NCBI RefSeq assembly: GCF_006345805.1
Contig: NC_043003.1
Location: 54,684,001-54,748,000, forward strand
Length of the DNA: 64,000 nt
Direction: 5' to 3'
Origin: Octopus sinensis
Lineage: Eukaryota
The notes beneath the pieces were generated by a model. The model saw nothing but the letters and a program-made list of their open reading frames with translations. It ran no database searches and was not told where the DNA came from. Both the position numbers and the translations under genes were made by a program. Below are positions 1 through 64,000 of the stretch, one piece after another. The stretch's first letter is position 1. Every line of letters starts with the position of its first letter.

Positions 1-356
1 TTATTACTTGAACCTTTCTCTAGATATACAGCTACTTGAAAGTGCTCGGAATCGCAGACACTTAAAATACACGGAATTTCTAACATATAATCATATACTT
101 TGTTACTTATGCAGATGCTTCTCACAAGATATTAAACCGAAAGTCTATAAACAGTTATGTATTTGCATCCAGACCACTTGTGTATATACATAGATGCATG
201 TATGCATACATACATACATGCATACCAGCATACATCCATACATACATAGATACATACATATATATATGCAACTATACGTATATATATATAGATTTATCTA
301 CATCTATATCTCGCTCTCTCTCCGCACTATTTATCTATACCCCTCCGCATATATAT

Positions 357-359
357 ATT

Positions 360-424
<65 letters not shown>

Positions 425-666
425 CATACATATAATATATATATACATACGTATATATATATACATACGTATAATATATATATATATATTATATATATAT
501 ATATATACATACATATACATACATATACATACGTATACTCTCCCCCTTCACACACACGCGGGGCGGTATATAAATTCAAGTTTCTTTATGTATATGAAAA
601 AAAGTTAGTGTTTTATAACGTAGTAATATCAATAATAATAATAACAACAACAACAACACCAATAAC

Positions 667-723
<57 letters not shown>

Positions 724-730
724 GTTACAA
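357..730. repeat. (TA)n followed by (AAT)n microsatellites
   Basis: Direct inspection; source of the poly-YI/poly-I artefact ORFs. Confidence 0.95.
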
Positions 731-1647
731 CAACCACAACAACAGGAATAATTTTGGTAATACTAATCAATACAACAAGAGGATTAATATAACATAAGCT
801 GAAAAGAGCACAGTGAAATGTAATCCCTAAGCAATCACAATCCTGGTTTTTCACAGGAAAAAGCAAGGCCTATGAGTTGGGCCAACTCGTAAAAATCTCG
901 TAAAATCTCGTAAGATATCGTGAAATATCAAATATCAGGAAAGCTTGTATTTGTAGTGTGTGTGCTTTTATAGTAATATCATTATATCACGTAAGTATGG
1001 ATTTTATATTCTTTTTGTTTTTTTTACTCTAACATTTCTGAACGCAGCTGGATGTGTTACTTCTGCAGACTGTGGGATTTCATTTATCGAAAACGTAATT
1101 TGTGTGAAGATTATGGTTGGTGTTTATGCGCATCTGTGTATGTGTGTATGTGGTGTGTGCGTGTGATTAGCGTCATACAGTCTATTTATTTTATGTTTTG
1201 ATTCAAATTCGTATATCATTTATGGTAGATAATAAATTCAACGAAGAGAGAATAATAAAGAAACGCTATTTTTCTGCATGCCTACTCGCCTTCATATAAT
1301 CTATGCAGTATATTCTGATTCGATACTCGATACTACATATGTATATAAGCCAGTTTCGAGCCTTCATTAGTTTATCCTACACGGGCCTTAGAACTTCACA
1401 TTATCATGAATCATTACTGTTTTATGCATTTACGGGTGTGGTATCGTGGGTATTTTTAATATCAAAAACAGACGTTTTGGGTCCTTTGTTTAGATTCAGT
1501 AGCTAGAACTACCGTTGGACTTTGTATCAATAAGAAAATTTTGACATGGTTCCTCTACCTTCTGTGTATAGCGGAAAAAGACATTTTGAGCATGGGTCTA
1601 TTCATTAACAGGAACAAAAGCTAAACCGTATATAAAATATATATAAA

Positions 1648-1873
1648 GGCGGCGAGTTGGCAGAAACATTAGCACGCCGGGTGAAATGCTTATCGGTATT
1701 TCGTCTGCCGTTACGTTCTGGGTTCAAATTCCGCCGAGGTTGACTTTGCCTTTCATCCTTTCGAGGTCGATGAATTAAGTATCAGTTACCCACTGGGATC
1801 GATGTAATCGATTAATCTCTTTCTCCTTGTTTGTCCCCTCTATGTTTAGCCCCTTGTGGGCAATAAAGAAATA
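1648..1873 (+). mobile_element. tRNA-derived SINE family A
   Basis: A-box TGGCAGAAAC.., B-box GGTTCAAATTCC, body GACTTTGCCTTTCATCCTTTCG; repeated in the window. Confidence 0.85.
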
Positions 1874-2180
1874 AGGAACAAAAACTAAGCAATATGAGCA
1901 AAAACGATTTTTATTTCGTTCCTGAAGCTGCTAGAAACAGAAACCTAAATCAATCTATATATATAATATGAAGTGGGATCGTATCTTAAGTAAAAACACA
2001 TTGGATCATACATTTAAATGCAATCCGAAAAAGATGAGTCGATCAAAGCAGTAGAATATTTTTGACAAAATATTCACCTAATCGTGTGTTGTTACATGAA
2101 CAAAACCTGAACATTAGCCAGAAAGGAGGCAATAGATAATGCGACGCTAAATAACGCTGAGCAGTGATAATTATTTCAAA

Positions 2181-2386
2181 TGGTTTGCCACAAGGGCAAC
2201 TCTGGAGAGGTGAGGATGATTTGATGACATCGACCCCAGAGTTCAACTGGTACTTATTTTAGCGACCCCGAAAGTATGTAAGGCAAGATCGATCTCGGCG
2301 GAATTCGAACTCAGAATGTAGCGAAGGGTAAAATACCGCTAAGCCTCTCGTCCGGCACCGCTAATGATTCTGCCAGCTCGCCGCCT
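2181..2386 (-). mobile_element. SINE family A (variant 3' end)
   Basis: Reverse complement of the same head and body. Confidence 0.75.
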
Positions 2387-3087
2387 TCAGCGGCGAGAAT
2401 GATGAGAGGCTGAATGCCTTTGAATGTTAGGTTTCCCAGTCTTGCTACACCTGACTTTAATAATAGTAGTTTATTGTCTTTCTATATTCCAGACTTTGCT
2501 TTGTACATTCATAAGTGAGAAACTTTCGTTCAAGTTACCTTAGACGTGTAATACAAATCTTGACTTCTATAAGAGTCTCCCTCTCGTAATTTCTCTTTAT
2601 GTATGTCTATATTTTTCTGTGTGTGTGCAAATATATATATATATATATACTTTTATTCTCTTTATATGTTTCAGACCAAAGTCTGTGGCCATGCTGGAGC
2701 ATTGACTTTTGGTGAAGGGGCGAGTTCGATATAGCTGCTCTCTTGAGTTTCTTGCCGTGATATAAGGTCATCAGGCAACGAAATAGTATTTTGTTTTGCT
2801 ATTATACTATACTGCAATGTAGATTACAGTATTGCAAGTCAATATTGTCTCTCCCTTTCATTTGGCAGTGCAATGTTCTGTCTTTTAAGTTTACCTTTAT
2901 ACATTCTCTATTCAAATCAGAGCCAGCACTGCAAACTGCAACGTTGTGTAACCGAATGCGTCTATGTAAAGTGTGCGACCGAGAGGATAGCAAAAGCAGG
3001 TAATGGTTTTATACACATTACACATTACACCGAATTCTTGATGTTTTATCAACAACACAGAAAGACCATAAGCTACCCATATATATA

Positions 3088-3123
<36 letters not shown>

Positions 3124-3780
3124 TGTATGTATGTATATATCTATGTATATATACACACACAGACGGACGATGATATACTCAGCAGAATTTATTCAATCAT
3201 TTGCTTTTTTAATGGTATTAATAATTGGTGTCTGGTTATTTTAAAACACCGCTTTCGTGTTGAGACATCGATCTCATTATATTCCGTTCTCCTTCCGGCG
3301 TTATGTATATTTATATGCAGAAACTAAGCTTTAAATATTTAAAGTATGATCTCTCAAAACGACACACCAATCTTTCCTGATCAAACGTTAACATTCTTCA
3401 AAAGTTTTTAACTAAACATTATTTATAACATTTTCTAACCTCAACCTACATTTCAAACTACTTTATAGTATGTTAGTGCTTATTAAAATTCAAACTTGAA
3501 CCAGCCACATTCTGAGAAAATTGTTAAAAGATTTTATATGCACAAAAACACACATATAGACCTGATTATACACAGCGGCAAAAATCCCACAAGCAGAATC
3601 ACCTCGTTGATTAATGCACCTACTCAAGACGTACATACTCAAGACGTACATACGCCTACATGTAATATATAAATATAAATATATATATAAATATATATAA
3701 TTATAAGTGTAAGCATACTTATCTCTTTATACATATGCGCATGTGTTGACGCATGAAATGTTTAGATAGCCATAGATTGC

Positions 3781-3826
<46 letters not shown>

Positions 3827-4525
3827 CATACATAATACATTCACATACACACATATGCATTTATGAAAAATGTATGTGCGTACATACATATATATATATG
3901 TATATATATTATTTGCACATGAAATTTTCTATCTTGATGTCTACGTATGTGTGTGTGTGTGTTTGTTTGTGTGTGCGCGTGCGTGCATGTGTGTTTGTGT
4001 GTGTCTATGCACATTTATGTATTATATATCTATATTATAAAAATACATTTTATCAAAAGAAATTTCCAGATGAAAAGATATTGAAGTTTTCTTCAATGGT
4101 TTAGTTAGAAAATATTTTCTTTAGTATTCGTTATTTTAATAGAATTGTATTATTTTAATAAGCTTTAGCATTTATCAATAATAAAGCTACTACCTATTAA
4201 TCAATCAACCTAACTTCATATAATGATAGAAATACACCATTCGCGTGTCACATGCTGGTACATACGACCACACACGCCCACATACTTCGAGTTTGAAATC
4301 CGAAATGTGAGGAGTAAAAGAATGACTTAAGAAGCATATAAATACTATTTATCTCCAGTTAGGTATCGAGCAGTCTTTTTTTTTTTTCGACAGTCAAATA
4401 CCACTCGTGTATATCAAATATACGAACGTAATCATGCATGCAGACAAACGCACACATTTTAATATAATAAACCCCATGTACAAAATAATAATAATAATAA
4501 TGATAATAATAATAATAATAATAAT

Positions 4526-4975
4526 CTACAGCAAATATTCTGCTCAATACCACAGATTTGCTTGTCAGTTGTTTGACCTTAACCAGTTGAGCATGTCCCT
4601 TAGTGGCTGACGATATGTGCATCTCTGATCACGAGCAGAAGTAGTGGGGGAGCATCATGGCCATGTGTTGAGAGGGATTCTTTGGAGTTTGAATGGTTCA
4701 CCTCTGGAAACATAGGTGTTTCGTTCAACATCCTAAAGCAACCCTTATTCAGGGACCGTTTGAGCGGGATGGGCTACTCAACCTGAAGAAATTCTAACTG
4801 GGCCCCACCTGCAAGGTCATGTGGTTTATCTTGATATGAGATCACATGTCGCGCACATATGGTTGTGATGCATGTGCCTGGTGTACCTTTATCAGACGGG
4901 TAGTCATGATGGGTATATTGGGCTTCGTATATTTTACCCCAGTGTTCACTTTGATGGCATGAAACCCTCTCACTC
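4526..4975 (+). mobile_element. Element X copy (5'-truncated), TAA-embedded non-coding retroposon
   Basis: High identity to the other five copies; same 3' end ..ctctcactc(AAT)n. Confidence 0.8.
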
Positions 4976-5013
4976 AATAATAATAACAATATAATAATAA
5001 TAATAATAATAAT

Positions 5014-5551
5014 TGTGTGAAACGTGGGGGCTAAAGCGAGGCAAGAAATGGTGTGAGCACAAACCAGAGAGAGAGGCAGAGTCGGAGAGTAGCAAAATCT
5101 TGTGGGATTATCCCAATCCAAACAGATGAGGTGCTAGAGCAGAACAAATAGGACCTAGTGGTGCTAGACAAGGTGCATCTCTTATGCTATACAGTTGATG
5201 CTACCTGCCCCTTTGATCCAGGAATATTCAAGAAAGAAGGTGAAAAGACAGCTAGATACAAGCTTCTTAACACGAAATAGCCCGGTTATAGAAAATGAGG
5301 AAGGTAAAGATAGTGCCAATTATTGTTCGGGTCCTTGGGAAGAGTATGAAAAGGCAGCAAGAGAAATATAATTGGAAAGTGGAATAGAATGCCCAGTAGA
5401 ACTGTTGGAAAGGGTTTGTTTCCTTGGAACGGCCAGAATAATCAGGAAAGTATTAGATAGTTGAAAAGAATAAATAGCATGGTACCGAAGGCTTAAACTC
5501 GCTACACATTCAAGACTCCAGGATCTCCAACAAAACCTGTCATAAATAGAA

Positions 5552-5552
<1 letters not shown>
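5014..5552 (+). mobile_element. R4/Dong-clade RLE LINE, 3' fragment (lineage B), decayed
   Basis: Degenerate KILWDYPIQTDEVLEQ..DLVVLDK..VDATCPFD and ..FLGTARIIRKVLDS*; ends in a (TAA)n tail. Confidence 0.8.
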
Positions 5553-5623
<71 letters not shown>

Positions 5624-5644
5624 TGATGATGATGATGATGATGA

Positions 5645-5677
<33 letters not shown>

Positions 5678-5699
5678 AACGATGATGATGATGTTGCTG

Positions 5700-5751
<52 letters not shown>

Positions 5752-5754
<3 letters not shown>

Positions 5755-6410
5755 CTCTCCCAAAGTAAGGAAATCTTGTTAATGTCAGTTAGGAATAAGG
5801 GGGTATTGAAAGTAGAGGAAAAAGGACAAACAAAGAAAGAAGTACAAAGAGATATGAAAAATCATTACGCAACGGGAGACGACACAATCGATTCCATGTA
5901 TCCACAATTGAAGTTTCCTGAAAACATAGCTGGGATTGGCTGAAGAAAGAGACACTGAACAAAGTGATTCAGAGCTGTATGCTGGCAGTGAAGACTAAGC
6001 TTTGGCCACAAATTGGAGGGTCAACCTTTGGAATGAACAAGTGTCTCCGCTGTGCCGCCTCTGTAACAGAGTGAAGGAAACCATTCCTATGTCGCAAACG
6101 AATGCCCTAAACTTGCCCCAAACCATTACAAGTTGTGGCGACACGATGAGGTAGCCAAAGTGTGCAAAAAGTGGAGGCTAGAAAGAGACAAGATGTGGTA
6201 TGAGCACAAACCGCAGGGAGGGCGGAGTTGAAGACTTGCAAAAATCCCCTGGGATATCCCAATCAAAACAGATCAAGTGCTAGGGTATAACAGACAGGAC
6301 CTAGTGGTGGATCGACAAGATGCACAACATGTGCTATACAGCTCATGTAGCGTGCCTATTTGACTTACGAATAGTCAAGACGGAAGGCGAAAAAATAGAT
6401 GCATACAATC
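5752..6410 (+). mobile_element. R4/Dong-clade LINE fragment (lineage B): CCHC knuckle and RLE region, decayed
   Basis: SWDWLKK..., SPLCRLCNRVKET..., CPKLA..HYKLWRHDEVAK, with frameshifts; starts right after a (TAA)n tract. Confidence 0.7.
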
Positions 6411-7416
6411 CAATACTATATTTCTTAGTTGGTTTAGTCGAAAATAAAGTTGTTATACATTGGGATTTAGATACAAATTTATGATGGGTTCATAAATAGG
6501 AAATAGAGTAGAATTCCTGTCTAGAAGAGAAGCAACTCTTAGTTTTCAATTAGAACAAGGATTTGAATGCACACGGAGCTCCGAAATATATTTCTGAGCT
6601 TCTGCGCCGGAAATCCGAAACTAAGAGAAAGGAAAACATTTTTTTGTATTGAATAGTTTTAATATCCATATTCCTACACATGTTTCATAGGGGTGGGGAA
6701 ATAACAGGAGAAGTGACATCCTTTCTATTTATGCTTGTAGAATACTTTCGCACAAAAGCTCACTCATAATCCATCCTTTAAATATACTCATCCATATATA
6801 TATATAGATATAATAAATTGTGTGTAAGGGAGAAGGGAGAACGAGGTGATAACTAATGGAAAAACAAACGGAGTGATGCTATAAACACGGAAAGTTGCAT
6901 GAGAAGGATCCTGAAAAGAAACTTGAAAATCCGGACCTCTTAGGAGAAACAGGTTGGAGAAACTACAATTGCACAACTCAAAGTTTAAAAAAAACATACG
7001 AATATTATGTCTAATGATAGGTTTTCAAAGAGTGTATTAGGTAATGATAAGACTTTAGAAGTGTTGAATTTGAGAATGGATTTTCTCTCGTATATGCAAA
7101 GAACGAAGTAATACGTAAATATCTTTTCAGCATGTTCCTTAGAGTTGGTCTTTAATCTATTATGCTTTGGTAGCATCCCTGCTAACCATTTCGGTATATT
7201 TTGGATTTTCGGAAGTGTTCTAATTGTTGTCAAACCATATCGACTTTCTAAGAACTTTTGCGCATGTTTTCAATATTTTAGAAAGGGGCATTGCATTTGT
7301 AGGAAATCCACTTGAAGTATTCAATGTGAAGATACACACATGCACGTGCACCCCTGTGCATGTATGCATATATATAAATCAATATCCATATCTGTATATA
7401 AATATAAATATATATG

Positions 7417-7447
<31 letters not shown>

Positions 7448-7693
7448 ATGTATGTATGTATGTATGTATGTATGTATGTATGTATGTATGTACACATATA
7501 CATACACCAATATACTTACATACATATGCACAGTGAGATTTATGCCTCACTAAATTTTGTTGCCACTTGCCCAACACATTTACAATAGAATTTGGTTGAT
7601 GGAAACTGTAGGTGATCCGATTGTATGTAAGTATGGGAATACTGAGAATATTGGGAATATATATATATATATAGGGAATACTGAGAATATTGG

Positions 7694-7729
<36 letters not shown>

Positions 7730-8646
7730 GCACACACACATATAAAATATTAACATGCGTGTATGTATACATATATATTTATATTCATACATATATATGT
7801 ATATAAATAAGTAGATGATGATGATGATGATGATGATAAGCAGAAAAATTTTAATAATATTACGTATATTTTTCAATGATGTTGACGTATATTTGTGAAG
7901 CATAAAAAGTCAGCAGGAAAACAGAAAAAAAAAAACATCACAACTTGCATATGACGTCGCTTTGTGATATTTCTTGTGCACACGAATTAGTTATATTTCC
8001 TTCCTACACTCCAGGTAAAAATTCAGTGAATGACTTAGTTTCCAGTTGTAATGCTGAAACCATCGGCGCTCTCGTTACCCAATACAAATATAAACTTAAT
8101 GCAGCACATTCATAGCATAGACAGTTCTGTTCTTGATATGTACACGAAATCTGTGCCTGGGTTTTACACAATGACTTCACTGTATTTACAGAGTGTTTAA
8201 GTGTTTATCTTTTCACAAGCATTCGGACGACAGCAATCGTCTGCGCACAGAAAACCCCTTACCTTCCTATGTTGCTTATTAGTGAAGCAGTTCATGCTGT
8301 AATTTCTTCCTCAGGTACCCGTTTTTGTACTAATAAAATTTATACAAAATTTTAATCTATCTATCTGTCTGCCTGCCTGTCTGTCTCTCTATCTTTGTAT
8401 GTATATAGATAGATAGATAAATAGAAAGGAAGATATACATGTATATCTATATGTGTGTCAGTGTGTATCAATATTTGTCCCTCCACCACTGCTTGACAAC
8501 CGGTGTTGGTGTGTTTGTGTACCTGTAACTTAGCAGTTTGGCAAAAGAGGACGATAGGAAATGTACGAAGATTAAAAAAAGCATAGCTGCATTCTCAAGA
8601 CTAAAACATATAAGGGATAATATATATATATATATATATAGTCACA

Positions 8647-8824
8647 GGCGTGGCTGTGTGGTAAGAAACTTGCTTCCCAATGACATAGTTCCAGGTTCAG
8701 TTCCACTGCGTGGCACCGTGGGTAGGAGGTCTCATCTATAGTCGCGGGCCGACCAAAGATTTGTGAGTATATTTGGTAGGCGGACACTTAAAGAATCCTG
8801 TCGTATATATATATATATATATAT

Positions 8825-8857
<33 letters not shown>

Positions 8858-9090
8858 TTGTTTGTATATATATATATTTGTTTGTATGTGTGTGTGCGTG
8901 TGTGTTTGTGACACCCACCGCTTGACAACAGGTGTTGGTATATTTACGCTACCATAACTTAGAGGTTTGTCAAAAGAGACCGATAGAATAAGTACTTAGC
9001 TTTAAAAAAAGTCCTGCGGTCGATTTATTCGACAAAATGCCGTGCTCCAGTATGGCCGCAGTCAAAAGAAATGAAACAGGTAAATGAATA
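8647..9090 (+). mobile_element. tRNA-derived SINE family B (CORE-like) with internal (TA)n(TG)n
   Basis: GGCGTGGCTGTGTGGTAAG head, GGTTCAGTTCC B-box, conserved tail CTTAG..GGCAAAAGAGACCGATAGAATAAGTAC. Confidence 0.8.
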
Positions 9091-9235
9091 TCTGAAACGG
9101 AATCATTTATTTAGACACTGGAACTTCTAAAATATACCTACAATAAAACCGAACATCTAATTAAAAGGAACATCTAATTATTTCTCATATTGAGTATTAT
9201 ACGTACGTGTTGTCGATCAAGATATACTATACTTA

Positions 9236-9665
9236 GGCGGTGAGCTGGCAGAAACGTTAGCACGCCGGGCGAAATGCTCAGCGGTATTTCGTCTGCCGCT
9301 ACGTTCTGAGTTCAAATTCCGCCGAGGTCGACTTTGCCTTTCATCCTTTCGGAGTCGATAAATTAAGTACCAGTTACGCACTGGATTCGATGTATTCAAC
9401 TTAATCCCTTTATCTGTCCTTGTTAGCCCCCTCTATGTTTTTAGCCCCTTGTGGGCAATAAAGCAATAAGAAACGTTGGCACGCCAGCTGAATTGCTTGA
9501 CGGTATTTTGTGTCTTTATGCTCTCAGTTCAAACTCCATCGAGGTCGACTTTGCCTTTTCTCCTTTCGAGGTCGATAAAATAAATACCAGTTGAGCACTA
9601 GGGTATATCTAATCGGCTGGCCCCCTCCCTCAAAATTTCGGGTCTTGTGCCTAGAGAAGAAAAGA
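9236..9665 (+). mobile_element. Two tandem SINE family A copies (9236-9468, 9469-9665)
   Basis: Full copy followed directly by a diverged variant copy. Confidence 0.8.
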
Positions 9666-10108
9666 TATACTATGCTTGAACATAATGCTCTTTGAGGTTT
9701 GTTCAGTGGGTAAAGAAAAGCAAAGAATTCCTGAAGAATATTCAACACCAAGAAGAACAAGTTTTTGTAATAAAACGGAATGAACTTCGTCCCAGACACG
9801 TCCCTAAATTGCTGAAATTTCTCAATTACTTGGAGTGAAAACAAATGAATTGTTGAACCAATGTATTTGCGATCAAGTGCGTGGAGGAATAAACAAGCAT
9901 TCCGAATATATAAATGACATTGGAAACAAACAGAAAAATTGAACAAACAAATTCAATGGAAAATAGATTTCATATTATAAATATTTTTTTATCTGCAGTT
10001 AATCTCTCTTCATATATTTTCCACATTAAAAATTTACTCCTCGTTTAGACGTGTTTTTTGGTACACACATACATACCTATATACATATGCATGTACATAC
10101 ATACATGC

Positions 10109-10142
<34 letters not shown>

Positions 10143-11170
10143 GTATATACACACAAACGCACATATATATTATATTATATATGCATATATAGATGTATAT
10201 ATATGTGTATGTATGTACATAAATAAATATATACGTATATGTATTCACAGATAAACACGCATATATACATATATACATACATATACACACACACACACTC
10301 ACACACATATATATACATATATATAAGTATGTATGAGTATGCATATATATACACACATTTAAATTTATGTATGTATATGTATTTGTATATACACCTAAAT
10401 AATACAAACACATACATTCATACTTCCACTCACATATTTCTATATGCACCTCTCTGTGTGTGCACACCAATACATACCCAAGTGTATACACTTTATATAC
10501 TTTCCAACAGACGTATGATCTCAGCCACATACACACACATACTCAAATATATATTAAAATTGTATATTTAATCTAAGTTTATCAGATATGTATAAACATA
10601 AACATAACTTTGTTTTGGCAATGTTTACCATAATAAAGTTTATTTGTTGGATTAGAATTTAATCTTGGTTTCAAATTGATGTTGAAGCAGGTTATATAAG
10701 TGTTGTTGCAGTCGCCGTCATCGTCATCATTGCTGTAATTGGTTAGCACAAGGTCGTGCCAAAACAAGACAACTCCATGTGTTTGCTCAGAAATGTGCAA
10801 ATAATTTATTTTCTTAACATGGGAGGTTTTAGCCGCTAATTTCTGCTGGGACAGAGATAACACAAAAGCTCTAACACTTAATTTAATAGATCCCTTCCTG
10901 GCTTTTGTAAATGTTGTTTTTGTTGTTGTTAAATTCCGAAATTCATAAACGCATGCTTCGCAACTATGTTCTAGTGTCATTATCATAGAAGCATATATAG
11001 CAATACATTAGCCCTTATCTAGTTCAGATCATGTACTGTTTTCCAAGGATGACAAGGGTCGCTATAACAGAAAAAACTTCTCCTAAGAAGCGCCTGAGCC
11101 TTTCAGATAATTGTAATGTGGAAAGAGACTACGGAATCTACGTAGCTTGCGTTGATATTCTGTTTGTCGT

Positions 11171-11834
11171 CACTGGCTCTCATGACTTCTGATCTTAACT
11201 GATTGGAAATGTCATCATGCACATGTTATGTCTTGGTGTAAAAGATGGTCAACTGCAAATATTCTGCTCAATGCCACAATGCTCTGATGCAATACCAGGC
11301 GGTGGCTCTCATGGGTTCTAATCTTAACTGATTGGAAGTGTTATCATGTGTATGTTTTGTCTTGGTGTAAAAGATGGGCAACAGCAAATGTTCTGCTCAA
11401 TACCACAATTTTGCTTGTCAGTTGCTTGAAGAACTTAAACATTTGAGTATGTCTCTTAGAGGGTGATGGTATGTGCATCTCTGAGCACGAGTATATGTAG
11501 TGGGGGAGCATCATAGCCATGTTCTGAGAGAACTGCTATAGGATTTGAATTCACCTTTCGAAACATGGGTACTTTGTTCAACATCCTTAAACAATCCTTA
11601 TTAATGGACCTTTTGAGCAAGATGGACTACTCGACGTGAAGAAAAATTCTAACTGGGCCCCACCTGCAAGGTCATGCGTTATTTGTCTTGATATGATATC
11701 ACCATTTCGCGGACATATGTTTGTGATGCATGTGCCTGGTGTACTTTTATCAGACGGGTAGTCATGATGGCTATACTGGGGTTCGTATACTTTACCCCAG
11801 TATCACTTTGGTGGCATACGCTACTCTCTCACTC
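11171..11834 (+). mobile_element. Element X, diverged copy with a partial 5' tandem duplication
   Basis: 11171-11277 repeats about the first 110 nt of X; a full copy restarts at 11278; 3' end ..ctctcactc followed by (AAT)n. Confidence 0.75.
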
Positions 11835-11835
11835 G

Positions 11836-11877
<42 letters not shown>

Positions 11878-11928
11878 GTAGTAGTAATAATAATAGTAAT
11901 AATAATAATAATAATAATTGTAATAGTA

Positions 11929-11992
<64 letters not shown>

Positions 11993-12077
11993 TGATGATG
12001 ATAATAATAATAATAATAACAATAACCATTTGAGTATGTCTCTTAGAGGCTGAGGGTATGTTCATCTCTGAGCACGT

Positions 12078-12503
12078 ATCTGTCAAGACCTACCAAAAAC
12101 TGAGCAAATATAAAGATCTTGAAATAGAAATCAGCAAAATGTAGAACCTGAAGACTAAAAGAATACCTCTTGTCATAGGTGCCTTGGGAATGATAGCAAA
12201 AGGGGCTGATTGCTACATAACTCAGATACCAGGAAACCCCAAAATGACAGAAATTCAAAAGATAGTGCTTATGGTAACTGTTCATATACTACGCAAAATA
12301 CTTTCTATGTAACCTCAAGTTTTAAAACAAACATAATTTTAGTATGTTTTTTTTAGACATTCACTAGTACAACACTAAATACAAAACCAAATATATGGCA
12401 CACTAGGCATAACAACAACATGAACGTCCAATCTGTTGTCTCTTGAGGTCTCTGGGTGAGACTTGGAGCCAACTTGTACAAATGTAAAAAAAAGTCGAAT
12501 ATA

Positions 12504-12504
<1 letters not shown>
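12078..12504 (+). mobile_element. R4/Dong LINE 3' fragment (lineage C)
   Basis: QKLSKYKDLEIEISKM*NLKTKRIPLVIGALGMI..., then 3' UTR and (TAA)n. Confidence 0.8.
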
Positions 12505-12570
<66 letters not shown>

Positions 12571-12586
12571 TGTAATAATATTAATA

Positions 12587-12624
<38 letters not shown>

Positions 12625-12682
12625 TGTAATAATAATAATAATAATTGTTATAATAATAATAATAATTGTTATAATAATAATA

Positions 12683-12788
<106 letters not shown>

Positions 12789-13330
12789 TACCAGGCAGTG
12801 GCTCTCATGGCTTCTGGTCTTAACTGATTGGAAGTTTTATCATGTACATTGTTTTGTCTTGGTATAAAAGATGGGCTACAGCAAATATTCTGCTCAATAC
12901 CACAGATTTGCTTGTCAGTTGTTTGACCTTAACCAGTTGAGCATGTCCCTTAGTGGCTGACGAAATGTGCATCTCTGATCACGAGCAGAAGTAGTGGGGG
13001 AGCATCATAGCCATGTGTTGAGAGGGATTCTTTGGGGTTTGAATAATTCACTTCTGGAAACATGGGTGGTTCTTTCAACGTCCTTAAGCAACCCTTATTC
13101 AGGAACCTTTTGAGCGGTATGGGCTACTCAACCTGAAGAAAATTCTAACTGGGCCCCACCTGCAAGGTCATGTGCTGTTTATCTTGATATGTGATCACCA
13201 TGTCGCGCACATATGGTTGTGATGCATGTGCCTGGTGTACCCTTATCCGACGGGTAGTCATGATGGGTATATTGGGCTTCGTATATTTTACCCCAGTGTC
13301 ACTTTGATGGCATGAACTGCTCTCTCACTC
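12789..13330 (+). mobile_element. Element X copy
   Basis: Near-full copy between two (AAT)n tracts. Confidence 0.85.
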
Positions 13331-13398
<68 letters not shown>

Positions 13399-13404
13399 TA
13401 ATAA

Positions 13405-14550
13405 CCTGAGAAACTCTGAGGGCTGGATGTTAAAACTTGTCTCAAATCATGAAAATAAGAAAGCATCATACTCTGGAACAAACCAAGTAAAGGAATATAT
13501 AAGTGAATTCCAAATACAACAAATTCCAGAATTAGACGTACAAGAAACAAGCGCAGAAAAGCTAAGCGTATGAAAACCCGTGCTAAAACTGCTGCCTTAC
13601 ATATTCTTACTGATATATGGCACGAAAAACCCAAAGAGAGCTAATCATGCTGATGTTGACAAATCCCTTACCCAACAATGGTTAATGACTTCTGGCTTAA
13701 TATCAGAAACAGAAAGTTTTATCATAGCAGCCCAAGATCAATGCTTCCCTACAAGGAACTACCAGGCCAACATATTAAAGAACGGCAGCTTCCCAAAGTG
13801 TCGTGTATGTCAACAGCAAAAGGAAACCATTGATCATGTTGTTTCCATGTGCAGTCTCCTTGCGCCTACAGAGTATATCAACAGGCATGATAGACCTGCA
13901 CAATATATTCACTGCATAATTTTCAAAAGCCTGCCCCATGATAAAAACTGGTGGGAACACAAACCACCTCCAGTGCTTGAAAATGATCACATCTCACTCC
14001 TCTGGAACTTCACCATTCAAACTGACAGAAAGATAAATGCGAATGGGCCACACATTATATCGAAAGACTTCAGACAAAATTATGCCTCCTCATTGATATG
14101 ACTGTCCCAATCGATATAAATGTAACTGTCAAGACCTACTAAAAACTGAGCATGTATAAAGATCTTTAAATAGAAATTGACAAAATGTGGAACCTGAAGA
14201 ATAAAACAATACCTGTTGTCATAGGTGCCCTAGGAATAATAGCAAAAGTGTCTGATTGCTACCTCGCTCAGATACCAGGAAACCCCAAAATGGCAGAAAT
14301 TCAAAAGATAGTGCTCATGGGAACTGCCCATATCCTACGTAAAATACGGTCTATGTAATCTTAAATTTTGAAACAAACTCGTAATTTTCTTATGATTTCT
14401 TAAAAATTCTCTAAAACAATACTATATCCAAAACCAAATATATAACACCCTAGGTATAATACCAACATGAACGTCTAACTTGTCTTTTGAGGTCTCTGGG
14501 TGAAACTTGTATCCATCTTGTACAAATACTAAGCAAAAGTTAAACATATA
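13405..14550 (+). mobile_element. R4/Dong LINE 3' portion (lineage C), 5'-truncated
   Basis: ORF 13580-14101: ETESFIIAAQDQCFPTRNY..CRVCQQQKETIDHVVSMC..RHD..LLWNFTIQTDRKINAN; flanked by (TAA)n. Confidence 0.88.
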
Positions 14551-14568
14551 ATAATAATAATGATAAAA

Positions 14569-14746
14569 ATGGTTTCAAATTTTGCCACAAGGGCAGCCAT
14601 TTTGAGGAGGGGATAAGTCGATTGCATCGACCGCAATGTTTCACTGGTACTTAATTTATCGACCCTGAAACGTTGAAAGGGAAATTCGAACTCAGAACGT
14701 AGCGGCAGACGAAATACCGTTAAACATTTTGCCCGGCGTACTAACG
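14569..14746 (-). mobile_element. SINE family A
   Basis: Reverse-complement match to the family. Confidence 0.7.
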
Positions 14747-17161
14747 GCAGTGATTCTCATGTGTAAAGTAATGTTCAGTTTATGCTATATAATTTATTAC
14801 AGTTCTGTTATTAATCATTTGCACTTTAAACGATATAACATGACGTTCTTTAGGCCAATGGAGTTAAGGATTAATTATCTGTAATGGGCTTTAAAATTTA
14901 AATGATTTATTGAGCTCGTAAAATATACTATTCAAATTTGTTTTTAAATGCAAAATATATGTTGATATCTCCTGTAACATCCGAAATTCAAAAGTATCAA
15001 ATTTATTTACTTTATAAATATGAGTTTTGTTCGTATATACTGATGACTGAATTAAAGTGTAATATTATTTTACGATTGATTTTGAATTATGGAAACATAA
15101 ATAAAAGTTGTATATTTTACTTTATTGGTGTAATAGTTTTTACGAAGAGTGTCATCAGTTGCCACAGGTAATGTATGACGTATGAGAGATATATAATCTT
15201 CTCTGTCGTCTTTATGAAGATCACTGAAAATATTTTTTTTTATAAATTTCAGATTTACTCATATTTATCCCCTTAATAAAGACGACACAGTAGCATATTT
15301 CGCCATCACGCACACCATAAATTACTTCGAATCAACTCAAAATAAATTCTCATGAAACATTAACTACACTTTAATCAACACCACCGAAACCAAATTAGGC
15401 AATGTGCAATCATATTTCAGTTTCAATTATGTTTAGGATAAGATGCGTAATTCCTTTCTCAGTGTGGAACAATAGTATATCCGTAATATAATGATTTAAT
15501 GGTATTAACGATATATAATACTTTAAATTAACTCTGCGTGATATTATTGAATTTTATCCTACCATAACTAAATCTCTTAAAGCTTTAGTTTTCGCCAGCA
15601 GCATCGAACAAATCAGTGAATTTTATATTAAGATAATTTTGCACAGAAAGAAAACCCTTTCGTTTTTTTGACAACTCATCCTCAGGGAAAAAAGAAACCT
15701 AGATGAATTGACTCGTATTTCTATGGGATAAAACATTGCAACGGAAATATGCAAAATTATTAGAATTTGTGTCTTGAACTATTTGCATAATATGATTTTT
15801 ATGTTGGAAGATTGAAACAGAGATGCCCTTTTAGTTATGACGAATATATGATTTCGAATTTCAAAGTAAGACATCCCACAAAATTAGATAGTGAATAAAA
15901 GAGAAAGAATTAAGCTTCATAGCTGCCTTAATACATTAATGTTTTGCGTATTACCTTAAGTTAACATAAGAGTATCTTCTGCATACACCGAAAAGCAAAT
16001 GAAATACTGTTTAAATAAGAAAACTGATCATATACCACCTAATATTCACTCCTTAACATTAGTAAACATATATCCTACATTATATTAGGATGAAGCGATA
16101 TTCATTACTGTCTCTCGTTGTTGTAATAGCACTCTTCATATAAAATGCCTTTGCATATAAAATACAATTTATTACATACTTTATCTCAATCATTAAAATA
16201 GTACAACAAATATTTTATGGTCTCATCGCGGCTCCTGTTTAAAAACAGGAAAAGATAATGCCAAAGACTTCCTTAATTTAATATCTTTTGATGGGCTATA
16301 TGATTATTTTTGCAGAACCGCATCATTTAAAATAAACTATGCTTGATGGACGAATTTTGTAATCTCAGTTAATACGTTAATTTTCAAAAGACATTCGAAT
16401 AGCAGTTATGAGTTTTCCTTTCCTACCAGTAATTACATAGCTTGAAATAATTACCCACATAAACATAATTGCCTCTCAGAAGCTGTAATATATTGTATCA
16501 AACTGCAATAAGATAGTAATTGTATGCCAAATACATATCGGATTCACCAAGAATTGCGCCTCTATCAACATATTCAAGAAACAGAAATAAGATTTTATAT
16601 TAGCATTTCCAAGAGGCGAATCAACAGAAACGTTAGAACACTATATGCAATACCTTGTGATGCCTATTCTAATTTCTCAGGTTCTCTGTTCAGGTCTCAT
16701 CCAGGTTAAATTTACGTTTCAGCGTTCCGGGTTCCATAAATGTAAAACACCATTATGGTGGTGGACTCTCAGAATCTTTAGAGAGTAGGACGGCATGTCA
16801 TGGTGATATTTGCTCCATTTTGCGCTCAGAATCCAAATCTCGTCGTGAATTTGATATCCGTTAGAAGTATCCGTCTCTAGCATAAATACCACCAACTTGT
16901 GTCTTCTTTGGTTCGCTATAGCTCAGCGAGCTCTTTTGCAAGAATTCGAGTTAGATGTCTAGTTTCAGAGTGCCCTGTTCCATCTTGTGACGTTGGCCCT
17001 ATAAAAGATTATGGACACTACTATTTTTTTAATAAGAAAACACCCTCGGCGATATTGCAAATGCTAAGTCGAACAAGAAGCTACAAACTTGAAAGTCAAC
17101 TTTCGTTTCGAATTGTTTCTGAAAATCATGTGTAAATTAAACATTAGTTTATTTTAAGACA

Positions 17162-17305
17162 TACTCTAATGCTTCACTATACGAGTTAATTCATTCCCGC
17201 AGAACACTAGTAAAGCGAACACTCTTAAACAGAATATAAAACTCGCAAAAGCGCGTAAACGCGTGGCCTCGTAAAGCAGATTTCGTAAAGTGAGGTATTA
17301 CTGTA
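17162..17305. mobile_element. pogo/Tigger-like MITE remnant
   Basis: Right end TTCGTAAAGTGAGGTATTACTGTA with a degenerate inverted left end TACTCTAATGCTTCACTATACGAG. Confidence 0.4.
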
Positions 17306-17916
17306 CTTACAAAAGGACTAAACGAGAGATCTCGAATGTTTGAAAGTGGGTATGCTTTAAATCAAATGAATTCTTCATATGTATCTTCAAATGAAGCATT
17401 TAGCTGTCAGAATCTTTACAGAAAAGGGTAACTGCCCTTGGGGAATTCATCTTGGATCTCTCGTGCCTGGTCAAAATTAATTTTGTTTCCACAGTCACAA
17501 ACTTAGAGGTAAAAAGAACTGGAGCTTATTGATGTTCTCTCGCTTGTCATTCTCCATTCCGCTCTCTATCAGAACGAAATCGATTGTCTTCATCTCTGTA
17601 GAGAAGAGAGTATCACTAGAACTCCAGTGAGAGTCGAAGTTCGAAGACATAAATGGATGGCACTCCAAAATAGAGACCGAATAGGTTTAAAACTATTTTT
17701 TAACTTATGTGTTATTCCCCATTAAATTTTAAATATCCTTTTAAAGTTAAATCATTTTCTCCTATTTTATTCGCATAGAGCTTGTGATGATATTCAAATA
17801 TTTGCAACCAATGTACATTATATACCAAATTTAATGTAACATTTTTCGTAATCGATCGAAAACGGCAATTACAATAATTAAAAGCGATGATTTGTATAGA
17901 ATTGGCACCTGTAATA

Positions 17917-18013
17917 TACGAGGGTGTATGAAAGTTTTTGAGCCTTGAAGTCTTGTACCTTCATCAGAAGTCTTGTTTTTTTGAGGCTTAAGACTTTTCA
18001 TACACCCCTCGTA
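17917..18013. mobile_element. Mariner-type MITE
   Basis: ~29-bp TIRs TACGAGGGTGTATGAAA...TTTTCATACACCCCTCGTA with TA at both ends. Confidence 0.75.
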
Positions 18014-18100
18014 TCATATAACTTTACTTTGGCTATCGAATACTCGCTTTTGTTCTTCTTGCCGCTTAACTGTTCATACTTACACATGCACATGCTTATA

Positions 18101-18343
18101 TACAGGGTAGCCAAATATCACCCGACAGTAAATCAAAATTTCATAAATACTATCTGTAATACTATATTGATTCAAATGGAAAAATGTGTCGCTAGAGAAG
18201 AATTTCTGTTTGAACAATTTTCGCAATGTTTCTTATTTAGATGCTTTTATTAAATTCATACAGCTGTTAAACATTAAACATAAATATATCTTGGAATTAA
18301 ATGGTTTTAATTTACTAGCAGGTGAACTTTGGCCAACCCTATA
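18101..18343. mobile_element. Tc1/mariner-type MITE
   Basis: Imperfect TIRs TACAGGGTAGCCAAATATCACC / GGTGAACTTTGGCCAACCCTATA. Confidence 0.55.
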
Positions 18344-18379
18344 TATATATCTGTGCGCGTGTGTATGTGCGTGTGTTAA

Positions 18380-18457
<78 letters not shown>

Positions 18458-20346
18458 GTGCGTGTGTGTATGTGCGTGTGTTAAAACATATATATATATA
18501 TATATTGAAGCACAATAAAAGTTTAATTACCTATACAGAGAGTATTGAACATTATATTTAATACTCAGCTGCAAGGTAACTACATAAGCGGTGGCTTATA
18601 TATATTTTATTTATTATAATGATAAAATGAGAGAATAGAAAAGTAACTAATAAATTATTATTTATTAATTTTTAAAAAATGACAAACATCACTTAGAACT
18701 GTTTCAATTAAGGCTCTCAAAAAATTTATTAATCAAATTAAAAATTATTTGAAAGTCGAATCTCTTGTGGTATAGAAAATGGGTATTCAATTCCTTCATG
18801 TTGAGGAAACGGCTTTGTATACCTTTATCAGCACATGAAGAGATTCGATTTTAAATAACTTTTAATTTAATCAATAAATTTTGTAAGACCCTGAATTGAA
18901 ACAGCTGTAAGAGATATTTGACAATTTTTTTTAATAAATAATTTTTCAATTACCTCTCCATTCTCTCATCGTATATATATACACTCATATATGTACACAT
19001 ACATACACACATATATATTATTCAGATTATGATGCGGTTAAGATAGCAATACGTCTCCATATATTTACTACAATATGTCTTGCACAGGATGCGATCGTAA
19101 CAAACTGGATACATAACATTTTTTTGTGAATGTGTACATTCCCAAGAAATACAATTTAATTTATAAAGCCCACAGCTGGTGTACGGAATTCCATTGTGTA
19201 TATCGAAAGATATACAAGCAGGGTTTCTTTTTATAAGGTATAATGGATTATAGTCATTTTATTTTACTTTTTGCAAATTGCGTCCTACAACCCATTAAAA
19301 GTCATTTTTAAAGACACAAAAAAAGTCCTGCTTTGCTTACTCGTAGATTACAATATCACATAAGAGAAAATGAGAACGGAAGAAATAAATGAAGAGAAAC
19401 CTTTGCATAATAACCAACGTACTCTAGACAAAAATTGCGAATCTAGCAACCTAGTGGAACACACTATTTTCCCCACTAATGTTTTTCAGTCATTTTATGT
19501 ATACAAATTTCGTTATATGTTTTCTCATGTAATGAAATATTTGAAACCATAATATCATTTTGTTTCCATTTACATTGTATCTATTAGTTCACATGACAAA
19601 AAGCATTTACGTGGTCGTACTACTTGCTATAAGTAACTATTTTTTTCAACCACACAGTGTATAGGATAATGTACAATGAATGCCTTTGATTGTAGAATCT
19701 GATCAACTCGAATTGAAGCAGATGGAGTAGAACTAATATGCCAAACAGCAATGTGCCAGCAAGAGAGATAGTATATAAGTGGTGAGGAAGCACATTGGTA
19801 ACTAATGTACAGCATATGCTAATGTTCCAGATGACCCCTCATTTTCATAAAACTCAATAGAAAGGAGTCTAGTAAGAAGGAAATTCAAACTTTACAATTA
19901 TTTCAAGAGTATTAATTAAAATTTTGCTGCATTGAAATATCAGTAAAATGGTTTTAGATAATACATAAAGATTAAACTTCTGATTTAAATGCTAGGTCTT
20001 GGCAGAAAGAACGCTGGGAATTGGAAATAATAAGGAAATTTCATATCGTCAAAGGTCACATACGAATTCTATTATTGAATTCAATAACATTTCTTATATT
20101 CGGCCTCCTGTGGGAGTTTGAATTTGTACTTAACAGGAACTATCAGGTTTTATTTTGGGAATGTTTCGCTTTTGGAACGATTCGTTACACATCAAAACCA
20201 TACAACATTTTACAATATCGATTCAGCTTGCCAAGAATATATATTCATAAACCTGCATAAACCAATGCACGATCATCTATATAGTCGCTTGAGCATCTAG
20301 AAACATTAGCAAACTCTCTTTCAAATCACATCCTACATTCTTCGTA

Positions 20347-20537
20347 GGAGTGGCTGTGTGGTAAGTAGCTTGCTTACCAACCAAATGGTTCCGGGTTCAG
20401 TCCCACTGCATGGCATCTTGGGCAAGTGTCTTCTACTACAGCCTCGGCCCGACCGAAGCCTTGTGAGTGAATATGGTAGACGGAAACTGAAAAAAGCGCG
20501 TCATATATATATACATATATATATATGCACACCCACG

Positions 20538-20583
<46 letters not shown>

Positions 20584-20830
20584 GTGTGTGTGTGTGTGTG
20601 TGTGTGTGTATGCTTGTGTGTCTATGTTTGTTCCCCCAACTTCGCTTGACAACCGATGCTGGTTTGTTTACGTCCCCATAACTTAGCGGTTCGGCAAAAG
20701 AGAACGATAGAATAAGTACCGGGCTTACAAAGAATAAGTCTTCCAGTCGGTTTGCTCGACTACAATCGGTGCTCCAGCATGGCCACAGTCAAATGACTGA
20801 AACAAGTAAAAGAGTAAAAGTAAAAGAATA
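20347..20830 (+). mobile_element. SINE family B, near-intact
   Basis: Head, CORE-like CTTGGGCAAGTGTCTT, internal microsatellite, (GAGTAAAA)n-type tail. Confidence 0.85.
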
Positions 20831-21322
20831 ATGTTAGTGGGGAGTCTTTTGTACATTCGAAAAAGAGGAAATAATTGAAAGTATGGCTAATTTCGTCATG
20901 AATCTCGACGATCATGATCCTGCAGGACAACATGTTTCCTCCCTCGTTATTTATCGTTAAAAATTTTGGAAATATTTGTAAACGAACAAATGACCGCAAA
21001 TCTTTTAAACATGAAGAACATTGCATTGAAATCAATGAATATTCAAATGTCTTAGATAAATCCATTTATATTCCACAGGTATAGACAGACAGATAGACAG
21101 ACAGACAGACACACATACACACACAAACACATGTACGCACACACACGCAAGAACACCGCCAGACATCCATAAATACGTATATGCATACATACGCACATAC
21201 ATATGCATATACATACATATATATATATAAATCCTTAATCCTTAAAAATGTTTTAGCCCGAAGGCCGCGGCCATATGGGGCACCACCGCTGATATATGTA
21301 TATATATATATATTATATATAT

Positions 21323-21369
<47 letters not shown>

Positions 21370-21385
21370 GTATATATATATAATT

Positions 21386-23114
21386 TCATCTTTCTCGTCA
21401 AACCAGTCTTGGTCCTTCTTCGAGCAATGCCGATCGATGGCAGCGGTCATGGCTTCATGAAGGCTGGTCCAGCGAACCTCAATGGAGGTTATCTCTGAGA
21501 AGTCCATCAGGTGTCTCTCAATGGAGTCCTTGAAGTCTTGGGATGCTTGTGAGTTCCGGAGTTTGGCGCAGTCGAAGCCTCGGCAACTGATGTTTGCTGA
21601 GGCCCACCTTGGTGGGCAGCAGATCTTAATGTCAAGGCGAGAAATAAGAAGGCGGTGATCCGTCCAGTAGTCATCAGCACCAGCCATGAGGCATGGAGCG
21701 GGTGATGCGCACGACTCGTCTGTCCCTGGATCTTGTCAGAACGTAGACGAGGATGTGCCAGTGTTTAGACCGTGGGTGTTTCCATGTCGTTTTTTGTCGT
21801 GTAGGGAGACGAAATAGGGAGTTGTTGATGACGAGTTCGTGCTCGGTGCAAAGGCCTAGTAGGCGCTGTCCATTGGTATTGCATTTCCCAATGCCGTGAT
21901 GACCAGAAATGCCATTCTACACACAATGGTCACTGCCGATTCTGCCGTTAAAGTCCTCCAAAACGACGAGTTTGTCATGCACGGAGATTTTTTTGATGGT
22001 GCGGTCCAGCAGGAGGGAGAATGAATCCTTGACATCGTCTTCAGATGCTAGGGTAGGAGCGTAAACACAGATATTGGCGTAAGGAATCTGTCCCGAATAC
22101 GTGGGATCCGAACAGACATCAGACGCTTACTGACGGCAGTTGGGATGAGTCTGTGTAGGTCCACGAGTTACATTTTAATAGCAAGGCCAACTCCATGGCT
22201 GCGTGATTCATTAGGATTCTTCTCCTTCCAAAAGATCGTGTATTTGGAGCCAGCTTCTCTGATGCTGCCTGCTCCGGGGAGCCTAGTCTCGTTCAAAGCT
22301 GTCACTTTGAAGAGGGCAAGTTCATTGCAGACGCGGGCTGTACGTCGCTCTGATCAATTAATATCAGTCATGTCCTGGAGAGTACGGATGTTCCAAGCCC
22401 CGAAGGTGATAGGTTGTGAAACAGAGGATTTAGTAGAGTTCCGACCGCTAAGTGTGAGGTCCGCCAGCTGAGGTATGCTGGCCAGATCGAGTTACCATGT
22501 CCGATGTTTACCCACTTTTTCTAGGGGGCTTTCCCTCGAGGGGTGGGTTGCGGTAATCCTAAAGATCCAGCCTAGTCACCTGTCTAGCTGCCGAACTGCA
22601 ATGTCACAGCTTTTCATTGGAGAGCGACCATCTGAGATTCGCCGCCAGTGTGTGGTCATGGACGAGAAGCTTCCATCTTTCCAGACTTGCCTCCAGTTCC
22701 CACGATACCATCGACATTGGGCTTTTTGAGACAAATTAGAAAGACGAATCCATTCGCTGTGTAAATTGTTTGAGGTGATCATAGCTGCGCAACGACCGCG
22801 TGCACGCACTTGGCATGGAATTTCTCCACTGTGGCACAAGAAATGAGACGAGGCTGGTTTCAGCGAGCTACCGGAGTCTATTCGCTTTTGTCACGCCTGC
22901 CCGTCAGGCGTTACCTTCGTCTGCTGAAATTTATCCTTGGTGGCTTGAGATACCATTCTCTGCTTGCTCCGCCGTTGGGGTCTTGATATTAGTGTTTGGT
23001 CGAGTTTAGTCGACCGTGCCGTCATGGGTGGCCCTATCAGGAGTCTAAGACTCGAGATAATATAGCTCCCGTTATCATTGAAACACACATGCTCTTCCAC
23101 CAAGACAAGAGACG

Positions 23115-23116
<2 letters not shown>
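21386..23116 (-). mobile_element. RTE/BovB-like LINE: 5' UTR + AP-endonuclease + linker; RT and 3' end missing
   Basis: [84 protein letters not shown], with stops and frameshifts; bounded by (TA)n on both sides. Confidence 0.9.
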
Positions 23117-23175
<59 letters not shown>

Positions 23176-23925
23176 AGTAAATTAACAGAAATAGTTTGAA
23201 GCACCAATACAAAGTTAAGAGAAAACGTTGAATTGTGAATGAAAACACGAGCCTAGTTGCAGTTAAATTAATTGGTACTTCAGATCCTTCGCAGAAAAGT
23301 TTTGTCCACAAGTATCTATGGAAATTTTGTATAGAAATACCGCGTATAGAGATTGCAAGTACCAGCATATAAAAATGAACACACATTTGAAGCCAGATTG
23401 AGAGCAATGCTTTACATTCAGCGTTAGATGTTATCTATCTTTTGTGTTTCACCAGCTTTCGGTCAGTCATTACGAAAGCAGTAATCTGAAAAGCCAGTAC
23501 AAATAAATCATTAGAACTTTCTCTATCATCGCCCGCCAAAATCACAAGTAAGAAAACAACCTTAACACAAATAAAAGAAGACAGCTGACACATTTGACAA
23601 CATTCTCTTACAAAATGGATTCTACAATTCAAGGCAGTTTTTTCACCCCGCACAATACGTGCGTACGGTCAGATCAATGCTCATATTCCTGACAAAATAC
23701 AAATTAATATATATAATTCCTTTGCTTAGTTCTTAGCGAATCTACTGACTTAGAGGTTAACCCAAAATATGTAGGATTTGTGTCCTAAGCACGAAAACTG
23801 TAGATGGGAGAGATGCTGAAATTAACTGCATTAAATGAAACAAATATAAGCAATATTCTTGATATAGCAACACGAGTTTTCATTTGTCTTTAATAGATCG
23901 TTTTTAATATTTGTCTCCATATTAA

Positions 23926-24110
23926 GGCAGCGAACTGGCAGAATCATTGGCACGCCTTAGCAGCATTTTGTCTGTCTTTACGTTTTGAATTTAAATGCCA
24001 CCGTGGTCGACTGTCTTTCATTGTTTCGGGATCAATGAAATAAACACCGGTAGAATATTGGGATCAATGTAATCGATTTGCCCCCACCCCTAAATTGCCA
24101 TTCGTCTACG
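23926..24110 (+). mobile_element. SINE family A, diverged
   Basis: GGCAGCGAACTGGCAGAATC head and degenerate body. Confidence 0.6.
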
Positions 24111-24315
24111 AGAATTTGGTACCAAGATTAGGCAAATAGCGATTATTAAAGACTTCCTTATTTAACTTCTTTTACTCAAGTGTTGATAGTTTAATTTGAC
24201 GCAACTAAAATGGAAATTTGCATAGTTTTGTTGAGATTCAGAAATTCATTATGGTATTAACATAGTTTAAATCATCATAGATAAAGATCTACAAAACCTC
24301 AGTGTACATATTTTA

Positions 24316-24464
24316 CAGGCGCGGTTCTAGGAATTTTTCGAAGAAAGGACAAAAGGTCAGAAGGGAATTTCTAGGAAAAAATAGGCGTAGTAACATTATT
24401 TAGAAGGAGGCACTCCTTTCTTGAGTGGGACACGTGCCCCTCAGGCCCCCTCTTGGTGCCCCTG
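24316..24464. mobile_element. Possible GC-rich Harbinger/hAT-like MITE
   Basis: GC-rich island starting CAGGCGCGG and ending GTGCCCCTG in AT-rich context; TIR weak. Confidence 0.3.
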
Positions 24465-25331
24465 CTTTGTGATTACTGAAGCTAAAACAATTTAATAGAG
24501 GTTGATGCAATCTTCTGACTTACCAGTACTTGTGATACCATCCGAACCATGACAGCCAGGTAAACGGATTAAATGGTGAAGATAATATATTTCCACATAC
24601 TTATCTAAAATTCTGAAAAATGTATAATGCAGCAATAAAATTCAATACTTAAATATACTCAAGCTTTCAGGCTCGGAAATGTCTATACTTCATCGTATAT
24701 AACGTTTACGTCATGTAAATTTAACTCTCCCTCTTATATATGTTAACTTTGAACATTTAATAGATAGCAGACCAACCCCATTGAAATAATACCTTAACTT
24801 CTTCAAAAAGAGACATACATTAGATAATGAAATATTAGCTTGAAACTGCAGAAGAGATGTGCACGGCTGGAATCCATTTGATAATGTTACTATTACTATA
24901 TTATTTTGGCTTCTTTCACATAGTTTCCTAGTTTTTTAACAATCAGGAACGAGAAAAATTACACTATAAGAAGAATTACGAATGACGCATACCAATTTTT
25001 ACTGTCTTTTTATAGTGACCAAATTCAATACTGTTTTAATTTCGTTTCGTTTATACAGTTTCCAAGTATCATTGTGGCAGGAAAAAAAAATTGAATTCTA
25101 TCATCAAAAGAAATCTAAATGCTGCGCTGGGTATAACACACCAACATTTTACTGTCTGCTTATGGTGCCCAATAGCAATACTTTTCTATTGTATTTTATG
25201 TATGTCTGTAATCGATAAACCGATAAGAAATAAAATATTGGTAACCTGCAACAAAGCAATTTTGACTTTTACTAGAATTAAAATCTCTTTCCACTACCAT
25301 TAATAATAATAATAATAATAATATAATAATA

Positions 25332-25370
<39 letters not shown>

Positions 25371-28300
25371 TAATGATAATAATGATAATAAAGTTACAAA
25401 AAAAGCCCCAAGGTGGTGTAGTGTGTACGTGAGTGAAGGATAATTTAAAGAAAAGTTTTTTTCATTGAAGATAATAGAAATTTAAACAAAATATAAAAAA
25501 TATAATAAACATTAAAAAATCTAATGGAAATAAAGGAAGTTAATCAAAAATACATGAATCCAGTCGATTTATTTATCTATACATGTTCTTTGTTTAATCT
25601 TAGCAATCTAATCTTTTTATAGAAAAGATTAGAGAGCAGTATCAACAACTATAACAACTAAAATAACAGCAAGGAAAACAACAATTGCAATATATATATA
25701 CAACAGAAACAGCAACAAGTTTTCAGCCTAGAATGGAGACAACAGCAAAACAGTTTCTACATACGAGAAAGAATATAAGAGAGCAACAACTATAACAGCA
25801 GTAATAGAAATAACAGCAAGAGTAATAACAACTAAACTATCGAGGATATGAACAGAGAAAATAGTGTGTATAGAATAAAGTAGAAAGGAAATAATCACCG
25901 ATACTAATTTTAAAAGCAGTAGCAACAGTAAGGATACCAAAAAGAATATCAGTACTAAAATAATAAATACAACAGGTACTTCGTATTTGTTTGATATGCT
26001 TTATATAACAGCCGATTTTTCTTCAGTCCTATATTGGTGTTTTAAAATTGATATTTCAGATTAAAATGGGTAACGCAGCATTAGAATCATGAGTGTGAGA
26101 ACAAAAATTATAAATCTATGGTCATGGAGCACACATTTTGATAATTTTGCTTATTTGAGCAACAATGAGTGCTAGAACGACGATGCAAGCGAAAACGAAC
26201 ATGACGAGAACGGTATTGGCTTATACAATAACATGAACAACATAATACAATACGTAACAAAAACAACAAAAACAGACATGAAATACAAAGAAGGGATACG
26301 GGTGGAACCAACAAAATGTGCAAAAAATCATCAACATAATAAAAATAAATGTTATTGTTGATGTAGATCCAGATAAATCTTGATTTACGAATTTATACTC
26401 AGAGGCGATTCAATCTCGACTACCGCTATCTTTCATTTGTTAGATAAATTTATTCAGCCTCGGAGGTAATGAAAATTTTAAATTCTTTTCATGCATTTAC
26501 ACTTTTGCATTCTCGAGGAAATTTTTTTGTTTTACAAATAGATATTTTTAATTCCTTGCTGAAACTAAATTCAATGTTTACATTACTGAAATCAAACAAA
26601 CAAGATAATATGCAGTTTAGTATTTAAATCTTTGTGAGATATGATTGATCGCAGAACACAATCTAAAATGTATCTAATTTAGTTTTAAGAAGGGTTATCG
26701 ATATTATTACTAGCAGGTAAAGTAGCTAGGCAGAGATTCTCGCATACGTACCGTGATAGTTTTACGTTAGTAGAAGCTAAGAAAATTATTCGAAAGTTTA
26801 GAACAGTTGACGTAGTTGAGCGTAGTATTTCACCGGAATTTATTTTAAGGACTACGGAATATAAAAATCAAATCAAATTAGACGGTTCGGATTTAATTCA
26901 AAATATAAATGGAAGAATCACTAGAATATATTTTATCCGGCTTTCTATGCATTAAGTTCAATCCCTCCGCTCTACCAAGTTTACTTTGGCCTTCACCTTT
27001 CTCTAGCCCTAAAATACAAAACATATATTCAAGGTGATGGAATGGTGGAACTGATATGGTATTTCTTCTGAATATTTCTATGGCAGACAATCTGACACAT
27101 GCTTTACTGCCACAAATAGACCCATGGTTAACTTTAGCATCTCTTCTATATCTCTCGTTTGACGATAAATCCGTCACTTTCTCGGCCAAATTCGTAAGTC
27201 CTGAAAACATTAAAGATTGGTGCATTTTACTTACGGACAAAATGGTCAAAGAAAAAGAACAGTAATTTTCGACTGATTCTGCCAACTTCAAATCTCAAAA
27301 TACCATATATATATTCGCAAAATTAATTAAAAAGTAAATATAGCACACATTCCCATTAATATAAATTTCCAATCTATAAATTAAGAGACAGATATAGCAT
27401 TGGGCGGATATGTTCGGGAAGAGATCACGCATGGTGATGAAACGACCAGCTGATTGACCGAAGGACTAGTCTAACAGTCCATTACATAATCGGTTAAATG
27501 GCTAACTTGTGGACTAATGATAATGGAAGTAGGGAAAAGAAGCATTGTGTGTGTTTATTATTGGCATAATAACGCTCCCAAGATACAACAAAAGTTACAT
27601 ATTGGGTTTTACATATAGTATCATGAACCCATGAAAATGGAGTGCGTGTATCCATTCTTTGAACTGGAAAGTGTGGAAGTCAAATTGAATTCTGCTGGAT
27701 TTGAAATCAGAAAGAAAAGGGGCATACGTAGATATCGCAAGGAGTCTCCCCCACCTAGTCTATAGATTACGCAACCGCTCTGCACTTTATTTTTTATGTA
27801 ATAAACGTAATACGTTCTTTCATATATTTTTTTACTTATTATTTAGAGACGAAGGCAAGAGTATGGATAAGGAAAGGCGTGAGATTTATTCTAGTTCTAA
27901 CGGCATTACTAGTAGTACAGTAATTGAATTTGGTTGATAAAACATATTACGGATTTCATGTGAAAGAAGCATACATGCTATTACGTAAAGAGAGAAAGAG
28001 TGAAAGAGGGAGAGAGAGGAGGCAATGTGAGTAGCGACATATATCAATGTGACAGAAAATATTTACTGCGTATATAGTACGTAAGTGTATTTTAAAAAAT
28101 AATGGAAGATGAAAATTTTATTATAACAAGTTCGAAGACAAAAACAGAACAACAGAGTACATTTCTTCTTGATCATCAGTTGTTCATTCATCATTGATCC
28201 GCAATGCTAAGGTACAGCCAATGTGAACCAGGCTACGTTTATCACGAGTTGATCAGTGATAAGACAGTTCAGTGATCGATCAATGATTCTGCTTGTACCG

Positions 28301-29659
28301 CAAAGCACGCCCCAGCGATTATCCAGAGTGCTCAGGGCGACCTGAGGGCCCGGTACGAAGACTTTTCTTCCCCATGTTTTGCCTATATGTTCTAGTCTAC
28401 ACTGATGATTTAACAGGGTGTTTTGCTTTTGGAAACAAACACCCGTTATAAACGATGAAATATATTTAGGAATACTTTCGAGACAATGTCGAAAATTGAA
28501 TTTTCCAGGTTTTCGATTGTTAGAAATATTTATGTATTAAATAAAAATGAAAGTGACAACATTTTCGCTGCACTAGAGTTCCAGTCATGCATTAGTTTTA
28601 GTAGAAAGTAGAAACAGAGCTACAAATATGGTCGTTTCAATATAATGCAGCTCATTAAGATTTCATCCTATATCGGTATTGGTGATTGGATCACAGGTAA
28701 ATGTCAAATCACAACTTTCTGCTTAGTTTTATCAACAGTTGTAACTTCTTGTGCGCATCCAATGGATTAGGTCTGCTCACACCACCGTTCTTATTCGCCA
28801 TAGAATTTTCATTAGAGAGAATGACAAACGTGGCCCCTTTAAAAGATGTATGCCTGTATGTATTCTTATGCATATACTTGCATATCTAGACATGCTCATA
28901 TATACTTAAATAATGTAGTTCTGGAAGGATTTATCAGAATTTTACAGTTCCAGTGATGGCTTGGATCTGTAGTCTTTAAATCAGGGGTCAGGCAAAAGAA
29001 AGAAAAAAGTTGTGAAAGAGCCAAATTGGTGGATGGAACTGCTTAACCACGTGAAATATGCAACTATCAAATGGAAAAGCTTCATATAAAATTCTGACAC
29101 AAACCACCAAGGGAAATAAAAATGATGAAACAAAGAGAAAAATTCCGAAAACTTATTTTTATTAATTATGTCGGCAGATCAGACTGGCTTTAATGTTTCC
29201 AAGATTTGAGGCAGATCTTATCAATCTATTAATAAATTAGTCTTTAAAATATTGAAGACAAGTTCGTTTTCTACATCTTTATGATTTTTAAAAACGTAAT
29301 CGACGTGTGTGTGCGTGGGTGTGTGTGTATGCATGTATGTAGTACGTACAGGTATATGGATCTATACATATATATACACAAATGCCACGATATATGTGGA
29401 AATTATATTTCCACCATATATGTGCAAATATAATTCTTTTAAATTATATATAATACATAATCTGTAATCTCAAGAGGCAGGCAATTTGAGATTATACAAA
29501 CACACATATTATATACATAATTATGCATACAAATATAATTCCATATTTAATTTGAAATATATGAAATATTTATAGAAATAATATTATAGTGTATTTAAAT
29601 AATTACACACAATACCATATGTACCTGCATATACATGCATATGTATACATGTGCATGTA

Positions 29660-30185
29660 TACATGGTCTGATCAGTAAGTAGCTGGACTGTTACCATAGT
29701 AATGAACCTAAAGCATGCAGACTAAAACCGCTTGGTACAGATTCACCTTCAAAGTTGTTGTGCATGCGCATTAAGATTTAACGTTGTAACTCACTTCCGC
29801 TGTTTACAGCAGTGCTTGGAAGGAAAGTGTGTAGTATGTGACTATAACAGAGAAAGTTGAGCAGAGAATCTGCATAAAATTTTGCTAAATTCTTGGCGAT
29901 ACCTGTTCAGAGGCCTACGTAAAATTTTCAAAAATTTTTCATCATATTTTTGACACAATCAAGTTCTTGTGCAACTGAAACACAGGTGTCTCTTTGGTCA
30001 AGCTGAAAGCATTTATGACACAAATTTGGGAGACACGCATCTCATACCCAAATCTTTAGTTATGATGGACTGAACTGAATCGTAGTGGAAGTGAGCAGGA
30101 ACGTTATAACTTAGTGCACATGCACAGCGGATTTCAATGTCAACCTTTGCCAAGTGGCTTCATTCTGCGTGCTTTAGCTTCGGAT
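29660..30185. mobile_element. Rearranged mariner derivative (two 5' arms facing each other)
   Basis: + strand EKVEQRICIKFC*ILGDTCSEAY (mariner N-terminus) at 29844-29940; - strand SVQSIITKDLGMRCVSPKFV; 30085-30185 is a diverged inverted copy of 29700-29800. Confidence 0.7.
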
Positions 30186-30228
30186 AATGGGTTTAACTTT
30201 ATTGTTTAGCTTGATAATTAAACAATTA

Positions 30229-31535
30229 AGTATGGCATATACAGATAAGATAGTACCCCTGGAGTGGAATTCATCACTGAAAGACATACCTATCCTAACA
30301 AAAAAAGAATTCAAGATTAAACTGATAAATAATATAAAGGTTTTCATGAATAGACTTATAGAAAGCGTACTACTATAATAATGAAAATACTATAGACGTT
30401 AATAATACAGACAATAATAAATTTATTAGGAATGTATTTAAATCTAGGGAAGAACCACCGTACAATAAAGAAATGCAAAACTTGAAAGACAAAATTTGGG
30501 GAATAGTAAAAAAAATCCAGAATTTTCTAAATACCCGAACATGCATTATAATTATCTTAAAAACTTAGCTATCAAGATAAAAGAACTGAGAAATACCGAA
30601 TGAATCTTTGTACAATCTGACAAAACCAGAAACGTATATAGATTAGATATAGAAATACATAATAGGTTACTAGAGAAAGAAATCAATAAAAAATATAAAA
30701 TAGTTCAAAATAATACTTCAGAGAAAATAAATAAGTGTTATAAATAAATTATGACGAATTATGAACTAGATAAAAAAACAGAACCCTACGTGCCATTGCA
30801 CCCAAGGAAAACGCTAAAAGACAATAAAGATAATTTCTATGCAGACCCTAAAGTCCGACTAATATGCCCATGTAAGTCAGACCTAGGAAAACTGAGTAAA
30901 TTAATTTTAGATAAATATATAAACAAATTAAATAATTTAGGTCACCTAAAGTTATGAGGCAGTAGAATGGAAACTTTACAATGGTTTAAAAATATAAAAA
31001 ACAATAAGGAATATAAGTTCATACAAATAGATATTGATAATTATTATGCTTCCATAAATGAAATAGTGTTGAATAAAGCCTTGATATATGCTAAAAATAT
31101 AAAAAGAATGACGATGGAAGAAATTTAGTCTAAATGGCAAGAACAACGCTCATTAAATACAAAAATAATGGGCGAGAAAAGACACAAGGGATTATTTTGA
31201 TGTACTTATGGGAGCGCCAGATTTAGCAGAGGTAACCGACCTAGTTGGGATATATCTGCTTTCTGAATTAGAATTAGTAAATTTAAATATAGAGGGGGGG
31301 GGCTTATATAGGGATGATGTACTTTTAATAGCAAAAAATTGAACAAACAGAACTCTTGAAAATTATAAAAAGAAAGTATACAGGTTTTTAAAAAATTATG
31401 GGTTAGAAACTACTATATATAATGAACATTATAATGTAAATTTTTTAGATGCAAATTTGAATATTGCTACAGGGTTAATATAGCCTTTCCATAAACTTAA
31501 TGAAAACCTAACATACATAAATGCAGATAGTAATC
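30229..31535 (+). mobile_element. Penelope-like element (PLE): N-terminus and RT, decayed, 3'-truncated
   Basis: SLKDIPI..., IFVQSDKTRNVY (DKT motif), KDNKDNF..PKVRLICPCKSDLGKLSKLILD, FIQIDIDNYYASI, MGAPDLAEVTDLVGIYLL, GLYRDD, VNFLDANL, YINADSNHP; stops and frameshifts; no GIY-YIG retained. Confidence 0.85.
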
Positions 31536-34356
31536 ACCCCACGTACTTACGTATGTATGTTTGTATGCATATATATAGGTGTGTGTGTATGTACGTACGT
31601 ATGTATGTATGTATGTATGTATGTATGTATGTATGTATGTATGTATGTATGTATGTATGTATGTATGTATGTATTTATGTATGTATGGTCATTATTCAGT
31701 TTTATTTCAAGCTTTCTTGCCAACAAAGAAAGAGCCGCTTTCATTGGAATTTCAACATCAACAACAGAGTATATTTGTATGCATGTATGTATGCATGATA
31801 TACTCAAGACTAATATACTCAATATCGAATTGAATAAATCAGATGAATGCGAATAAAAATTGGTTGTTGAATAAGATGGAGTGTTGCAAAAGTAGATATA
31901 TTGAGCTACAGGGAAAAGAGAGAATATATTATTAAGGAAAAAGAGAATATATCATTAAGAGAAGACAAAAAGACAGGTCAGTGATACTGTTAAGAATTCA
32001 ATTGCAACCAGATTCAGTTTGATAACGTTGATCATAAATGATAACATTAAAATGTACTCATTAAAATATGGGCAGCTGTTTATTGGCTCACTGTTTGCAT
32101 TTGAGCCGAACTGTTACAAGATCTGTAGATTAAGGCTTGCCTCATCTGCAAGATAATGTCTGCATTCTCCTCAATTCTCGTTCTTTATTGCATTCTATAA
32201 TTTTCTCATCAATTCCACTCTCTCTTTCTCTTTCTCTCTCTCTCTATCTATCTATATATCTCTATATTATATATTTGTGCGAATGTGTGTACATATATAA
32301 TTAAGAATGTTATTGAATTACCTCCTAAATAAACAAGAACCAATCTACAAGCAATTCTTATTCCTATATGTTTGTGTACACGTGTAACAGACAAAGTATC
32401 ATTCCTCTAAGTACGGGAGTGTAATTTGTTTAGGGCAGTAATATAAAGGAAACTCGAAATTGAAAAAAATTAAAGAGCCAGCACTTGCTGAGAAACCAAG
32501 AAAACGAAACACAACTTATTGTTCCGCCTTCTACCGATTCTGGCTATATCTGGCATTAGATATATCACCTCACTCAGTCAATGCAAGCTTGATTCTTACT
32601 AAAGCCGTCAATAAAGACCTAGATGGAGCATATGCTTAGCTTCACAGAACAGCAACATTTATCTCAATCCACTATGCAGATTCCTTTTATTCCAAATTAG
32701 CACAGATCTAAACTCGGAGTACAGCCCAGTAGAAGATCCTGAAATGCGATAGCTGAAGTAAAAAGATATGTGCTTTTATGGCAAATGAACAATGAAGAGA
32801 CCGCCTACGACGCGTGATATTTAAATGTTTACACGTCTTTCATTACCAGTTAGCTACTACCTGCAGTAGGATTCTGGGACTACAGGAGGCTCATTGTCAG
32901 TGTGGCTTCACCAAATCGAGCCTTGTTGATGATGATGATGGTAGTAGTGGTGGTGGTGGTGGTAATGAAAATGTTTATATGTATATATTTACATATGTTT
33001 GTGCGTATATATATATATATATATATATATGCATATAATATATATATATATATGCATATAATATATATATATACATGCATAAATAAAAAGATATAGCCAT
33101 ATGAATCTATAAAGATATCCATGAATAAATTTAGAACTCACCTTTGTACAAATAAATATCAATCTATACAATTATATACATAGCTACACGCATTCATACA
33201 TTCAATCAAAAATTTATAAAGAGAAATTATATAGAAAGCAAAAACACCCATAATACTTTTTCAGTAAATAGCCAAGAGTCTGCCTCGAACAATACATACA
33301 TAGTCAGATGCACGCACAAACGCACGTACGCACACACAAACACACGCACATACACACACAGACACATACATACATACATAATACACACATACAAACACAC
33401 ACGCACATGCATATATAATATGCAGAAATATATTTTCACTTCCATTATTTGTATTGGTATAAATGTACATACATATGTATACATATACACAAATTTACGT
33501 AAATTTATGAATTGTATATATATATATATATATATATATACATTTACATTGGTGCCTACACACACACACATATATATATATATCAGGTATATATCATATA
33601 AATGCATACACAGAAACAAGCATATACACACACATGTATATATATATTATATATATATATATAATATATATATATATCAACCGGGAAATGCACGTACAAA
33701 ACTATGAAACGACTAAAGAAATGTAAGCAACTTTAATTTTGGTCAAACAAAAAACAATAAGCAAGTTAAATATAGAGAAAAATGTAGTTCAATCGCACAA
33801 GAGCATTAATAATTCTTAGTTCATAACGAATACAAAAAGATATTATAGCTAAATGAATATTTATCTTAAGTAAGCAACACATTTAAAGAAATAGATTTTT
33901 TATGAATAAATATAGCGGAAATCAGCTGAGGGTAAATATTTCTTTCATTGCAAAATCAGTCACTGATATTTTTGTTAATATTATGCTCTTATTAAGACAT
34001 TATATACTTATGTGGTGTGTTTGTGTTTATGTATGTGTCCACGTGTGCGTGTACGTATGCGTGTGCGCGCACATGTGTATGGTTCTCTCTCTCTCTCTCT
34101 ACATATATATATATATGTCGCTCTGTGTATGTGTATGTACAATGAAGTGCTTCGCGTTGTTGCGCCATTGTATTCTGTGTTCAAATTCCATCGAGTTCCA
34201 CTTTGCCTTCCTGCATTCCGGAGCTGCTAAAATGAAAGAATAGTTGGATATGGAACTCTATGATATCGACTTATTATCAACGTTCAAAATTGCTGATTCT
34301 GCGCCGAAATCAGAAGCAACACACATTCACACATTTCTCTCTCTTTTTCTCTATGC

Positions 34357-34388
<32 letters not shown>

Positions 34389-34491
34389 ATCATGAATAAG
34401 TATATCTTTCTCTGGTCTGAGTACTTTCCTCTGCTGTCGTAAAAATAAAACTGTGGGTGCATGCATGCATGCATTTATACAAATATTTCTG

Positions 34492-34541
<50 letters not shown>

Positions 34542-34594
34542 ATGTATGTATGTATATATATAGAGAGAGAGATGCATATATATATATATAATAT

Positions 34595-34640
<46 letters not shown>

Positions 34641-35454
34641 ATATATATAGTATATATATATATATATAATATAAAATATAAATCAGAGATGAAACCACTA
34701 TTATGCAACTGAAAACATAAATAACAAATAATATATATTTTTATAAAACATATAACTAGGTCTCAAAAAGTATAAAAATGAATGATCAATATATAATAAG
34801 TAAAAAAAGTAGTTATATGTTTTATAAAAATATATATTATTTGTTATTTATGTTTTGGTTTATGTCTATCACTGAGTTGCATGATGGAGGTTTTATCTCT
34901 AATTTATATTTTATATATTTATATTGTGAAAATTGATTTAATACTAAATTGAATTTCTCCCTGTAAGTTTGGAGTTATACTCCACATTACACAAATAATG
35001 TTCGTATCTCTTTTAAAGGCAAAATAAAGAGAATAGTGTATAACTGCCGAGATATTAGTGAGTTATTCTCATATACAGAACGACTTACACAAACATTCAT
35101 ACATATATGTACACTCGATGTGCAACCAGATTACATGCACATAAACATGCAAGAAATATACAAGAGTGTGGACCACAATTATATATACTCACGCAAACCT
35201 GTTCTCTATACTCCAGACGCACAAAAATAATCTATCGCTACACGCGTTTCCATACATCATGTTTCTTCAGATCATAGTCTGTGTTCTTTAGATCAGGAAT
35301 CCTTTTCAGCGTTAGTTAGGCACTTTCCCAAATCTTATCTCGAAATTATCAACAGGCATAATGTACAAATAAATATATGTGACCTCTCGCAATCTAGAAT
35401 GCTACATACTCAAACTAAATAATACAAAACAAAATACAATAAACTTAGAGGCGG

Positions 35455-35700
35455 CATATTACTTATTCTATTGGTCTTTTTTGCCGAACCGCTAGGCCGC
35501 TAAGTTACGGGGACATAAACACACCAGCATCGGTTGTCAAGCGATGTTGGGGGGACAAACACAGACACAGAAAGTACACACACATACACACACATACACT
35601 TATATATACACATATATACGACGGGCTTCATTCAGTTACCATCTACCACATCCACTCACAATCCCATGGCAAAGCATTTTGGATAAGTGTCTTCCACTTA
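35455..35700. mobile_element. SINE family B pieces with an internal orientation switch
   Basis: 35455-35660 is - strand body; ~35663-35700 matches the CORE-like segment in + orientation. Confidence 0.6.
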
Positions 35701-36478
35701 TTGTTATCAGCTGGGCATGCTATATCTATGATCCAGCATTGTTTGCTTTCTCTCTCGATTAAGACTATGTCTGGCTTTCTATTCTCTATCTCATAGTCGC
35801 GCTAAATCATAGAATCCCACAGGAACTAAGTATTATCATTTTCGATGATGCCTTCGGGTTTGTGGTCGTACCAATTTTTTTCTCTGTCAAGCCCATACTT
35901 GTTGCAAAGTGTCCAATGGAGAAGCCTGGCTATATTGTCGTGGCGTTTCTTATATTGCTTCTGGGCTAGTGGCATACATTGGCTGGTAATATGCCATACG
36001 GTTTCACCGTTTTGTCCACAGATTCTGCACTTATTATTTTCTGTTATGTTGTCTATTCTGTATTTTATGTAGTTTGTTCTTAGTGCTTGCTCTTGGGCAG
36101 CACAGATTAGAGCCTCCGTTTCCGGTTTTAAATTACTTTCAATCCTCCACAGCCATCTTTTTTCTCTGTCTGTCTTATCTTCAACATTCCTATGATATTG
36201 ACCATGCATTCTTTTCTTTACCCACCTATTTTCAGTTTCATTCGTTTTCAATTTCTTGTACAGTTCTTTATCTTTGCAATCTTTCATCCTACACAAGCCT
36301 GATCTTCTTACTTCTAATAATAGCAGTTCTGTGGAATTTTTTACGTTCTATGCTATGTTGTTTTCTTCTGCTCTAATGCTGTGTTCGCATCCAATGAGTC
36401 CTCTTCCCCCTCTTTTTCTCAGCCTGACAGTGTCACTTTTTGAGTGAGGTGTCCCATATCTAGTTAGCAACTTCCTTG
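35700..36478 (-). mobile_element. R4/Dong LINE internal fragment (lineage D), 3' end missing
   Basis: ORF 35826-36296: KPETEALICAAQEQALRTN..CRICGQNGETVWHITSQC..RHD; continues ..KPDIVLIERESKQCWIIDIACPADN and stops abruptly at ~35700. Confidence 0.85.
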
Positions 36479-36484
36479 TTTTTC

Positions 36485-36530
<46 letters not shown>

Positions 36531-36536
36531 GTCATC

Positions 36537-36578
<42 letters not shown>

Positions 36579-36584
36579 GTCATC

Positions 36585-36630
<46 letters not shown>

Positions 36631-36652
36631 CATTATTATTATTATTATTATT

Positions 36653-36781
36653 CAGTAGTTTTATTTTTATAGCGTGCTTTCACTTCACTAGCGAGCGCAG
36701 ATCTGTGTGCCTTGGGTATGTGCTGTGATTTGTTGTGATGCCCTGATGGTTATTGTATGGAAAGTGTTCTGCGTAGGATGT
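36653..36781 (-). mobile_element. R4/Dong lineage A, extreme 3' fragment
   Basis: Matches the last codons (ILRRTLSIQ*) and 3' UTR of the copies at 37565 and 49611; flanked by (TTA)n. Confidence 0.85.
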
Positions 36782-36785
36782 ATTA

Positions 36786-36838
<53 letters not shown>

Positions 36839-36908
36839 TATTATTATTATTATTATTATCATTACTACTACTACTACTACTACTATTATTATTATTATTA
36901 TTATTATT

Positions 36909-37461
36909 GAGTGAGAGAGCAGTGCATGCCATCAAAGTGACACTGGGGTAAAATATACGAAGCCCAATATACCCATCATGACTACCCGTCTGATAAGGTA
37001 CACCAGGCACATGCATCACAACCATATGTGCGCGACATGGTGATCTCATATCAAGATAAACAGCACATGACCTTGCAGGAGGGGCCCAGTTAGAATTTTC
37101 TTCAGGTTGAGTAGCCCATCCCGCTCAAAAGGTCCCTGAATAAGGGTTGTTTAAGGATGTTGAAAGAACCACCCATGTTTCCAGAGGTGAATTATTCAAA
37201 CCCCAAAGAATCCCTCTCAACACATGGCTATGATGCTCCCCCACTACTTCTGCTCGTGATCAGAGATGCACATATCGTCAGCCACTAAGGGACATGCTCA
37301 ACTGGTTAAAGTCAAACAACTGACAAGCAAATCTGTGGTATTGAGCAGAATATTTGCTGTAGCCCATTTTTTATACCAAGACAAAACAATGTACATGATA
37401 AAACTTCCAATCAGTTAAAATCAGAAGCCATGAGAGCCACTGCCTGGTACTGCATCAGGGC

Positions 37462-37463
<2 letters not shown>
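36909..37463 (-). mobile_element. Element X, full-length copy
   Basis: Starts atgccctgatgcagtacc like the 46366 copy; flanked by (TTA)n. Confidence 0.85.
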
Positions 37464-37531
<68 letters not shown>

Positions 37532-37564
37532 GTTATTGTCATCGTTATTATTATTATTATTATT

Positions 37565-38900
37565 CAGTAGTTTTATTTTTATAGCGTGCTTTCACTTCAC
37601 TACCGAGCGCAGCTCAGTGTGCCTTGGGTATGTGCTGTGATTTGTTGTGATGCTCTGATGGTTATTGTATGGAAAGTGTTCTGCGTAGGATGTGTGCAGT
37701 GCCTAGTAGTGCAATTTTCTGTATGTTATATGTGTTAGTAAGTCCTGGTGTTTTTGTTATGTATTTGTCTGAATATTTTTTTATCATGCCTAATGCACCT
37801 ACTATGATAGGAACTGTTTCTGTTTTCAGGTTCCACATTCTAGTTACCTCTATTTCCAGGTCTTTGTATTTTGAGAGTTTCTCCATTTCTTTTTCAGAGA
37901 CACGTTGTCATCTGCCGGTATTGATACATCAATTAGAAAGCATTTTTTTCTTCATGATCTCTGACAACTATATCTGGTCTGTTGGCCTTAATTTCTCTAT
38001 CTGTGTGTATCGGCATATCCCAGAGTATGGTTGCTTTCTCGTTTTCTGTGACCTTTTCTGGTGTGTGCCTATACCATCTTTTTTTCTGTTGTTATTCCAT
38101 AATGTTGGTATAGCTTCCAATGTATGTAGGTCCCAACTCTGTCATGTCTGTGAATATATTCCTTCTTAGCCAGGACTGGGCAGCTAGAGATAATATGATT
38201 TATTGTTTCTTGTCCATCTCCACATATTCTGCAGTTACTTGTAATATTTCTTTTCATTACATGTTTTTGGTAATTTCTGGTGGGGAGGCTTTGGTCTTGT
38301 GCTGCAATTAAAAATCCCTCTGTTTCTGCTTTGAGTCCTGAGCTTCTCAACCATTGCTGGGATTTTTCTTTGTCTATTTCTTTTGCGTTTAGTTTAGTGC
38401 AGTATTTACCATGAAGGGGTTTTCTTGCCATCGTTTTATCATGGCTCGTTGCTGTTCTATTTTTAGTTTGGATTTCATTTGTTTTATAGCTTTTGTTGTT
38501 TCTTCATCATCTTCTTCTTCTTCTTTGTGTTTATTAGGTGGTATGATTTCTTGTTTGTATTTGTCAGCTTCCTTAAATACTGAGAACAGTTTTTTGTTTT
38601 GCTCGTGTTTTGCTGCTATCTGGATCAGTTTTCCTTCCTTCTGAAGTAGGTATTTTTGCAGTCCTATGGTGGTTATTTTATAGTAGTTTTCCAGCTGTAT
38701 AAGGCCTCTACCACCTTCTATACGTTGTATATATAGTCTTTCTATGTCAGATTTTGGGTGATGCATCCTAGATCCTGTCAGTATTTTTCTTGTTTCCTAT
38801 CTATTTTGGACAGTTCATTTCGTGTCCAGTTAAGGATATTGTAGCTGTAACTTATAACTGGGACAGCTAAAGTGTTGATACCTATTATCTTGTTTTTTTG

Positions 38901-38905
<5 letters not shown>
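37565..38905 (-). mobile_element. R4/Dong lineage A, 3' 1.3 kb (RT thumb, CCHC knuckle, RLE), frameshifted
   Basis: INTLAVPVISYS..., HHPKSDIERLYIQRIEGGRGL, AAQDQSLPTRNY, CRICGDGQETINHIISSC, KLSKYKDLEIEVTRMW..GTAHILRRTLSIQ*. Confidence 0.92.
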
Positions 38906-38931
<26 letters not shown>

Positions 38932-39164
38932 GTTATTGTCATCGTTAATTATTATTATTATTATTATTATTATATTATTATTATTATTGTTATTGTCATC
39001 GTTATTATTATTATATTTATTATATTATTATTGTCATCGTTATTATTATTATTATTATTATTATATTATTATTATGTCATGTCTTATTATTATTATTATT
39101 TTATTATTATTATTATTATTATTATAAACTACTACTACTACTACTACTATTATTATCATTATTA

Positions 39165-39223
<59 letters not shown>

Positions 39224-39229
39224 ATTATT

Positions 39230-39485
39230 GCCTTTGCACAGCTTCTAACGCTGGGGATGTACTACAGTGTCAGATGTTCACTATCAGTGAACTAAGGTAG
39301 CACCTTCCAGGATATTCGAGCAGTTCCAAACTGCTGTTTTCTGCAAGTGCTCCGCCCTTATTGCAGCCCGTGTTTGTTCCACGTACTTCTTGAGATTTTT
39401 GCTCACTGTTCCCAGGGCTCCGAGAATTATTTGTACTACTGCTACCTTTTTCATCGACCACAACTGCTTAACTTCTCAAGCTAAC
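39230..39485 (-). mobile_element. R4/Dong 3' fragment (different lineage, possibly the same family as D)
   Basis: LWSMKKVAVVQIILGALGTVSKNLKKY..HLQKTA; abuts a (TTA)n tract on its 3' side. Confidence 0.7.
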
Positions 39486-39527
39486 CTAGTAGTAGTCGTA
39501 GTAATAGTAGTAGTAGCAGCAAGAGTA

Positions 39528-39558
<31 letters not shown>

Positions 39559-39693
39559 TTTTGTTGCAGTTGTAGTAGTAGTTGTAATAATAATACAAGT
39601 AGTAATTGTTGTTTTAGCTGTAACAGTAGTAGTGTTGTAAATTTTATGTTTTTTGTTTGTTTTTATTCTTGTTTCTCATGTTACTCTTTCCAG

Positions 39694-39740
39694 GTAACGG
39701 ATCAGCAGATACCCTGGCCATATTCATCCGCTTGATATAG
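39694..39740 (+). CDS. Terminal coding exon that fits the gene above but lies on the opposite strand
   Basis: Long polypyrimidine tract and acceptor ttactctttccag|gt; 2+15x3 nt; (G)NGSADTLAIFIRLI*. The phase completes exon 4's split Gly codon. AATAAA at 40255-40260 is followed by a GT-rich stretch. Confidence 0.75.
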
Positions 39741-39852
39741 AAATAACCAAAACATATGCAGGCATCGTTAGTATTGTTGTTGCTATACCTGTCAATATGA
39801 CCATCTATATATCTATACCATTTCTCTAACTATACCATCTATATATCTATAC

Positions 39853-40079
39853 CAGTGGCTCTCAGACAGGGCTCACATGACCCTTGGGTGGAGGGCCATA
39901 TAAGATTTTGTTGTTAAAATCTATGTACAATAAATTGTTTATACTTCTTCAACCAACAAAATATTAGAATAATACAATTCCTAATAATATTTAATTACCA
40001 AAAATATATTAGGATTCCTTAAACATCAAATGGCTATGACGGGTCACTCAAGTAAAATAAGAATCGACAGGGACCACTG
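39853..40079. mobile_element. hAT-like MITE in the 3' UTR of the terminal exon
   Basis: Ends CAGTGGCTCTC / AGGGACCACTG; TSD not recognisable. Confidence 0.5.
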
Positions 40080-40336
40080 ATCCTAACCATCTATATATCT
40101 ATGAGAGCTATATCCCCATATATATATCTATACCATCTATGACCATCTATATATCTATATCATATCAATGCTATCTATACTATACTATATCTATACCACC
40201 TATATATATACTATATGACCATCACCGCTAACCCACACTCCATGTACACCACTCAATAAAAGTCTGTTCAACATTGGTCTTTGTTGTGATTCTCTTTCAT
40301 TCTCTCTCTCTCTCTTTTTGACTTTGAGTTAAAGAG

Positions 40337-40376
<40 letters not shown>

Positions 40377-40380
40377 GTAT

Positions 40381-40523
40381 TTAGCGGTTCGGCAAAAGAG
40401 ACCGATAGAATAAGTACTGGGCTTACAAAAGAATAAGTCCCGGGGTCGATTTGCTCGACTAGAGGCGGTGCTCCAGCATGGCCGCAGTCAAATGACTGAA
40501 ACAAGTAAAAGAGTAAAAGAGTA
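40381..40523 (+). mobile_element. SINE family B, 3' half only
   Basis: Starts abruptly at TTAGCGGTTCGG after an (ATT)n tract. Confidence 0.85.
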
Positions 40524-40524
40524 A

Positions 40525-40740
40525 TACCGATTGTTCCTCCTAGTCAGAAGAGTGCCGTCCCTTTCTTCGAACCTTGCACAAACCATGTGCATACAGAGGT
40601 GGTTCCTCAGCCCAGCTTCCGTTCTGCAAAACTCGTTCACAAATATAACTCTTGAATTGTCTGTCTCATGACATCGCTGGCTGCTGCATCGTCGTGACCT
40701 CATATATTTTACCATGCATGGTTAGGCCGCCAGATGACTT
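40525..40740 (-). mobile_element. Possible RTE 3' end remnant
   Basis: Basic stretch, then ..FCRTEAGLRNHLCMH (decayed C-terminal zinc-finger-like motif). Confidence 0.35.
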
Positions 40741-40889
40741 GTGTGTACACCTATATACCTATATTTCTCATTCACACATACTTTCTCATATATATGAATG
40801 CGAACTTTTGTGGTTTGTGTGTGCGATTGTGAAGATACGCACAAAGTTTCCCTCCCGCATATTTTTATGTATTTACTTATTGATGTTCG

Positions 40890-40944
<55 letters not shown>

Positions 40945-40961
40945 ATATATATATATATATA

Positions 40962-41001
<40 letters not shown>

Positions 41002-41391
41002 TAATATAGGATAAAATTTTTCGAAAAAAATTTTATCTATGGCCAGCATGTTAAAAAATACCTTTCAAGGTTAAATTTATAAACACCTTATAAACAAGGG
41101 CAAAAGAAAAAAATTTCTAATGCCAAATATGCCGTAACTAGACAGATCGACCATGACCATATAATTCATCACTATAAGCAGGCGTCTCGAAGAAAGTCGA
41201 CAGAAATTTCTAAACAATTCCGTTATTATCAAACGGATAATAAGTTGTATATATATATATATACACATGTGTGTGTGTGTATCAAAATAAGCAACAGGAT
41301 ATCCAGAGGTAATGCAGTACGATCGATTCAAGCGATTTCGTTTAATGGAACAATGCAACCATTAAATCAATTTAAATGCAGAGGAATCCTC

Positions 41392-41429
<38 letters not shown>

Positions 41430-42529
41430 TGCATCATTCTCAGCTTTTTCTGATTGATGTTATAAGATGACGAAAGGGAAATCGATTCTCCTGAATGATT
41501 AAAGTGACAGGTTTTTGCCAGATATCTTTTCGCACCCACACACAGATACAAACATGCACATTCACATACAGGGTTCCTAGGAGGCCCAGGTTCAATTCCC
41601 GACATGCGAACACAATTACAGACTTAGGCATGGCTTGGTGGTTAAGAAGGTCGCTTTCTTAGCAGTCACTTTGTTTCTGGTTCTTTCCCACTCCGTGGCA
41701 CTCTAATTAAGCACCTTGTAATATAGCCCCGGGTCGACCAGTGTCATGTGAATGTATTTGATTGTGAGTAACTGTGGGTCAGCTTATCGTGTAAATGGAT
41801 TGGGTTAATCTTATTTACTCATCCTGTATGAATGAGAAAATGCGATTAAGACAATCCATGTTAACAACATCCGGATTATCCAGTCGGATCATTCCGTTAG
41901 ATAGAAAAGTGTGAGCAGATATCCATCCAGATCCCATTTCTTACCTAAGATCACATTGCAGTCACCCTCTAAGACTAATGTATGGGATGTACCCTCACCT
42001 CGATGTGCTTGGCTTAACTCAGCAACCCTTCCACTTTAAATAAAACATGACAACTAAAAGATGTTAACATCTCATAATCGATTATTTGAATTACAGTTGA
42101 CTGAGTGTGAGAACCTATAGAGCTGCATTCATAAGCCTTGCTATTGTTCCAACGAGAAGACAAAGTTACAATCACATACACCGCATACAAAGATACAACG
42201 GGATTCCACACAATCTCCGTCTACTGAATTCACTGACGAAGTATTTAAAGGCTTGCTACAATAGTGGAAGACAAATGTGAGATTAAATCCAGTTGTTGAG
42301 ATATCAACAATACAACCAATGGACGCAAACGTGTGTTATTATACACTCGAATATTTGTTATGAAATTGTTATCGTTCTATAATGACACAATGTCTGTTGA
42401 GAAATTGGGGTTGGATTACCGTTTTCGCAACAGAAGGAAAGTGGTTCTCCTGGCCAGTCCTTTGAATGCGTGTGTGTATATGTATATATATATATATACA
42501 TACATATACATAGATACATACATACATAC

Positions 42530-42613
<84 letters not shown>

Positions 42614-42615
<2 letters not shown>

Positions 42616-42920
42616 AAGTGCAATGGCCCAGTGGTTAGGGCAGCGGACTCGCGGTCGTAGGATCGCGGTTTCGATTCCCAGACCGGGCATTGTGAGTGTT
42701 TATTGAGTGAAAACACCTAAAGTTCCACGAGGCCCCGGCGTGGGGTCGTGGCGATCCCTGCTGTACTCTTTCGCCACAACTTTCTCTCTTTCATCTGTTG
42801 GCCTGCTCGCTTAGCCAGCGGGTTGGCGTCACTTGAAGGCTAAAAGAATGCGAAGCGCATCGTGACCAGCGATGTGTAGCAACATCTGATAGCCTGGTCA
42901 CTCACGGTGATCACGGTGAT
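42614..42920 (+). mobile_element. tRNA(Arg)-like SINE family C
   Basis: A-box TGGCCCAGTGG, B-box GTTTCGATTCC, tail (CACGGTGAT)x2. Confidence 0.8.
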
Positions 42921-44320
42921 ATATATATATTATTTTAGTAATTTAGAACTTGCGTTAATTAACCTATAGGTTTTAATTCCAGTTCAAGTGCCACGAAGTT
43001 TCCATCGTGAGACGTGAGAATGTGTGTATGAATCTTTGCAGACGTTCACATTCTTCACCTACTACCCACTGACCCAGTCTGCCGACAAGCCGCTTAAGGC
43101 TTTTGGAATAAAAGATCGCCGACGCTCGGACATACAGCATGATGTCTCATTGATAGTTTTTTACATTCACAGAGCATTATTCTCCCCTCCCAGTCAGCAA
43201 TTATTAATATCGTTCATTCTAAGTGACCAACACCAAATATATTATGCCTTACTAATAAATATCACAGTTAAATTTTCATGCGTTTGCTTCAGTTTTTATT
43301 TTATTTTTCATGCAGCCAGTACGCAATTTCACCTTTATACTGCAACAGTCTTGGGATAACGTTCATACAACAATGATAGTGAAGCCATTTACTTCGACAA
43401 TGGTCATTCATACATTTTAAGCATCTCATCATTGACCAGCTCAATTCAAGCAACAAGCAAATCGCCTGACATAGGTATCTCTTACTACAGCGATTCGCTT
43501 CAAGGCGTAAATATGTTTATAAGTGATCGATGACAACTTTCAAGTTTGAATAGGTAATTTGCAAATAATAAGGAGTATAGTTTTCGAAGCTAACCATCCT
43601 TAACACTTCACACTTCCCAACAATTCGAATATAGAATTTATATCATTTATAGAATCAAACACTACAGAAAAAGATATTATTTCAGCAGTAGTTACGTATT
43701 TCATTTTCACTTTTTACCTTCCAAAAATCACATAGTTCTCAAAATAGCTTATTTCAACTGGTAACTATCGTAACTTAGTGATTCGACAAAACACCTCGAT
43801 AGAATGAATAGCAGACTTTAACAATAAGTACTGGAATTAATTTGTTCGACTAAAATATTTCTAGGTGGTGCCCCAGTATGGTCGCAGGCCAGTGACCGAA
43901 AAAAAAACAAATAAAAGATTATATAAATATTCAGCATTATTTAAAAATTAAATATTATTAAATATTTGTTGGTGGGTGCGGTGTATTAAGAATAATCAGT
44001 CTCATTTAATCTTTTACTTATCCTGTGTATCACATGTGAAGAACAGAATGTATTTCCCTGGAGATCATGCTTCCTATATGATATATGCATCCAAGTTGTT
44101 TGAAGCAGCAGAGTAAGGGAACAAGAGCTGTTTGAGATCAAGAATGGATAAAGTTATGAAAGTGATTTGCAAATGCAAATGTTAATTAAAATTGGGTTGC
44201 GAACATTGTTCCTAAAATAGAATTATGGATTCTTTTTTTTTTTTTTTTGGAAAATCATATAAGTGTCTGCAAGCAACAATAAATCTCTGAACGAGATGTA
44301 AACAGTAACTGCTCGACAAC

Positions 44321-44495
44321 GTAAAGTATACTAGCCATCTCAATATGGCTAACCACTAAGGGTGGGTGTTACTGTAGCTTTTAGGCCCAGGAGTGTGTCT
44401 AAAGCCAGCTGGAGACGATGATCTCCTGGGGCTAAAATCTACAGTAACACCCACCCTTAGTGGTTAGCCATATTGAGATGGCTAGTATACTTTAC
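44321..44495. repeat. Fold-back: 73-bp arms, 2 mismatches, 29-nt loop
   Basis: 44321-44393 is the reverse complement of 44423-44495. Confidence 0.95.
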
Positions 44496-44589
44496 ATATA
44501 AGTGTTCCGTGGATAAATGCTTTTTGATAATGCTGCTCTAAGTCAGAAAGACAAGATTATAGACATTCAGACGACAACGAAATACTTAC

Positions 44590-44753
44590 CGTCGTGCCAC
44601 ATCGTACTCAATTTCGTTTCAGAGTAGAGGATTGTAGGATAATGGTCTGATTGCTCCCAACCACATCCATGGAAACCGTCCATCATTGCCAACCAACCAC
44701 GGTGTGTCAAACAGCCACCACGAGCCTGTGCTACATAGAAACGGCGTAGGTTT
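44590..44753 (-). CDS. Coding exon 4 of the same gene
   Basis: Acceptor cctttctttatcccatacag|a, donor g|gtaagt; 164 nt = 1+54x3+1; NLRRFYVAQARGGCLTHRGWLAMMDGFHGCGWEQSDHYPTILYSETKLSTMWHD(G). Confidence 0.9.
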
Positions 44754-45187
44754 CTGTATGGGATAAAGAAAGGACGGTTCACTTTCAGGTATTTTTGTTG
44801 TCGCAATTCTACTTTGCAGTAGTTACGAATCAATTAAAAATTCGTAACGAATTTAAATAAACTCACAACCATTTCTCCGACAAAATGTTTCTCTCGTTCC
44901 AATGCTTCATTTCTTGAAACTAGAACTAGTCACAAACATTAGAATTTTCTCACACACATACACACACAGAGTTTAAGACAGATTTATCAAAGATAAGGTT
45001 AAAATATTGATTTCTAAAGAAGGTACAATGTCAGGAAATTTGGAGAAAAGGAAATATAGTTAATCACATCGATACGGTATTTCACTGGTTCATGGTTTTT
45101 GAACCGGAGGAAATGAAAAACGACGCGGTATTCGAACTCAGAATATGCAGGTAATTACGCAATATAATGGTTATTGTAAGAACATAC

Positions 45188-45351
45188 TCAACTCCAGCCA
45201 CTGAGAAATAATGGTTGTTCTCTGGTATCAGGTCAGTCCATGGAGAACTTTTCAGATTGTTGAGTGAGAACCAGCTTTGAAGGGTTGTATTACGGCCATC
45301 AAACACCATCGTTACAATATCTGCGTGGTTTTTGTATAGCACAAGTTTTAC
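45188..45351 (-). CDS. Coding exon 3 of the same gene
   Basis: Acceptor gcttttcttcag|gta, donor ga|gtatgt; 164 nt = 54x3+2; VKLVLYKNHADIVTMVFDGRNTTLQSWFSLNNLKSSPWTDLIPENNHYFSVAGV(E). Confidence 0.9.
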
Positions 45352-45384
45352 CTGAAGAAAAGCCCAAATATATTTATATATATT

Positions 45385-45587
45385 ACGGAGATGTACTTGC
45401 ATAGCGAGTGACTTGATCTGAGATCGTGTGCTGGAACGAAAACAATTGCAGCGTGGAAGGTGTTTATAAGCCATTTAAGAAACACACAAAACCGTTAGAT
45501 TCACTTCAACATTTAAATTTAATTTGTCAAAATATTTTCGTCGCTTTGAGACCGCGACCTGTTCACTGACAAAACTTCGTGCTGCAT
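45385..45587 (-). mobile_element. Solo Penelope-type terminal repeat (pLTR-like) containing a hammerhead motif
   Basis: ~200-bp segment between AT/microsatellite tracts containing a minimal type-I hammerhead fold (45523-45573). Confidence 0.55.
45523..45573 (-). ncRNA. Minimal type-I hammerhead ribozyme motif with G3:C8 core covariation
   Basis: TTTGTCA-GTGAACA-G-GTCGC(ggtctcaaa)GCGAC-GAAA-ATAT-TT-TGACAAA: 7-bp stem I, 5-bp stem II, palindromic AATATT stem III. Confidence 0.6.
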
Positions 45588-45633
45588 ATTTATATGTATT
45601 TATATATATGACTCTGTATGTGTGTGTGTGTGT

Positions 45634-45674
<41 letters not shown>

Positions 45675-46117
45675 CGTGTGATATATAATGAAAAACACAT
45701 CGCCATGGGCAAATTTACTGCAGTATTTATACAGAGGTAAAATCACTTATTGACGTGCTGTGTTTAAAAGCACAATATGTATCGGAGGGAGACGAAAGTC
45801 GTTCCAACAGCGGCGTGTGAAACCACTACATGCATTTCTATCCTGTTAGGCGTCCTGTTAATTGCGTATACTCACAACCAACCACTTACTTAGAGAAGAT
45901 ATTTTACCACAGATATATAGGTAAACATTGAATAAACAATCACAGGTGTTGCTAATAGATGCGCGGATCAATAAAGACCCCTTATATGCCATGCAGGTAG
46001 TATTTGATTAAAATAGCCATTTTTTCTATCACATTTAATATAAATACATCGATATGCTAATTTACTGCCGTACTCTTCAAGAATATATGCAGCGTAAGTG
46101 TCTGTGTGTATACACAC

Positions 46118-46296
46118 CTGTTCAATTGGAAGATGGTTCCAGATATCAAGTATTGGATGTCGGAAGAAATTCGGACGATAGATACCACTGCATTTGTCCA
46201 CATTCCAAGTTGAAGGACTTCCTATATTGAGGAAGGAATTATAGATTGACGAATTTGCTCCTTTTGATATGGCATAGGCTTTAATCCATTCACTTC
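46118..46296 (-). CDS. Coding exon 2 of the same gene (start of C-terminal domain)
   Basis: Acceptor ttatttcag|ga, donor cag|gtgtgt; 179 nt = 2+59x3; (R)SEWIKAYAISKGANSSIYNSFLNIGSPSTWNVDKCSGIYRPNFFRHPILDIWNHLPIEQ; phases fit exon 1 (phase 1) and exon 3 (phase 0). Confidence 0.88.
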
Positions 46297-46327
46297 CTGA
46301 AATAATAAAAATAATAATAATAATAAT

Positions 46328-46365
<38 letters not shown>

Positions 46366-46367
<2 letters not shown>

Positions 46368-46920
46368 GCCCTGATGCAGTACCAGGCAGTGGCTCTCATG
46401 GCTTCTGATCTTAACTGATTGGAAGTGTTATCATGTACATTGTTTTGTCTTGGTATAAAAGATGGGCTACAGCAAATATTCTGCTCAATACCACAGATTT
46501 GCTGTCAGTTGTTTGACCTTAACCAGTTGAGCATGTCCCTTAGTGGCTGACGATATGTGCATCTCTGATCACGAGCAGAAGTAGTGGGGGAGCATCATAG
46601 CCATGTGGTTGAGAGGGATTCTTTGGGGTTTGATAGTTCACCTCTGGAAACATGGGTGGTTCTTTCAACATCCTTAAACAACCCTTATTCAGGGACCGTT
46701 TGAGCGAGATGGGCTACTCAACCTGAAGAAAATTCTAACTGGGCCCCACCTGCAAGGTCATGTGCTGTTTATCTTGATATGAGATCACCATGTCGTGCAC
46801 ATATGGTTGTGATGCATGTGCATGGTGTACCTTTATCAGACGGTTAGTCATGATGGGTATATTGGGCTTCGTATATTTTACCCCAGTGTCACTTTGATGG
46901 CATGAACTGCTCTCTCACTC
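46366..46920 (+). mobile_element. Element X, full-length copy
   Basis: atgccctgatgcagtacc...ctctcactc between (AAT)n tracts. Confidence 0.85.
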
Positions 46921-46949
46921 AATAATAATAATATAATAATATAATAATA

Positions 46950-47014
<65 letters not shown>

Positions 47015-47015
<1 letters not shown>

Positions 47016-47316
47016 GAAAAAGAAAGAAGAGTGCCATTGTCATCAGGTGATGACAATGGCACGTTTCTTTTTTCTTCTATATCTAGAGGAATTACCCCAA
47101 TCCTATAAATATTAACCAAAATGAAGTAGATGGACACGTTTATTTCTTAAACCTGTGGATGACACACGAGGTGTCGAAATATCGTTCACTTGATAACAAT
47201 GGGACACTTCCTCCCACCCAGGCTTTCAGTCATACTATAACGTCTCTTATCCTTCACTCACCCTAGGATGCTGGGTGTGCCTCGACAAGTGATTGTAACA
47301 AACAAGCAGATTAAAA

Positions 47317-47318
<2 letters not shown>
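47015..47318 (+). mobile_element. Element Y copy 1 (hairpin + hammerhead-like motif + Dong-like 3' tail)
   Basis: About 96% identical by eye to 48144-48443, with identical ends; (AAT)n flanks. Confidence 0.7.
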
Positions 47319-47370
<52 letters not shown>

Positions 47371-47423
47371 GTAATAATAATAATAATAATAATAAGGATA
47401 ATAATAATAATAATAATAATAAT

Positions 47424-47895
47424 GAAAGCAACCATACTCTGGGATATGCCGATACACACAGACAGAGAAATTAAGGCCAACAGACCAGATATAGTTGTCA
47501 GAGACCATGAAGAAAAAAATGCTTTCTAATTGATGTATCAATACCGGCTGATGACAACGTGTCTCTAAAAGAAATGGAGAAACTCTCAAAATACAAAGAC
47601 CTGGAAATAGAGGTAACTAGAATGTGGAATCTGAAAACAGAAACAATTCCTATCATAGTAGGTGCATTAGGCATGATAAAAAAATATTCAGACAAATACA
47701 ACATAACAAAAACACCAGGACTTACAAACACATATAACATACAGAAAATTGCACTACTAGGCACTGCACACATCCTACGCAGAACACTTTCCATACAATA
47801 ACCATCAGAGCATCACAACAAATCACAGCACATACCCAAGGCACACAGAGCTGTGCTCGGTAGTGAAGTGAAAGCACGCTATAAAAATAAAACTA

Positions 47896-47898
<3 letters not shown>
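47424..47898 (+). mobile_element. R4/Dong lineage A, short 5'-truncated copy
   Basis: ATILWDMPIHTDREIKANRPDIVVRD..LIDVSIPADDNVSLKEMEKLSKYKDL..; (TAA)n on both sides. Confidence 0.92.
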
Positions 47899-47928
<30 letters not shown>

Positions 47929-48085
47929 TATAATGATAATAATAATTATAATAATAATGATAATAATAATAATAATAATAATAACAATAATAATAATAAT
48001 AATAATAATAATGATAATAATGATAATAATAATAATAATAATAATGATAATAATAATGATGATAATAATAATAATAATAATAATG

Positions 48086-48127
<42 letters not shown>

Positions 48128-48143
48128 TAATAATAATAATAAT

Positions 48144-48441
48144 AGAAAAAGAAAGAAGAGTGCCATTGTCATCAAGTGATGACAATGGCACGTTTCTTTT
48201 TGCTTCTATATCTTGAGGAATTACCCCAATCCTATAAATATTAGCCAAAATGAAGTAGATGGACATTTTATTTCTTGAACCTGTGGATGTCACACGAGAT
48301 GTCGAAATATCGTTCACTTGATAACAATGGGATACTCCCCCCCCAGGCTTTCAGTCATACTATAACGTCTCTTATCCTTCACTCACCCTAGGATGCTGGG
48401 TGTGCCTCGACAAGTGATTGTAACAAACAAGCAGATTAAAA

Positions 48442-48443
<2 letters not shown>
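48144..48443 (+). mobile_element. Element Y copy 2
   Basis: See copy 1. Confidence 0.7.
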
Positions 48444-48499
<56 letters not shown>

Positions 48500-48503
<4 letters not shown>

Positions 48504-49611
48504 CCACCATAGGACTGCAAAAATACCTACTTCAGAAGGAAGGAAAACTGATCCAGATAGCAGCAAAACACGAGCAAAACAAAAAACTGTTCTCAGTATT
48601 TAAGGAAGCTGACAAATACAAACAAGAAATCATACCACCTAATAAACACAAAGAAGAAGAAGAAGATGATGAAGAAACACCAAAAGCTATAAAACAAATG
48701 AAATCCAAACTAAAAATAGAACAGCAACGAGCCATGATAAAACGATGGCAAGAAAACCCCCTTCATGGTAAATACTGCACTAAACTAAACGCAAAAGAAA
48801 TAGACAAAGAAAAATCCCAGCAATGGTTGAGAAGCTCAGGACTCAAAGCAGAAACAGAGGGACTTTTAATTGCAGCACAAGACCAAAGCCTCCCCACCAG
48901 AAATTACCAAAAACATGTAATGAAAAGAAATATTACAAGTAACTGCAGAATATGTGGAGATGGACAAGAAACAATAAATCATATTATCTCTAGCTGCCCA
49001 GTCCTGGCCAAGAAGGAATATATTCACAGACATGACAGAGTTGGAACATACATACATTGGAAGCTATGCCAACATTATGGAATAACAACAGAAAAAAGAT
49101 GGTATAGGCACACACCAGAAAAGGTCACAGAAAACGAGAAAGCAACCATACTCTGGGATATGCCGATACACACAGATAGAGAAATTAAGGCCAACAGACC
49201 AGATATAGTTGTCAGAGATCATGAAGAAAAAAATGCTTTCTAATTGATGTATCAATACCGGCAGATGACAACGTGTCTCTGAAAAAGAAATGGAGAAACT
49301 CTCAAAATACAAAGACCTGGAAATAGAGGTAACTAGAATGTGGAACCTGAAAACAGAAACAATTCCTATCATAGTAGGTGCATTAGGCATGATAAAAAAA
49401 TATTCAGACAAATACATAACAAAAACACCAGGACTTACTAACACATATAACATACAGAAAATTGCACTACTAGGCACTGCACACATCCTACGCAGAACAC
49501 TTTCCATACAATAACCATCAGAGCATCACAACAAATCACAGCACATACCCAAGGCACACTGAGCTGCGCTCGGTAGTGAAGTGAAAGCACGCTATAAAAA
49601 TAAAACTACTG
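48500..49611 (+). mobile_element. R4/Dong lineage A, 1.1-kb 5'-truncated copy
   Basis: ORFs 48698-49243 and 49290-49514 (CCHC knuckle, RHD, PD..D RLE motifs) split by frameshifts; (TAA)n flanks. Confidence 0.92.
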
Positions 49612-49669
49612 AATAATAATAATAATAATAACGATGACAATAACAATAATAATAATAATAATAATAATT

Positions 49670-49726
<57 letters not shown>

Positions 49727-50275
49727 TGATGCAGTACCAGGCAGTGGCTCTCATGGCTTCTGATCTTAACTGATTGGAAGTGTTATCATGTACATTGTTT
49801 TGTCTTGGTATAAAAGATGGGCTACAGCAAATATTCTGCTCAATACCACAGATTTGCTTGTCAGTTGTTTGACCTTAACCAGTTGAGCATGTCCCTTAGT
49901 GGCTGACGATATGTGCATCTCTGATCACGAGCAGAAGTAGTGGGGGAGCATCATAGCCATGTGTTGAGAGGGATTCTTTGGGGTTTGAATATTTCACCTC
50001 TGGAAACATGGGTGGTTCTTTGAACATCCTTAAACAACCCTTATTCAGGGACCTTTTGAGCGGGATGGGCTACTCAACCTGAAGTAAATTCTTACAGGCC
50101 CCACCTGCAAGGTCATGTGCTGTTTATCTTGATATGAGATCACCATGTCGCGCACATATGGTTGTGATGCATGTGCCTGGTGTACCCTTATCAGACGGGT
50201 AGTCATGATGGGTATATTGGGCTTCGTATATTTTACCCCAGTGTCACTTTGATGGCATACATTGCTCTCTCACTC
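49727..50275 (+). mobile_element. Element X copy
   Basis: Near-full copy between (AAT)n tracts. Confidence 0.85.
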
Positions 50276-50306
50276 AATAATAATAATAATAATAGTAGTA
50301 GTAGTA

Positions 50307-50396
<90 letters not shown>

Positions 50397-51068
50397 GTAA
50401 TAATAATAATAATAATAATCCTGCTATCATGTTAAACTGCATGGGTTGTGGAGACTTGACGTAGGATATAATGAGGTTTCCTTTTAGCATAATTACACTT
50501 AGGTCATACTTGGTCAAGTTGTAGCACCTGTAAGTCCAGGTTGATGTCTGGCAGGATTTAGGTCTGTTCCATGAGGTAGGATTGCTGCTTTAGCCTTGAT
50601 CGTCACCCCCTCTAGAGATGGTGTTTCAATAAAGATACCGATGGTTGTGTCACCTCATCACTGCAGAGCGAAAATGTCAAATACAAATGCTTTGAACAAC
50701 GGTGTCAATGAGATTGGAAGCGTTAATGTTGAAAACTCGCCTGGCAGTTTAAGCCCGGTCGTCATCTAGAAACTGCAGTACGGAGGAAAGACGGAATGCA
50801 ACTGTGGTGGAATGTTACATCCGAAGTGAAAGCAGTGACATGGAGGTTCAACGGCCGCAGGAGCACCAGTAGCAGCAACAACAACAATAACAAATATCAA
50901 CAGCAACAAAAACAACAGTGCTGGTTTCAAATTTTAGCACAAGGCCAGCAGTTTCATGGGGTAGAGGAGTATGTCGATATCATCGATCGCCAGTGTTCAA
51001 CTGGTACTTACATCTTAACGCAGGATGAAAAAAAGCAACAACAGTAATAATAAAGAAGCTTTACTTAC

Positions 51069-51408
51069 TTTTAAAGAAGGAAATCTCGTTGCTGTCATTC
51101 GTGCTGACGACTGTCATTATATCTTTCGGTGAGTAATTCTTACAAACACGGCTGACTTTGTTGTAAGTGAAAAATTACGATTGGCTCCTGAGAGACAGCG
51201 CGGTACAGTCGAGTAGATTTCGTGTTGAGAAGAATTGTTCTGTTGGAGATGTATGAAGGTAAGCATATGTATAACCAGAACCCAAAGATTTGTAATAAGC
51301 CTCCTGATCTGAGGTAACAACCAGAAATGTTGTAATGGTTAGCAGCAGCACTGTTGTCACAGCTAGACAGGTAACAGGAAAAAGCGACATTCATAGCTCT
51401 ATGATCGC
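51069..51408 (-). pseudogene. First coding exon of a secreted PAN/Apple-like-domain protein gene, with an in-frame premature TAA
   Basis: Pyrimidine-rich acceptor (tttcttttcccatctgtctcactcag|) at 51409; ATG at 51390 directly after an in-frame TGA. Reads MSLFPVTCLAVTTVLLLTITTFLVVTS-DQEAYYKSLGSGYTYAYLHTSPTEQFFSTRNLLDCTALSLRSQS*FFTYNKVSRVCKNYSPKDIMTVVSTNDSNEISFFK, then donor a|gtaagt (phase 1, matching the next exon). Hydrophobic signal peptide; C..(C)...FTYN....C pattern resembles PAN/Apple. Confidence 0.8.
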
Positions 51409-51454
51409 CTGAGTGAGACAGATGGGAAAAGAAATGGAATAAAAAATAGAGTTG

Positions 51455-51498
<44 letters not shown>

Positions 51499-52870
51499 CT
51501 CGGGGAAGAGACAGAAGGAAATTTAATATACGAAGATAGAATGAGTACCATTGAGGATGGGAAAATGTTAGAGATTAACAAGGAGAAATTCTGAAAAAGA
51601 GAGAGATACAATGAGGAGATGAAAAATGTTTGCGTGTGAGAGGAAGGATATTTAGAAGAGAAAACGCAAAAGGAATAATGTATAATTTAGAATAGAAAAA
51701 TTAAAATAAATTAGGGCTATTAGTAAATATGTAGGTTCTGGGAATGATTTTTAAACTGCTTCCAGTAGTGGACCCTAGTTGGGTATTTCCAGGACTTTTA
51801 CGAATTTGGAATCACCTCTTATCCAGTGTTGTTCTAATGTCTTCATTGACCCGGAGTAGAAATACTCGTTGGGATCCCACGTATGGGTTAATTAGTAAGT
51901 GTTCTACGACACCTTTGATGTGCCAACACTGCATGAAATCGAACTTAAGCGTAGCATCACAAGAAAGAGGAAACAAACAGAGCGGTTGGAATAGTGCCTA
52001 AAAGGAAGTAATATCAAATTTCCCTAGGAGGAAAATATCAAAACGGGAGATGGGATGAAAGAAAAATAAATAAATATAAATAATAATATTAACTTTCAAC
52101 GGAAGTCAATCTCAAATGGAGAGATCTTGTGGCGAGAGTCATTGACATCCCTGGGGAATTGGAATAATGGACAAGCCGAACTCTTGCAAAGAGCAGCGTA
52201 TTGGTTGAGATGTAAGGAGTTGGTAGATGTCGTTGAGAAAGCGATTTGGAATCTCGCGAAGTACGCCGTGTGACCACATTGATTTTCCCTCTGCTTCGTT
52301 AAATATAACATTTAGTAACAGTAATGAGAAATTTCGTAACAGTAATGAAAAATAACATTTAGTAGCAGTAATAAGAAATTATTAATAATAGAAATATATC
52401 CAGTGATAATCTGGTGTGGTTTCGCCTAGGAAAGAAAATTTTTAAAAGAATTTTTCATTTTATATAAATATATTTTTCACATAAATTTTGATAGAAATTT
52501 TTCTATAAAATATAGTTTCATTGCCTTTCGGCATTTTGGATTATCCATCGGGCATTTGTAGACAGGGAAAACCTTGAATCTGCTGTTTCCGCATATATAC
52601 AGACCTTTGCTCAGGTGTAATTATTTTTGTAAGATGTGCTGTCTATGTTTTGTTGCACATTGCCAAAAGGAATTTTTGGTTTTGGCAACTCTAATTATCT
52701 TTGTAATTTGGGAATGTGATGCAGTATATGAGATTCTGTGTCTTAGAGTTCATATTCGCATTGAAGGATCCACTTTTAAATTATATATAAAACCTTTATT
52801 GTTGTAATTACACATTCCACATCTATTGTCTCTAAAATCCTTCACGAAAATTCTAAATTATCTTCTATGC

Positions 52871-53069
52871 GATTTTTGCAGACGTACTCATATCACGTGA
52901 TTTCGGACCCTGTGATAAACATTTTGTCTTCGTCAGTGAGTGTTGCTGCTCAGGGCTAAATACTCGCGTCACAATGTGTGTATAGATCAACCAGTAATAC
53001 TCACTAATGAAGACTAAGTGTTTATCACAAGGTCTGAAATAACGTAATATGAGTACCTCTGCAAAAATC
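52871..53069. repeat. Diverged fold-back / MITE with ~80-bp arms
   Basis: GATTTTTGCAGACGTACTCATAT... pairs with ...ATATGAGTACCTCTGCAAAAATC; about a dozen mismatches. Confidence 0.75.
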
Positions 53070-53535
53070 ATTTGCGATTTTTCCTCGCTGTTATCTCGAA
53101 TTCACCAGTGTGTATAAGTGACTTATTGTGGTTGCTGAGCCATTTGACTCCTATTTCTAGCAATGATGTGTACTATATCGTACCCTGATTTTATACACAC
53201 ACACACACACACACACATAAATACAAACAAACATATACATATACATGTATATACATATATGCCTACATTATATGCCTTCACACACACACATATATATATA
53301 TAATGTATGTGTGTGTGTGTGTGTGTGTTTGTGTGTGTATACATATGTATTTGATATAATATAGATTCATTTCTGTACTAAAGTTGGTTGATTTTCCGCT
53401 GCACTAGGAAACGCAACCCTTGTGTGTAAAGCAAAAATATATCAGTAATCAATTTGGAAAACAACAACATTAGAAAGCCAAGATTATGGTTTTTATCGAC
53501 CTGTTGCTCACTTTTAAGCCACTTTCAACTGAACG

Positions 53536-53761
53536 TAACCCTTTAGTATTTAAACCGGCCATATCCGGCCAAAATATTTAATCTGTTTTATGTTCAAACT
53601 GACCAGATCCAGACCCTCACACCTACCCTACAATGTTATTCTACATTAGGTAATTACACCATCAAGATCTTGAAGATATGAGATAATGCATGATTAATTC
53701 AAATCAATGTGAATCAATAAGCATTATGTTTGATAGAATAATCAGAACATTAAAGGGTTAA
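53536..53761. mobile_element. piggyBac-like MITE
   Basis: (T)TAACCCTTTA ... TAAAGGGTTAA termini (TTAA target + CCC). Confidence 0.55.
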
Positions 53762-54134
53762 AAGCTAGTATCTCTGCTGAACAATTTGTAATATTGCACT
53801 GTATGTAATAGTACGTTGGCACGCGAAAGATGTATGAAGGCAATATAGAGAATTGAAAATGTTAGAGTAAATATTCAGTTCAGTTAATTGATTTAGTTGA
53901 AGCTTACAATATTACAGCTAAGAACTCGCGGGAACTGCTTATATCCTACGTAGTATATTGTCTATGTAATCCCCAAAATATTTTATTCCGTAAGCAGTGT
54001 CAAAATAATTTTAAATGTACATAATAGCAAACACCTTTTACTGCAACCTTAACATCAGACTATCATCTTATAAACAAATTAATTTTGAAAAAAAACTTCT
54101 AATTTACTTGTCTTTTGACATACATTCTCTAGAT

Positions 54135-54335
54135 CAGTGCTTTTCAAACGTTTTGCTGGAGCGGAACCCCAAGGAAACATTCCACTGGCTCGGGGAACCC
54201 CTGTGCAATAATTTAATAGTCTTATGCACACATATCTGCACAGGAGAATTAAAAATTACTGCCGATTTTAGCAGTTTTGTAACTTCTTGCGGAACCCCTG
54301 GACTGTACTGGCGGAACCCTGGTTGAAAACTACTG
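54135..54335. mobile_element. hAT (Charlie-like) MITE with intact 8-bp TSD
   Basis: TIRs CAGTGCTTTTCAA / TTGAAAACTACTG; direct repeat CTCTAGAT at 54127-54134 and 54336-54343. Confidence 0.85.
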
Positions 54336-54419
54336 CTCTAGATCAATACTCTGTGAGAAACACTGCATTGCCATAACTTGTCCTCCATACCATACAGCCT
54401 AAGCGTGGGTCATATCCAA

Positions 54420-54640
54420 CATCCTATAATGGAGAGACAGAAGCGAGCAACAGAGAGACAAAAGCAGAAAGGAAGAACATAAAGACTCAAATAGAACCGA
54501 GACAGCTCACGGCTGTGGCTTGTGTAATAGAGACTGCCATTTGCACATAGGACTGTTCCGACATAGACAATACTGTCCCAGTTGAGCGGACAAATAAGAG
54601 CCTCATCCATGGACATACATGATAGAAAGGAGCCATGGAA
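54420..54640 (+). mobile_element. RTE-type LINE 3' end remnant
   Basis: CGLCNRDCHLHIGLFRHRQYC* matches the C-terminal CxxC..HxxxC motif of RTE ORFs. Confidence 0.6.
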
Positions 54641-57600
54641 TATAGGCACAGGCTATGGGATTAAGAAGCTTGGAATGCAAACAAGTGGTTTGGTTTTAGT
54701 CGTACTGCATGGTACAGTTGGCAAGTGTCTTCTAAAACAGCCGCAGACCGATCATTGCCTTGGGAGGGAATTTGCTTTACGGAAAGTTTGTGGAAGACCG
54801 AACTCTATGTGTGCAGTTTTTTGTGCATTATAATGAAAACATTTAGTCAATGTATCCTCGCATTTAGAAATGAAACGCATTAAAAGTATGCGAAGTTCAA
54901 GGAAAAGAAAGCTGCAGATATTAATATTGCTTTAAATGTCCAACTGTAATTGAGTTTGTCTTTCGAAAGGCAGGCATTGTTTGCCATCGGCGGTTATATA
55001 AACCAAAGCAAGTCAATAACAGACCATTACTAACTGAAAGAATTTGTGTTTACCATTCATTTATCAAATGCGTTTCTATTCGTGATCTGAAGAACCGTAT
55101 CTCTTTGCACAATACCAATTGTCACGTTTCTGCACTGCATTTAACTAAGAACGTTTATGTAATAGTTGTTGTAAAAGCTATAAATTATCAGCAAATCTAA
55201 GAAGTCATTTTCGTTTTGCTGCTCATTAAGAAGCAATGATCTTGCTCGTTATTGAGTCAGTTGCCTCACACACACACAACGCACAAACACATACATGCAT
55301 TCGTGCACGTATACATACACATGCAAGCACATACACAAACGTATACTATCACTCACACGTATGTATAATAGTAATATCTGTCGAATTAGTTTTCATCTTT
55401 ATCTTCATCTTAATCTCATTTCCAATCTACCTTATTGTCAATACCTTCATCCTCCGCCACACCTCCTCGTCCATATGTTCCGTATTACCATGAATTTTAC
55501 ATTTTCTCTTTCTTCAACACTTCACATAGCGTTGCCTCTCTTCCTCAAACTCGCTTTCCTTTATTACGTGTCTGTGCATGATGTGGAACGTGGACTGAAA
55601 CTTAAAAATACCCAGTTCCTTCAATCATGATATTAGTGAAGTTTATTTTGATTCATTCAGTGAGAACGGTAACTCTAAAGGATATTAATGAAACAAATGG
55701 TATCCTAGAGTTGTGTTGCTTCTTCATTTCCTCCCCCACCTGTCTCCGAAGCCTTACTAAAAGCGAATGTTTACACCATTAAAAATCATTCTTGTTAATG
55801 TCAACCTTTTGACTTCACGACTAGCAATACTATTACCCTGTTAACTGAATTTATAGTGTTAATCCTTCAATAGGTTGACGTTTAAGACGTTTCAATAGAC
55901 CCACCAAATGCTGCCTGAATCTTCCTTTGAATACGTACGGTGAACCGATTAGGAGAATGTAAGAACACTGAAAGATCATGAAACAACAGCCCCAAAGCTT
56001 GAAAAGAATTTCCTTTGCAGCCGCTGCACTCGAACATGCCTGCATTATATTAATTTCATCTGCCATCAAGGAACCTGCAGGTAACGTGGAAAACTCCATT
56101 TATATTACTGTGATCACGATGCCAAGTACTGTTGATGCATATTTTTCACGCAATACCAAGCGTAATTCTGTGTAGCTTATGCTCGCATGTTACGGTTTAT
56201 ATATTATTTTTTTTTGTATTTTTCCATTGCATAAAATATACTGAAATACGTGAGTAATAATTTAGTAGCGCTATGATACTTATGTAGGAACATTATTCGG
56301 TGTTGTTTGTTGTTGTAGTTATATTTGTTGTTGTTATCGTAGTTAATATTGTTATTGGCATTTACACGTATATGATTTCTGACCTGGCAGAATTATTATC
56401 AGAGTCATGTCTACTATATTCATACAACCATTTATATATTCAGAACAATATTGACTTAATGTATAATGAAAGAATTTTTGACATGAATGCAATGTTACAC
56501 AATTTCTAAAAGATCGAGTAACTATTAGAGGCATAATCTAATCTGGACCATGTACGACAGACTTAATTCCTCCTTAATTCGTCTCCATGTTTAACATTAC
56601 CATGTGTCCTTTAGGAAATTTCACTTGCGTCCATTCTCTTTCAAGTCTTTGCATAATGTTTCGTTAGAAAAAAACTATCTCCACACTATACGAGTCTTGG
56701 ATACTTTAAAAGGGTCCTGACCATTTGCATTCTTCCTTAGAGTAAGCACATTAAAAAGTAAAAGAAAATATTGGAAGAGTGGAATGTGGTTGATATTTTA
56801 CAGACAACAAAGTAAATTTCAAACGTTGTAAAGTTGTAAGAACAATCGAAGATTGGGTATTTAACATTATAAGATGAGGGAAAGAAAAAAAATAGAAAAG
56901 GTTTCCAGCAGTAGATACCGGCTCGGAGTTCTAAAATTAAGGTAAACGGCTTCTGATAATAACTGTCCCCGATTTTAATGGTAACATGTTGCTTTTCGAA
57001 TGTGAGAAGTCAAAGCATGTGCTCACCTAGGTAAGTGATATTTAGTTACTTTTAGAGGTATTTTGGATCTCAACAATTGTAAGCAACAAGAACGATTATA
57101 CTTTTCGTGTTAACAGAAGACGTTTGGGTAAATAAGTAAGGATTCCTCTACGTAACTGCTGGAACAGTTAGAAGTAGGAAACGCGACTGAAATCACAAAA
57201 CACCGTCATAAAGAAAAAAATTGAGAAGACACTTCAGACTGTGTATTGCTTCATACATTTGTCCGAAGAAAGAAAAGAAATAGATGGTAACTGGGAATCC
57301 ATTGTCAATGTATCTAACTAATCAGAGATAATAAAAGCAAGACGTTTTCGTATAGTTAATACGTATAAATGAACTTATGAAATAATAAAAAACAAAACAT
57401 AGCTCTATGTTTGTGATTTAAACCATTTTGATTAAGTGAAAATATCTCTGCAATTAGAAGATAAATACTTCCTAGGGGTAGGTTTTAAAGTATCAAAACA
57501 ACAAGCAAGGGATTGCAATAATACCGGCTTATCCAACTAAAAGATGATATTGTTAGCAGCGGATATTTATTTGTACAGCCAGTTGCTCAAAGTAATGTAC

Positions 57601-58172
57601 GTATTTTGAGAACGTTGGATTTCTCCATCATCAAAGTTTAGTTGACTTGTCACTACATAGTAACAGTAAGTATGTATAGGAATAGGTGGAAAGTCGTGAT
57701 ACTGATTACTCAGGTTACTTTGTAGCGACATTCTATGGTAAAATTTTCACAAATTGCTTAGCTTAAAAAAAAAAAGATGTTTTCTAGGAATTTTGTGGAC
57801 AAGTATTGATTGAGGGTAGTGTATGATTATCTATGTACTGTCAATGTTTTAGAATATCAATTAGCGTAATTAGTGTTCGAAACGAAAGCGAATTACAGAA
57901 TAAAGTCCTACATAAATACATACACACCTATATATGCATATTCGTGAAATAATATGTAAATATATATTTACATATAATTACATACATGTATACATCTCTC
58001 TCTCTCACTCTGTCTCTCTCTATATATACATATATATATGTATATATGCATGTATGTATATATATACATATATATATATTTTTGTGTGTGTGTGTGTGTA
58101 AATTACATGTTTATATATACACGTATGTATACACACATATATATACACATATATACACAATATATACACACG

Positions 58173-58208
<36 letters not shown>

Positions 58209-59742
58209 CATACGCATATATACATATATATATACACAGACGCACGCACACACACACACATACACACACACACACAGAAAAACACACATATATATGCAAA
58301 TCAATGGACACAGAAATAGGATACAAGATTTCAATCAATCTACAGTGGTTGTTATGTTTTAGAGTTAACAAGGTTTCTGTTGATTCTTGATTGTCTTATA
58401 GTAATGACAATCGTCTCGTTTGCTAATTTTCGTATTCACAGCCAGTTTGCCACGCTGAAAATTTACAAAAAATGTTCACGTCTAAAATGATTTAACAATT
58501 TTACGCTTACATCATTTACATAGATCTTTTTTTTTTTGTTTGTTTTTCATTGACCCCACTGGCGTCAAAACGGGCTATGAACTATGCGTCTGTGTGTTAC
58601 TAATTTTTCATGGTGTTCTTTTTTTTCCTCTCTTCATCTTCCAAATGTTTATCTGCCAGGATTTGCTACAGGAAGAAAAACGTTGCATATTCGGGATAAA
58701 CTTTAAGGACACAGCCATATTGGAAATATCGGCAAGGAAACTTGTCTAAGATGAGTGCACAATGATGACTCACTCATTCGTATCCATGCGTTACTGGGTT
58801 TTGTAGTGATATAAAACAGCTTTTATCACATGTGGAACTGGTACGGTTACCAGTAGATTCTATAATGAAAATCCAGTTACTGTCTTCTTGGTTATTATTC
58901 TTCCGCAGGCATAAGGATGTCATGCGCTGGAGGTAACTGAAATATTTGGGAAGAGAACACTTTTCTCCATCAAACTTCATTAGTTATATCAAATGAGACT
59001 TGAGCAGAGAGGTGACAGCAGAGGAACTGATTCCCCTTAGTCTACTTTGTGATATACGCAGGTATATTTAGCGTAGCTAAACGGGTCTACTCTAAATATG
59101 CATCTAAATATGCATCTAGCTGGCAAGAATCGAGGGATAGCACATTTATGTGTCAGAGTAGTGAGAACACTGTGTGATAAGTCGAGAATAAGTACTTCTT
59201 TTGGGAACATTTTCTTATAAGCATCTTGGCCTCGTACGTTTTGGCTCGATTTAACAGAAATTGTTTTATAGATTTTACTGTCTTTTCTTTTTACTTTTCC
59301 CAAAATTTTGCGTCTTACGTATTGTAAAGGAAGTCATTAGCAATATTCAAATAATTATTGAATCGAACAATTAAAGCTTCGTTGTATTTGCAGTTACTTG
59401 ACATTCCAGAGATATCTGCGAAATCCCTTTCAGTTGATCTTCTACCGTCTCAAAGTGTCAAATATTGTACATATTCGATAATGTAGGTCTAAATATTCTA
59501 TGCAATCAGGCACGATATATGTATGTAGATAGGTAGATAGGTCGGTAGGGTGATAGGTGCGTGCGTGTATATATATATATATATATATATACACACAAAT
59601 ACATACACATATAATTATAGTGATTACAAATAAATGTCCAACAGCACTCCTTATTGACACCAACTTATTCAGTTATCCTCTTACACACTTCGGAAGCCCC
59701 CATAAAAATATATGTTCTGGACACAATAACCTCTCTCCCCCC

Positions 59743-59790
<48 letters not shown>

Positions 59791-60209
59791 TTGCCCTTGT
59801 TTATATATATATGTGTGTGTGTCTCTGTGTGTGTGTATGGTGTGTATGAAGTGAAAGCCTTAAGGCAGGAACATAAATGGACATAAGAGGTATTTGCGGT
59901 CGGTAGTCAGGCCAAGAAAGAAAGTTGATGGCTGGCTGGACACCGGTCACGTGGAAGGAAGAGGGAGGGATAGGGGGCAGCAGGATTAAAAAAGTCGAAG
60001 AGACAGAGGGAAAGATATAGGGGAGATATACGAGGAGGAATAAGTGGGAATTAAAGAAAGACAAGGCCAAAGAAAGTTGCCGATTCTACGAACAGCATTA
60101 CTTTCTCTTTCTATCTTACTGAAATATATGAGTGTATATAGAGGAGTATATATATGTGTGTGTGTGCTTATATACATACATATATGTATATGTCTGTATG
60201 TATATATAT

Positions 60210-60276
<67 letters not shown>

Positions 60277-62089
60277 ATATAATGTGTCATCCCATAAATA
60301 ATACGGTATACAAAGGGAGAGATACATTAATTGTTAGCGCTAGAAGCAGCATTAATACGAAAGAATAATATTTATATCCAATTTAACATGGATGTCTTGT
60401 TAGAATTCAGAATACTGCATTTTTAAGCCATAGATCATAGCAGACAAGAATTATCTGTCATGGGTGCTGGAATTCCTATATGAGGTGCTTTCATTCTGCT
60501 GGAAATAATCAGTGGAAAGCGTCTGGTTACTGCACGCCAGTGAAATCTAGCTGTTACGATATATAGAATATCATCCTCTTTTCAGACACTAATGTCGCAG
60601 ATTGCCAACAGGCTTACTAAAATTTAATTATTAACAGCAGGAGTTAATGACAAGTCATCCATATTAAGTTAGATATAAAGATAACCTCGTGCTATTAATA
60701 CAGCCAAACCAGCATCAAACAATACTTTAACATGAAAAAAATATAGGTTAAGATCACATTGAAAATAACACGGAATGACTATTGCTTGAATAGGACTGCT
60801 CAGTCAGAGCCACATTTGGTCTCAACTGGTTGAAGAACAGCACTACTGAGAACATTGTAAAGTATTCAAGAAGCGTTTAGATATATGGTTGAATATATTG
60901 ATTTCCATAGTTAATTTCGCAGCTATTAAGTTGAAGTTTACTACTTTATCTATTTTCTTCAACAGCCCCCGGTTACGCGTCTACGTCACATCTCCAGACC
61001 TATTGTTCGCTCTTAATCGTAAGTCAAAATGTTGACTATCTTTATTTATCAGTAGCAATACTTGGTTTAGATTAACTTTCGCTGCAAGATTTCTTACATA
61101 CAAGCTTTAAATCATAATATTGGAAAAATACTTACTATGTATTAATCATGAGCATGAATTTTGTTGTCTCGCTAAGAAATCAGACGTCTATCTTATCAAT
61201 CAACTGTTATTTGACTCAATAAACCTGTCATCTGCATTATCATTGAATGTTTGATCTTGATTAAAATATGACAAAAATAAGTATAATAAAGAAAACTGGA
61301 AGAAACGAAGTTTGCATTATCCATCAAATGTTATGTCGTCTGTATTATAATTCCACAGCTTATTGGCTCGCAAGTAAAACTGTTCTCTGTATGATATTTA
61401 TCAATAGAGATTTAGCGTCAGCAACACTTTCGTTGAAACTTGTAATCGGAGAGATGTAGAATATGTAAGGAACGTAAGATTAAGCAATCTTGTTAAACTT
61501 TGAGTGTGACGAAAGGAACTATGCAAATCCCCCCCCCCACTCTAGCCCATCTGCTTGACCGCATCCTTAAATTGTAACGAATGCAGGTTTCTTCAAGGCG
61601 TAATTCTAGAAGAAATTCTAACCGCACCCAAGCCTTCATAGAACTAGTCAATTTCATCGTAAAATGGCGCCAGATTCTTTATAAGTGGGGCTGTATCCTA
61701 AACAAAAGCAAACAAAACGTAAGAAATACACAGGCATTCAAATAACTTAACAGGAACGTAGAGAGCAACACATGCACACACATATTAGACATGTACAAAC
61801 ACACATACATATTAACAATGATATTGTCAGTCAGATTGCCAAAGAAACAGAAATGAAAAAGAATTGCCATTTTCTACATACTTTCTTAAATAGCATTCTT
61901 TTACATGTTCCTTTTATTTTAAGTGGGGGGGCTCTATTCAAGGCAGCGTTTCTTCAATAGGTTATCCCATTCACTTTGCCTCTCATCTTCTGTTTACTTC
62001 TTTCCCTTTCTATTTTAGAATATCATCATATTTTCTTTCTTTCTAATAACATACTTATATTTATAATGTCTGACTGCCTCTCTTTATAA

Positions 62090-62091
62090 AC

Positions 62092-62175
<84 letters not shown>

Positions 62176-62254
62176 GCATATATGTGTATATATCTATCTA
62201 TATATATAAATATATATGTGTATATTACATATATATTCATACACATACATATGA

Positions 62255-62305
<51 letters not shown>

Positions 62306-62417
62306 ATATATATATATTTATATGCATATATATATGTATATATGTACATATATATATATTTATACATATATATATATTATATATATATATATATATAGTA
62401 TATATATATATATATTT

Positions 62418-62450
<33 letters not shown>
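62090..62450. repeat. Long interrupted (TA)n microsatellite (one of dozens in the window)
   Basis: Direct inspection. Confidence 0.95.
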
Positions 62451-62456
<6 letters not shown>

Positions 62457-63152
62457 CACAGGAAGACACAGATATATCTCTTAAAATTTATGCATAATAG
62501 CATAATAGATGTGTATGTGTGTATGCATGTTTGTATGTGTGTGTATGTATGCTCATATTTCCAACTACATAATGATTTATTGCCATAAATACATAATAGG
62601 TAAGAAACTAATTCACACAAATACATACATGCATACATGTATATGTGTGTGGGTTTATATCTATGTATGCAACACGCATACACAAAAGCACACACACGCA
62701 CCACATATCTACACACACACACACACACATGCACATATATATTCATATGTTTGTGCGTTTATGTACAGAGATGTGTGTTTATGTTAACGTATGAGTGACT
62801 TTATCAGTCTTCTGCTTTCCCAAGTGAGCCACAAATTGAAATTAGTTTCAAGCAAGCAGCAAGCAAAAGTATATTATATATATATATATATTATCTTCAT
62901 ATCAAATTAAAGCAGGAGCTCTGTGTCATGCTGTACAAGACAAGAAATTAACACAAACAAATTTATCAAATTAAAAGCAATATGCTAAATATTATATTTC
63001 GAAGCAGAAAATAGCCTATGACACAAACGAGTGAAATATTTTTACATCCTGTTGTTCTGCTTGTTATAGAGGTTTGTTCAAAATTTATTGATTCGAGGAA
63101 ACTGACGTATCACAAATGTTCAGGGATGCATTATCGACTTTGTGCATGTAAG

Positions 63153-63187
<35 letters not shown>

Positions 63188-63361
63188 ACACATACATACA
63201 TACATATATACATACATACGCACGTACGTACGTACATACGTACCTACATCTGTATATATATATATATAAAAATATACATAAATATATTCACATACATACT
63301 TAGGTATATACGATTAAATACTTATGCACGCACACACACACATGCCTCTGCACATATATAA

Positions 63362-63458
<97 letters not shown>

Positions 63459-63530
63459 CATATACATATATACAAACACACTCGCAGATACGAACACTCA
63501 CACTCAGACATACGCACATACACAGACAGG

Positions 63531-63568
<38 letters not shown>

Positions 63569-63842
63569 ATATATATATATTATTCATAAATATGCATACA
63601 TACACGCATAAATGCGCGCGTGGGTACAAACAAATATGGGCGAATAAACACGCGAACCTTTAATGCTGTATACTGTTTCTGATTGAAAACGGAAGAAGAT
63701 AGTATTCCCTAATTGCTGATAGGTTTATGTTTATTCATATTTTCACTTAATTATTGAATCTGATATTAGTCATTTAGTTTCTTTATATCCACACATGTAT
63801 ATCAATATCGTGATGAATTTTGTACATTCATATGCATATGGC

Positions 63843-63912
<70 letters not shown>

Positions 63913-64000
63913 CGCACATAGTATTGTAACATATATTGTGATGTATTTTGTACATTTATGTACAATTGTTATATATATATGAATGTATATATACATACAC

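What the first reader, a model, noticed from the sequence alone, without database searches (positions are those of the whole stretch)
39694..51408. Gene whose terminal exon lies on the opposite strand from its other four exons
Seen: four - strand exons splice in frame and end in a split Gly codon (..MWHD G|gtaagt). The only exon I found that completes it (cag|GT AAC GGA TCA GCA GAT ACC CTG GCC ATA TTC ATC CGC TTG ATA TAG, plus AATAAA at 40255) is 4.8 kb away on the + strand. I found no - strand terminal exon and no + strand upstream exons in the window. From memory, AD.LAIFIRL is the usual C-terminus of this molluscan family (needs confirming). Inference: a local inversion of about 35.5-40.4 kb (real or assembly), a tail-to-tail paralogue with long introns, or, least likely, trans-splicing as in Drosophila mod(mdg4).
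Basis: partly seen in the sequence, partly recalled or inferred. Interest (0 to 1): 0.72.

Follow-up and report, generated by a model that had tools for sequence, protein, structure and literature searches.

The report
Broken octopus gene copy, stray exon
This is a recently duplicated, already disabled copy of an octopus gene that lost its own last exon; the matching exon on the opposite strand is a stray piece of another family member, so it is an ordinary scar of gene-family turnover and not a gene spliced across two strands.

Summary
The arrangement exists in the assembly. The window is Octopus sinensis chromosome CM016865.1, locus LOC118764136. Four - strand exons (51390-51069, 46296-46118, 45351-45188, 44753-44590) end in a split Gly codon. 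The only family-type terminal exon in 122 kb is on the + strand at 39694-39740.

An invariant Cys is also Arg.

The copy is a young duplicate of LOC118768508 (3.3% intron, 2.2% exon divergence). A three-way alignment with the O. bimaculoides orthologue puts the end of homology at window 43045/6, about 0.4 kb before their shared terminal exon (...ADSMAIFIQL*). That missing 3' end is nowhere in the 122 kb.

The + strand exon differs from the sister's at 12 of 44 bases (P = 1e-8) and is equally distant from every sampled paralogue. It is therefore not this copy's own exon turned round.

There are no assembly gaps, no other + strand family exons in 98 kb upstream, and no usable inverted repeats. 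Best reading: a truncated pseudogene next to an orphan family fragment. Trans-splicing is very unlikely. Interest is low.

The parts
51069..51390 (-). Exon 1 of the family copy: ATG, hydrophobic N-terminus and a PAN/Apple-like region. It is 322 nt long and ends in phase 1.
   Evidence: Profile-HMM hits to positions 1-74 and 76-111, on either side of the stop. A weak Pfam PAN_3 match, E = 0.12.
51175..51177 (-). In-frame TAA at codon 72. Family members have Glu or Gln here (SQS[EQ]FFTYN).
51115..51117 (-). ATG (Met 92) at which the NCBI model LOC118764136 (P0001) starts, downstream of the stop.
   Evidence: L001 10001 = window 51117.
46118..46296 (-). Exon 2 (179 nt). The codon at 46177-46175 is CGT (Arg 148) where all 14 aligned family members, the sister and the O. 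bimaculoides orthologue have Cys.
45188..45351 (-). Exon 3 (164 nt).
44590..44753 (-). Exon 4 (164 nt). It ends ..MWHD G, followed by the donor gtaagt.
43045..44589 (-). The retained 5' part of intron 4, colinear with the sister gene and with the O. bimaculoides orthologue.
43044..43046 (.). Rearrangement breakpoint. The window, L002 and L007 agree up to ..GAAGAATGTGAA. L002 and L007 then continue together to their exon 5, and the window does not.
39694..39740 (+). Orphan family-type terminal exon (G|GT AAC .. = NGSADTLAIFIRLI*). The acceptor is ttccag, and a (TAG/GTA)n tract lies at about 39470-39640, as upstream of paralogue terminal exons.
40255..40260 (+). AATAAA, 515 nt after the stop of the orphan exon. 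No evidence that it is used.
41992..42272 (+). Low-copy 285-bp fragment, 95% identical to the region 1.1 kb upstream of exon 1 of another family gene (L005 54984-55268). It may be a second cluster-derived fragment.
36781..38678 (+). Composite repeat (modules A and B with (ATT)n), an inverted copy of 48498-50405 in intron 1 (97.6%). Both modules are multi-copy at 94-98% elsewhere, so this is not evidence of an inversion.

Best explanation
The - strand unit is a young, unprocessed duplicate of a gene from the octopus Apple-domain family cluster on chromosome CM016888.1 (the LOC118768508 lineage). It now sits on chromosome CM016865.1.

The copy runs from the promoter region through exon 4 and stops in the middle of intron 4, at window 43045/6. 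It therefore lacks the lineage's own terminal exon. It has since gained a nonsense codon in exon 1 and lost an invariant cysteine. It is a pseudogene, or at best yields the truncated product with an unrelated tail that NCBI predicts.

The + strand exon at 39694-39740 is a separate, orphan fragment of a different family member: its terminal exon plus a few hundred bases of intron. It lies 3.3 kb beyond the breakpoint in the opposite orientation.

Inferred rather than shown: the two pieces came together either in one complex, fragment-joining duplication or through later deletion in a tail-to-tail pair. Both kinds of arrangement are seen in the family's home cluster. The pieces are not spliced together.
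For: Identity of the locus
- The window is 100% identical to CM016865.1, and the gene is LOC118764136.

Parent lineage
- Window 46365->43045 is colinear with L002 18297->23112, with 3.3% substitutions in introns and 2.2% in exons.
- The same stretch is colinear with the O. bimaculoides orthologue, L007 10974->15222. The start of intron 1, 51053->50369, matches L007 8873->9558.

Breakpoint
- In the three-way alignment the window departs at 43045/6. L002 and L007 stay together through their exon 5 and 0.8 kb beyond.
- Nothing of L002 23113-26200 is found in the window or in L001.

The + strand exon is foreign to this lineage
- It differs from the sister exon at 12 of 44 bases. The binomial P is 1.3e-8 at a 3.3% rate.
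- It matches every sampled paralogue at 28-32 of 41 bases, whereas L002 and L007 match each other at 37 of 41.

Decay of the copy
- TAA at codon 72, and Cys148Arg at an invariant column.
- Of the window-derived changes in exons 2-4, five are nonsynonymous and one is synonymous. Exon and intron divergence do not differ (Fisher P = 0.21).

Precedent in the family cluster
- Terminal exons lie tail to tail 2.5 kb apart in L002.
- L002 also has a 481-bp inverted copy of an exon 4 and a 100-nt exon 1 fragment inside intron 4.
- L005 has a whole gene nested in inverted orientation.

Other support
- A second low-copy fragment, 95% identical to the upstream region of a cluster gene, lies between the breakpoint and the orphan exon.
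- There are no N runs in 119 kb.
Against: - The source of the orphan exon was not found. No annotated Octopus protein ends in ADTLAIFIRLI, and no sampled locus matches it above about 78%. How and when it arrived is inference.
- The junction at 43045/6 could not be confirmed in any independent assembly or read set.
- NCBI annotates the locus as protein-coding.
- Exons 2-4 are still open, as expected at 2-3% divergence, so 'pseudogene' rests on one nonsense codon, one lost cysteine and the missing last exon.
- The 285-bp fragment could be a rare transposable element and not cluster DNA.
Confidence: 0.65

Rival explanations
1. Assembly artefact. The contig is chimeric or locally mis-assembled, so the sequence left of about 43046 does not really adjoin the gene, or the segment carrying the + strand exon is mis-oriented.
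For: The region is full of young multi-copy repeats and microsatellites. In another family locus of the same assembly two exon-5 regions are 100% identical in inverted orientation, which could be a haplotig artefact. The junction was found in no other data.
Against: There are no N runs in the window or in 119 kb around it, so a flipped scaffolded contig is excluded. The breakpoint lies in unique sequence, not in a repeat. Re-orienting the segment would still not restore this lineage's own terminal exon, because the + strand exon belongs to another lineage.
Confidence: 0.12
2. A real local inversion of the gene's own terminal exon. An old resident family member at this site had its 3' end inverted, and its exons 2-4 were later overwritten by ectopic gene conversion from the LOC118768508 lineage. 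That conversion would explain why only those exons look young.
For: High-identity colinearity with L002 is limited to 46365-43045. Exon 1 and the + strand exon are both about as far from the sampled O. sinensis paralogues as paralogues are from one another.
Against: - The start of intron 1 in the window (51053-50369) is homologous to the O. bimaculoides orthologue of that same lineage.
- A 100-nt exon 1 fragment inside L002 is 97% identical to the window's exon 1. Exon 1 therefore belongs to the young lineage too.
- No inverted-repeat substrate flanks the exon; only 35 bp are shared.
- No matching inverted intron 4 sequence was found.
Confidence: 0.08
3. An intact tail-to-tail paralogue on the + strand, whose exons 1-4 lie far upstream across very long introns.
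For: Tail-to-tail pairs exist in the family cluster. The exon has a good acceptor, the correct phase and a downstream AATAAA.
Against: No + strand family exon is found in 97.6 kb upstream by tblastn or by profile HMM. Last introns in the sampled paralogues are about 0.2-9.4 kb. No + strand gene is called there.
Confidence: 0.03
4. Trans-splicing of a - strand pre-mRNA (exons 1-4) to a + strand transcript carrying the terminal exon, as in Drosophila mod(mdg4).
For: The phase and the coding sense would complete a family-length protein of 291 residues.
Against: The 5' part has a premature stop and a lost invariant cysteine. The exon comes from another paralogue lineage. There is only one such exon, not a set of alternatives. 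No RNA evidence is available.
Confidence: 0.01

Closest known systems
Octopus sinensis LOC118768508 (P0002, CM016888.1) and its O. bimaculoides orthologue LOC128251094 (P0023)
   Same: Exons 2-4 and most of introns 2-4 are colinear. The window differs by 2-3% from the O. sinensis sister and is 86-94% identical to O. bimaculoides. Splice phases are the same. An intron-4 palindromic insert is shared with the sister.
   Different: Those genes keep their own terminal exon (..ADSMAIFIQL*) about 2 kb after exon 4 on the same strand. The window copy ends 0.4 kb short of it. It has a stop in exon 1 and Arg in place of the invariant Cys.
Unprocessed (duplicated) pseudogenes and orphan exon fragments in tandem gene-family clusters (general knowledge)
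   Same: Introns are retained, the parent gene is identifiable, a disabling mutation is present and one end is truncated. Stray exon fragments lie nearby in either orientation, as also seen at L002 and L005.
   Different: Nothing essential. The copy sits on a different chromosome from the home cluster, and its neighbour fragment happens to supply exactly the exon that is missing.
Drosophila mod(mdg4) trans-splicing of exons encoded on opposite strands
   Same: Only the geometry: 5' exons on one strand and a phase-compatible 3' exon on the other.
   Different: mod(mdg4) has many alternative 3' exons with their own promoters, an intact conserved ORF and direct RNA evidence. Here there is a single foreign exon, a broken ORF and no RNA evidence.
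Molluscan Apple/PAN proteins with a C-terminal domain of about 150-180 aa and no Pfam model
   Same: The window's conceptual product aligns over its full length with 293-296-aa Octopus members. Relatives occur in Argonauta and Aplysia. The C-terminal domain is found in 1054 representative proteins, including amphioxus and crinoid multidomain proteins.
   Different: The function of the family is unknown. The fold prediction is mediocre (pLDDT 61), and its similarity to fibrinogen-related domains is below significance (E about 0.02).

Membership tests
Octopus Apple-domain family (LOC118768508-like, about 295 aa) | Homology across exons 1-4 with the family's exon boundaries and phases | tested here: met
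   E = 1e-110 to full-length members. HMM hits cover profile positions 1-280. The phases are reproduced.
Octopus Apple-domain family (LOC118768508-like, about 295 aa) | Uninterrupted reading frame | tested here: not met
   TAA at codon 72, window 51177-51175.
Octopus Apple-domain family (LOC118768508-like, about 295 aa) | Invariant residues, including the Cys of the ..FCPNFFRHP.. motif | tested here: not met
   Arg148 where 14 of 14 members, the sister and the O. bimaculoides orthologue have Cys.
Octopus Apple-domain family (LOC118768508-like, about 295 aa) | Terminal exon encoding G.G.ADSMAIFIRL.. on the same strand, 0.2-9.4 kb after exon 4 | tested here: not met
   None on the - strand in 122 kb. 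The only one is on the + strand and comes from another lineage.
Unprocessed duplicated pseudogene | Introns retained and a parent gene identifiable by colinear intron homology | tested here: met
Unprocessed duplicated pseudogene | Disabling lesion(s) and truncation | tested here: met
   Nonsense codon, lost Cys, and a breakpoint in intron 4.
Unprocessed duplicated pseudogene | Relaxed selective constraint | tested here: inconclusive
   Exon divergence is 2.2% and intron divergence 3.3% (P = 0.21). Window-derived changes are 5 nonsynonymous to 1 synonymous. This fits relaxed constraint, but the numbers are small.
Simple local inversion of the gene's own 3' end | The inverted segment carries the rest of intron 4 and the terminal exon at the same divergence as the rest of the copy | tested here: not met
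   No match to L002 23113-26200 in either orientation. The exon differs at 12 of 44 bases, P = 1.3e-8.
Simple local inversion of the gene's own 3' end | Inverted repeats or paired breakpoints flanking the segment | tested here: not met
   The SINE-like ends share 35 bp. The other inverted pairs are (TA)n tracts or multi-copy repeats that enclose exons 2-4 as well.
mod(mdg4)-type inter-strand trans-splicing | Intact, conserved common 5' ORF | tested here: not met
mod(mdg4)-type inter-strand trans-splicing | Chimeric mRNA joining exons from the two strands | not testable with these tools
   No RNA-seq data are available. No transcript-derived protein for this locus is in the protein collection; the P0001 cluster has one member, the NCBI model.

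The most novel reading that the evidence does not exclude
The locus is expressed, and the exon 4 donor is trans-spliced to a + strand transcript carrying the orphan exon. That would rebuild a family-type C-terminus from two strands, with the UAA either bypassed by starting at Met 92 or recoded. It would be a mod(mdg4)-like case in a cephalopod, assembled from pieces of two paralogues.
Probability: 0.01. Interest if true: 0.75.

Novelty: already known. Interest (0 to 1): 0.12.

Why it matters
It matters little as biology. It is one more example of birth-and-death turnover in a lineage-specific octopus gene family, with fragmentary duplicates in both orientations.

It is useful as an annotation warning:
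- LOC118764136 is modelled as protein-coding, with a start downstream of a nonsense codon, a 92-kb last intron and an unrelated tail. It is better treated as a probable pseudogene.
- A phase-compatible exon near a truncated gene need not belong to it. Comparing with the sister copy and an outgroup settles this quickly.

Tried and rejected
- Paralogous exons in the window: tblastn at E up to 50 found only noise.
- Pfam on the conceptual protein: only a weak PAN_3 match.
- The NCBI tail exon inside the window: absent, because it lies 47.8 kb beyond the left end.
- Source of the orphan exon: searched in six family loci (L002-L007). The best match was 72-75% over 70-95 bp. LOC118764338, on the same chromosome but 42 Mb away, has a different C-terminus.
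- Resumed homology to the sister's 3' end after a possible transposon insertion at the breakpoint: none.
- The 1.9-kb inverted repeat pair (36.8-38.7 and 48.5-50.4 kb) as an inversion substrate: rejected. It would flip exons 2-4 together with the orphan exon, and its modules are ordinary multi-copy repeats.
- Independent confirmation of the junction, by exact look-up of the two ORFs that span it: not on record.
- Rfam on the whole window: nothing.
- Literature on the family or the assembly: nothing specific is held.
- Fold search of an AlphaFold model of a full-length paralogue: only sub-threshold fibrinogen-related hits.
Full report
**What the sequence is.** The window is 100% identical, in reverse orientation, to Octopus sinensis chromosome CM016865.1 (GCA_006345805.1). 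Window positions 1-61117 correspond to locus L001 61117-1. The - strand unit is NCBI gene LOC118764136 (P0001).

**Checking the observation.**
- Reading both strands and translating confirms four - strand exons: 51390-51069, 46296-46118, 45351-45188 and 44753-44590. The NCBI protein confirms the boundaries of exons 2-4.
- They total 829 nt and end with the first base of a Gly codon before gtaagt.
- The + strand piece 39694-39740 follows an acceptor ttccag and reads GT AAC GGA ... TTG ATA TAG.
- AATAAA is at 40255-40260.
About half of 48 Octopus relatives end in [AG]DS[MI]A[IV]FI[RQ][LM] plus 0-5 residues. Argonauta and Aplysia relatives have the same ending.
- Three scans cover the window plus the 58 kb to its left held in L001: tblastn with all 48 relatives, a motif scan and a profile-HMM scan of six-frame fragments. 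They find family sequence only at these five places.

- Exon 1 has an in-frame TAA at 51177-51175 (codon 72), where relatives read SQS[EQ]FFTYN.
- Residue 148 is Arg where all 14 aligned full-length members, the sister gene and the O. bimaculoides orthologue have Cys.
- The NCBI model accordingly starts at Met 92, downstream of the stop. It splices exon 4 across 92 kb to a 49-codon exon with no family similarity, at L001 108898-109044, which is 47.8 kb left of the window.
- Last introns in the sampled paralogues measure about 0.2-9.4 kb.

**Where the copy came from.**
- At the DNA level, window 46365->43045 is colinear with L002 18297->23112. L002 is the locus of LOC118768508 in the family cluster on CM016888.1.
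- Counting substitutions only, the exons differ by 2.2% (11/507) and the introns by 3.3% (91/2733). The difference is not significant.
- The same stretch is colinear at 86-94% with L007, the O. bimaculoides orthologue LOC128251094.
- The first 0.7 kb of the window's intron 1 (51053->50369) matches L007 8873->9558, next to an assembly gap.
- A 100-nt piece of exon 1, 97% identical to the window's, sits inside intron 4 of L002.
- Together these place exon 1 through intron 4 of the window in one young lineage. It was duplicated after the split from O. bimaculoides. A palindromic insert at 44321-44495 is shared with L002 but absent from L007, which agrees with that timing.

**The breakpoint.** In a three-way alignment the window, L002 and L007 agree up to ..GAAGAATGTGAA (window 43045/6). 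L002 and L007 then continue together through their terminal exon (..ADSMAIFIQL*) and 0.8 kb beyond. The window turns into unrelated sequence. The breakpoint lies about 0.4 kb before the position of that exon. Nothing of L002 23113-26200 is present in the window or L001 in either orientation. The window is therefore the derived, truncated state.

**The + strand exon is not this copy's own.**
- It differs from the sister's terminal exon at 12 of 44 bases, where 1-2 differences are expected at 3.3% (binomial P = 1.3e-8).
- Over 41 coding bases it matches every sampled paralogue at 28-32 positions, whereas L002 and its O. bimaculoides orthologue match at 37.
- Over 120 nt with flanks it is 58-67% identical to all of them.
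- It is nevertheless a true family terminal exon. It has the same phase, the same acceptor context, a trinucleotide tract upstream as in the paralogues, and blastn E-values of 5e-7 to 6e-6 to four paralogue exons.
- No + strand exons 1-4 lie within 97.6 kb upstream, so it is an orphan.

**Testing the inversion and assembly ideas.**
- There are no N runs in the window or L001, so a flipped scaffolded contig is excluded.
- The long inverted pair 36781-38678 / 50405-48498 (97.6%) encloses exons 2-4 as well as the orphan exon. It is made of repeat modules present at 94-98% identity in many loci.
- The other inverted pairs are (TA)n tracts.
- Exact look-ups of the two ORFs that span the junction found no independent contig. 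A chimeric contig therefore remains possible, but re-orienting anything would not supply the lineage's own exon.

**Context that makes the mosaic unsurprising.** The home cluster shows the following:
- terminal exons facing each other 2.5 kb apart in L002;
- a 481-bp inverted copy of an exon 4;
- the 100-nt exon 1 fragment in an intron;
- a whole gene nested in inverted orientation in L005.

Between the breakpoint and the orphan exon, window 41992-42272 is a low-copy fragment 95% identical to the region 1.1 kb upstream of another family gene in L005. This suggests that more than one cluster fragment was joined here.

**Conclusion on mechanism.**
- Shown: the copy is a truncated duplicate with a nonsense codon and a lost invariant Cys. 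The + strand exon belongs to another lineage.
- Inferred: the pieces were brought together either by one complex duplication that joined fragments in both orientations, or by decay of a tail-to-tail pair. They are not spliced together.
- Changes polarised with O. bimaculoides as outgroup are mostly nonsynonymous in both sister copies. The window lineage has 5 nonsynonymous and 1 synonymous; the L002 lineage has 3 nonsynonymous plus a 3-bp insertion. This fits relaxed constraint, but the numbers are small.

**The family.**
- Members are about 295 aa, with a hydrophobic N-terminus and a weak PAN/Apple signal (one source names a member 'Apple domain-containing protein'). Their C-terminal domain has no Pfam model.
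- A profile search finds that C-terminal domain in 1054 representative proteins. They include Argonauta, Aplysia, amphioxus and crinoid proteins, where it sits beside ZP, Sushi, F5/8-C and PAN domains.
- An AlphaFold model of P0004 is mediocre overall (pLDDT 61) but scores 80-92 across much of the C-terminal half. Its Foldseek hits to fibrinogen-related domains are consistent in kind but below significance (E at best 0.02).
- The function is unknown and does not bear on the verdict.

**Verdict.** The arrangement is real in the assembly, but the feature is ordinary: a decaying duplicate beside a stray family exon. Interest is low.

Noticed in passing
window 44321-44393 and 44423-44495: A near-perfect palindrome in intron 4: 73-nt arms, 97% complementary, 29-nt loop. 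The sister locus L002 has it (21593-21767, 86.5%) but O. bimaculoides L007 does not. It looks like a MITE inserted after the species split and before the duplication. Rfam finds nothing there.
   Followed up: partly
L002 22416-22516 (sister gene, intron 4): A 100-nt piece of family exon 1, 97% identical to window 51318-51219, replaces 11 nt of intron. It looks like a small templated insertion.
   Followed up: partly
L002 16654-17134 vs 27944-27464: A 481-bp inverted duplicate (97.9%) that carries a copy of exon 4 of the neighbouring tail-to-tail family gene. The NCBI model P0002 uses it as an upstream coding exon.
   Followed up: partly
L005 9983-49157: A complete family gene lies in inverted orientation inside intron 1 of LOC118768485. 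The two exon-5 regions are 100% identical over 120 nt. This is either a very recent inverted duplication or a haplotig artefact of the assembly.
   Followed up: no
window 46301-50405 and 36487-38897: Intron 1 and the region upstream of the orphan exon are built from three repeat modules (about 0.7, 1.4 and 0.5 kb), each bounded by (ATT)n tracts. Copies 94-98% identical occur in every family locus sampled. These modules cause the strong AT-skew flips in the window.
   Followed up: partly
L001 108898-109044 (47.8 kb left of the window): This is the terminal exon used by the NCBI model of LOC118764136. It follows a 92-kb intron and an acceptor tttgtag, and has 49 codons with no family similarity. 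It is probably a cryptic or spurious 3' end.
   Followed up: partly
window 53758-53924 and 54128-54320: Two low-copy fragments upstream of the gene. One is 95% identical to L005 11323-11489. The other is 91% identical to L003 9671-9855, just upstream of that gene's exon 1. They may be further cluster-derived fragments or rare repeats.
   Followed up: no
protein family (A1): The C-terminal domain of about 150-180 aa has no Pfam model, yet it occurs in more than 1000 representative proteins across molluscs, amphioxus and echinoderms, plus one Myxococcota protein, often beside PAN, Sushi, ZP or F5/8-C domains. It may be a distant fibrinogen-related fold.
   Followed up: partly
window 62001-64000: G+C falls to 0.238, the lowest value in the window.
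   Followed up: no
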